Positions 1-40,171 are shown, counted from the first letter of the stretch. The stretch is 40,171 nucleotides of DNA from Anaerolineae bacterium (GCA_046760185.1 JBHIDP010000001.1:1-40171); one strand, 5' to 3'. Notes: generated from the letters alone by a model not told the origin. A program made the numbers and translations.

Positions 1-1
1 A

Positions 2-1183
2 ATGAAACACGGTGATAGATTAATCTATATGGACCACGCCGGTACTACACCATTGCATCCCCAGGCTCTGGAGGCGATGATGCCCTACCTCACCAGGGAG
101 TTCGGTAACCCCTTGAGCATCTACGAGTTGGGACAGCGCGCACAGGAGGCGCGGGAGAGCGCACGCCAGAAGGTGGCCGACCTCCTGGGAGCCAGACCAC
201 GGGAGATCGTATTCACCGGTTCCGGGACCGAGAGTTGCAACCTGGCCCTTCGGGGTGTGGCCTTCGCCTCCCGGAGCAGGGGGAACCACATCATCACCAG
301 TGCCATCGAACACGATGCCGTGCGCAAGACCGGTGAGCAGTTGGCCAAACGCCATGACTTCGAGGTCACGTACGTACCGGTAGATCAGTACGGTCTGGTT
401 GATCCGGCCGAGGTGGAGCGGGCCATCACCGATCAGACCATCCTCATCAGCATCATGTATGCCAACCACGAGGTAGGCACCATCGAGCCTGTGGCCGAGA
501 TCGGCGCTTTGGCTAGGGAGAGGGGTATCCGGTTCCACAGCGACGCCTGTCAGGCAGCCAACTTTCTCAACCTGGACGTCAATGAGCTGAAGGTGGACCT
601 CCTGTCTCTGTCCGGCCACAAGTTCTACGGCCCCAAAGGGTCGGGGGTCCTCTACGTGAGACGGGGCACGCGGCTGGAGCCTCAGATGACGGGGGGCGGC
701 CATGAACACAGAATGCGTTCGGGCACTGAGGCTATCCACCAGATTGTGGGCTTAGCCACAGCTCTGGAGATTGCCCGGGCCGGTCGGGAGGAGAACGGAC
801 GTCGCCTGGCGGCATTGCGGGACAAATTGATCGAACACCTGACGGAAAAGATCCCGTACACTCACCTGACCGGCCATCCCACTCAACGGCTGCCCAATGT
901 TGCCAGCTTTTGCTTCGAGTTTATCGAAGGGGAAGGGATCCTGCTCCGTCTGGACCTGTTGGGTGTGGCTGGCTCCAGTGGCTCGGCCTGCACTTCAGCA
1001 ACTCTGGAGCCCTCCCATATTCTGAGAGCGATGGGCATCCCTGTCGAGATAGCCCACGGCTCCTTGCGCCTCAGTCTGGGACCGGAGCACACCGAAGAGG
1101 ATGTAGATTACGTTATCGAGGTGCTGCCAGGGATCGTTGAGGTGTTGCGCTCTATGTCTCCCATCTACGAGGGGAAGCAGTGA
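2..1183 (+). CDS. nifS: Cysteine desulfurase, class V aminotransferase (NifS/IscS family)
   Basis: 393-aa ORF. N-terminal IYMDHAGTTP, PLP-lysine region SGHKFYGPKG and catalytic-Cys loop GSSGSACTS are all typical of NifS/IscS. Confidence 0.9.
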   Translation: MKHGDRLIYMDHAGTTPLHPQALEAMMPYLTREFGNPLSIYELGQRAQEARESARQKVADLLGARPREIVFTGSGTESCNLALRGVAFASRSRGNHIITSAIEHDAVRKTGEQLAKRHDFEVTYVPVDQYGLVDPAEVERAITDQTILISIMYANHEVGTIEPVAEIGALARERGIRFHSDACQAANFLNLDVNELKVDLLSLSGHKFYGPKGSGVLYVRRGTRLEPQMTGGGHEHRMRSGTEAIHQIVGLATALEIARAGREENGRRLAALRDKLIEHLTEKIPYTHLTGHPTQRLPNVASFCFEFIEGEGILLRLDLLGVAGSSGSACTSATLEPSHILRAMGIPVEIAHGSLRLSLGPEHTEEDVDYVIEVLPGIVEVLRSMSPIYEGKQ

Positions 1184-1184
1184 C

Positions 1185-1536
1185 CTGAGTAAAGTGTAGA
1201 GGATTGTTGTTGACAGTGCTTACGCGGTGGAGAGCCAAACCGTTGGTCGAGCGGTGTCCTGAGCCCTTCGACTGCGCTCAGGACAAGCAAGTCGAAGGGT
1301 AGGCCGGAGGCCGTATGCTTCGACAAGCTCAGCACGCCGTCGAGACCAGGTTGGGCAGCCCCAATGCGGTTCTTGGTCTCGGTTTCGACAAGGTTTCGAC
1401 AGGCTCAACCCAACGGCTCACCCCGGCGGATACGACCCTTCCACTGCGCCCTTCGATACGCCTTCGGCTACTCAGGACGAGCTCCAGGGTCTACTCGACC
1501 GGCGAACCGCGTAAGTCCTGTTATGGAGAGCGGTGA
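1185..1536. repeat. Cluster of REP-like imperfect palindromic hairpin repeats filling the nifS-mvaD intergenic region
   Basis: Four related motifs recur: cccttcgactgcgctcaggacaagc, cttcgacaagctcagcacgcc, tttcgacaaggtttcgacaggctcaac and cccttcgatacgccttcggctactcaggacgagc. There is a perfect 9-bp inverted repeat, cccttcgac (1265-1273) with gtcgaaggg (1291-1299), and a nested stem gagaccagg/cttggtctc around ttgggcagccccaa. Confidence 0.7.
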
Positions 1537-2532
1537 ATGGTGAAGGCGACGGCTGAGGCCGGGGCTAACATCGCCCTGGTCAAGTATTGGGGAAACCGGG
1601 GTGGGGAGCTCAACCTCCCTTTGAATAACAGCATCTCCTTGACCCTGGACAAATTGCGGGTCAGAACGACGGTTGATTTCAGGCCCGATTTTGTCGAGGA
1701 TGTGGTCGTCATCAACGGGGAAACGATCGAAGGTCAGGCCAGGAGGAGAATTGTAGCTCACCTGGATCGGGTGAGAGACCTGGCCGGCGTGGGGCTCAAA
1801 GCCAGGGTGGAATCGTCCAGCACTTTCCCCGCCGGAGCCGGTCTGGCTTCCTCCGCCTCGGGTTTTGCTGCACTGACCCTGGCCGCTACGGCAGCCCTGG
1901 GGATGGAGCTGAGCGATAGGGAGCTCAGCACTTTGGCCCGCCTTGGCTCCGGTTCGGCCTCACGCTCGGTGTTGGGAGGTTACGCGGAGTGGATCGCTGG
2001 CGAGGACCATGAAACTTCGTACGCTATCTCCCTAGCCTCTGCCGAGCATTGGGATTTAAAGGACGTGGTGGTAATAGTAGCTGAAGGGCACAAGGAAGTG
2101 ACTTCTGCTCAGGGGCACCGCCTGGCGGCCACCAGCCCCTTTTTGCAGGCCAGGCTGGCTGAGCTGACCGAGGTTATCCCTAAGGTGCGTCAGGCCATTC
2201 TGGAGAGGGACCTGGCCACCCTGGGCCCTCTTATCGAACACGAGGCCCTTTCCATGCATGCGGTGATGATGACCTCGCGCCCGAGCTTGATCTACTGGTG
2301 GCCTGAGACGGTGAGGGTAATGCAGGAAGTACGGCAATGGCGGGAAGAGGGGCTTGAGGTCTATTTCACCATTGACGCCGGGCCGAACCTGCACTTGATG
2401 GTCGAGCCGGGGCAGATGGAGGGGTTGACAGCAAAGTTGGCAGAGGTGGAGGGGGTGAAGAGGTGCATTGTCTGCGGGCCGGGGGAGGGGGTCAGGTTAG
2501 TGGTTGATCAGGGCCCCACTAAAAGAGCATAG
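1537..2532 (+). CDS. mvaD: Mevalonate-pathway decarboxylase (diphosphomevalonate or phosphomevalonate decarboxylase, GHMP kinase fold)
   Basis: 331 aa. N-terminal ANIALVKYWGNR signature and GHMP phosphate-binding loop PAGAGLASSASGFAAL. GGAGAG Shine-Dalgarno 7 nt upstream of the ATG. Confidence 0.88.
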   Translation: MVKATAEAGANIALVKYWGNRGGELNLPLNNSISLTLDKLRVRTTVDFRPDFVEDVVVINGETIEGQARRRIVAHLDRVRDLAGVGLKARVESSSTFPAGAGLASSASGFAALTLAATAALGMELSDRELSTLARLGSGSASRSVLGGYAEWIAGEDHETSYAISLASAEHWDLKDVVVIVAEGHKEVTSAQGHRLAATSPFLQARLAELTEVIPKVRQAILERDLATLGPLIEHEALSMHAVMMTSRPSLIYWWPETVRVMQEVRQWREEGLEVYFTIDAGPNLHLMVEPGQMEGLTAKLAEVEGVKRCIVCGPGEGVRLVVDQGPTKRA

Positions 2533-3149
2533 ACACAACTCGGGTCCCCTTCGCTGACGCTGGCCCTTCGCTTCAGGGACTTCCCCAGCAATTCTTGCAG
2601 GAGGATTTGATCGAGTTCGCATATTTCAGGATGTTGGTGGGCTACGTAGCGGTAGGGACAGTTGTAGACACGCAGAATGTAACCAATCTTGCCTTCCTCC
2701 GGTTGGATCAGGTAGCCTTCCTTCGCTAGGTGCTCGATTACTTGGGAAACCCTTTCCTTCGGATCATTCCCCCTTATCTCAGGCCCTAAAGTGTCGGCCA
2801 ACTCTTTACCTATGTCCTGCAAGATGCTTCGAACTTTCTCCTCGCCCTCCAGTTCCTTGACCTTGGCCAGGAGGCGGCTGGCCAGCAGGTGGTAGCTTTT
2901 AGGGAATAGTTCGTTTCCCTTCTCAGTCATGGAGAAGACGAGATAGGGACGACCTACTTTGCCACGCACTTTACGGGAGGTGATGAATCCCTCCCCCTCC
3001 AGTAGGGCCACATGGTGCCGGATGGTGATCGGTTTCAACTGCAGGGCCTTGGCCAACTGATCAATGGTCGCTTGGCCTTGAACTTTGATTGTCTCCAGAA
3101 TCTGTTGGCGGGATTCTTGCACAGCAGACCACTCCTTTCTCCATATCAT
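2508..3149 (-). CDS. sufR: SufR-like winged-helix (ArsR/DeoR-type) transcriptional regulator with a C-terminal Cys triad
   Basis: N-terminal wHTH (ILETIKVQGQATIDQLAKALQLKPITIRHHVALLEGEGFI) and C-terminal C-X12-C-X27-C (CPYRYVAHQHPEIC...PSC). I chose the start at ATG 3149 because a TTGACC-17-TGGTATAAT promoter lies just upstream; the ORF track's longer start at 3191 falls inside that promoter. Confidence 0.7.
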   Translation of the reverse strand: MIWRKEWSAVQESRQQILETIKVQGQATIDQLAKALQLKPITIRHHVALLEGEGFITSRKVRGKVGRPYLVFSMTEKGNELFPKSYHLLASRLLAKVKELEGEEKVRSILQDIGKELADTLGPEIRGNDPKERVSQVIEHLAKEGYLIQPEEGKIGYILRVYNCPYRYVAHQHPEICELDQILLQELLGKSLKRRASVSEGDPSCVYALLVGP

Positions 3150-3162
3150 CGCTCCCGTGCTG

Positions 3163-3191
3163 ATTATACCAGTAAGTGGGAGAAGGGTCAA
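3163..3191 (-). promoter_or_regulatory. Sigma-70-type promoter for the SufR-like gene
   Basis: On the minus strand: TTGACC (3191-3186), 17-bp spacer, extended -10 TGgTATAAT (3171-3163). ATG 3149 lies about 7 nt beyond the predicted transcription start. Confidence 0.55.
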
Positions 3192-3199
3192 TTAGCTAT

Positions 3200-3225
3200 A
3201 TATCTATAATGTTTATGATACATAT
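3200..3225. promoter_or_regulatory. AT-rich imperfect inverted repeat, candidate operator between divergent promoters
   Basis: ATATCTAT (3200-3207), 10-nt spacer, ATACATAT (3218-3225). The arms are complementary at 7 of 8 positions. It lies between the sufR-like and iscX promoters. Confidence 0.3.
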
Positions 3226-3274
3226 TTGGTAATTGCTGGGAAGGTAGTAAAACTCTTTTGGATGCTATCTCATT

Positions 3275-3304
3275 TTGCCTTTTTGAGCCAGGCTGGTGTA
3301 AAAT
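3275..3304 (+). promoter_or_regulatory. Candidate promoter for iscX-nuoI
   Basis: TTGCCT (3275-3280), 18-bp spacer, TAAAAT (3299-3304). The same TTGCCT -35 recurs at 15000 and 19807. Confidence 0.4.
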
Positions 3305-3359
3305 AGGAGAGGCCAGATTCCGCTCTTGTTTGCGTGATGCGGAGGAAGCAGGGATTGAA

Positions 3360-3566
3360 ATGGATCTTTATTGGGATGATGCCTACCAGATAGCCAGGGA
3401 GCTGATGAAGGCTCACCCTGATGTGGATCCCCTCAGTCTCAACTTCGTCACCCTCCATAAGTGGATAACCGCATTGCCCGATTTTGCGGATGATCCTCAG
3501 GCTTCTACTGAGGGCAGGTTGGAGGCCATCCAGATGGAATGGTATGAGGAGTGCCAGGCCCAATAA
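3360..3566 (+). CDS. iscX: Fe-S cluster assembly protein IscX (YfhJ family)
   Basis: The 68-aa product [64 protein letters not shown] aligns along its full length with E. coli IscX as I recall it (..YPDLDP..MHQWI..DFDDDPQASNEKILEAI..). GGAGGA Shine-Dalgarno upstream of ATG 3360. The ORF track's longer TTG start at 3258 is unlikely. Confidence 0.85.
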
Positions 3567-3585
3567 TGTCAGGGAGGCGTTTACC

Positions 3586-4023
3586 ATGATCAACGGGTTG
3601 GTGAAGGCGCTGGCGGTAACTTTCAAACATCTGTGGCGCAAACCGGTGACCATCCAGTATCCAGAGGAGCGCAAAGAGTTGCCCCACCGCTCCCGGGGCC
3701 GTCACATGCTGTTGCGTCACGAGAACGGCCTGGAGCGATGCATAGGTTGTGCTCTCTGTGCCGCCGCTTGTCCGGCCGGTGCTATCTACGTGGAAGCGGC
3801 TGAGAATACTGAGGAGGAGCGCCATTCACCGGGTGAGCGCTACGCCAGGGTCTATGAGATCAACATGATCCGTTGCATATTCTGTGGGTTTTGTGAAGAG
3901 GCCTGTCCCGTTGATTCCGTAGTCTTGGGCAAGGATTTTGAGCTGGCAGGCTACGATCGGGCCAGCATGATCTATACCAAGGAGATGCTCATGGTGCCCT
4001 TGCCCAGGGGGGATGAAGCGTAG
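3586..4023 (+). CDS. nuoI: NADH-quinone oxidoreductase subunit I-type 2x[4Fe-4S] protein, with no other nuo gene in the window
   Basis: 145 aa from ATG 3586, with AGGGAGG Shine-Dalgarno. TIQYPEE...RGRHML motif and two CxxCxxCxxxCP motifs ([24 protein letters not shown]). Confidence 0.85.
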
Positions 4024-4081
4024 AGGAATAAGGATGGCAGGTAGGTTGAAGTAAAAAGCAGGAGTTGGAAAGGGTGCAGCT

Positions 4082-4199
4082 AAAATGACTTGGAGTCGAG
4101 GCTTTCCCTGGCACCTGTGCGCCAGGACAGGTGAGCCGGTCTTTTCCGCCTGAAGGCTCCACTCCCCAAGTTGTTTTAGCCAGACCCAATTGGAAAATC
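4082..4199 (+). repeat. Diverged copy of the 97-bp hairpin repeat unit seen at 39224-39429, carrying an internal insertion
   Basis: ttggagtcgaggctt...agccggtcttttccgcctgaaggctccactcc...ttttagccagac matches the 39.2-kb unit. An extra 29 nt (tccctggcacctgtgcgccaggacaggtg, itself a cctggc/gccagg hairpin) sits in the loop. Confidence 0.8.
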
Positions 4200-4215
4200 G
4201 GGAGTTTGAAGGCAG

Positions 4216-4241
4216 AATCCTGGCGTGCCCAGGATTTTGTT
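4216..4241 (+). terminator. Rho-independent terminator candidate after nuoI
   Basis: 8-bp stem aatcctgg/ccaggatt with loop cgtgc, followed by ttgtt. Confidence 0.5.
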
Positions 4242-4252
4242 GCGATAGGGTC

Positions 4253-4281
4253 TTGAAAAAGGGAAATGGCGGTGGTATAAT
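4253..4281 (+). promoter_or_regulatory. Sigma-70-type promoter for lpdA
   Basis: TTGAAA (4253-4258), 17-bp spacer, extended -10 TGgTATAAT (4273-4281). Confidence 0.6.
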
Positions 4282-4328
4282 GAGGCCGCCTTTCCCTGAC
4301 AAGGATAGACTGACAGGGGGATAGAACT

Positions 4329-5714
4329 ATGGATAACTACGATCTGGTGATCGTGGGAGGGGGGCCAGGTGGTTACGTCGCGGCCATTCGGGCCGCCCAA
4401 TTGGGATTAGAGACCGCCCTCGTAGAAAAGGATAAGGTAGGGGGTGTCTGCCTGAATTGGGGTTGCATACCGACCAAATCCCTTCTCAGAAATGCCGAGG
4501 TATTGTCCCTCCTCCGGCGTAGCCACCAATTTGGTATCACCGTTGACAAACTAGAATACGACTTTGGTCAGGCTGTAGATCGCAGCCGCCGGGTGTCTGG
4601 CCGCCTGGTCAAAGGGATCCAGTTTCTCCTGAAGAAGAACAAGGTTGATTTGGTCGAAGGGGAGGGGTACTTGACCGCCGAGGATCAGATAGAGGTGCGA
4701 CCTGACGGTCAGAAATTGAAGGCCAAGAACGTGATCCTGGCCACCGGAGCCAGGCCCAGGAGCCTGCCGGGGCTGGAGATTGACGGTGAGCAGGTTCTTA
4801 CCTCCCGCCAAGCCCTTGAGTTGAAGGAGGTTCCTTCTTCTATCATCATCGTTGGGGGCGGTCCCATCGGGCTGGAATTCGCCTACATCTATCAAACCTA
4901 CGGGAGCCAGGTCACTGTGGTCGAGATGCTCCCTCATTTGCTACCTCTTGAGGATGTAGAGATAAGTGAGTTGCTGGAGAAGGCCGTGGCCAAACAAGGG
5001 ATGGAGGTCCTGACCAACACCAGGGTAGAAGAGATCAAGAGGGAAAAGGATAAGGTCACAGTCATCGTCTCCTCTGATGATGAGGGAGAGAGAAAGATCG
5101 AGGGAGAGAAGGTATTAGTGGCTATCGGGGTGCAGCCCAACAGCGAGAACCTGGGGCTGGAGAGCCTGGGGGTGGCTGTGGAAAGAGGGTATATCGCCAT
5201 TGACGACAGGATGGCGACCAATGTGCCGGGCCTTTACGCCATTGGTGACGTTACCGGTAAAATGCCCCTGGCCCATGTAGCTTCAGCACAGGGGGTTGTG
5301 GTGGTCGAGGCTATGGTCGGGAGAGAAACGGGTAGCCTGGTATACGAGAACATGCCTCGTTGCACCTACTGTCAGCCGCAGGTGGCCAGTCTGGGTTTGA
5401 CCGAAGCTCAGGCAAAAGAGAGAGGGTATGAGGTCAAGATCGGCCGCTTCCCTTTCCGCGCCAATGGCAAAGCTCTGGCTTTGGCGGACTACGAAGGGAT
5501 GGTCAAGATTGTGGCTGACGCTGAGTACGGGGAGATCCTGGGGGCGCACCTCATCGGTCCCGAGGTAACCGACATGATCGCTGAGGTGGGCTTGGCCAAG
5601 ACTTTGGAGGCAACGCCTTTGGAGATCGGACGTACCGTCCATGCTCATCCGACCCTGTCTGAGGCCCTGATGGAGGCTGCTCTGGCGGCTGAGGGGGAGG
5701 CGATCCACATTTAG
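4329..5714 (+). CDS. lpdA: Dihydrolipoyl dehydrogenase (E3 component)
   Basis: 461 aa. FAD-binding GGGPGGYVAAIRAAQLG, redox disulfide CLNWGCIPTK, NAD site GGGPIGLEFA and C-terminal HAHPTLSE motif. Confidence 0.92.
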   Translation: MDNYDLVIVGGGPGGYVAAIRAAQLGLETALVEKDKVGGVCLNWGCIPTKSLLRNAEVLSLLRRSHQFGITVDKLEYDFGQAVDRSRRVSGRLVKGIQFLLKKNKVDLVEGEGYLTAEDQIEVRPDGQKLKAKNVILATGARPRSLPGLEIDGEQVLTSRQALELKEVPSSIIIVGGGPIGLEFAYIYQTYGSQVTVVEMLPHLLPLEDVEISELLEKAVAKQGMEVLTNTRVEEIKREKDKVTVIVSSDDEGERKIEGEKVLVAIGVQPNSENLGLESLGVAVERGYIAIDDRMATNVPGLYAIGDVTGKMPLAHVASAQGVVVVEAMVGRETGSLVYENMPRCTYCQPQVASLGLTEAQAKERGYEVKIGRFPFRANGKALALADYEGMVKIVADAEYGEILGAHLIGPEVTDMIAEVGLAKTLEATPLEIGRTVHAHPTLSEALMEAALAAEGEAIHI

Positions 5715-5825
5715 CACTCGTGCAGAAATAGTATCTCTACACTTCGTCAGGCTCAGTACAAGTTGCGTCCTGACTTTGCCCTTGTAAATGGGATCCAAAG
5801 CGAGAAGTTGTTATTGCACGAGTAC
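5714..5825 (+). mobile_element. MITE-like non-coding element with 11-nt terminal inverted repeats (copy A, with a nested hairpin insertion)
   Basis: Left end gcactcgtgca (5714-5724) and right end tgcacgagtac (5815-5825) are inverted repeats matching at 10 of 11 positions. The body is about 88% identical to the reverse complement of 16461-16543. A block of about 36 nt (cacttcgtcaggctcagtacaagttgcgtcctgac) is present only in this copy. Confidence 0.7.
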
Positions 5826-5983
5826 TTAGATGACTAGTCTCCTGGGTCTTTGAGGAGGTGATGTGTAGCAGGGGCATCTCAAGCGGGCAGAACCGCGTTC
5901 AATTCCAAATTGGAGAGCTGGGCACCCGGTGTCCAGCGCTCTTACCCCACTTGTCAGATACAACTCACAAGGAGGATAACAAG

Positions 5984-6223
5984 ATGGCTGCATTCGTGAT
6001 CTGCGAGCCATGTATAGATGTCAAGGATAAATCCTGTGTGGAGGTTTGCCCGGTAGACTGCATCTATGAGGGGGAGGACATGTTTTACATCAATCCCGAA
6101 GAATGCATTGAGTGCGGGGCCTGTGAACCGGTATGTCCAGTAGAGGCCATTTTCGAGGCTGATGCTGTGCCTCCCGAATGGGAGAGTTTCATCAAGAAGA
6201 ATGCTGATTTCTTCAAAAAGTAG
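5984..6223 (+). CDS. fdxA: 7Fe-type ferredoxin ([3Fe-4S][4Fe-4S], FdxA-like)
   Basis: 79 aa from ATG 5984, with AAGGAGGA Shine-Dalgarno. AFVICEPCIDVKDKSCVEVCPVDCIYEG...ECIECGACEPVCPVEAIF matches the actinobacterial/Thermus FdxA pattern. Confidence 0.88.
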   Translation: MAAFVICEPCIDVKDKSCVEVCPVDCIYEGEDMFYINPEECIECGACEPVCPVEAIFEADAVPPEWESFIKKNADFFKK

Positions 6224-6387
6224 CGCTCTCCCGTGGTGCTGAACCGACCGATGGAAAGTGGACAGCGAGGAGGGTAGAGGGAGGGATTTCCTTCCTTGGG
6301 CCCTCCTTTTGCTGCCAGAAGTAATAGAAAAGATGTGCCATTTTGGCTGCCATATACAAAAGTTGTGCTATGCTTCAGGAGGCCGTA

Positions 6388-8403
6388 ATGGAGCCGTTTC
6401 GCGATACTTTTTGGAACATCCCTCATTGGGCTGAATACTCTAACTACGGAGTAGCCGCTCTCGCTATCCTGGTCCTCATCTATGGTTTCTACCGGCGGGT
6501 GAGGCTCTGGCGTATTGGCCAGAAGGAGGATCGCCTGGATCAGATTCCGGTGAGGGTCGGGCGACTTCTGAGTTATGCCGTAGCTCAGGTTCGCGTGGCC
6601 GCGGAGCGCTATCCTGGTTTTATGCACCTCTTCATCTTCTGGGGTTTTGTGGTGCTGTTCGTAGGGACGGCGCTGGCCACCATTGACTATGATTTCACGC
6701 TCCCTTTTCTGGGGTTCAAGCTCCTGAAAGGGGATTTCTATTTGCTGTATGAGCTGAGCCTGGACATCTTCGGGGTGCTGTTCCTTGTGGGGTTGCTCCT
6801 GGCTGTCTACCGCCGATACGTGGTCAGGCCCCAACGACTGAACGGTGATTGGGATTTTATCTTCACTCTTAGCCTTCTGCTGTTGATCAATGTGACCGGC
6901 TTCGTGGTGGAGGGGCTGAGGTTGGCAGCCGTGCAGCCGACCTGGGGCCTATGGTCGCCGGCGGGGTATGCTTTGGCTCAAATGTTTCTTGGTCTGGGCG
7001 CAGGCGAGAGCCTGATTCATACCCTACACTTCTCCTTTTGGCTGTTTCACTTTGTCATCGTGGTCCTCTTGATCGCCTCGGTGCCTTACACCAATCTATT
7101 TCATGTCCTCACCACACCGCTGAATGTCTTCTTCGCCTCCCTGCGGCCAGCCGGGGCACTGCAGCCCATCGAGAACATCGAGGAGGCGGAGATTTTGGGA
7201 GCGGGTAAAATCCAGGAGTTTACCTGGAAACAACTCCTGGATTTGGATGCCTGTACGGAGTGTGGCCGTTGCCAGGATGTCTGTCCTGCCTGGCAGACAG
7301 GCATGCCCCTCTCCCCTAAAAGGTTGATCCTCGACCTGCGGGACCACCTCTCGGATCGCGCCTCAGTCCTGCTGAGCAAGGGAGGAAGCAGCCCAGAAGA
7401 GGGGTCGGCTTTGGTAGGAGAGGTTATCGCCGATGATACTCTGTGGGCCTGCACCACCTGTCGGGCCTGCATGGAGGAGTGCCCCGTCCTCGTTGAGCAT
7501 GTGGACACCATCGTTGATATGCGTCGTTGGCTGTCCCTCTCCGAGGGCAGACTCCCTTCCACTGTGGCTACCAGCCTGAGAAACCTCATGAGCACAGGCA
7601 ACCCCTGGGGTCAGCCACCGACAGCCAGGGCTGAGTGGGCAGCCGGTTTGGAGGTGCCCCGCATGGCGGAGGCGAGAGAGGCGGATGTGCTCTACTGGGT
7701 TGGCTGCGCTGGTTCCTATGATGCCCGCAATCAGAAGGTGGCCCGGGCCTTTGCTCACCTACTCCAGACGGCCGGGGTGAACTTTGCCATTCTGGGCGAG
7801 GAAGAGAGCTGTAATGGCGAACCGGCGCGGCGCTTGGGCGAGGAGTATCTCTTCCAGACCCTGGCGGAGCAGAACATAGAGATTCTAAAGCAGTACCGGT
7901 TCGAGAAGATAATCACCGCCTGTCCTCACTGCTTCAACACCCTGGCCAACGAGTACCCCCAATTCGGCGGTCAGTTCGAAGTAGTGCACCACAGCCAATT
8001 CATTCTCGATCTCATCCGGGAAGGAAAACTGTCCCCTGCCAGGAAGGCGGACTGCTCAGTTGCCTATCACGATTCATGTTATCTTGGCCGCTACAACGAT
8101 ATCTTCGATGCCCCACGAGAGGTCATAGTCAGCATCCCCGGCGCGCAGATGAGGGAGATGGCCCGCGCGCGAGAGAGGGGTCTCTGCTGCGGCGGTGGAG
8201 GCGGCGGGATGTGGGTGGAGGTAGAAGGGGATACACGCATCAACGAGTTGCGTCTGGATGAGGCTATGAGTGTCAAGCCGGATGTGCTTGGCACGGCCTG
8301 TCCGTTCTGCATGTTCATGTTCGATCTGGCCGCCAAGGTGAAGGGGCTGGAGGAAAGCGTTCAACTGAAGGACATCGCTGAGTTGGTCAGTGAGGCTCTC
8401 TGA
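6388..8403 (+). CDS. Membrane-anchored Fe-S oxidoreductase: NarI/DsrM-like haem-b membrane domain fused to an HdrD/DsrK-like domain (EtfD / Rv0338c-like architecture)
   Basis: The N-terminal ~270 aa are hydrophobic with conserved His residues. Two 4Fe-4S motifs (CTECGRCQDVCP, CTTCRACMEECP) are followed by CCG-type Cys motifs (CPHCFNTL, CYLGRY, CCGGGGG, CPFCMF). ATG 6388 has a CAGGAGG Shine-Dalgarno; the track's TTG 6343 is an alternative start. Confidence 0.8.
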   Translation: MEPFRDTFWNIPHWAEYSNYGVAALAILVLIYGFYRRVRLWRIGQKEDRLDQIPVRVGRLLSYAVAQVRVAAERYPGFMHLFIFWGFVVLFVGTALATIDYDFTLPFLGFKLLKGDFYLLYELSLDIFGVLFLVGLLLAVYRRYVVRPQRLNGDWDFIFTLSLLLLINVTGFVVEGLRLAAVQPTWGLWSPAGYALAQMFLGLGAGESLIHTLHFSFWLFHFVIVVLLIASVPYTNLFHVLTTPLNVFFASLRPAGALQPIENIEEAEILGAGKIQEFTWKQLLDLDACTECGRCQDVCPAWQTGMPLSPKRLILDLRDHLSDRASVLLSKGGSSPEEGSALVGEVIADDTLWACTTCRACMEECPVLVEHVDTIVDMRRWLSLSEGRLPSTVATSLRNLMSTGNPWGQPPTARAEWAAGLEVPRMAEAREADVLYWVGCAGSYDARNQKVARAFAHLLQTAGVNFAILGEEESCNGEPARRLGEEYLFQTLAEQNIEILKQYRFEKIITACPHCFNTLANEYPQFGGQFEVVHHSQFILDLIREGKLSPARKADCSVAYHDSCYLGRYNDIFDAPREVIVSIPGAQMREMARARERGLCCGGGGGGMWVEVEGDTRINELRLDEAMSVKPDVLGTACPFCMFMFDLAAKVKGLEESVQLKDIAELVSEAL

Positions 8404-8421
8404 TAGGGATTAGGGATTGCG

Positions 8422-8937
8422 ATGAGTGTTCGTCCCATTATCAAATCGGATAGCCCTACCTTGCGCATGAGGTCGAAAGAGGTTAAAGAGATCACACCGG
8501 CCCTACAGCGACTTTTAGATGATATGCTGGAGACCATGCGTGCTGAGCCGGGGGTCGGGTTGGCGGCCCCACAATTAGGGGTGTTGCAGCGGGCTATCGT
8601 GGTCGAATTGCCCCGGGAGGAAGAAGAGCCTTTGAGTGGCTGTCCCATCTTCCTGATCAACCCGGCTATCGTTGAGGCCAACGGTGAGGAGGAGAGAGCG
8701 GAGGGATGCTTATCGGTGCCCGGCTACATGGGGGATGTGGTGCGGGCCACCCAGGTAACGGTTGAGGGCTTGAACCGACGCGGTCGGCCGGTGCGTTTCA
8801 AGGCCCAGGGGTTCCTGGCCAGGGTGCTGCAGCACGAGATTGATCACCTGGACGGCATGCTCTTCCTGGACCGCCTCACCAGCCTGGCCAAGCTACGTAA
8901 GCTACCACCAGAAGATGGGGGCTGGGAATATGCGTAA
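8422..8937 (+). CDS. def: Peptide deformylase
   Basis: 171 aa. The three Def motifs are present: GVGLAAPQ, EGCLSVPG and QHEIDHLDG. Confidence 0.93.
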   Translation: MSVRPIIKSDSPTLRMRSKEVKEITPALQRLLDDMLETMRAEPGVGLAAPQLGVLQRAIVVELPREEEEPLSGCPIFLINPAIVEANGEEERAEGCLSVPGYMGDVVRATQVTVEGLNRRGRPVRFKAQGFLARVLQHEIDHLDGMLFLDRLTSLAKLRKLPPEDGGWEYA

Positions 8938-8968
8938 ATGAACCGATGGCCTTGAGGAAGCAGGCAAG

Positions 8969-9901
8969 ATGATTCTTGTAACCGGTGGAACAGGCTTCGT
9001 GGGGAGCCACCTGGTGCCCCGTCTCATAGAGGGAGGTAAGCCGGTGCGCTGTCTGGTGCGTTCTCTGCCCAGGGCTGAGAGGTTGCGAAACCTTGGGGCC
9101 GAACTGGTGGAAGGGGATGTCACCAATCTGGAGTCGCTGCCCGAGGGGATGACCGGTGTTGATACTGTCATTCACCTGGTGGCCATCGCCATCGAGAAGG
9201 GGGGCGCCACTTATGAGGCGGTCAATTACCAGGGCACTTTGAACGTGTTAGAAGCAGCCCGGGCGGCCAGGGTAGGCCGCTTCATTTACATGTCCCAACT
9301 GGGAGCAGACAGCCGCTTGCCCTATCGTTTTCTGAGCACCAAGGGGAAAGGTCAGGATGCCGTCCAGGAGAGCAACCTGGCCTACACTATCTTCCGGCCC
9401 TCCGTTATCTTTGGGCCGGAGGATCAGTTTGCCAACATCCTGGCCCAGCTTATCCTGCTGTCCCCTTTGATATTCCCCATCGTGGGGGATGGCCAGGCGC
9501 GATTCCAGCCTATCTGGGTGGAAGATGTGGTCACCTGCCTGGTTCAAACTCTGGGGGACGAGAGCACGGTCGGTGAAACCTATGAGCTGGGTGGGCCGGA
9601 GGTGCTGACCTACGAGCAGATGGTAGACAGGGTCATGGAGACCATTGACGCCAGACGGCTGAAGCTGCATGTGCCTGTGCCACTGCTTCGACCATTGGTG
9701 ATGGTGATGGAACTGGCTTTGCCCAGTCCACCGGTGACCACCAGCCTGTTGCAGCTTCTGAATGTTGACAACACCATCGAAGCCAACGCTGTGGAGGATA
9801 AATTCGGCCTTCAGCCGCTCCCATTTGAGCCAGGCAGCCTCCAGTACATGCGAGGATTCACGCTAGGGGGAGCATTGCGCCGCTTGCTCAGCGGGGCGTA
9901 A
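8969..9901 (+). CDS. NAD(P)H-binding atypical SDR (NmrA / complex-I NDUFA9-like family)
   Basis: 310 aa. N-terminal Rossmann motif VTGGTGFVGSHLV. GAGGAAG Shine-Dalgarno. Confidence 0.75.
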   Translation: MILVTGGTGFVGSHLVPRLIEGGKPVRCLVRSLPRAERLRNLGAELVEGDVTNLESLPEGMTGVDTVIHLVAIAIEKGGATYEAVNYQGTLNVLEAARAARVGRFIYMSQLGADSRLPYRFLSTKGKGQDAVQESNLAYTIFRPSVIFGPEDQFANILAQLILLSPLIFPIVGDGQARFQPIWVEDVVTCLVQTLGDESTVGETYELGGPEVLTYEQMVDRVMETIDARRLKLHVPVPLLRPLVMVMELALPSPPVTTSLLQLLNVDNTIEANAVEDKFGLQPLPFEPGSLQYMRGFTLGGALRRLLSGA

Positions 9902-9911
9902 AAGTGTTTGT

Positions 9912-9940
9912 TTGATTCAAGGTCAGGGTCTGGGTATAAT
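9912..9940 (+). promoter_or_regulatory. Sigma-70-type promoter giving a near-leaderless radical-SAM transcript
   Basis: TTGATT (9912-9917), 17-bp spacer, TATAAT (9935-9940). ATG 9950 lies only 9 nt after the -10, with no Shine-Dalgarno. Confidence 0.55.
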
Positions 9941-9949
9941 ACTTCTGCT

Positions 9950-11056
9950 ATGTCAAGATTTCGTCTGCTGTTCGAGAGGGATTTGGTCTTACAGGAATCC
10001 CAGTGCTCGATCTGTCACAAGTCCTCCCCTCTTATTGCCTCTAACCTAGAAGCCTGTGTTGATTGCATCCGTGGTAAACCAGGGGAGGCTTTGCCCCGCA
10101 TCAAGGAGGTTCAAGAGAGCACACGGCGGGAGTTTGACCTTCCCCTGGAGCCACCGCAGGCCGCCGCCGGGGTTCGCTGTCCTCTTTGCGTCAATGAATG
10201 TCTTATCCCTCAGGGAAGGCGAGGGTTCTGCGGTCTGCGCACCAATCGCCAGGGAAAGCTGGTACACCTGGCCGGCACTGCCCAGTCGGGCCTTCTGCAC
10301 TGGTATTACGATCCCCTCCCTACCAATTGTGTGGCCGCCTGGGTCTGTCCTGGCAGTGACAAATATGGCTACAACAACCTGGCCGTCTTCTACGGGGCCT
10401 GTAGCTTCAACTGCCTCTTCTGTCAGAACTGGCACTACAGACAGATGGGTCCTGCCGAAGGGGGGATGACTGCCCAGGCTCTGGCCGACAAGGCTGACGC
10501 CCGCACCTTCTGCGTCTGCTATTTCGGCGGTGATCCTACCCCCCAGATGCCCCATGCCTTGGCCACCTCCCAGATCCTGGCTCGGCGGGGAGTGCTGGTC
10601 TGTTGGGAGACCAACGGCAGTATGTCGCCTAAGCTCTTGGAGAAGGCTATCAGGCTCTCCTTGCGCAGTGGCGGCTGTATCAAATTCGACCTCAAGGCCT
10701 TTGACCAGAACCTGCACATGGCGCTCACCAGTGTGACCAACAATCGCACTCTGGAGAACTTTGCCCGTGCCGCCAGTTTCATTCCCCAGCGCCCCGCTCC
10801 TCCCCTGGTGGTGGCCAGCACCTTACTGGTGCCCGGCTACATTGATGCCGAGGAGGTCTACAACATCGCTTCCTTCATCGCCTCCCACGACCCTGATATC
10901 CCCTACTCCCTCTTAGGCTTCCATCCCCATTTCTACATCCACGATCTGCCCCGCACCTCCGTTCGTCACGCTGAGGAGGCAGTGAAGGCGGCTAAAGAAG
11001 CGGGCCTTCGCCGGGTGCACGTGGGTAACAGGCACCTCCTGTCCAGAGATTACTGA
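9950..11056 (+). CDS. Radical SAM enzyme, AmmeMemoRadiSam / PflA-activase-like, with an extra N-terminal Cys4 ribbon
   Basis: CSFNCLFCQNW is a CxxxCxxC radical SAM motif. Upstream, CPLCVNECLIPQGRRGFCGLRTN resembles the AmrS-type N-terminal motif. There is an additional CSIC...CVDC pair. No SPASM-like C-terminal Cys cluster. Confidence 0.75.
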   Translation: MSRFRLLFERDLVLQESQCSICHKSSPLIASNLEACVDCIRGKPGEALPRIKEVQESTRREFDLPLEPPQAAAGVRCPLCVNECLIPQGRRGFCGLRTNRQGKLVHLAGTAQSGLLHWYYDPLPTNCVAAWVCPGSDKYGYNNLAVFYGACSFNCLFCQNWHYRQMGPAEGGMTAQALADKADARTFCVCYFGGDPTPQMPHALATSQILARRGVLVCWETNGSMSPKLLEKAIRLSLRSGGCIKFDLKAFDQNLHMALTSVTNNRTLENFARAASFIPQRPAPPLVVASTLLVPGYIDAEEVYNIASFIASHDPDIPYSLLGFHPHFYIHDLPRTSVRHAEEAVKAAKEAGLRRVHVGNRHLLSRDY

Positions 11057-11081
11057 CCTCGTCTGGCCTCTGAAATTATGG

Positions 11082-11110
11082 TTGACCTTCCCCTCCTTTG
11101 ATGTTATACT
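11082..11110 (+). promoter_or_regulatory. Sigma-70-type promoter upstream of the small-ORF pair
   Basis: TTGACC (11082-11087), 17-bp spacer, extended -10 TGtTATACT (11102-11110). Confidence 0.5.
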
Positions 11111-11322
11111 TGCATCAGCGCCAATGTGTTTGCGCCAAAGAGATACAACCCCGGCTGGCACAGGCGAGTAAAGCCAGGAGCGAATGGGACTTCCAGGCAG
11201 CGGCGCAAATCGTACAAGATGCCATAGAGATTTGTCAAAGGCTCGATGCGTCGGTGCCCTCTATTGCCTGTTTGAAGGAGCTTGTCACTCGCTACGTCGA
11301 AGCCTTGCAGATTGACTCTTAA
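11098..11322 (+). CDS. Hypothetical small protein, possibly the 5' half of a frameshifted gene
   Basis: 74-aa ORF with a helical-looking sequence (..WDFQAAAQIVQDAIEICQRLDASVPSIACLKELVTRYVEALQ). Its annotated start overlaps the predicted promoter, so the true start is unclear. Confidence 0.3.
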   Translation: MMLYLHQRQCVCAKEIQPRLAQASKARSEWDFQAAAQIVQDAIEICQRLDASVPSIACLKELVTRYVEALQIDS

Positions 11323-11473
11323 CCTGCGCTCTGGCGATGCAATAGCGCTCCGCCGGTTTGTTGAGGTGATGGAGAAGCTTGCTGAGAACCCTAACGCCCA
11401 AATTATCCTCACTCCAGATGACGTAACGAGGATTTTGAAAATGCTACAGAAAGCGCAGGAAAGGTCAGAGTGA
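11282..11473 (+). CDS. Hypothetical small protein, possibly the 3' half of a frameshifted gene
   Basis: 63-aa ORF overlapping the previous one in a different frame. The plausible protein part is LNLRSGDAIALRRFVEVMEKLAENPNAQIILTPDDVTRILKMLQKAQERSE. A strong terminator follows. Confidence 0.35.
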   Translation: MSLATSKPCRLTLNLRSGDAIALRRFVEVMEKLAENPNAQIILTPDDVTRILKMLQKAQERSE

Positions 11474-11500
11474 ACTGCTGAGGGTTGAGGGTGTTGCGAA

Positions 11501-11536
11501 CCCCCTCTGGCTTAGTGACAGACAGAGGGGGTTTTT
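11501..11536 (+). terminator. Rho-independent terminator
   Basis: 9-bp GC-rich stem ccccctctg (11501-11509) with cagaggggg (11523-11531), followed by ttttt. Confidence 0.8.
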
Positions 11537-11574
11537 CGTGAAACAAAGTTACTACTGTGAGGAGGAGATAAACT

Positions 11575-13125
11575 ATGAAAGGGAACTGGTTCCTACTCTT
11601 GGTGGTGTTTGTGAGTGGCATGACCACGCTGGCCGTGGAGCTATCGGCCTCGCGGCTGCTGGGCCCCTTCTTCGGCACCTCCCTCATCATCTGGAGCGTC
11701 CTCATCGGCCTGGTACTCATCTACCTGACTGTGGGGTACTATATCGGTGGCCGCTGGGCCGACCGTCACCCCCATGAAGCCACCCTCTACCAGATCACCG
11801 CCTGGGCCGCCTTCGCCATTGGCTTGATCCCTTTTATCTCCCGTCCCATCCTACGCTACTCCCTGGAGGGGTTCGCCACCTTCTCGGCTGGAATCCTCAT
11901 CGGTTCGCTCCTGGGTGTCATCATCCTGTTTTCCGCACCCCTTATCCTGCTGGGCTGTGTCTCCCCCTTCGCCATCCGCCTGGCCATGCGCGATGTGAAG
12001 GCGGCGGGCAACATCGCTGGCAGCATCTACGCCCTCTCCACCCTGGGGAGCATCATCGGCACCTTCGCCCCGGTGTTGGTCCTCATCCCCCGCTTCGGTA
12101 CCAAACGTACCTTCATCCTCATAGCGGTGACTTTGCTGCTCTTCTCTCTGATCGGGTTATGGCGGACCCATCGCCGGCGTTTCCCCCTGTATGCGTTGCT
12201 CCTGCTGGCGGTCATTGGCCTGGCGGCCGCCTTCCCCAGTGGGGGGATCAAACCAGGTCCGGAGGTGATCTATGAAGGGGAATCGGCCTACAACTACATC
12301 CGCGTGCTCCAGGAAGGGGACTACCGCTTTCTGGAACTGAACGAGGGGCAGGCCTTTCACTCTGTATACAACCCCCATCAGTTGCTGACCCATAGCGTCT
12401 GGGACTACTTCTTGGTGGTGCCCTACTTCAATCCTGATTACAGCCCCGATGATGTGGATAGCCTGGCCCTCATCGGCCTGGCTGCCGGTACGGTGGTCCG
12501 CCAATACACAGCCATTTACGGTCCTATACCGATTGACGGGGTGGAGATTGACCCACAGATCGTAGATGTGGGGCGGCGCTATTTTGATATGAATGAGCCC
12601 AACTTGAGGGCCTTTGTTCAGGATGGACGCTACTGGCTGGCCACCACGGATAAGAAATACGATATCATCGCCGTGGATGCCTACCGACCACCATATATCC
12701 CCTTTCACCTAACAACCAGAGAGTTCTTCACCGAGGTAAAGGAGCACCTCACTGAAGAGGGGGTGGCGGCCATAAATGCTGGCCGCACGGCCACGGACTA
12801 CAGCCTGGTCCAGGTCCTGGCCAGCACCATGAAGGGGGTCTTCCCCAGTGTCTATCTAATTGATCTTCCGACCGATGGGGGTGATTTGAGCAACACTCTG
12901 GTGGTAGGGACCGTTCAGCCAACGAAGTTAGAGAACTTTAGGGCCAATATGGCCCACATGACTGACCCCTACCTGTTGGAGGTAGCTCATAAGGCGGTGG
13001 GGAATCTAAGCGAGGTTAAGGAATCTACTGTCGTCTTCACCGACGACCAGGCTCCGATTGAAGAGGTGGTCCATCGTATGATTTTGACCTACGTTACCGG
13101 GCGGGAAGGAAAGGGGCGAGACTAG
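11575..13125 (+). CDS. Membrane-anchored spermidine-synthase-like protein (polytopic N-terminal domain fused to a class I SAM-fold aminopropyltransferase-like domain)
   Basis: 516 aa. About seven hydrophobic helices, then LIGLAAGTVVRQY...IDGVEIDPQIVDVGRRYF and YDIIAVDAY, which are typical of the SpeE fold. GAGGAGGA Shine-Dalgarno. Confidence 0.75.
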   Translation: MKGNWFLLLVVFVSGMTTLAVELSASRLLGPFFGTSLIIWSVLIGLVLIYLTVGYYIGGRWADRHPHEATLYQITAWAAFAIGLIPFISRPILRYSLEGFATFSAGILIGSLLGVIILFSAPLILLGCVSPFAIRLAMRDVKAAGNIAGSIYALSTLGSIIGTFAPVLVLIPRFGTKRTFILIAVTLLLFSLIGLWRTHRRRFPLYALLLLAVIGLAAAFPSGGIKPGPEVIYEGESAYNYIRVLQEGDYRFLELNEGQAFHSVYNPHQLLTHSVWDYFLVVPYFNPDYSPDDVDSLALIGLAAGTVVRQYTAIYGPIPIDGVEIDPQIVDVGRRYFDMNEPNLRAFVQDGRYWLATTDKKYDIIAVDAYRPPYIPFHLTTREFFTEVKEHLTEEGVAAINAGRTATDYSLVQVLASTMKGVFPSVYLIDLPTDGGDLSNTLVVGTVQPTKLENFRANMAHMTDPYLLEVAHKAVGNLSEVKESTVVFTDDQAPIEEVVHRMILTYVTGREGKGRD

Positions 13126-13961
13126 TAGCTGTCGTCCTCTCCCTCCAGAAAACAGATAATGCCGTTGGCTATCCCTTGGGCGGCCAGATCAGGCTGATCC
13201 AGGAGGATATGACGGTCCTCCAACATGAACCCCATCTCAATGATGGCTCCCGGTGTGCTCATGGCGATCTTGCGCAGGGCGTGATACTGTTGCATGTCGG
13301 GGGTGATGCTGAACTCGTGGCGTTCCAAACCGGTGGCGTCCTCGTATTCGTCCCAGAGGCAGGCTACCAGACGATCCTCTTTTTCGGGGACGGCGCTGTG
13401 GGTCACCCGCGCCACCTTGAAACCGCTGGCCCCGGGCATGCAGGAGTCGGAGTGAAGGGCCACGAAAGCATCAGCCAGATAACCATGGATGTCAGGATCG
13501 AACTCACCCAGTAGATCCACCCGATAGCCTGCCGCGCGGAGCAAAGCTACCACCCGCTGGGCGATGCTCAGGTTGATGTCAACCTCCAACAAGCCATCGT
13601 CGCAGATAGCTCCGGGATCGTGGATAGCCTGGGGGTCAGACTCGTAGTGCCCGGCCACAATGCCCACGTGTTTGGAAAGGGGTTCTTCACTGGAATCGCT
13701 TTGGGCCATTGGCTCTCCTGATGATCCAACCTCCTGCTCCTGAGGCACTTGGGACATGACCACAGTGCGCAGGCCCAAAAAGATCATAGCCAACGCTACG
13801 AGGGCTATAAACACGAGAAGGCCCCTAGAAATTCTCTCCAGCACCTCCCTCCGTAGAGAAGTCCCGGCGTCAGGCTTGGGGGAGGCAGGTTTCTTACCCC
13901 TACGGCCCCTGTAACGCTCCACAGTTGATAAACTGGACGAGCGATTGCGGCCTTTCCTCAT
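13122..13961 (-). CDS. N-acetylmuramoyl-L-alanine amidase (Amidase_3-like) with an N-terminal membrane anchor
   Basis: From ATG 13961 the N-terminus is MRKGRNRSS..., followed by a TM helix GLLVFIALVALAMIFLGL. The catalytic region is VGIVAGHYESD...EVDINLSIAQRVVALLRAAGYRVDLL...ALHSDS. The start overlaps the GNAT stop as TGATG. Confidence 0.7.
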   Translation of the reverse strand: MRKGRNRSSSLSTVERYRGRRGKKPASPKPDAGTSLRREVLERISRGLLVFIALVALAMIFLGLRTVVMSQVPQEQEVGSSGEPMAQSDSSEEPLSKHVGIVAGHYESDPQAIHDPGAICDDGLLEVDINLSIAQRVVALLRAAGYRVDLLGEFDPDIHGYLADAFVALHSDSCMPGASGFKVARVTHSAVPEKEDRLVACLWDEYEDATGLERHEFSITPDMQQYHALRKIAMSTPGAIIEMGFMLEDRHILLDQPDLAAQGIANGIICFLEGEDDSY

Positions 13962-14977
13962 CACAGCTCCAAGGCTAAAAGATCCAAACTCTTCATTTCG
14001 ATGAAACCGCGTTTTTGTAGCGCCTCTGTCGCTTCGGGATGGTGGGCATAGACCTTGGCCCAGACCTCGTGTTCTGGATAACGTTTCAGTATGGATAGGG
14101 CTTCGTTGACCAGATTCTCCTCCAGATGCCCTCTCCAATCTGGATGGACCATCATCTCCAGGCGATGAGGTGGCCGACGGTATGCTCCCCGAATGGTAAG
14201 GGTAGCGGCGAAACCTTCATTGGCGGGTACAACCAGACGAAGAGTATGATGGCCTGTGACGATATCGTCCAACCAGGCGAAGAACACTCTGTCCAGGCTC
14301 CTCCGGAAGGTATCCTCCCGTACCGGTTTCACACGCTGGGCAGGAACGGGGATACTATCGAGCGCCAGTTGGTAGACCTTCGGCCATTCTTGACGACGCA
14401 TCTGGCGTAGACCGAGCTTCTGGGCTTGAGACGGATCCACTCTCTCTATACGTCTAAGGCAGAGGTCCGTTTCACGGCTGACCTTACTGAAACCCAGGCC
14501 ACGGTAGAGATTCTGGGCTGCCACATTGGAGCTACGGACCTGGAGGGTGATCAGTTTTCCGCCCCGTCTGGCAACAAAGGCTATTGTCTCCTGGATCAAA
14601 GCCCGGGCGATACCGCGTCGCCGGTAGTCGGGATGGGCAGCCACGTTGGAAATGATCCACCGGCCTGGGTCTATCTGTGAACGATTGACCGTGACGTTGC
14701 CCACAATGCGACTCCCCTCAACCCAGACGAAACCTGAGAGAAAGTGATGAAGCTGAGGGTCAAAGAGGCTGAGGAGCCAGAGGAAAGGGGAAAGATATTT
14801 GAGGGTCCTGAGTTCCCGGAGCATAGCCTGCCCCCCGGCGCTCATCTCCTCAGCGAAGGATATCTCGATTAGATCAGCGATGCCGGGCAGGTCACGACCT
14901 ATATCTGTTGGTCGCAGCCCACTGAATTCCTTTCTCCGTCGGCTGAGGCCGCTTACCATCAAATACCTTTCTATCAC
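13961..14977 (-). CDS. GNAT-family N-acetyltransferase
   Basis: 338 aa. Acetyl-CoA motif RRRGIARALIQETIAFVARRGGKLITLQVRSSNVAAQNLYRGLGF. Confidence 0.8.
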   Translation of the reverse strand: MIERYLMVSGLSRRRKEFSGLRPTDIGRDLPGIADLIEISFAEEMSAGGQAMLRELRTLKYLSPFLWLLSLFDPQLHHFLSGFVWVEGSRIVGNVTVNRSQIDPGRWIISNVAAHPDYRRRGIARALIQETIAFVARRGGKLITLQVRSSNVAAQNLYRGLGFSKVSRETDLCLRRIERVDPSQAQKLGLRQMRRQEWPKVYQLALDSIPVPAQRVKPVREDTFRRSLDRVFFAWLDDIVTGHHTLRLVVPANEGFAATLTIRGAYRRPPHRLEMMVHPDWRGHLEENLVNEALSILKRYPEHEVWAKVYAHHPEATEALQKRGFIEMKSLDLLALEL

Positions 14978-14999
14978 AGACCCTGGTCCGATTGGACTA

Positions 15000-15028
15000 T
15001 TGCCTCCAGCCTTATTATGTAGTATAAT
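15000..15028 (+). promoter_or_regulatory. Candidate promoter for the secreted repeat protein
   Basis: TTGCCT (15000-15005), 17-bp spacer, TATAAT (15023-15028). Confidence 0.45.
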
Positions 15029-15127
15029 AAAGTATGGGTAGGGGTGTGATCATTCGGAGTCAAACCCGCGCCTTTCTGCATCTGCTAGGTTCTGGCTCTG
15101 GCCAGTGCGAAGGGAGGCTACTTGGAA

Positions 15128-16189
15128 ATGAGCAGGATAGCCCGTTTTTTGGTCATAGCCATCTTGGTGGGAGTGCATTTCATTTTTGTTTCATCAAGCG
15201 TTGCCCAATGTCTCAGTCAATACTTCCCCGAGACCGGCCATAACGTACGTGGGGAGTTCTTCCAGTTCTACTTTGCCCACGGGGGACTGGATATCTTCGG
15301 CTATCCCCTCACCGAGGAATTCTTCCAGAACGGCCTGAAAGTTCAGTTCTTCCAGAGGGGAGTCATGGAATGGCATCCCCAAAACCCTGATCCCTACAAG
15401 GTGCAGTTGGCCCTCCTGGGGGATTTGATGGGGCACCGTGAGGACCCTATACCGGAAGGGGCAATCCCCCACAACGATCCCCACAGGCGTTACTTTCCTC
15501 AGACCGGTCATACCATTTCCGGTCCCTTTCTCACCTTCTTCGAGCAGTATGGAGGGATAGACATCTTCGGCTACCCCATCAGCGAGATTCGCATGGAGGG
15601 TGGTTTCAGTGTGCAGTATTTCCAGAGGGCTCGCATGGAGTGGCATCCGGAGAATCCTGAGCCATATCGGATGCAGTTGGGTTTGCTGGGGAGCGCCTAC
15701 GCGCAGCAGATCGGCCTTAGCCCTGAACTGCTGAAAGCTGCACCGCCCGAAGTACTCCCTCCTTGTACGCCTACGCCTGGGCCGACGTCACCCTCTGACA
15801 AGACCCCTATACCTATAACTATACTTACACCTTCAGCCACACCTACATTTACGCCTACACCTACCGTAACTCCCCGCCCACTGCAGAAGCTCTTGGTGAC
15901 CGCCTCAGTGAAGTACCGCACCACCGCTGGGGAAGGCATGCAGAGGGTCTATGTGCGCGTGACCGATGAAGAGGGGCAGGCAGTGGAAGGGGCCCAGGTA
16001 TGGCTGGTGATTCATTTCTTTAGCGGGGATCGCTCCCTTGGGCCACTTTCCACCGACAGGAACGGTACAGCAATCTTTGATTTCCCCGTCAGCAGTTACA
16101 CACGCGGTTACATCGTTGTTATTGATGTTAGAGTCGAGTACAATGGGTTGACAGGGACAGCTCAGACCGCCTTCTTGGAGTGGTACTGA
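15128..16189 (+). CDS. Secreted protein: signal peptide, two LGFP-like repeats, Pro/Thr linker, C-terminal beta-sandwich-like module
   Basis: Signal peptide MSRIARFLVIAILVGVHFIFVSSSVAQC. An internal ~70-aa repeat occurs twice (GH..G.F..F....GG.DIFGYP..E......VQ.FQR..MEWHP.NP.PY..QL.LLG). The linker is PTPGPTSPSDKTPIPITILTPSATPTFTPTPTVTP. The last ~100 aa are duplicated at 34756-35061. Confidence 0.75.
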   Translation: MSRIARFLVIAILVGVHFIFVSSSVAQCLSQYFPETGHNVRGEFFQFYFAHGGLDIFGYPLTEEFFQNGLKVQFFQRGVMEWHPQNPDPYKVQLALLGDLMGHREDPIPEGAIPHNDPHRRYFPQTGHTISGPFLTFFEQYGGIDIFGYPISEIRMEGGFSVQYFQRARMEWHPENPEPYRMQLGLLGSAYAQQIGLSPELLKAAPPEVLPPCTPTPGPTSPSDKTPIPITILTPSATPTFTPTPTVTPRPLQKLLVTASVKYRTTAGEGMQRVYVRVTDEEGQAVEGAQVWLVIHFFSGDRSLGPLSTDRNGTAIFDFPVSSYTRGYIVVIDVRVEYNGLTGTAQTAFLEWY

Positions 16190-16223
16190 ACTGGGATGGT
16201 CGCAAACGAAGACCAAAGATTTG

Positions 16224-16248
16224 CCCCCGCCTCCTGGCGGGGTTTTTT
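16224..16248 (+). terminator. Rho-independent terminator
   Basis: Stem cccccgcc/ggcgggg with loop tcct, followed by tttttt. Confidence 0.8.
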
Positions 16249-16447
16249 ATTCCAGGTCTATTATCCAGACGCAAAGGCCAGCCAGTACGATGGTGCTGAC
16301 GACCAGGGCCAGCCGCTGCGAGGGTAGAAGGTCCACATCCTTGGATGAAAGCAGAAGCATGATCACCATGCCCACAGCTAGAATCAACCAGGCAGCCAGA
16401 CGTGGACGCTTTTCGAAAAAATCCCGAATGGTTGACAATCTTTTCAT
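16247..16447 (-). CDS. Small membrane protein with two predicted TM helices, unknown function
   Basis: 66 aa with two hydrophobic stretches (LAAWLILAVGMVIMLLL, LALVVSTIVLAGLCVWII). GAGGAG Shine-Dalgarno 5-6 nt upstream of the ATG. Confidence 0.55.
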   Translation of the reverse strand: MKRLSTIRDFFEKRPRLAAWLILAVGMVIMLLLSSKDVDLLPSQRLALVVSTIVLAGLCVWIIDLE

Positions 16448-16460
16448 CTTTCTCCTCGCA

Positions 16461-16543
16461 GTACTCGTGCAATAATAACTTTTCTCTTTTGATCACTTCT
16501 ACAAGGGCAAGGGGCCATAGGGATACTACTTCTGCACGAGTGC
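16461..16543 (-). mobile_element. MITE-like element, copy B (inverted relative to copy A at 5714-5825, without the nested insertion)
   Basis: Ends are gtactcgtgca (16461-16471) and tgcacgagtgc (16533-16543). The reverse complement aligns with copy A at 24/26 and 43/50 positions on either side of the indel. Confidence 0.7.
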
Positions 16544-16555
16544 ACAGGGAGCAAA

Positions 16556-17632
16556 CTACTTGGGCCAGCGCAGCCTCTTGACCAGTAGACGATCGCCCTC
16601 TTTCAGGCACTCAAGGGCCACCTCTCGCCAGACCCTGTTTAACTCCTCCAACCTCTCTGGCGCATATCCTCTCTCGGCAAACAGTTGCATGGCCTCCACT
16701 GGAGTACCTGGGTCGGCAAAGAGGAGGGCTACCTCACAGAGGAGGGTTTTGGCCTCCTTCTCGATCGTTTCCAGCAGGAGGGAGCCGACATGGGGCCATT
16801 GATCCCGGTCCCTGACGTGAAAGTCCTTGATGCAGGCTACCAGGTTCATCGCCTGCCAGCAGATGGTGCCCAGGAAGTGGTCGTTGCTGGCCACCAGATA
16901 CCCCCATTCCAAGAATCGTGCCAATAACTCCTCTTGGTCAACCGCCTCTTCCTTGGCCCGGGTGCGATTAATCAACTGAGCTATGGCTGGCAAGTCCTCC
17001 TTCCTGGCCCGTCTGATCTGTATCTCCTCCGGCCGCCCATGGGCCAGCCGTTTTTCTATCTTTCGCCACTGCACCTGAACCTGTCGCCATGTTTCGAGGG
17101 GGGTACGGCTGTTGTCAATGATCACGTCGGCCAGTTTGATCTTCCCCGTGGCTGGCGGCTGGGCCTCAATACGTTGTCTCGCTTCCGATTCGGTGAGCCG
17201 ACCCATTTTCACCAATCGCTTCAGTTGTTGGTCCGGCGAGCAGGTGACGACCCAGAGGGCATCACAACGTTGGTGGAGACCGGCCTCGATGAGTTTGATG
17301 GCCTCGATGACGGCCACTGCGCTGCTGACCTGTTGCAATCTCTCTTCCAACTTCTGGCCCACAGCCGGGTGAACGATTTCTTCCAGACACTGCAGTTTTT
17401 CACGGTCAGCGAACACGATACTGCCTAACTTCCTGCGATCTATCTCTCCATCAGGTCCCAGCATATCTTGACCGAAGGTCTGCACTACTTCGTGGTAGGC
17501 CGGTGTTCCCTTCTGCATAACCTCATGAGCCAGGAGGTCGGCATCAATCACGTCGGCTCCCAACTCTTTCAACATCCTGAGCACTGTGCTCTTGCCCGTG
17601 GCGATGTTGCCTGTCAGGCCGATGAGATACAT
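16556..17632 (-). CDS. coaE: Dephospho-CoA kinase fused to a C-terminal GNAT-like domain
   Basis: From ATG 17632: MYLIGLTGNIATGKSTV P-loop and a CoaE core of about 195 aa. A further ~160 aa (IQIRRARKEDLPAIAQLI...GTICWQAMNLVACIKDFHV...LLLETIEKEAK) look GNAT-like. GGGGGAG Shine-Dalgarno. Confidence 0.8.
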   Translation of the reverse strand: MYLIGLTGNIATGKSTVLRMLKELGADVIDADLLAHEVMQKGTPAYHEVVQTFGQDMLGPDGEIDRRKLGSIVFADREKLQCLEEIVHPAVGQKLEERLQQVSSAVAVIEAIKLIEAGLHQRCDALWVVTCSPDQQLKRLVKMGRLTESEARQRIEAQPPATGKIKLADVIIDNSRTPLETWRQVQVQWRKIEKRLAHGRPEEIQIRRARKEDLPAIAQLINRTRAKEEAVDQEELLARFLEWGYLVASNDHFLGTICWQAMNLVACIKDFHVRDRDQWPHVGSLLLETIEKEAKTLLCEVALLFADPGTPVEAMQLFAERGYAPERLEELNRVWREVALECLKEGDRLLVKRLRWPK

Positions 17633-17677
17633 CAGACTTCTCCCCCGATGGCTCTCAATTATACCACACCCGCTCAG

Positions 17678-17706
17678 TGGAAACAAAGTCGGTTTTGAGG
17701 TATAAT
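17678..17706 (+). promoter_or_regulatory. Candidate promoter
   Basis: TGGAAA (17678-17683), 17-bp spacer, TATAAT (17701-17706). Confidence 0.4.
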
Positions 17707-17735
17707 AGCGTCAAATAGACAGAGCGAGCGGCATT

Positions 17736-18137
17736 ATGGATGATTTGGGTGGGAGATTGTTCATAACCCACCGGGGTGCGTTGGTCATATCTTTTCTTCT
17801 GGCAGTCTTGTGCTGGTTGGGGTTATGGTATCTGGTAACCAGCACTGATCCTGTGCTTATCAACCGTCTGCTTTTTCTCCTTCTCCTTTCTCTGGCTGTC
17901 CTCACTACCCTTACACCGGCTGTCTACTACCTCAGCTTGCGCTTCTCAGCGCAGGAGCCGTATGAAGGGCGCCTGGTGCGCTCCCTGCGGGAGGCCAGCT
18001 TCTTGGCCCTTTTCGTGGCTGTCTGCGCCTGGCTGCGCATGATCAGGGTTCTCAATCTGGTGAACGGTGCCCTGCTGCTGGGCACTCTGGTCCTGGCGGA
18101 GACCTTCATCCTTGTCAGGGGGATTGGTACGGAATAG
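17736..18137 (+). CDS. Hypothetical integral membrane protein (about 4 TM helices)
   Basis: 133 aa with four hydrophobic segments. I recognise no motif. Confidence 0.5.
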   Translation: MDDLGGRLFITHRGALVISFLLAVLCWLGLWYLVTSTDPVLINRLLFLLLLSLAVLTTLTPAVYYLSLRFSAQEPYEGRLVRSLREASFLALFVAVCAWLRMIRVLNLVNGALLLGTLVLAETFILVRGIGTE

Positions 18138-18289
18138 AGAGCCAAGCGCTGACTCGGGCCTGAGGGAAGAAAGCAAGATGGTGGCTGAGGGTGGTGCGGG
18201 GAAATTCGAGAGAAAATAAAAGAAGCGGTACCTACCTGGACACCCCCTCGACTTAGACCCGCTCAGCGGGGAACATCGAGGAACCCACA

Positions 18290-18384
18290 ACCCTTGCGAA
18301 GGTTGCAAATAAGCTTAGCAAGGGCGCTGTCTCCCTACCCAAAGCCGATTTCGAGCGAAACCGCCTAGAAACCTTCGCAAGGGT
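18290..18384. repeat. 95-nt long-stem hairpin element (family shared with 22519-22612)
   Basis: Perfect 15-bp inverted repeat: acccttgcgaaggtt (18290-18304) with aaccttcgcaagggt (18370-18384). AAGCTT occupies loop positions 7-12, exactly as in the 22.5-kb copy. Confidence 0.7.
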
Positions 18385-18449
18385 GAGATGACCTGAATAG
18401 CAAGCCGGAGAGATGGGGGACCTCTCCATTCAAGAAGGAGGTTTGTCGC

Positions 18450-18905
18450 ATGATTGAGGGCGTCAAGGTGCGTCAATTGAAAGTCATCCCTGACGAACGG
18501 GGGTATCTGATGGAGATGCTCCGCTCCGACTGGGAGGAGTACGAGCGGTTCGGACAGGTTTACATCACCGCCGTCTATCCCGGCGTGGTTAAGGCCTGGC
18601 ATTATCACAAGCTTCAGACAGATCACTTCATCTGCGTCCATGGGATGGCCAAGGTGGTCCTCTACGATGGGCGTAAGGATTCAGCGACGTACAACGAAAT
18701 CAATGAGTTCTTTATGGGGGAGCTGAACCCTATTCTCCTCAAAATACCTCCGTTAGTCATGCATGGTTTCAAGGGGATCAGCGACGAGGTGGCTCTCATC
18801 GTCAACGTGCCCACAGAGCTATACAACTACACCCAACCTGATGAGTACCGGCTGCCGCCGCATACTGATGAAATCCCCTATGACTGGGCCAGGAAAGATG
18901 GTTAG
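18450..18905 (+). CDS. dTDP-4-dehydrorhamnose 3,5-epimerase-related cupin (short RmlC-like form)
   Basis: 151 aa. IPDERGYLMEM...GQVYITAVYPGVVKAWHYHKLQTDHFICVHGMAKVVLYD resembles the RmlC/WxcM-like cupin core. Strong AAGGAGG Shine-Dalgarno. Confidence 0.7.
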   Translation: MIEGVKVRQLKVIPDERGYLMEMLRSDWEEYERFGQVYITAVYPGVVKAWHYHKLQTDHFICVHGMAKVVLYDGRKDSATYNEINEFFMGELNPILLKIPPLVMHGFKGISDEVALIVNVPTELYNYTQPDEYRLPPHTDEIPYDWARKDG

Positions 18906-18930
18906 GCCAGGTAATGTCTCTATAAACACC

Positions 18931-18967
18931 GAAGCGCGCACCGGTTGAATAGTATGGTGCGCGCTTC
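18931..18967. terminator. Hairpin between convergent genes, possible bidirectional terminator
   Basis: Perfect 12-bp stem gaagcgcgcacc/ggtgcgcgcttc with a 13-nt loop. T-richness is only weak on either side. Confidence 0.5.
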
Positions 18968-19010
18968 GCCGTTATGGGAGGGGGTGAAACTATAGGGTTA
19001 TTTATCTCTG

Positions 19011-19724
19011 CTACGGCTTCTTCCCTTTTGAGCCCTTGCCGGGATGCTTAGACTGGTTACCATGCCCTTTCTTGCCAGTACCCTTCGTCTCCCCATCCTT
19101 ACCTTTTGCATTCCCTTTCCCCTTTGCCGCCTGGCTGACTGTCTGCCCTGGAGGGACCTTCCCTTTGGAGCCAGACTCCTCCTCATCCCCTTCTTCCTCG
19201 GTTTCCTCCCCTTCACCCTTTTGGGAATGAGCCTTCTCCCTGGCCGCCTCGCTGACTATCCGACCGGGAGTGGTCTCGCTTTTGCCCGGTGACCATTCCA
19301 GCACTTTCCTTATCTTGCCCCAACCCAGACCCTCTCCCCTCATGCTCAGAATATTATCCAGACCGGATCCGGTGGCATCGGCCATGAGCAGAAGGTAGAC
19401 CAGATTCCCGTAACCTATGCCCTGTTCGTGTACGGCCAGTACCTGCTCAGTTGTCAGGCCAAAGTAGGCGGCAATGGCCTGGGCCACGTGCCTGGTCCCT
19501 GAAGGTCCTTCATCATCGTCCTCCTCATCCCCTTCCGTATCGCCTGGGTTGCTCACACCGGTCAGCCCTTCGCTCCCAACGGCTGCCAGTGGTCCTGGGC
19601 TGATGCCCGGTTCCACGGAGGGAAAGCCACTCTGCGCAGCGTAGACCGGCAGACCGGTGGCAGCTAGAGAGATGGCTGCCATCAGAATTACAGCTAAGAA
19701 CCTGAACACCTTGAACCTCCTCAC
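19011..19724 (-). CDS. Secreted hypothetical protein with a Gly/Lys/Glu-rich low-complexity tail
   Basis: Signal peptide FRFLAVILMAAISLAATGLPVYA. The track's GTG 19724 reads GTGAGGAGG, which looks like a Shine-Dalgarno for GTG 19709, so the start may be 19709. Confidence 0.55.
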   Translation of the reverse strand: MRRFKVFRFLAVILMAAISLAATGLPVYAAQSGFPSVEPGISPGPLAAVGSEGLTGVSNPGDTEGDEEDDDEGPSGTRHVAQAIAAYFGLTTEQVLAVHEQGIGYGNLVYLLLMADATGSGLDNILSMRGEGLGWGKIRKVLEWSPGKSETTPGRIVSEAAREKAHSQKGEGEETEEEGDEEESGSKGKVPPGQTVSQAAKGKGNAKGKDGETKGTGKKGHGNQSKHPGKGSKGKKP

Positions 19725-19806
19725 TACTATCGTTTTGGTATGTCATTCAAATTGTACGATAGAACCATCGGTCCCGTCAATGGTACTCTTCTCCTAAATG
19801 AAGGGA

Positions 19807-19835
19807 TTGCCTTTTGATGTTTCATCCTGTATAAT
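19807..19835 (+). promoter_or_regulatory. Candidate promoter for the 19878-22459 operon
   Basis: TTGCCT (19807-19812), 17-bp spacer, TATAAT (19830-19835). Confidence 0.45.
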
Positions 19836-19877
19836 GGTGCAAGTTCCGAGCCGGGCGAACTATGGAGGAGGATTATC

Positions 19878-20903
19878 ATGGAAGGGGACAGGATCAAGGT
19901 TCTCTCCACCTTGATGTTCAGGGAAGAGTACTTGGATAAGTTGCAGGCGGTCTCGCCCCGGCTTTTTGTGGAACAGCGTTCATCATGGGATCCAACCGAT
20001 ATGGTCCCTTACCTGAAGGATGTGGAAGTGCTCTACACTTTCGGCCTTCCTCCCGACCTGCTTGAAAGCGCCCCAAAGCTGCGATGGGTTCAATTGCACA
20101 GCGCCGGCGTCAATCACATCCTCGACCATCCGATCATGGCCAGCGACATCCCGATCACAACCACCAGCGGCATCCATGCTGTGACCATCGCCGAGTATGT
20201 CTTCGCTTCCATCCTGGCCTTCACCCGCAGGGTGCCCCGTATGGTCTACTGGCAGGGGCAAGGCCGATGGCCGGAGGACAAGGACCGCTGGCCCCTCTTC
20301 GTCCCCGACGAGCTGTGGGGCAAGACCATCGGCATCGTCGGTTATGGCAGCATTGGCCGCCAGATAGCTAGACTGGCAAAGGCTTTTGGCATGAGGATAG
20401 TGGCCGCCAAGAAAGAGGCCAGCGATCGCCTGGACAGAGGATACCGACTGGAGGGGGTAGGTGACCCTGAAGGAAAGTTGCCGGACAGAATCTATCCCCC
20501 GGAACGGTTGCGGCCGATGTTGGCTGAATGTGATTTCGTGGTGGTATGCGTTCCGGTAACCAGGGCGACGGCCAAGCTCATTGGCGAGCCGGAGCTAAAG
20601 GCGATGAAACCCACTGCTTACCTGGTGAACGTTGCTCGCGGTGAGGTGGTAGATGAGCAGGGGTTGATAACAGCTTTGCAGGAAGGTTGGATAGCTGGAG
20701 CTGGTTTGGACGTGTTCGACCAGGAACCGTTGCCACCGAACAGTCCTCTCTATAACCTCGACAATGTGATCCTCTCCCCCCACGTGTCCGGCTTCACCCC
20801 CTACTACGATGAGCGGGCCAGCGACCTCTTTGCCGAGAATCTACGTCGCTATTTGGCCGGCGAAGAGTTGTTGAATCTGGTGAGCAAGGAGAGGGGATAC
20901 TGA
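19878..20903 (+). CDS. D-isomer-specific 2-hydroxyacid dehydrogenase family protein
   Basis: 341 aa. NAD site IGIVGYGSIGRQIARLAKAFGMRIVA and catalytic region VNVARGEVVDE...LSPHVSG. GGAGGAGG Shine-Dalgarno. Confidence 0.85.
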   Translation: MEGDRIKVLSTLMFREEYLDKLQAVSPRLFVEQRSSWDPTDMVPYLKDVEVLYTFGLPPDLLESAPKLRWVQLHSAGVNHILDHPIMASDIPITTTSGIHAVTIAEYVFASILAFTRRVPRMVYWQGQGRWPEDKDRWPLFVPDELWGKTIGIVGYGSIGRQIARLAKAFGMRIVAAKKEASDRLDRGYRLEGVGDPEGKLPDRIYPPERLRPMLAECDFVVVCVPVTRATAKLIGEPELKAMKPTAYLVNVARGEVVDEQGLITALQEGWIAGAGLDVFDQEPLPPNSPLYNLDNVILSPHVSGFTPYYDERASDLFAENLRRYLAGEELLNLVSKERGY

Positions 20904-20907
20904 GGAA

Positions 20908-21996
20908 ATGGAGGAAGTGGAAACCAATATCGTTCGTTTGCCTCAGATGGTGGAGAACCTGCCCTCTGCTGAGCGGAAGCTATTCCACCGTATCTTCCAC
21001 CTGAGCAGCACTACCGGCTACCTGAACCCTCCCCACTCAATGCATCCCTGGATCGAGGGTTACTTTGGTTCGGTGGAGGCAGTGCGTTCTCAGCGCATGG
21101 TCAAAGTGACCAATCTGATCACCATGGAGGGAGCCCTCTTCAACCAGTTGCGAGCCAGTCGGCCTATGGAGGTTAAGGAGGGAGGAGATCTCAAGGAGAT
21201 CATCATGGGGAACGTGGGAGACCCCTTCTGCAAGCCGACCGAGGGGACCCCGGAGGATGTCTTCGGCCGGCTGAAGGGGGAGCACTCTATCACCGCCAGC
21301 AACGTGGCCAAGTACGATGGTTTCCACGGCCTGGTCATTTTCGATGAGCACGATCCCCTCTCCTTCACCCTGGAGGGGGTCAGCGATGCTCTGGATACGG
21401 CTCTGGGTTGGTTTCAGGCTGCCCACCGCCAGGATGGGCAGGCTCGTTACCCCTTCTTCATGTGGAACTGTCTCTGGAAGAGCGGGGCCTCCATCCTGCA
21501 CGGCCATGCTCAGATGACCCTGACCCGTGACATGCACTATGCCAAAGTAGAGGGTTTGCGGCGGGCGGCCCTCGGTTATCAGGAACGTTACGGCTCAAAC
21601 TACTTCGAAGACCTGTACCAGGTGCACCAGGTTCTGGGTCTGGCCTTTGAAAGAGGAGACGTGCGGGTTGTGGTCTACCTGACTCCCATCAAGGAGAAGG
21701 AGACCCTCTTGATAGCGGAAAGGGTAGATGATGGTTTGAAAGAGGCAATCTTCCTCACCCTCCAGTGCTTCACCCAACGACTGGGGGTTTCAAGCTTCAA
21801 CCTGGCCATCTACCTGCCGCCCCTGGCCCCCGTAGACGAGGACTGGACCGGCTTTCCGGTCCTGGCGCGGCTCGTTGACCGTGGCGACCCTATGGTCGAT
21901 ACGGCGGACTTCGGGGCTATGGAGCTGTACGCCGCCAGCGTCGTCGCCAGCGATCCCTTCCGGGTGGTGGAGACCCTGCGTCAGTGCCTGGCATGA
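20908..21996 (+). CDS. GalT-branch HIT-superfamily nucleotidyltransferase/phosphorylase-like protein
   Basis: 362 aa. H-x-H-x-Q motif in GASILHGHAQ, preceded by ASNVAKYDGFHGLVIFDEH. Substrate unknown. Confidence 0.55.
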   Translation: MEEVETNIVRLPQMVENLPSAERKLFHRIFHLSSTTGYLNPPHSMHPWIEGYFGSVEAVRSQRMVKVTNLITMEGALFNQLRASRPMEVKEGGDLKEIIMGNVGDPFCKPTEGTPEDVFGRLKGEHSITASNVAKYDGFHGLVIFDEHDPLSFTLEGVSDALDTALGWFQAAHRQDGQARYPFFMWNCLWKSGASILHGHAQMTLTRDMHYAKVEGLRRAALGYQERYGSNYFEDLYQVHQVLGLAFERGDVRVVVYLTPIKEKETLLIAERVDDGLKEAIFLTLQCFTQRLGVSSFNLAIYLPPLAPVDEDWTGFPVLARLVDRGDPMVDTADFGAMELYAASVVASDPFRVVETLRQCLA

Positions 21997-22009
21997 GGGA
22001 TGATGTATT

Positions 22010-22459
22010 ATGCGCGCAGTCATACAGCGGGTTCGGCGCGGGAGTGTCTCGGTTGATGGCCAGACCCTTGGGAGCGTTGGGACTGGCCTGGTGGTTCTGA
22101 TCGGGGCCACCCACGGCGACACAAAGGCTCAGGCTGAGCAGTTGGCTCAGAAGACGGCCAATTTGCGCATCTTCGAGGATGATGCGGGCAAGATGAACCT
22201 CTCAGCCCTGGACGTGGGAGCCGGTATCCTGGTCATCTCTCAATTCACCCTCTACGCCGATTGTAGGCGGGGACGTCGGCCCAGCTTCACCGACGCAGCC
22301 CCGCCGGATGTGGCGGAGCCGCTGCTAGAACACTTTGTGGAAGCCCTTCGCCAGATCGGTGTGGCCAGGGTGGAAACAGGCGCCTTTGGGGCCCACATGC
22401 TGGTCGAGATCCACAATGATGGACCGGTGACCATCCTTCTGGACACAGAGGAGTTGTGA
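22010..22459 (+). CDS. dtd: D-aminoacyl-tRNA deacylase
   Basis: 149 aa. MRAVIQRV..., SQFTLYAD and the C-terminal NDGPVTILLD motif are characteristic of Dtd. Confidence 0.92.
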   Translation: MRAVIQRVRRGSVSVDGQTLGSVGTGLVVLIGATHGDTKAQAEQLAQKTANLRIFEDDAGKMNLSALDVGAGILVISQFTLYADCRRGRRPSFTDAAPPDVAEPLLEHFVEALRQIGVARVETGAFGAHMLVEIHNDGPVTILLDTEEL

Positions 22460-22518
22460 GCGGCCCGCTCTCAGTCTGAGGAGGAGCAGGCCCACTCTCT
22501 AGATGGTTGGGGCCGTCT

Positions 22519-22612
22519 ATCCTCCCGCAGGTTACAGCGAAGCTTTGGCACGATAGGTTTCCCAGGTCTAGAGAGACCTCAGGGTTATCACTCCTCGAAC
22601 CTGCGGGAGGAT
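22519..22612. repeat. 94-nt long-stem hairpin element (family shared with 18290-18384)
   Basis: Perfect 15-bp inverted repeat: atcctcccgcaggtt (22519-22533) with aacctgcgggaggat (22598-22612). The 5' arm matches the 18.3-kb copy at 11 of 15 positions and every difference is compensated in the 3' arm. AAGCTT sits at the same loop offset. Confidence 0.7.
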
Positions 22613-22800
22613 TTAACATTGTCGAGTTTACCGGTCGTAAGTAGCGAGAGGGGTTAGCTACTCCCTACACCTCTGTGTTTTACCCATATCTCGGCAAACT
22701 TATCTGAGGCCCTTCGGCGTGGGCCTCGCAAATGTGGGTAAAAGTCAGCCCCATAGCCTGGAATTTTGGCCCAAACCTCGGAGGTCTCAGCGAAGGAGGA

Positions 22801-23163
22801 TCATTTGGTCTTTCTAGACTTTCTCTTCCTGTAACGTCTACTGGTGGGGATGGCTCCCAGTTCCTCGTACTCCTCCGGCCGGAGAACCTTGACGTAGTCC
22901 ACACCGTGCTTTTTCAGCTCCTCCAGCATATCCAATATGATTCTAACACCGGCCAGATTGACACCCTTCACCTGGGTCAGGTAGCGCACAAACTGAACCT
23001 TGCGTAGATCATCCAGGGAGTAAAGTCGCCGGTTGCCGGGATTGCGGGTGGGCATCACCAACTTCTCTTGCTCGTAGATGCGCAAGGTGCGCGGATGTAC
23101 CCTCAGCAACTCAGCGGCTGCACCGATGAAGAGTACCGGCTTGGTGGGATCAATTGAAACCAT
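22801..23163 (-). CDS. MerR-family regulator, HspR-like (heat-shock repressor type)
   Basis: 120 aa. IGAAAELLRVHPRTLRIYEQEKLVMPTRNPGNRRLYSLDDLRKVQFVRYLTQVKGVNLAGVRIILDM closely resembles the HspR N-terminal HTH region. Confidence 0.75.
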   Translation of the reverse strand: MVSIDPTKPVLFIGAAAELLRVHPRTLRIYEQEKLVMPTRNPGNRRLYSLDDLRKVQFVRYLTQVKGVNLAGVRIILDMLEELKKHGVDYVKVLRPEEYEELGAIPTSRRYRKRKSRKTK

Positions 23164-23217
23164 GTTTTATCTCCTTCTCTTTCTTTATCTGCCTTTAACT
23201 TATTCCGCTTCCAGCGA

Positions 23218-23246
23218 AGTATAACATATCACAATTCTGTTGTCAA
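23218..23246 (-). promoter_or_regulatory. Sigma-70-type promoter for the HspR-like gene
   Basis: On the minus strand: TTGACA (23246-23241), 17-bp spacer, TATACT (23223-23218). Confidence 0.55.
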
Positions 23247-23281
23247 ACCACATACTTAACTCGATATTCCCAATTTAAGTT

Positions 23282-23310
23282 TTGACAGCAGGAGTATGAT
23301 GTGCTAAAAT
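23282..23310 (+). promoter_or_regulatory. Sigma-70-type promoter for the DksA/TraR-like gene
   Basis: TTGACA (23282-23287), 17-bp spacer, extended -10 TGcTAAAAT (23302-23310). ATG 23321 follows 10 nt later. Confidence 0.6.
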
Positions 23311-23320
23311 AAATAGCAAG

Positions 23321-23725
23321 ATGTCAGGTACAAGAAGTGCCCCTCAACAGCTACTGCCATATGAACTGTACGTTAGCAGGAGGCCAGAGAGTATCGCTAT
23401 GAAAAAGAGGTACAAGCAGCTTAAGAGCAAGCTCGAACGGGAACTCGAAGGAGTGCGGGCCGAATTAGAGCGGCTGGGACAGATAGAGCCCGACAGTGAA
23501 TATGGGCCCGGAGAAGGTGACCCAACTATCTACGAGTGGGAGATGAGCCTGGCTATGCGTAAGAGGCTGGAGGCCAAAGCTCAATCTCTGGAGAGTGCTC
23601 TTGAGAAGATGAAAGAGGGGACCTACGGCATCTGCGAGAGATGTGGTGAGACGATTGACCCTGAGCGCCTGGAGGTTCTACCCGAGACAACTCTTTGCAT
23701 CACTTGTGCCCAGGGGGGAGGATAA
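23321..23725 (+). CDS. DksA/TraR-family C4 zinc-finger protein
   Basis: 134 aa. Coiled-coil region followed by CERCGETIDPERLEVLPETTLCITC. An alternative start is ATG 23399 (MKKRYKQL). Confidence 0.8.
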   Translation: MSGTRSAPQQLLPYELYVSRRPESIAMKKRYKQLKSKLERELEGVRAELERLGQIEPDSEYGPGEGDPTIYEWEMSLAMRKRLEAKAQSLESALEKMKEGTYGICERCGETIDPERLEVLPETTLCITCAQGGG

Positions 23726-23765
23726 GGTACCTGATTCGCACTCCGTTTTCACCAAGCGGACATCA

Positions 23766-23803
23766 AGGGCAGAAGCCTCTGCGGAGTTTCTGCCCTTTTT
23801 CGT
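23766..23803 (+). terminator. Rho-independent terminator
   Basis: 9-bp stem agggcagaa/ttctgccct followed by ttttcgttt. Confidence 0.8.
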
Positions 23804-23832
23804 TTGGAAGCCTGATGGAAAGGGGCTATAAT
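23804..23832 (+). promoter_or_regulatory. Promoter giving a leaderless lipoprotein transcript
   Basis: TTGGAA (23804-23809), 17-bp spacer, TATAAT (23827-23832). ATG 23840 begins 7 nt after the -10. Confidence 0.5.
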
Positions 23833-23839
23833 TTCATCT

Positions 23840-25831
23840 ATGCCGAAGTCAATCATCTCTACCCTCCTACTGATAGTCACTGCCACGCTGTTCTTGCCCG
23901 GTTGCCGATTACCTTCTTCGACTACCCCCTCTATCTACTCTGACCTCGAACAAAGTCAACTCCTGGTGGACGTTCAACCTCGGGGAGCCCGCGTGTTTGT
24001 GGATGGTACGGTCCAGGGAGAAGCGCCCCTTACCCTTCTCTTGCCTCCTGGCCAACATCGAGTGGCGGTCGAGAAGGAGGGGTACGACACCTTTCAAGAG
24101 GTGATTGAGCTAGATCGGGGACAGCGCTTGACCCTGTCGGTGCACCTGGTGGACATCGCTCCCCCGGTGGTGAGCATCATCGAGCCCGGGATAGGGACTG
24201 AACCACCAGGACAAATCCAGATCAAAGCCACGGCCACAGACAATAAAGCGGTGACGGCACTGGCCCTTGCCATTGACGGAACTCTGGTCTACGATGTGGC
24301 CGCCGATTCCCTTACCTACCACTGGGAGACAGGTCCGGGTGCTTATCTCCTGCAGATTGAAGCCCGTGACGCCGCAGGCAACGTCGGTCAGGCTGAGCTG
24401 ATCGTAAATGTGGTTGAGGCCAGCGGGCAGGCTTCACCACAGCCATCACCGCCCGCGATCAGCACTCCATCTCCAGCACCGACATCTGTCCCTGAGGCAC
24501 CGTCTGCTCTCACCACCGTTGAGGTGCGCCAGGAAACGATCACCCTCTCGGTCTACCCTTATCAGGCGTACCTCGATGAGGCGCACGACGCTCGCTACGG
24601 CATGACCTATCCGCGCCTGGACCGCCAAGCCTATGATGCCTCCCATCCCACTCCAGGCCCCAAGGCTTTCAAAGCTGTCATCCTGGAGAACAGATACCTG
24701 GAGTTGACCGTCCTGCCTGAGTTAGGAGGACGTCTCTATCAGGCCCTCTTCAAACCTACCGGCCAGTCCGTTTTCTACAACAACGTTGTTGTCAAGCCTT
24801 CCCGCTGGGGGCCAGCAGGGGATAACTGGTGGCTTGCCGCAGGAGGGATGGAGTGGGCCTTCCCCGTCCGGGAGCATGGCTATCAGTGGGGTGTACCCTG
24901 GCAGTACTCGATAGAGGGAACGTCTGAGGGGGCAACGGTGACCCTGTGGGATAGTCAGGCCGACCATCGGCTTCAGGCTGGCATAGCTATAACCCTGGAG
25001 CGTGACAAGGGGTACTTCACCGTTGAACCTCGCCTGGAGAATCCGACAGATCAGCCACTCTCCTTTCAGTTCTGGCTCAACGCCATGCTGACTTTGGGTT
25101 CCAGAACCATCTCCCCGCATACGGAGTTTATCCTGCCTGCCGACCGGGTGGTGGTCCACAGCAGCGGGGACCCTGAATTGCCCGCAGGTGGGGAATCCAT
25201 CCCCTGGCCTCTCTACAAAGGGCGTGACCTGTCCCGCTACTCCAATTGGCGCAACTGGATAGGGCTCTTCGTCCAACAGCCGACCGCAAACTTCGCCGCG
25301 GCCTACAACCACGACACGGGCCTGGGCATTGCACGCATCTTCCCTGTGGAGCGTGTGCCGGGAGTAAAGCTCTTTGCCTTCGGGCCGGAGTTTGGCGATC
25401 GCGCTCACTACACCGACGACGGCTCCCAGTACTTCGAGCTGTGGGGCGGTCTGCCACGGACCTTCTGGCCTGAGGACGACTTTACTTTGGCGGCCAACAG
25501 CTCAGTGGAGTGGCAGGAGCGCTGGTATCCGTTCTGGGGCATCGAGGGGCTGGACTTTGCCAGCCAGGTGGCAGCTCTGAACCTCTCTGTCGAAAAGGGA
25601 ACCGTCTTCGTGGGGGTGGCCGCCCCGCTGTCCCACAGGGGCACCGTAGTGCTTCTCTGGGAGGGACAGGAGCTGTGGCGCACGAAGGCTGTCCTCGGTC
25701 CGGAGTCTCCTTTTCGGGAAAGCATCTCCCTGCCCGGTGGCGGATCAAAAACAGGTGAGCTTTCCATACTGGTCCTGGGCGAGGATGGCACCACGCTGGC
25801 TGAATACCGTGAGGAAGTAACCCTGCCTTAG
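23840..25831 (+). CDS. Lipoprotein with a PEGA domain, an Ig-like domain, a Pro-rich linker and a large C-terminal domain (DUF5107-like by recollection)
   Basis: Lipobox LFLPGC. PEGA-like VDVQPRGARVFVDGTVQGEAPLTLLLPPGQHRVAVEKEGYDTFQEVIEL. Ig-like region IQIKATATDNKAVTAL...IEARDAAGNVG. The C-terminal ~400 aa contain LENRYLELTVLPELGGRLYQ. Confidence 0.7.
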   Translation: MPKSIISTLLLIVTATLFLPGCRLPSSTTPSIYSDLEQSQLLVDVQPRGARVFVDGTVQGEAPLTLLLPPGQHRVAVEKEGYDTFQEVIELDRGQRLTLSVHLVDIAPPVVSIIEPGIGTEPPGQIQIKATATDNKAVTALALAIDGTLVYDVAADSLTYHWETGPGAYLLQIEARDAAGNVGQAELIVNVVEASGQASPQPSPPAISTPSPAPTSVPEAPSALTTVEVRQETITLSVYPYQAYLDEAHDARYGMTYPRLDRQAYDASHPTPGPKAFKAVILENRYLELTVLPELGGRLYQALFKPTGQSVFYNNVVVKPSRWGPAGDNWWLAAGGMEWAFPVREHGYQWGVPWQYSIEGTSEGATVTLWDSQADHRLQAGIAITLERDKGYFTVEPRLENPTDQPLSFQFWLNAMLTLGSRTISPHTEFILPADRVVVHSSGDPELPAGGESIPWPLYKGRDLSRYSNWRNWIGLFVQQPTANFAAAYNHDTGLGIARIFPVERVPGVKLFAFGPEFGDRAHYTDDGSQYFELWGGLPRTFWPEDDFTLAANSSVEWQERWYPFWGIEGLDFASQVAALNLSVEKGTVFVGVAAPLSHRGTVVLLWEGQELWRTKAVLGPESPFRESISLPGGGSKTGELSILVLGEDGTTLAEYREEVTLP

Positions 25832-25843
25832 AAAGGCACTACT

Positions 25844-27541
25844 ATGCCCTTTCGCTTTCCTTTCCAACAACAATACCAGGAGATCGCCCGGGCACGCCAG
25901 ATAGCCGAGGTGTTGATCAAGAACGGGCTGGGTTTCCTGGTGGAGCAGTTTGAGCTGACTCGCTTCCTGCCCACCTGGCGAGGAAGGGTGGTCGGAGTCG
26001 GGCGGCTGGTGGACAGACTGTCCGTGCCCCAGCGCATCCGTCACACCATTGAGGAGCTGGGACCGACCTTCATCAAGCTAGGGCAACTGGTCAGCACCAG
26101 ACCCGACCTCCTCCCCATGGAGTACATTGATGAACTGAGCAAACTGCTGGATGCTGCTCCACCGATTCCTTTGACCGAGGTCAAGACCCTGATAGGGCAG
26201 GAATTGGGAGCCCCGGTTGAGGAACTGTTCGCCACTTTCCAGCCTGAGCCCATGGCCGCTGCCTCCATCGGTCAGGCCCATCGGGCCACGCTCCTTGATG
26301 GCCAGGAGGTAATCGTGAAAGTGCAACGTCCAGGGATCGAGGCGGTTGTGGAGGCGGACCTGGACATCATTATGCGGCAGGCGCGCTTCCTGGAGGGTCG
26401 CTCGGAACTGCTTCGGGACTACAACCTGGTTGAGATCGTGGAGGAGTTCAGCTACGCTCTGCGGAACGAGCTGGACTATGTCATTGAAGGGCGTAACGCC
26501 GATCGTTTCCGACGCAATTTTGCCGATGATCGGCGAGTGGTCATTCCCAAGGTCTACTGGTCTTTGAGCACTCATCGCGTCCTGACTCTTGAGGAGCTGT
26601 CCGGCATCAAGCTCAACAACTTGGCCCGCCTGAAGGAGGAGGGGTACGATTTCTCGACCCTGGCCGAGATCGGGACGACCATCTACCTCAAGCAAATCTT
26701 CGTTGATGGTTTCTTCCACGCCGACCCCCATCCAGCCAATATCTTCGTCCTGGACGGCGAGAGGATAGGGTTGGTTGATTTTGGCATGGTAGGATATCTG
26801 ACCAGTGGCATGAAGGGAGCTCTGGTTGATCTCTTCCTGGGCCTGATCAACGAGGATGTCGAGGGTACCACTCAAAGCCTGTTGCGCATGGGTAGGCCCG
26901 GCCGGGGGGTAGATGAGGAAGCTCTGAGAAGGGATGTCCACCGCTTTCTCGTTAGCTACTACGGTCTGGCCCTGGAACAGATAAAGGTCGGGGAAATCCT
27001 GGAGGAGGTCTTCAGACTGGCCTTTCGCCATCGCCTGCACATGCCTTCGGACCTTGCCCTGTTGGGTCGGAGCCTGATAGTCTTGGAGGGGGTGGCCCGT
27101 CGCCTGGACCCTGATTTCATGCTGGTGGAGGCAGCCAGGCCTTTCGCTGAACAGTTGATGTTAGAAAGGTTGTCTCCGCTCCGCGTTGGCCGCGACCTAT
27201 TGCGGTCAATATGGGAGTTCAATCAGTTGGCTCAGCGGCTGCCAACCCGCCTGGATTCCCTCTTCGATCAGATTCAGCAGGGGGAGGCCGGGGTTAACGT
27301 GGAGCTCACCCAGCTTGAGCAGTTTATGGCCAGGTTGGACGTGGTGGCCAACCGCCTGGCTTTCAGCCTGATTGTAGCGGCGGCCATCATCGGCTCTGCT
27401 CTGATCATTCAGGGAGGGACCAGCATCTGGTACCTCCCCTTCCTGGGGTGGAGCCTGCCTATAGCTCACATCAGTTTCTTCCTAGCCGGCCTACTTGGAG
27501 CCTGGCTCCTCTTCTCCATCCTGCGCTCGCGAGGGTTGTGA
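25844..27541 (+). CDS. ABC1/UbiB-family atypical kinase with C-terminal TM helices
   Basis: 565 aa. AAASIGQAHRATLLDGQEVIVKVQRPGI, HADPHPANIFV and DFGMVG motifs. Confidence 0.88.
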   Translation: MPFRFPFQQQYQEIARARQIAEVLIKNGLGFLVEQFELTRFLPTWRGRVVGVGRLVDRLSVPQRIRHTIEELGPTFIKLGQLVSTRPDLLPMEYIDELSKLLDAAPPIPLTEVKTLIGQELGAPVEELFATFQPEPMAAASIGQAHRATLLDGQEVIVKVQRPGIEAVVEADLDIIMRQARFLEGRSELLRDYNLVEIVEEFSYALRNELDYVIEGRNADRFRRNFADDRRVVIPKVYWSLSTHRVLTLEELSGIKLNNLARLKEEGYDFSTLAEIGTTIYLKQIFVDGFFHADPHPANIFVLDGERIGLVDFGMVGYLTSGMKGALVDLFLGLINEDVEGTTQSLLRMGRPGRGVDEEALRRDVHRFLVSYYGLALEQIKVGEILEEVFRLAFRHRLHMPSDLALLGRSLIVLEGVARRLDPDFMLVEAARPFAEQLMLERLSPLRVGRDLLRSIWEFNQLAQRLPTRLDSLFDQIQQGEAGVNVELTQLEQFMARLDVVANRLAFSLIVAAAIIGSALIIQGGTSIWYLPFLGWSLPIAHISFFLAGLLGAWLLFSILRSRGL

Positions 27542-29092
27542 AGGTTCTCTTATGGTCTGCTCAGCCGCCTGCACGAGATCACCTTGCACCACCAACCTCC
27601 GCACCGCCCCGATATAGGGATACATGAGGATGTCCCGTTCCAGGAAGGGGACCTTTTGGCGGATGAGGTCGTAGACCGGGCCGGTGCCTCTGCCCAAGGC
27701 TAGTGGTTGCCCGGCCTGCTCGCGGCGGAAGTCAATGGCCTGGGCGGCGGCCAACAGTTCGATGGCCAGGATGCACTCCACATTGTCCAGGATGTGACGG
27801 GCCTGACGGGCGGCGATAGGGCCCATGCTGACATGATCCTCCTGGTTACCGGAGGTAGGGATGGTGTCGGCACTGGCCGGGTGAACCAACACCTTGTTTT
27901 CGCTGGCCAGGGCGGCGGCTGTGTATTGAGCTAACATGAAGCCGGAATTGAGACCGCCCTGTTTGGTCAGGAAGGGGGGCAGGAGACCGTTGTTAAGGTC
28001 CTGGTCAATGAGACGGGCCAGCCGACGCTCTGAGATGTTACCCAGTTCTGTCAGGGCCAGGGCCAGGTAGTCCATGCTCAAAGCTATCGGTTCACCGTGA
28101 AAGTTGCCGCCGGAAAGGACAAGCGGCTGCCCATCTTCCCAGAAGATCAAGGGGTTGTCACTGGCCGAGTTCAGCTCGATCTCGATGACCGATCGGGCGT
28201 GGGTGATGGCACTGCGGACCGCGCCGTGAACCTGGGGGATGCAGCGTAAGGTGTAGGCATCATGGACCCGCTGAGGATCACGTCTCCGGGTGAACTGGCT
28301 CCCTTCAAGCAGACGGCGGAGGTAGGCGGCACACTCCACTTGATGGGGGTATGGGCGTAGAGCATGTAGGCGGGGATCGAAGGCTTCGGTCGTCCCTTGC
28401 AGGGCCTCAAGGCTCAAGCAGCCAGCGATATCGGCCACCCGGCTGGCGTTCTCGGCTGCCAGCAGGGTCAGAGTTCCGATGGCGGTCATGAAGGCCGTAC
28501 CGTTGGTCAACGCCACCCCCTCCTTGGCCTCTAAGACCAGGGATTTTAACCCCGCTCGGGCCATGGCCTCCCCCCCGGCCAGACGTTCCCCTCGGTAGAT
28601 AGCTTCCCCCTGGCCGGTAAGAACCAGGGACATGTGGGCCAGAGGGGCCAGGTCACCACTGGCCCCCACGGAGCCTTGAACCGGGATGACAGGATGCACC
28701 CTCTGGTTGATCATTCCTAACAGGGTCTCTATTGTTTCCATGCGCACGCCTGAGTACCCCTTGGCTAGGGTGTTGGCCCGGATAAGCATGGTCGCTCGCA
28801 CAGTGGCTTCGTCTGCGGGACGACCCACCCCTACGGCATGGCTCATGAGGATGTTACGTTGCAACTGGCGCACCTGGTCCAGGGGAATGGTGACATCCAT
28901 GAAACGGCCAAAGCCGGTGGTTATCCCATAAGCGATCTCCCCTCGGCTTACTAGATTCTCCACAGCCTGACGAGCCCTCTCAATCTTCTCTCTTGCTTCG
29001 GGGCTGATCTCAACTCTGGCCTCGCTGCCGGCTGCCACAGTTATCACATCCTCGACAGTCAAACTATTTCCATCTATGACTACCGTCTTCAT
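27491..29092 (-). CDS. hutH: Histidine ammonia-lyase (MIO enzyme)
   Basis: MIO-forming GSVGASGDLAPLAH. The selectivity position reads MSHAVGVG (Ser-His, as in HAL, rather than His-Leu or Phe-Leu). ATG 29092 has an AGGAGG Shine-Dalgarno. The 3' end overlaps the convergent ABC1 gene by 51 bp. Confidence 0.88.
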   Translation of the reverse strand: MKTVVIDGNSLTVEDVITVAAGSEARVEISPEAREKIERARQAVENLVSRGEIAYGITTGFGRFMDVTIPLDQVRQLQRNILMSHAVGVGRPADEATVRATMLIRANTLAKGYSGVRMETIETLLGMINQRVHPVIPVQGSVGASGDLAPLAHMSLVLTGQGEAIYRGERLAGGEAMARAGLKSLVLEAKEGVALTNGTAFMTAIGTLTLLAAENASRVADIAGCLSLEALQGTTEAFDPRLHALRPYPHQVECAAYLRRLLEGSQFTRRRDPQRVHDAYTLRCIPQVHGAVRSAITHARSVIEIELNSASDNPLIFWEDGQPLVLSGGNFHGEPIALSMDYLALALTELGNISERRLARLIDQDLNNGLLPPFLTKQGGLNSGFMLAQYTAAALASENKVLVHPASADTIPTSGNQEDHVSMGPIAARQARHILDNVECILAIELLAAAQAIDFRREQAGQPLALGRGTGPVYDLIRQKVPFLERDILMYPYIGAVRRLVVQGDLVQAAEQTIREPSQPSRAQDGEEEPGSK

Positions 29093-29109
29093 GTCACACC
29101 TCCTGGCCT

Positions 29110-29138
29110 CATTATACCATGTGCCCTCTGGCCTGAAA
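29110..29138 (-). promoter_or_regulatory. Candidate promoter for hutH
   Basis: On the minus strand: TTTTCA (29138-29133), 17-bp spacer, extended -10 TGgTATAAT. The 15-mer TGGTATAATGAGGCC is identical to the lpdA promoter. Confidence 0.45.
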
Positions 29139-29157
29139 AGGGGGAAGGGCACCATTT

Positions 29158-29186
29158 TTGACAGCCCGATGGGGGACAGCTATAAT
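29158..29186 (+). promoter_or_regulatory. Consensus sigma-70 promoter for the glycosyltransferase operon
   Basis: TTGACA (29158-29163), 17-bp spacer, TATAAT (29181-29186). Confidence 0.65.
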
Positions 29187-29224
29187 GACCATGGGTTGGT
29201 TGATGTTCACCAGGATGGAGATGG

Positions 29225-30337
29225 ATGCGAATCGGTATTGATGCCCGCTTGGTATACTATAGTCAGGCAGGGATCGGCCAGTATATCCTGCGCCTGACCG
29301 AAGGGTTGGCCCAGTTGGAACAGGAAGATGAGTTCATCCTCTTGCAAAGCCGCAAGGACAGGACGGTCATCGTTGACCAGCCCAACTTCAAGGTGAAATC
29401 CCTTTGGACTCCGAGCCATCACCGCCTGGAGCAATTGGCCCTCCCGGTGGAGATAGTGCCCTTGGGGCTGGATGTCCTGCACAGTCCCGACTTCATCCCT
29501 CCTTTCAGACGCAACTGTAAGTCGGTGATCACCATCCATGATCTGGCTTTCCTCCTCTACCCCCATTTCCTCACCAAAGAGAGCGCACGCTACTACAGCC
29601 AGATTGATAAGGCTGTCCGTCACACCGATCACATCATTGCCGTCTCTGAGAGTACCAAACAGGATACCATCCACCTCCTGGGGGTTTCGGAGAAGAAGAT
29701 CACGGTCATTCATGAGGCTGCCAATCCTATCTACCATTCTATTGACAACCCAAAGGCCCTGGAGAGGGTAAGAACCAAATATCAGATCAATCGGGATTTT
29801 ATCCTCTTCGTCAGCACCATCGAACCCCGCAAGAATCTGCCCACCCTGTTGCGTGCTTACCGTAAGCTTCTTGACGAGTACAAGATGGAGGTGCAACTGG
29901 TGGTTGCCGGCCGCAAGGGTTGGCTCTTCAGCGAGGTTTTCAAGCTGGTCAAAGAGCTGAGGTTGACGGATGGCGTGCTGTTCCTGGACCGGGTGCCGGT
30001 GGAGGATCTGCCCCTCCTCTACAACGCAGCCCAGGTTCTGGTTCATCCCTCCCGCTACGAAGGGTTTGGACTCCCTCCCCTGGAAGCCATGGCCTGTGGC
30101 ACCCCCACGGTTGTCTCCAACGTCTCGGCCCTGCCGGAGGTGGTGGGTGATGCCAGCCTTCTGGTGGAGTCGGAGGATGTGGAAGGGTTCACGGTGGCTA
30201 TCTGGCGGGTCCTGACCGACCAGGACCTGAGGGCCGAGCTGAGGGAAAAGGGTCTCAAGCGAGCCAAACTCTTCTCGTGGACCAAAGCGGCGCGCCAGAC
30301 TATGACCATCTACCACCGCCTGGGAAGCGAGTCATGA
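29225..30337 (+). CDS. Glycosyltransferase family 4 (GT-B, retaining)
   Basis: 370 aa. MRIGIDAR N-terminus and EX7E region PSRYEGFGLPPLEAMACGTPTVVS. Confidence 0.88.
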   Translation: MRIGIDARLVYYSQAGIGQYILRLTEGLAQLEQEDEFILLQSRKDRTVIVDQPNFKVKSLWTPSHHRLEQLALPVEIVPLGLDVLHSPDFIPPFRRNCKSVITIHDLAFLLYPHFLTKESARYYSQIDKAVRHTDHIIAVSESTKQDTIHLLGVSEKKITVIHEAANPIYHSIDNPKALERVRTKYQINRDFILFVSTIEPRKNLPTLLRAYRKLLDEYKMEVQLVVAGRKGWLFSEVFKLVKELRLTDGVLFLDRVPVEDLPLLYNAAQVLVHPSRYEGFGLPPLEAMACGTPTVVSNVSALPEVVGDASLLVESEDVEGFTVAIWRVLTDQDLRAELREKGLKRAKLFSWTKAARQTMTIYHRLGSES

Positions 30338-31590
30338 GAATCCTCTTTCTCACCCCCCAACTGCCCTATCCTCCCTATCAGGGGACCAGCCTCAGAAACT
30401 ATAACCTGATCAGGAGCCTGGCTGAACGGCATGAGGTGCACCTTCTCTCCTTCATCCAACCAGGGGACGATCTGGCCCGGGCCTCGCCTCTGAAGCAACT
30501 GTGTCGAACCTTCACCGCCGTACCAGCTCCCAGACGATCGCCTCTCCATCGTTTCCTATCCCTTTTGTTCTCCCCCCAACCAGACATGGCCCTGCGCCTT
30601 CCCTCCCAGGAATTTCACACCCGTTTAGGCCATACTCTTAGAGAACAGGCCTTGGACGTGGTCCAGGTGGAGGGGATCGAGATGGCTCAGTATGGCTTGT
30701 GGCTGATGGTAAATAGCCATAAGCCATCGGCTATAGGCCATCAGCCATCAGCTATCAGCCATCGGCCATTAGCTGTCTTTGATGACCACAATGCCGAGTA
30801 TGTCCTGCAACGGACAGCCTTTCAAAGCGATGTCCGCCAGCCCACCCGTTGGATGGCGGCCTTCTACTCCTTTGTCCAGTGGCACAAGTTGGCACGCTAC
30901 GAGCGGTGGGTCTGTCGGCACGCTGATCGGGTGGTGGCCGTCTCGGAAGCCGATGCCCGAGCTATTGAGCAGTTGGTGCCGGACCTGGAAGTAGCCGTTG
31001 TGCCGAACGGTGTAGACACGGAGCACTACCGGCCCCGATCCCAGTTGCCGACTTCCAAGTCCCTGGTCTTTACCGGGAAGATGGACTTTCGCCCCAACGT
31101 GGACGCTGTGCTGTGGTTCTGCCAGGAGATATTGCCCTTTATCATCGAGCAGATACCCGAGGTGCACTTCTACGTTGTGGGACAACAGCCTCACAGCCGT
31201 TTGAGCCATCTGGCCGATCAGCCGCATGTCACCCTCACCGGCCGTGTGGATGACGTTCGCCCCTATATTGCCGGGGCGGGGGTCTATGTGGTGCCGCTGC
31301 GTATGGGGAGTGGCACCCGTCTCAAGGTCCTGCAAGCTATGGCCATGGGCCAGGCTATCGTCTCCACCTCCCTGGGGTGTGAGGGGATCAGCCTGTGCCC
31401 CGGCCGGGAGGCTGTTCTGGCCGACACCCCTCCAGACTTTGCCCGTCAGGTGGTGGCCCTTTTGAGCGATGTCGGTCGCCGAAAGGAGTTGGGCCGGAAT
31501 GCACGTTTGCTGGCCGAGACCCACTATGACTGGCGGGTGATCGTGCCTGGGCTGGAGAAGGTCTATGAGGAAGCCAGGGCTGGAAGGTAA
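30334..31590 (+). CDS. Glycosyltransferase (GT4/GT1-like GT-B fold)
   Basis: ATG 30334 overlaps the upstream stop as ATGA. MRILFLTPQLPYPPYQGTSLRN N-terminus and a C-terminal VVPLRMGSGTRLKVLQAMAMGQAIVST motif. Confidence 0.85.
   Translation: MRILFLTPQLPYPPYQGTSLRNYNLIRSLAERHEVHLLSFIQPGDDLARASPLKQLCRTFTAVPAPRRSPLHRFLSLLFSPQPDMALRLPSQEFHTRLGHTLREQALDVVQVEGIEMAQYGLWLMVNSHKPSAIGHQPSAISHRPLAVFDDHNAEYVLQRTAFQSDVRQPTRWMAAFYSFVQWHKLARYERWVCRHADRVVAVSEADARAIEQLVPDLEVAVVPNGVDTEHYRPRSQLPTSKSLVFTGKMDFRPNVDAVLWFCQEILPFIIEQIPEVHFYVVGQQPHSRLSHLADQPHVTLTGRVDDVRPYIAGAGVYVVPLRMGSGTRLKVLQAMAMGQAIVSTSLGCEGISLCPGREAVLADTPPDFARQVVALLSDVGRRKELGRNARLLAETHYDWRVIVPGLEKVYEEARAGR
30714..30776 (+). repeat. Nine tandem imperfect heptanucleotide repeats (consensus CAGCCAT) inside the GT coding sequence
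   Basis: tagccat aagccat cggctat aggccat cagccat cagctat cagccat cggccat tagctgt. Translated, this is a 7-aa periodicity: SHKPSAI GHQPSAI SHRPLAV. Confidence 0.85.
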
Positions 31591-31650
31591 CCTGAATGTA
31601 AGCGTTCAGACCTGCCCATTTCACCAGACTACCTGAACGCCTAAGCCTGA

Positions 31651-33015
31651 ATGAAGCGAGGATGGTTGGAGATGACCACAGGAGCCAGGGTGAGGAGAGT
31701 GAGACCTGATAGAACCCTGCGCCAATGGGTTCGCTTGTTTCTCCTTCACCTCTTCGCGGCCCTGACCGCTCCTCTGGTTCCAAGTTCCACCAACGCGCGG
31801 TCACGTGGCCTCTGGCTTCCCTGGCCTGACCGCCAGGACAGGCAGCCAGGGGAAGGTTCTCTCTTACGTGGGGGGATTCAAGCCTCCCACGTGACCGCGA
31901 CGTTGACTTCTGCGGTCCTCCATTCCATCCTTCTCATCCGTCCAGATCACCTGGGTGACCTTCTTTTCACCACCCCGGCGCTGAAGGTTTTGCGAGAAAC
32001 CTTTCCAGAAGCGCACATCACCTATCTGGTTGGTCCCTGGGGTGTGCCGGTTATGGCCAACAACCCCGACGTTGACCAAATCGCGGTCTGTCCCTTTCCC
32101 GGGTTCAGCAGAGGGGCGAAGAAGAGCTTCCTTGAACCCTACCTCCTCCTCTGGAAGCAGGCGAAGATTTTGAAAGAGAGGAGGTTTGATCTGGCCATCC
32201 TCCTCCGCTTTGACCATTGGTGGGGGGCCCTGCTGGCTTATCTCGCTGGCATCCCGGCCAGGGTCGGGTATGACGTTGCCGAAGTACGGCCTTTTTTGAC
32301 CAGGGCTGTGCCCTACACGTACGGCCACCATGAGGTGGAACAAAATCTTCGCCTGGTAGGGGCAATCGGTGGAGACAGGATAATTTATGCCGGTCAGCGG
32401 TTGAGCCGGGATGATCAGCTCCCATTTTCCCGATACAGGTTAGAATTCAACCCCTCAGCCGAGGACAGGGAGTTTGCTGCTGCCTATCTGGCTGAGCGAG
32501 GTATCGTGAGTGGGGACCCTCTCATTTGTATCCATCCGGGAGCTGGTGCTCCGGTCAAGTTATGGCGGAACGAGGCCTGGGCCCAGGTGGCTGACACTTT
32601 AGCTCAAAGGCGGGGGGTCAAAATCATCATCACCGGCGCCAGGGGAGAAGCGGAACTGGCTGGAGCGATAGCTGCTCAGATGAAGCTCCCCCCCATTGTG
32701 GCGGCCGGTGACACCAGTCTGGGCCAGTTAGCGGCTATCATGGCTCGTTCCCGTCTGGTGCTCGGCCCTGACTGTGGTCCGTTGCACCTGGCCGTGGCTA
32801 TGGGTGTGCCCACCGTGCACCTCTATGGGCCGGTGGACCATCAGGCCTTTGGCCCTTGGGGTGATCCATCGCGGCACCGTGTTCTCCTTTCCCGGTTGGA
32901 TTGCATCCCCTGCAATCGTTTGGACTACACTGCTGAGGAACTGGATGAACACCCCTGTGTGCGGTTGATCACGGTTGACCAGGTGCTGGCCGTGGCTCAG
33001 GAGCTGCTGAATTGA
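31651..33015 (+). CDS. Glycosyltransferase family 9 (heptosyltransferase-like)
   Basis: ILLIRPDHLGDLLFTTPALKVLRETFPEAHITYLVG and GPDCGPLHLAVAMGVPTVHLYGP are GT9 hallmarks. The first ~80 codons are Arg-rich and look non-coding. In-frame GTG 31891 is a plausible real start. Confidence 0.8.
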   Translation: MKRGWLEMTTGARVRRVRPDRTLRQWVRLFLLHLFAALTAPLVPSSTNARSRGLWLPWPDRQDRQPGEGSLLRGGIQASHVTATLTSAVLHSILLIRPDHLGDLLFTTPALKVLRETFPEAHITYLVGPWGVPVMANNPDVDQIAVCPFPGFSRGAKKSFLEPYLLLWKQAKILKERRFDLAILLRFDHWWGALLAYLAGIPARVGYDVAEVRPFLTRAVPYTYGHHEVEQNLRLVGAIGGDRIIYAGQRLSRDDQLPFSRYRLEFNPSAEDREFAAAYLAERGIVSGDPLICIHPGAGAPVKLWRNEAWAQVADTLAQRRGVKIIITGARGEAELAGAIAAQMKLPPIVAAGDTSLGQLAAIMARSRLVLGPDCGPLHLAVAMGVPTVHLYGPVDHQAFGPWGDPSRHRVLLSRLDCIPCNRLDYTAEELDEHPCVRLITVDQVLAVAQELLN

Positions 33016-33024
33016 GAAGCGCGT

Positions 33025-34875
33025 GTGCGTATTGACGCCAACCAATCAACGCAGGCGTTTGGCTTTTCCTTTAGGATGGGGTACAATAATAATGGGGAGG
33101 TGACAACTGTAGCCTCGGATCGTTTCGTTAACCCCTACATAGTGGGAAACCCTCTCAAAACCCCTGAGATGTTCTACGGGCGGGAGGATATCTTCCACCA
33201 CATCCAAGAGCACCTGGCTGGGCGCTACCAGGACAACCTGCTGGTGCTCTATGGCCAGAAGCGCACAGGCAAGACCTCGGTCCTTTACCAGATCATCAAT
33301 CGCCAGTTGCTGGGAGACCGATACGTCCCGGTGTACATCAACCTCCAAGGGCTGACCCAGCCGGGGATGAAGGGCCTGCTCCACGACTTGGCCACTGAGA
33401 TCTCCCACTCCGTTGACCTTCCTGACCCGGCCCGAGAGCAATTCAGCCCGGACCCCGGCGGCTTCTTCAAGCGAGATTTCTTGGACGGGGTCATCGAGGC
33501 CATCGGTGGTCGCTGTCTGCTGCTGATGGTGGACGAATACGAGGTGTTAGAGGACAAGGTGAAGGCCGGGAAGCTAGAAGAAGAGTTCTTCCCCTACCTC
33601 CGCTACCTGATGCAGGATCGGGAGAACCTGGGTTTCATCTTTGCCGGCTCCCGCAAGCTGGAGGAAATGGACCCTCGCCTCTGGTCCATCTTCCGTAACA
33701 CTCTCTACAGGAAGATCAGCTTCCTAGAGAAAGAGGAGACACGGCGGCTGATCACCGAACCGGTGGACGGGGTGATGACCTACGATTATGCAGCAGTGGA
33801 AGCGATCTACCAGGCCACCTTCGGCCACCCCTATTTCACCCAGCTCTACTGCCACCACCTGGTGAGCCGCTATTGGACGAAGGCAGGTCCGATCACTGTC
33901 GCAGACGTGGAAGCAGCTTCGTTGCTGGCCGAGACAATCGAGGCGTCTGAGCCTCAACTTCACGTGATGTGGGACGAGACCACGGATGAGGAGAAGGTCG
34001 TGCTGGCCGCCATGTCCATCGCCACCGCCAGGCAGCGGACGGCCCCTCCCTCTACCCTGGCCAACGTCCTGGCTCGCTACCGGGCGCGTATCGGCCAGCG
34101 GGACTTGAACCGGGCTCTGGGCGGCCTGGTCACTCGCGATGTTCTGTTAATCGAGGAAGGCTTCAACTATCGCTTTGCTGTAGATTTGTTCCAGCGATGG
34201 GTGGGACAAACGCAACGTCTGGAAAGTCTGCTGGAAGAGTTGGGGTTGGCGGCAGCTTATGAAGAGCAGGGGAAGCAGCAGGCGGCGTTGAGGGGCTATG
34301 AACAAGTATTGGCTGTGGACCCCAGTTGCGTCGAGGCCTTCAATGCCCTCGGCCATCTTCATTACCAACAAGAGGAACTGAACCGGGCATTGAAGGCCTA
34401 CCGGCAAGCACTGAAACTGGAACCGGACAATGCCGTCGCTGCCAGCGCTGCAATGGAACTGCATTACCAACTGGGCCTGCGATACTTCAAGGCCCGGCAA
34501 TGGCAGCAAGCCCTGGATCATTTCCGACAACTGGATGGTGCGCAAGCTGCCGCCTTCCCGGACGTAGCGTCTAAGATAGCCGAGGCTGAGCGGCGGTTGC
34601 GCCGACCTCCGGGTGAAGTACCGAGCGCACGACCGCGTTGGGCGGCTCTGACGATAGTAGCTGTTGGCTTCGTAGCGATGCTGATAGCCGTTCTCTTGCT
34701 GTCTGGATCAGAAAGCCCTACACCTACACCTGCCGTAACTCTCCCCCTGCCGGAAAAGCTCTTGGTGACCGCCTCAGTGAAGTACCGCATCAGCACTGAG
34801 GACACGGAGACGCAGAGGGTCTATGTGCGCGTGACCGATGAAGAGGAGCAGGCAGTGGAAGGTGCTCAGGTGTAG
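33025..34875 (+). CDS. STAND-like / Arch_ATPase-like P-loop NTPase fused to TPR repeats and one TM helix, ended by an in-frame TAG
   Basis: FYGREDIF helix, Walker A GQKRTGKTS (nt 33253) and Walker B LLLMVDEYE. TPR-like repeats span about aa 400-500. TM helix WAALTIVAVGFVAMLIAVLLL (nt 34639-34701), then a Pro/Thr linker. Start uncertain (33025, 33076 or 33100). Confidence 0.75.
   Translation: MRIDANQSTQAFGFSFRMGYNNNGEVTTVASDRFVNPYIVGNPLKTPEMFYGREDIFHHIQEHLAGRYQDNLLVLYGQKRTGKTSVLYQIINRQLLGDRYVPVYINLQGLTQPGMKGLLHDLATEISHSVDLPDPAREQFSPDPGGFFKRDFLDGVIEAIGGRCLLLMVDEYEVLEDKVKAGKLEEEFFPYLRYLMQDRENLGFIFAGSRKLEEMDPRLWSIFRNTLYRKISFLEKEETRRLITEPVDGVMTYDYAAVEAIYQATFGHPYFTQLYCHHLVSRYWTKAGPITVADVEAASLLAETIEASEPQLHVMWDETTDEEKVVLAAMSIATARQRTAPPSTLANVLARYRARIGQRDLNRALGGLVTRDVLLIEEGFNYRFAVDLFQRWVGQTQRLESLLEELGLAAAYEEQGKQQAALRGYEQVLAVDPSCVEAFNALGHLHYQQEELNRALKAYRQALKLEPDNAVAASAAMELHYQLGLRYFKARQWQQALDHFRQLDGAQAAAFPDVASKIAEAERRLRRPPGEVPSARPRWAALTIVAVGFVAMLIAVLLLSGSESPTPTPAVTLPLPEKLLVTASVKYRISTEDTETQRVYVRVTDEEEQAVEGAQV
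33059..33087 (+). promoter_or_regulatory. Candidate internal promoter for the NTPase pair
   Basis: TTGGCT (33059-33064), 17-bp spacer, TACAAT (33082-33087). In-frame GTG 33100 follows. This would make the annotated starts at 33025 and 33076 too long. Confidence 0.3.
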
Positions 34876-35061
34876 GTGGTGATTCATTTCTTTGGCGGGG
34901 ATCGCTCCCTTGGGCCAGTTTCCACCGACAGGAACGGCACAGCAATCTTTGACTTCCCAGTGAGCAGTTACACACGCGGTTATATTGTCATAATTGATGT
35001 CACAGCCGTGTACAATGGGTTGGCAGGGACAGCTCAAACCGCCTTCTTGGAGTGGTACTGA
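34876..35061 (+). pseudogene. In-frame continuation of the preceding ORF (rest of the beta-sandwich module), cut off by TAG 34873-34875
   Basis: Same reading frame as 33025-34875. These 61 codons are homologous to the C-terminus of the 15128-16189 protein. The paralogue has TGG (Trp, 16001-16003) where this copy has TAG. Confidence 0.7.
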
Positions 35062-35067
35062 ACCAGG

Positions 35068-36204
35068 ATGACCACTTGTTCGCAGTTGGGAAGCAACACG
35101 CTACGGCTTGTGGTGTTGCCCCAAGGGGCCTTTCGTTTCTACCCTCAATCACGGGTCGAGATCATGGGCGATCAGTGGAAGGCCGTAGCTTTTCTGGGAG
35201 GTGGGAGCAATCGTTTTGACCTCCTCCTCATCCAGGCAGATCCGGTAGCAGATTGGGTGCTGACCGAGGCACAGATAACAGGAACAGGCTTGACAGCTCT
35301 CCCTGACCCGGCCCACTTCCACGGCCGGCGGCGGGAGATCGAGCTGATCGCCAGCCGGCTGCAAGGTGTGGGCTTCGGCAGCAGTTCCGTGGTCGGCGAA
35401 CGGCGCATCGGTAAGACTTCACTCCTTCGCCACTTCCTGGTGCCGGAGGTGCAGCAGCGGTACGGCTTCGGCCCTGAGTTCACCTTTGTCTATCTGAGCT
35501 TTGGTGGGCTGAGCACCATCACCCCCGCCCAATTCTGGCAATGGGTACTGGAAGAATTGCTGCCGAAAGTCAAAGACGAAGCGTTGCGGTCTCAGATCAC
35601 GGCCTTTCAAGCGCAAGATGGGCCGGACTTCCTGGCCTTGCGCCGCCTTTTCGACGCCATCACCCGCAAGGGGCTTAAGGTCGTGTTGGTCTTCGACGAA
35701 TTTGAGGACGTTGTCCGCAACCCCAACTTCGACGCCGATTTCTACGGTGGCCTGCGCGATCTGGCCAGCCGCTACAACTTGACTCTGCTCACCTCCAGCC
35801 GCCGCCAGTTGATCGAGTACTCCCACTCTGAGGAGAGCAGCAGCTCTCCCTTCTTCAACATCTTCGCCAACATCGTGCTGAAGCCCTTCAGCCGGGGGGA
35901 GGCGCTGGAACTGATCGCAGAATACCTCGAAGAGACAGATGTGGTATTCAGCGACGAGGACAGAGAATACAACCGGGCCAGGTTTCCCGATTGGTTTGCC
36001 ACAGAGGTGGATCTCTTAGCCAGTTTCTCATCTGAACTGAGGAAGGATCGCGAGCCAAGCATGTACGGCGATGAGGTGTCAGGGATTACCCCTGACGAAC
36101 TCTACGGAGAAAGCCAAGCCGTCGAAGCCCTGGCGAAAGCAGAGCGAACCTTTGCAACCTGTGAGAGGTTGATCAACGAAATACGGTCTGAGGAAAGGGC
36201 CTGA
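35068..36204 (+). CDS. STAND-like / Arch_ATPase-like P-loop NTPase, paralogous core, with unrecognised N- and C-terminal regions
   Basis: 378 aa. FHGRRREIELI helix, Walker A GERRIGKTS (nt 35395), Walker B VVLVFDEFE, and NIFANIVLKPFSRGEALELI equivalent to the RKISFLEKEETRRLI segment of the upstream protein. Confidence 0.75.
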   Translation: MTTCSQLGSNTLRLVVLPQGAFRFYPQSRVEIMGDQWKAVAFLGGGSNRFDLLLIQADPVADWVLTEAQITGTGLTALPDPAHFHGRRREIELIASRLQGVGFGSSSVVGERRIGKTSLLRHFLVPEVQQRYGFGPEFTFVYLSFGGLSTITPAQFWQWVLEELLPKVKDEALRSQITAFQAQDGPDFLALRRLFDAITRKGLKVVLVFDEFEDVVRNPNFDADFYGGLRDLASRYNLTLLTSSRRQLIEYSHSEESSSSPFFNIFANIVLKPFSRGEALELIAEYLEETDVVFSDEDREYNRARFPDWFATEVDLLASFSSELRKDREPSMYGDEVSGITPDELYGESQAVEALAKAERTFATCERLINEIRSEERA

Positions 36205-36258
36205 TCAGAGGGGATTGAAGAGAAGGCGACAGCGGAAAAAACAGCGACCCTGGAGGAA

Positions 36259-37089
36259 ATGAAGAGCCTGCGCCATGACCATCTGGTGGGAGAGAAGCTG
36301 ATCATGACCCGATCCCAAACACATACCCTGACCCCCGACCAGATCGAGGAAGACCGACATTGGTGGTTTGCCAGCCGCACGCGAGCCTTGCTGGGAATGC
36401 TTGATCGCTGTGTTCCCGACGACGACCTGCGTATCCTGGATGTCGGCTGTGGGGCGGGCAACATGATCCATCACCTGAGCCGCTACGGAGAGGTCAAAGG
36501 GATCGAGATGGACCCTCGGCCCCTGGCCGTGGCGCGCCAGCGGGGGTACGATGCCCAACTGGCCGATGCCGCCAAGGAGATTCCTTTCGAGGAGGGCACA
36601 TTCGATCTGGTGGCTGTCCTGGATGTGATCGAGCACAACGAGGATGACCTGGGTATCTTGCGGGAGTGTCATCGGGTGCTGAAGCCGGGAAGGTTGGTGG
36701 TCATTACCGTGCCGGCCTTCCAGTGGCTGTGGAGCTACAACGACGTCATAAATGCCCACCTGCGTCGCTATACGGCCGGGGGGTTGGCAGCCAAGTTGAA
36801 GCAGGTTGGCTTTGGGGTCAGACGGATGACCTACAACAACTTCTTCGTCTTCCCCATGGCTATCGGTCTGATCCTTTCTCGCCGAGGGACCGGGCGCGAG
36901 CCTCAATTGGCTTCCCACCACCTTCAGCAGGATGAATATCAGGTGGAGATGGAGCCGGTTCCCCCGTTGGTAAACGCCGTCTTGAGCGGGGTTGGCTGGA
37001 TGGAGGCTAACCTTTTGAAGTGGGTGGATTTGCCCGTCGGTACCTCGATCATCTGCATTGGGGAGAAAAGGGCCATGGGACTTTTGTAG
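36259..37089 (+). CDS. Class I SAM-dependent methyltransferase
   Basis: SAM motif ILDVGCGAGNMIHHL, acidic loop GIEMD, and LKPGRLVVITVP. ATG 36304 (MTRSQ...) has better Shine-Dalgarno spacing than 36259. Confidence 0.85.
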   Translation: MKSLRHDHLVGEKLIMTRSQTHTLTPDQIEEDRHWWFASRTRALLGMLDRCVPDDDLRILDVGCGAGNMIHHLSRYGEVKGIEMDPRPLAVARQRGYDAQLADAAKEIPFEEGTFDLVAVLDVIEHNEDDLGILRECHRVLKPGRLVVITVPAFQWLWSYNDVINAHLRRYTAGGLAAKLKQVGFGVRRMTYNNFFVFPMAIGLILSRRGTGREPQLASHHLQQDEYQVEMEPVPPLVNAVLSGVGWMEANLLKWVDLPVGTSIICIGEKRAMGLL

Positions 37090-37150
37090 TGGAATCTGGA
37101 GTGAGTGAGGGTGATGGACCCCTCATGTGCGAAGGAAAGGTGGTGAGGAG

Positions 37151-37393
37151 ATGCCAGAGGAGAAAGTAGAACTGACCTGGGACGAGCACTTTGCCAAAGG
37201 CATGGCCGGTCTATGGAAAGAAATGATGGCGGCCGGTGAGCAATTTTTGCCGCCTGAGGAGTTTCGGCGGCATTGCCGGGCCGCTGGCAAAGAGGCGCTT
37301 TTGGCAGTGCGCAGCCTCTTCGACACGGCCATTGAGCGGTTAGAAGAGGAGAAGCCCGCAAAGAAGAAAGCGACGAAGATCAAGGTAGAGTAG
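37151..37393 (+). CDS. Small hypothetical protein (charged, helical)
   Basis: 80 aa from ATG 37151 (the track ORF starts at 37127). AGGTGG Shine-Dalgarno, and a hairpin terminator follows. Confidence 0.45.
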   Translation: MPEEKVELTWDEHFAKGMAGLWKEMMAAGEQFLPPEEFRRHCRAAGKEALLAVRSLFDTAIERLEEEKPAKKKATKIKVE

Positions 37394-37420
37394 GGGGAGA
37401 ATAAGCTCACCTACAACAGT

Positions 37421-37470
37421 GCCCCGCTCCAGGCGTTGACTCAGCTCAACGGCAGGGAGTGGGGCATTTT
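37421..37470. terminator. Hairpin shared by convergent genes
   Basis: Stem gccccgctcc (37421-37430) with ggagtggggc (37456-37465), one G-U pair. Inner stem gttga/tcaac. Followed by atttt. Confidence 0.6.
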
Positions 37471-38636
37471 CAATCGGAGAGCCAGAGGTTGAGGTTCCTG
37501 ACAAAGTCGGCCAGGGTGTCCTTGCCGCGCACGCGGATGCGCTGTAACTCGAAGGGTCTGAGGGACGATTGGCGGGTGCCTTGCCTCACCGTGACCGCAC
37601 CCCAATAGTGCGCTGAGTGCAGGACCCTCATCACGCGCTGGTCGTACTTGCCCGATGGATAGCTGAAGAACCGCACTGGCTGGCCGGTGCGAGCCTCTAA
37701 GGCCTCCTTGGCTCCTAGAACCTGCCAGACGATGTAGCTGGTAGGCCTCCCACGCAGGTCTGGGTGGGTGTGACCATGGGCCTCCATCTCCATCCCCTCC
37801 GCGCTCATGACCTCGATCTCCTCCCAGGAGAGGTATTCCTGCTGACCTATAAACCCGGTAACGATAAAGAAAGTGCCCACGAAGCCATACCGTTTGAGGA
37901 GGGGATAGGCGTTGGTGTATTGGTCCTTGTAGCCGTCGTCGAAGGTGAGGATGATCGGTTTGGAAGGCAGAGGAGCGCCCAAATTCAAGTGAGCTATCAG
38001 ATCTCGCAGGAGGATAGGGTGGTAGCCAGCGCGTACCAGGTAACGGAGTTGGGCCTCGAAGGCAACAGGGGTGACTGACAGGTCACGGCGGATGGCACCA
38101 GCCCTTGGTGGAGGGGCGGCGATATGGTGGTACATGAGGATCGGCACCCGAACCTCTCGCACAACCCCATCGGGGGTCGGTTGCAGTACAGGGGTGGCTG
38201 TCGGTCGTGGGGTGTAGGTGGAGGTAGGGCTGGGGGAAGGGGTTGGTGTCGGTAAAGGGGTCGAGGTGGGGGTAGATGTTGGCCTGGAAGGCACTGATTG
38301 GGTGACGGCCGGGGTGGAGGTCGGCCTGGGGGAAGGGGTGAAAAGAGGGGTTGGAGTCCAGGTCGTGGTTGGAGTGAAAGTCGGCTTTGTCAGGCCAGGG
38401 GTTGCCTGGGTTGCAGCCTGTCTGTCTGGGAGGGGAGCGTGGGGGTCCAGGCTAGGTGCAAGGGATAAAGGTCCCGCTGGCCGGGAATGTTTGAGGTCGG
38501 GCTCTCGGGCTGAGACAACCTCGGGTGTAGCGCTTTCTCCTGAGGCAAATATGAGGCCACCGGTGACGACTACTACCAGGGATAACAGTGACACCCGCAG
38601 TGCAATGTTGGATCTGTCAAGGATAGGGACTCTCAA
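37470..38636 (-). CDS. Polysaccharide deacetylase (CE4 / NodB homology domain) with a TM anchor and Pro/Thr linker
   Basis: ILTFDDGYKDQY (Asp-Asp metal/catalytic motif) and MEAHGHTHPDL (His-His). N-terminal TM helix LLSLVVVVTGGLIF. TTG start overlaps the NUDIX stop as TTGA. Confidence 0.85.
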   Translation of the reverse strand: MRVPILDRSNIALRVSLLSLVVVVTGGLIFASGESATPEVVSAREPDLKHSRPAGPLSLAPSLDPHAPLPDRQAATQATPGLTKPTFTPTTTWTPTPLFTPSPRPTSTPAVTQSVPSRPTSTPTSTPLPTPTPSPSPTSTYTPRPTATPVLQPTPDGVVREVRVPILMYHHIAAPPPRAGAIRRDLSVTPVAFEAQLRYLVRAGYHPILLRDLIAHLNLGAPLPSKPIILTFDDGYKDQYTNAYPLLKRYGFVGTFFIVTGFIGQQEYLSWEEIEVMSAEGMEMEAHGHTHPDLRGRPTSYIVWQVLGAKEALEARTGQPVRFFSYPSGKYDQRVMRVLHSAHYWGAVTVRQGTRQSSLRPFELQRIRVRGKDTLADFVRNLNLWLSD

Positions 38637-39199
38637 GCCTCTCTCCTAGAGCGAAGTCGAAGGTTGTTGGCTTGTTTTTGGCTCCAAATGGAGAGCAAGC
38701 CGACTATACTCTTGCCATCACGTATCTCCCCGACTTTGATCATCGAGACCGCCTGGGCCAGGGGCACCTTAACTACCCTGATCACTTCATCCTCTTCGGC
38801 CTCCGCTTTCCCTGGCCTCAGGTCTGTCACCAGGTAGACCTGTATCTTCTCGGTGCAGTATCCGGGACTGGGATAGAAATCAACGAGGGGGCGCAAGGTT
38901 CCACCCTCATATCCGGTCTCCTCCCGCAGCTCGCGCTGCGCACAGGCTTCTGCCTCCTCACCCGGCTCTCTGGTGCCGGCCGGGATCTCCCACAACTCCC
39001 CTTCTACCGCTTTACGGAACTGACGCACCAGCACTACGTTTTCCTCGTCGTCCAAGGCCACCATACCCACTGCGCCCGGGTGTTCCACGATCTCGCGCTC
39101 TATCAGACGGCCCTTTGACAGGCGAACGGTGTCAATCCGCAAATTCAGCAACCGGCCTCGAAAGGGGTATTCCGTTGAGACAGTCTCCTCCATAACCAA
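38633..39199 (-). CDS. NUDIX hydrolase (ADP-ribose pyrophosphatase-like)
   Basis: Nudix box GTREPGEEAEACAQRELREETGY. ATG 39193 is an alternative to TTG 39199. Confidence 0.85.
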   Translation of the reverse strand: MVMEETVSTEYPFRGRLLNLRIDTVRLSKGRLIEREIVEHPGAVGMVALDDEENVVLVRQFRKAVEGELWEIPAGTREPGEEAEACAQRELREETGYEGGTLRPLVDFYPSPGYCTEKIQVYLVTDLRPGKAEAEEDEVIRVVKVPLAQAVSMIKVGEIRDGKSIVGLLSIWSQKQANNLRLRSRREA

Positions 39200-39223
39200 T
39201 CAGTCTCTCATAGGGCTTCTGAG

Positions 39224-39429
39224 CAAATGAAAATGCTGCGGTCGAAACAAGTTGGAGTCGAGGCTTCAGCCGGTTTTATCCGCCTGAAGGCTCCACTCCT
39301 CCACAGATTTTAGCCAGACGCAAATGAAAATGCTGCGGTCGAAACAAGTTGGAGTCGAGGCTTCAGCCGGTTTTATCCGCCTGAAGGCTCCACTCCTCCA
39401 CAGATTTTAGCCAGACACAAATGAAAATG
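39224..39429 (+). repeat. Tandem direct repeat: 2.1 copies of a 97-bp hairpin-containing unit
   Basis: Units start at 39224, 39321 and 39418 (the last is partial). Copies 1 and 2 are identical except at the final base. Each holds a 16-nt-arm hairpin, ggagtcgaggcttcag...ctgaaggctccactcc, with 14 of 16 positions paired. Confidence 0.9.
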
Positions 39430-39539
39430 GCCAGCGTAGATCCCTGACCTTGGCGTTGCCTAGATGGCTGGGCTGGTCAGGGACTGGAGCTAGCCGAAGA
39501 ACTGTTGGGTGTTTTTCACCAGTGAACAGTCAGACACCG

Positions 39540-40171
39540 TCAGGGGATGCGAAGAACCTGGCCTACGAATATAGAGGTGGGGTCGCGCAGATTGTTGGCC
39601 TGAGCGATAGCCTGAACGGTCGTACCGTGCCGCCTGGCAATGGAGTAGAGAGTGTCCCCCGGCTTTACCGTGTAGGTTCTGGTCGTTGTCGGCGGTGTAG
39701 TTCCGGTGCTGGGAATGATCAGCTTCTGCCCCGTGTAGATCTTCGTACGGTCTGTGATGTTGTTAGCGTCAACGATAGCTTGGACGGTCGTACCGTGCCG
39801 CCTGGCGATGGAGTAGAGAGTGTCCCCCGGCTTGACCACATAAGTCATCTGGCTGGGGGTGCCAGGGATAATAAGGGTTTGCCCGGTAACGATCTGCCTG
39901 GGGTCAGAAATACCATTCAGGCTGGCGATGGCAGCCACAGTAGTGTTGAAACGAAGGGCGATGCGGAACAGGTTATCACCCTTTTTCACTGTATAAGGGA
40001 ATCCCGTCGTAGGGAGCGAAAAGGTCGGTGTAGCTGTTGGCTGCTCAGGTTGTGGCGTCGGGGTGGCTGTTGCTTCCGGGGTGGGGGACTCCTCTGGCGT
40101 GACCGTAGGTTCGGGTTGAGGGGTATCCGTCGGTACTACAGGGGTGGGGGTCACCAGCATCAGGGTGGGGG
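39540..40171 (-). CDS. LysM-repeat peptidoglycan-binding protein (three LysM domains), N-terminus beyond the window edge
   Basis: YTVKPGDTLYSIARRHGTTVQAI..N.. occurs three times. The frame stays open (..PTL) upstream of the first ATG at 40160, inside a Pro/Thr linker, so the gene probably continues past 40171. Confidence 0.85.
   Translation of the reverse strand, partial: PTLMLVTPTPVVPTDTPQPEPTVTPEESPTPEATATPTPQPEQPTATPTFSLPTTGFPYTVKKGDNLFRIALRFNTTVAAIASLNGISDPRQIVTGQTLIIPGTPSQMTYVVKPGDTLYSIARRHGTTVQAIVDANNITDRTKIYTGQKLIIPSTGTTPPTTTRTYTVKPGDTLYSIARRHGTTVQAIAQANNLRDPTSIFVGQVLRIP

Follow-up and report, generated by a model that had tools for sequence, protein, structure and literature searches.

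The closest published description of the gene pair analysed here is a mobile operon in which two genes each encode a STAND NTPase (nSTAND2), reported by Kaur, Iyer, Burroughs and Aravind in 2021 in eLife (PMC8195603, Fig. 6C), although its defining details do not apply to our pair. In that operon the partner with eroded NTP-binding motifs bears wHTH and TPR elements together with HEPN or GT4 (PMC8195603), and the same study described fusions of nSTAND2 proteins with HEPN RNase domains (PMC8195603). Conflict systems of multicellular bacteria also include STAND NTPases joined to domains with a lectin fold (FGS/FGE-sulfatase, NPCBM), which are read mainly as intracellular sensors, often with DGR diversification (PMC8195603; PMC10907252). 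We use STAND class in the sense of Leipe et al. 2004, that is, a P-loop domain, a helical lid bearing a motif of the GxP type, a winged helix and usually repeats.

Here we analyse the window, a stretch of 40,171 nucleotides from an Anaerolineae bacterium, in which two adjacent ORFs interrupt a glycan-biosynthesis locus. The initial annotation of this DNA proposed a candidate uncharacterised two-gene system. The unit is genuine and conserved, but the copy in the window looks non-intact, with an internal stop codon in ORF1 and a chimeric ORF2. We refer to the unit as the A-B module, defined as an ATPase_2-like gene A, usually with a transmembrane (TM) helix and an ectodomain, on the same strand beside a gene B encoding an nSTAND2 protein of ~434 residues. 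It occurs in many filamentous Chloroflexota, combining a membrane ATPase and its outward sensor with a soluble partner ATPase, and has the appearance of a signalling or defence system not yet described. The pair in the window agrees with the module in order, strand and families, with gene B truncated and chimeric and the gene A ectodomain interrupted. With moderate confidence we consider it a degraded copy of this mobile module, which is widespread in Anaerolineae (Chloroflexota), inserted in the glycan locus and since decayed.

ORF1 is a membrane-spanning STAND NTPase

The features of the locus are collected in Table 1. NCBI places the start of ORF1 downstream of the GTG, at ATG 33076, giving a protein of 599 residues (P0121, 'tetratricopeptide repeat protein'), and this ATG is likely to be the start of gene A. 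ORF1 contains every element of the STAND class, with the nucleotide-binding domain, the GHPYF lid motif, the winged helix and the TPRs all present in a confident AF2 model (pLDDT 80.7). The motifs, TPRs and TM helix lie exactly where the initial annotation had placed them. Residues G60, K66, T67, S68, D153 and E154 are invariant in an alignment of 27 homologs. In Pfam searches TPR_1 and TPR_2 matched three stretches within residues about 405-503 (E about 2e-14), and AAA_22 scored 34.9 bits, over its cut-off. The best PDB matches of the model were 2qen, 2fna, ORC/Cdc6, MalT, NRC3 and CED-4, the first two also being the top structural matches of intact gene B.

Table 1. Positions of the features discussed in the text, counted from the first letter of the window.
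Feature	Position	Strand	Detail
GT9 glycosyltransferase	31651..33015	+	left border of insertion; Pfam Glyco_transf_9
ORF1 (gene A)	33025..34875	+	616 aa from GTG; membrane-spanning ATPase_2/STAND-type NTPase; closes at in-frame TAG
Gene A P-loop nucleotide-binding domain	33172..33720	+	motifs and model residues 33-215 of P0121
Gene A FYGRE motif	33172	+	
Gene A Walker A GQKRTGKTS	33253-33279	+	
Gene A Walker B LLLMVDEYE	33517-33543	+	
Gene A helical lid and winged-helix domain	33730..34239	+	model elements H219-316, H325-379, hairpin E357-367
Gene A lid motif GHPYF	33823-33837	+	
Gene A TPR repeats	34252..34602	+	Pfam TPR_1/TPR_2/TPR_11; model helical repeats 393-509
Gene A TM helix WAALTIVAVGFVAMLIAVLLL	34639-34701	+	single; predicted N-terminus inside, C-terminus outside; model helix 522-542
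Short exported module (Pro/Thr linker and Ig-like beta-sandwich)	34702..35061	+	same-frame translation across TAG
Gene A SPTPTP (Pro/Thr linker)	34714-34731	+	
Second half of beta-sandwich	34876..35061	+	61-codon ORF, same frame as ORF1
ORF2	35068..36204	+	378 aa
ORF2 first 77 codons	35068..35298	+	no assignable origin; take the place of the nSTAND2 N-terminal NPFxYGxP
Gene B remnant	35299..35961	+	nSTAND2 P-loop domain only; residues 12-232 of ~434-residue homologs
ORF2 FHGRRRE motif	35317	+	
ORF2 Walker A GERRIGKTS	35395-35421	+	
ORF2 Walker B VVLVFDEFE	35680-35706	+	
C-terminal half of small HEPN gene	35965..36204	+	fused in frame to nSTAND2 remnant
SAM methyltransferase	36259..37089	+	right border of insertion; Pfam Methyltransf_11

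The single predicted TM helix has a hydropathy of 2.93 (19 residues). Six Lys or Arg residues lie in the 20 residues before it and one after, supporting the N-in/C-out topology proposed at the outset, which would place the NTPase and TPRs in the cytoplasm and the last module outside. A membrane-spanning STAND protein had been thought unusual; in this family it is the rule, as a TM helix follows the NTPase module in 47/55 ORF1-like partners and is the only one in 46 of those 47. The TM-bearing partners carry on average 3.9 Lys and Arg before the helix and 1.5 after, and their ectodomains, with a median of 477 residues, include DUF1080/ConA-like (13), FGE-sulfatase (6), Sortilin/BNR (5), PD40 (4), C-type lectin (4), Laminin_G_3 (3) and WD40 (2) domains, and are thus lectin-like or of the beta-propeller kind. 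The four nearest relatives of gene A are soluble, with a kinase or S24 peptidase at the C-terminus, and a TM-receptor reading is therefore not valid for the whole clade.

The exported module of ORF1 is short, and its beta-sandwich is interrupted by an in-frame TAG at 34873-34875. The beta-sandwich itself had been noted before, and weak Ig-like Pfam matches agree with it (Invasin_D3 and Big_1, E about 1e-3, under cut-off); that it is split by a stop codon had not. Sequence searches returned no homologs of the module, and its codon usage in frame 1 is coding-like. The damage to the window copy, both the TAG and the truncated, chimeric ORF2, was overlooked in the initial annotation.

ORF2 is a three-part chimera

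The cores of ORF1 and ORF2 are 25% identical (BLASTP, E=1e-5), and intact nSTAND2 proteins are 24-25% identical to ORF1 over about 360 residues. Judged by these values the two were rightly called paralogs, though distant ones from two long-diverged families, with no recent tandem duplication. ATPase_2 (PF01637) scored 29.5 bits for ORF1 and 30.6 for ORF2, both under the 33.2 cut-off. NACHT (PF05729) reached 20.2 bits for ORF2 against a cut-off of 26.7 and was absent among the matches listed for ORF1; nSTAND2 was likewise absent among the 25/29 Pfam families listed for ORF1. Walker A (GxxxxGKT/S) and the DE of Walker B are invariant in the alignments of both families, which by this measure appear to be active NTPase types.

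A shared STAND core had been assigned to the two ORFs. Both appear to be STAND/ATPase_2-type NTPases, but of the STAND layout ORF2 retains the P-loop domain alone. It matched nSTAND2 (PF20702) at 73.9 bits against a gathering cut-off of 24 bits (E=1.7e-20; profile positions 15-200 of 279), with further matches to AAA_16, AAA_22 and nSTAND1, and is 65% identical to an intact homolog (P0002) over exactly the span of residues 12-232. The matching ends at homolog residue 232, and tblastn found no trace of residues 233-434 in any frame of the region. In the model, intact gene B (~434 residues) consists of the P-loop domain, lid, winged helix and a four-helix tail, the last three of which are absent from ORF2.

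The two ends of ORF2 had been left unassigned. This remains so for the first 77 residues, which gave no Pfam match and no homolog in sequence searches. They replace the conserved N-terminal NPFxYGxP of the nSTAND2 alignment (A1), a motif that is encoded in no other frame. Codon usage is coding-like across all segments of ORF1 and ORF2, though the signal in frame 1 is weak over these 77 codons. The last 80 residues derive from a HEPN protein, of which they form the C-terminal half. They gave 155 matches in the representative library, all through residues about 69-140 of proteins of ~142 residues that belong to Pfam HEPN (PF05168); these are free-standing HEPN proteins, 48-53% identical to the tail, and no fusion proteins were matched. 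The tail itself scores 15 bits against PF05168 (cut-off 22), covering profile positions 70-116 of 117, and the first ~68 residues of HEPN are missing, including the conserved R..SQE and K.H.V stretches (alignment A5).

It could be argued that the pair functions as it stands, ORF1 having its natural end at the TAG and a short stub outside the cell, and ORF2 being a neofunctionalised minimal NTPase with a HEPN-derived effector tail. Both ORFs are open with intact Walker A and B motifs, both ORF2 junctions are in frame, ORF2 is identical in a second assembly apart from one synonymous base, the codon usage of each segment is coding-like, and the arrangement would recall the fusions of STAND with HEPN in the published nSTAND2 operon (PMC8195603). 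However, the lid and winged helix that STAND switches need are kept in 19/19 aligned homologs and lacking in ORF2, and the tail is only a partial domain of the free-standing kind. No other protein with the ORF2 architecture was found, P0001 being the sole match spanning its entire length, and the weak Invasin_D3, Big_1 and CarboxypepD_reg alignments run over the TAG of ORF1. We consider a functional pair unlikely. ORF2 is more probably a chimeric remnant and unlikely to work as a STAND switch, because the lid, winged helix and tail have been deleted and the remainder joined to half of a HEPN gene. The window ORFs may conceivably have a residual or new function; the copy as a module is probably broken, a loss of function that we infer from its architecture.

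The A-B pair is a conserved mobile unit

A genome scan found the nSTAND2 family of ORF2 in 325 species-level genomes, almost all of them Anaerolineae. Among the best 80 loci, gene A was adjacent to gene B on its upstream side in 41 and on its downstream side in 6, and lay within 4 kb in 7. Where enough flanking sequence was available (n=48), gene A was adjacent in 30 and within 4 kb in 7. In the reverse look-up an nSTAND2 gene was adjacent or within 1.3 kb for 5/5 gene A homologs. No third gene was found conserved alongside the pair. The pair is thus a conserved mobile two-gene unit that travels independently of the glycosyltransferase genes, and its adjacency, which might have been due to chance in the window, is not.

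In the closest intact relatives gene A stands directly upstream of gene B, and the surroundings are unrelated: L002 is found between PRPP synthetase and SecA, L006 beside a DNA methylase, and the pair of the cultured Pelolinea submarina beside thrS-infC, its genes overlapping by 4 nt. ORF1 is 50-55% identical to gene A of L002 and L006, and the ORF2 core 58-65% identical to gene B of these two. Further contexts are VWA/BatA and tRNA synthetase/TatD. Variants of gene B carry TIR, guanylate cyclase or Pkinase domains, or an HTH of the GerE or XRE type. Gene B can probably act without gene A, because 11/48 informative loci have no detectable gene A and some of these B genes bear a TIR or cyclase domain of their own.

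The pair was inserted between GT9 and a methyltransferase

In the window the pair is flanked by GT4, GT4 and GT9 upstream and by a methyltransferase downstream. The order GT4a-GT4b-GT9 is conserved in 80 orthologous loci, and in relatives the next gene after GT9 is the methyltransferase or a deacetylase. The gap between GT9 and the methyltransferase is 45-95 nt in 17 of these 80 related metagenome loci, one of them overlapping, and about 3.5 kb in one further locus. Because relatives have GT9 directly before the methyltransferase, the pair is an insertion between these genes, and was correctly described as interrupting the block. Among the 80 GT9 loci the sole weak matches to ORF2 come from the HEPN gene of one (L094), where an intact MNT and HEPN pair occupies the same slot and the HEPN gene is followed by a small ORF rather than the methyltransferase.

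An alternative is that the pair belongs to the glycan locus, as a membrane sensor and partner regulating how the envelope glycan of the GT4-GT4-GT9-methyltransferase-deacetylase genes is synthesised or modified. It lies on the strand of the block, 9 nt past the GT9 stop, and neither a promoter nor a terminator of its own is convincing. The promoter suggested initially at 33059-33087 does exist as a site (9/12 matches), but is not above chance, with two sites found against 0.7 +/- 0.9 expected, and its -10 box sits downstream of the annotated ATG. Binding of glycans is conceivable for the many gene A ectodomains that are lectin-like, and the HTH domains on some gene B variants would suit a regulator. 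Against this, a copy of gene A or B was found at 0/80 orthologous GT9 loci, elsewhere the pair sits in unrelated contexts wherever its neighbours were examined, and no gene is conserved with it. A role in the glycan locus is accordingly very unlikely.

The stop codon and junctions in a second assembly

The window is a MAG contig, and its two anomalies lie less than 1.1 kb apart, so that the internal stop and the chimeric ORF2 might be artefacts of metagenome assembly or binning, the real genome having an intact pair. A separately assembled Logan contig (L001; run SRR29324587) spans 34817-39274 with one mismatch and contains the TAG and both ORF2 junctions, although it may share reads with the MAG and is then not fully independent evidence for them. 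Misassembly would not be expected to give in-frame junctions twice, and the HEPN half runs smoothly into the conserved methyltransferase flank; we regard an artefact as highly improbable. Decoding of the TAG by read-through or as pyrrolysine, giving a full ectodomain, is extremely improbable. Although the domain resumes in frame straight after it, TAG is the ordinary stop of 11 other window ORFs, several at positions consistent with full-length Pfam domains, and the window yielded neither a tRNA gene nor a recoding element. Pyrrolysine machinery is not known in Anaerolineae.

A model for the intact module and its decay

Gene A of the intact module would be a single-pass membrane protein, its cytoplasmic part comprising the P-loop domain, lid, winged helix and, in most cases, TPRs, and its exported part a variable ligand-binding domain, and gene B a cytoplasmic nSTAND2 NTPase, with TIR, cyclase, kinase or HTH outputs in other lineages. 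The ectodomain of gene A may bind something extracellular, which would release NTP-dependent oligomerisation of the cytoplasmic module; gene A could then recruit or co-assemble with gene B, which would give the output. We infer both this direction of signalling and the contact between A and B, conserved adjacency being the one observation that points to the contact. Decay of an inserted copy would account for the window as follows. After insertion between GT9 and the methyltransferase, a nonsense TAG would have truncated the small Ig-like ectodomain of gene A, and a deletion would have taken the lid, winged helix and tail of gene B, joining the rest to a neighbouring HEPN toxin-antitoxin gene, of which the 3' half is left.

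Comparison with known systems

The initial annotation could match the pair to no named system, and this holds for PADLOC-DB v2, where neither ORF1, ORF2 nor intact A and B confidently matched one. ORF2 matched PDC-S27 with E=3.4e-4, and intact gene B matched part of the same model at 27-30 bits (E about 5e-8); ORF1 matched through its TPRs or more weakly, and gene A proteins through TPR or kinase domains only. Among structural relatives, the archaeal ATPase_2 proteins PABY2304 (2qen) and SSO1545 (2fna) and ORC/Cdc6 have the P-loop domain, lid and winged helix in common with A and B, but are soluble single genes without a TM helix or ectodomain. Paired sensor and helper NLRs of plants (such as the NRC helpers) and the NLR-like bacterial defence proteins Avs and bNACHT offer a working analogy, with one STAND protein sensing and a second executing, which carries no claim of membership. 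NRC3, Roq1 and Avs4 were among the structural matches of gene A or intact gene B, and the TIR outputs on gene B variants are a further likeness. However, those systems sense in the cytoplasm, whereas the A-B sensor would face outside the cell.

The STAND-lectin fusions resemble the module in joining FGE-sulfatase or C-type-lectin-like variable domains to a STAND NTPase, and in their enrichment in filamentous bacteria. In the A-B module, in contrast, the TM helix would place the lectin-like domain outside, an nSTAND2 partner is present, and the loci examined showed no DGR. HEPN-MNT toxin-antitoxin modules (PF05168 and NTP_transf_2) are related to the window through the last 80 residues of ORF2; unlike in those modules, there is half a domain only, fused to an NTPase remnant, with no MNT partner in the region.

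The nSTAND2 operon of Kaur et al. is close, its details apart. Both consist of two adjacent genes on the same strand, each encoding a STAND NTPase with a winged helix, one partner being bare and the other carrying TPRs and a variable C-terminal module. Both are mobile, with adjacency in 47/80 loci and 5/5 reverse look-ups across varied contexts for the A-B pair, and PF20702, the Pfam model derived from that operon, matches ORF2. In the A-B module, however, both families have an invariant Walker A and B, so neither partner is eroded. The partner with TPRs is the first gene, is apparently active, and has at its C-terminus a TM helix with an ectodomain, a kinase or Peptidase_S24. What ORF2 has of HEPN is half a domain, of the type that stands free beside an MNT partner. 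The published examples are mostly from Proteobacteria (PMC8195603), whereas the A-B module belongs to Chloroflexota. Relative to the published operon, the module would therefore represent a version from another lineage in which both NTPases appear active and the partner is typically a TM receptor.

A conserved pair of STAND NTPase genes in Chloroflexota

The closest intact homolog of ORF2, P0002, is 65% identical to it and lies directly 3' of a gene for an 874-residue protein, which matches ORF1 at 48-50% identity and shares its NTPase and TPR parts. We refer to the ORF1-like gene as gene A and to the ORF2-like gene as gene B. The P0002 locus lies between genes for PRPP synthetase and SecA, a second intact pair has a different genomic context, and in the cultured organism Pelolinea submarina MO-CFX1 the two genes, which lie within NZ_AP018437.1:2773453-2786697, overlap by 4 nt beside thrS-infC. 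A scan of one genome per species identified gene B relatives in 325 genomes, the best 80 of which are Chloroflexota almost throughout. Of these 80 loci, 41 have an ORF1-like gene as the upstream neighbour of gene B on the same strand, 6 have it as the downstream neighbour and 7 have it within 4 kb; the other 26 lack it, 15 of these having too little flanking sequence. The initial annotation had proposed a two-gene system, and this is borne out by the 48 gene B loci with enough flank (30 adjacent, 7 near, 11 without an ORF1-like gene) and by a reverse look-up, where all five gene A homologs, with different ectodomains, had an nSTAND2 gene adjacent or within 1.3 kb. The two genes also co-occur independently of the glycosyltransferase genes, adjoining PRPP synthetase/SecA, thrS-infC or other neighbours, and chance adjacency can be dismissed, since the pair recurs side by side in relatives. 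All-against-all ORF clustering of the 80 loci found no third gene conserved with the pair; the clusters around it were shadow ORFs only, none present in more than 11 loci. The Walker A and B residues are invariant in both families. The NTPase cores of ORF1 and ORF2 are distant paralogs (25% identity, E=1e-5 in pairwise BLASTP), and intact nSTAND2 proteins are 24-25% identical to ORF1 across ~360 residues.

Variable ends of the two partners

A transmembrane helix follows the NTPase module in 47 of 55 ORF1-like partners, and in most database homologs of ORF1. The membrane-spanning arrangement of ORF1, previously considered unusual, is thus the family norm, because 46 of the 47 partners with a helix have exactly one and carry exported ectodomains. 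Basic residues average 3.9 in the 15 residues on the N-terminal side of the helix vs 1.5 on the C-terminal side, and the exported part has a median length of 477 residues. The ectodomains include 3-keto-disaccharide-hydrolase/DUF1080 (13), FGE-sulfatase (6), Sortilin/BNR (5), PD40 (4), C-type lectin (4), Laminin_G_3 (3) and WD40 (2) domains. By contrast, its four closest relatives are soluble proteins with a protein kinase or a LexA-like S24 peptidase at the C-terminus of ORF1-like sequence, so the C-terminal modules are swapped even between close relatives.

Gene B is variable in a different manner. Some variants carry a TIR domain at either end, a guanylate/adenylate cyclase or a Ser/Thr kinase, others GerE or XRE HTH domains, and at several loci without gene A it is gene B that is extended by such output domains. 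Gene B therefore looks like the output arm of the module, as judged from its domain fusions. Fused gene B relatives lie at L168 (6365-7783), L170 (6196-8133), L171 (2301-10610) and one further locus, the fusions being to GerE HTH, XRE HTH or Pkinase domains, the last with or without a cyclase. One locus of this set has genes for a caspase (Peptidase_C14), a second nSTAND2 protein and an outer-membrane channel beside gene A.

The window copy of gene A is interrupted

All the Walker A, Walker B, transmembrane helix and linker positions assigned to the two ORFs by the initial annotation proved exact, and are collected in the table with the other features.

Features of the window
Feature	Position (nt)	Strand	Product or note
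PEGA + Big_7 + DUF5107 protein	within 23840-29155		663 aa
ABC1-type atypical kinase	within 23840-29155		
Aromatic amino acid ammonia-lyase	within 23840-29155	minus	Lyase_aromatic, 657 bits
ORF1	33025..34875	+	616 aa from GTG
ORF1 as in NCBI	ATG 33076 start	+	599-aa 'tetratricopeptide repeat protein'
Walker A, ORF1	33253-33279	+	motif
Walker B, ORF1	33517-33543	+	motif
TM helix, ORF1	34639-34701	+	motif
Pro/Thr linker, ORF1	from 34714	+	motif
ORF2	35068..36204	+	378 aa
Walker A, ORF2	35395-35421	+	motif
Walker B, ORF2	35680-35706	+	motif

In Pfam searches ORF1 matched three TPRs, with AAA_22 above its cut-off and ATPase_2 slightly below. An AlphaFold2 model (mean pLDDT 80.7) consists of a P-loop domain, helical lid, winged helix, TPR solenoid and one long hydrophobic helix, and the PDB entries most similar to it are 2qen and 2fna, both archaeal ATPase_2 proteins, followed by ORC/Cdc6, MalT, NRC3 and CED-4. 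The Arch_ATPase/STAND layout first ascribed to both proteins is right for ORF1 on the basis of this model and its best matches, but not for ORF2, which has neither lid nor winged helix.

What sets ORF1 apart in its family is a tiny ectodomain, with 57 residues up to the stop or 118 if read through: after the TAG at 34873-34875 the frame continues for 61 further codons, up to a TGA at 35059-35061. Its sole domain signals are weak Ig-like Pfam alignments (Invasin_D3, Big_1 and CarboxypepD_reg), all below cut-off, which cross the TAG; these sub-threshold matches make an Ig-like fold a weak candidate for the exported part. The same TAG occurs in a Logan contig that was assembled separately and departs from the window sequence at 1 base in 4458. 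Recoding appears unlikely, as 11 other ORFs in the window end with TAG. Neither a tRNA nor an Rfam family was detected within the window.

A perfect 12-nt inverted repeat, CACCTACACCTG / CAGGTGTAGGTG, lies at 34721-34732 / 34867-34878, where by rough estimate ~0.4 such repeats would be expected in the region by chance. Its second arm contains the premature TAG, which could have arisen by quasi-palindrome-templated mutation. ORF1, the 61-codon ORF and ORF2 share one reading frame, with only the TAG (34873) and TGA (35059) between them. It is possible that 34702-35298 was once a single region coding for an ectodomain of ~200 residues, its 3' end being joined later to gene B; codon usage in this frame is coding-like, though only weakly so over 35068-35298. 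Searches of the exported module and the first 77 residues of ORF2 with blastx against the proteins and loci gathered in this analysis returned self matches only, and a word-indexed search gave no candidate at E<=10, a weak null since the window's own proteins were also unrecovered there.

ORF2 joins a truncated nSTAND2 domain to half of a HEPN gene

ORF2 belongs to the nSTAND2 family (PF20702; 73.9 bits vs a cut-off of 24). Residues 78-298 are the only span that matches the family, and equal residues 12-232 of its homologs, whose typical length is 428-434 residues. The remaining 200 nSTAND2 residues are absent from every frame of the window, as is the N-terminal NPFxYGxP motif. A frameshift was considered as the cause of the truncation and rejected, with neither this motif nor the C-terminal half encoded in other frames. 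In a model of P0002 (pLDDT 84.5) the part missing from ORF2 forms the lid, the winged helix and a four-helix tail.

The initial annotation could assign neither end of ORF2. The C-terminal ~80 residues can now be identified as the C-terminal half of a HEPN protein. When the last 84 residues were used in an exhaustive profile-free search, 155 proteins matched, the bulk of them 60-175 residues long and aligned by their C-terminal part (~69-140 in those of ~140 residues) and a few being long multi-repeat proteins; the matches tested belong to Pfam HEPN (PF05168). In the alignment the HEPN sequence begins at 'NRARFPDWF' and is kept to the end, without the first ~68 HEPN residues, and homology switches from nSTAND2 to HEPN between nt 35962 and 35975. 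The simplest reading is that a deletion fused the truncated gene B with the 3' half of a HEPN gene already resident there. The N-terminal 77 residues (35068-35298) remain without a homolog or Pfam match; in the shared frame they show weakly coding-like codon usage. Annotation should treat ORF2 as a chimeric remnant rather than as a new protein.

A variable slot in the glycan locus

The pair had been thought to interrupt a glycan-biosynthesis block, and comparison with 80 metagenome loci containing a GT9 ortholog shows that it is an insertion. GT4a-GT4b-GT9 is kept wherever contigs reach upstream, and in 17 of the 80 the methyltransferase directly follows GT9 (at 45-95 nt, overlapping in one) with the deacetylase further on; in the closest GT9 loci the deacetylase follows directly. 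The STAND pair occurs in none of the 80, and since the neighbours of GT9 differ among them, the position after GT9 is a variable slot. Most relatives have nothing there; the related locus L094 has DUF5919 and MNT-HEPN, the window has the STAND pair with the HEPN remnant, and the slot behaves like a small hotspot for accessory genes. L094 is 73%, 60% and 68% identical to the window in GT4a, GT9 and deacetylase, respectively, and has an intact nucleotidyltransferase (MNT) and HEPN pair between GT9 and a small downstream ORF. Within L094 the order after GT9 (9065-11367) is DUF5919 membrane protein, MNT nucleotidyltransferase, HEPN gene, and the last ~30 codons of the HEPN gene appear frameshifted relative to the ORF2 tail and other HEPN proteins. 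In the window an 88-aa ORF (37127-37393) ends in ...EEKPAKKKATKIKVE; a conserved counterpart follows the variable slot of L094 (11131-11367), and in the Logan contig the ORF carries the annotation Pfam AF_1253.

An 18-nt direct repeat (16/18; 32954-32971 and 36158-36175, 3204 nt apart) roughly brackets the insert, with one copy near the 3' end of GT9 and one near that of ORF2. We rejected it as a target-site duplication because both copies are within coding sequence, encoding C(V/E)RLI. By rough estimate ~0.1 such pairs would be expected by chance, and the repeat may be a chance match. No convincing insertion scars were found around the pair, nor any terminator between it and its neighbours. 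The internal promoter suggested at 33059-33087 did not hold up: it is a consensus match no better than shuffled expectation, and is partly downstream of the annotated start.

Three genes, listed in the table, precede the glycan block at 23840-29155. By longest ORFs the two GT4 genes (29225-31590) overlap by 61 nt (30277..30337), and a full-length antisense ORF (29207..30316) shadows the first; GT4b probably starts further downstream than its longest ORF.

Taken together, these results favour the view that the window copy is a decaying insertion in a variable slot of the glycan locus: the gene A ectodomain is interrupted by a nonsense codon, and all that is left of gene B is a P-loop domain, fused to half a HEPN gene. 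From its sequence, the window copy is probably non-functional.

A possible signalling route and comparison with known systems

STAND/NLR-type NTPases are usually seen as cytoplasmic sensors. Unlike this view, the large gene A family, conserved in Anaerolineae, has its presumed sensor domain outside the membrane, and a second STAND protein, variants of which bear classic output domains, is nearly always encoded with it. In an intact module the gene A ectodomain would sense the outside of the cell, the cytoplasmic STAND module would undergo NTP-gated assembly, and the signal would be handed over to gene B for output. We infer this putative contact and direction from the tight conserved adjacency, the topology, the variable sensor-like ectodomains and the variable output domains. 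If the two proteins cooperate, they would provide a new route from outside signals, candidates being glycans, neighbouring cells and phage or predator surfaces, to NTP-gated assemblies in filamentous bacteria; P. submarina, a cultured organism with an intact pair, is open to testing of this idea. A bolder and rather doubtful proposal sees the intact module as a previously undescribed class of bacterial transmembrane receptor for signalling or immunity, in which a single-pass STAND NTPase with a variable lectin-like or beta-propeller domain outside signals to a dedicated cytoplasmic STAND partner with interchangeable outputs (TIR, cyclase, kinase, HTH). Such a class would correspond to sensor/helper NLR pairs but look outward and, if real, would span hundreds of Chloroflexota species, including P. 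submarina.

The failure of the initial annotation to match the pair to a named system held for PADLOC v2, where no system matches and the best hit of intact gene B is the candidate PDC-S27 at only E ~5e-8, and NCBIfam has no equivalog. STAND-lectin fusions and DGR-diversified STAND targets have been described in multicellular bacteria; in the open-access literature beyond the Aravind-group papers and the DGR paper we found no description of a transmembrane STAND protein paired with nSTAND2. A system close in kind is nevertheless known. The nSTAND2 definition of Kaur et al. 2021 (PMC8195603) is based on a mobile operon of two genes that both encode STAND NTPases. One partner there has eroded NTP-binding motifs and carries a wHTH, TPRs and either a HEPN or a GT4 effector; most of the listed examples come from Proteobacteria. 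Like that operon, our module follows a two-STAND logic, and its gene B falls in the same Pfam family. It departs from the defining details in that both NTPases are predicted to be active from their intact Walker motifs, that the TPR-bearing partner is a transmembrane receptor or carries a kinase or peptidase, and in its lineage, Chloroflexota. The module is a variant of the described two-STAND theme rather than a new category.
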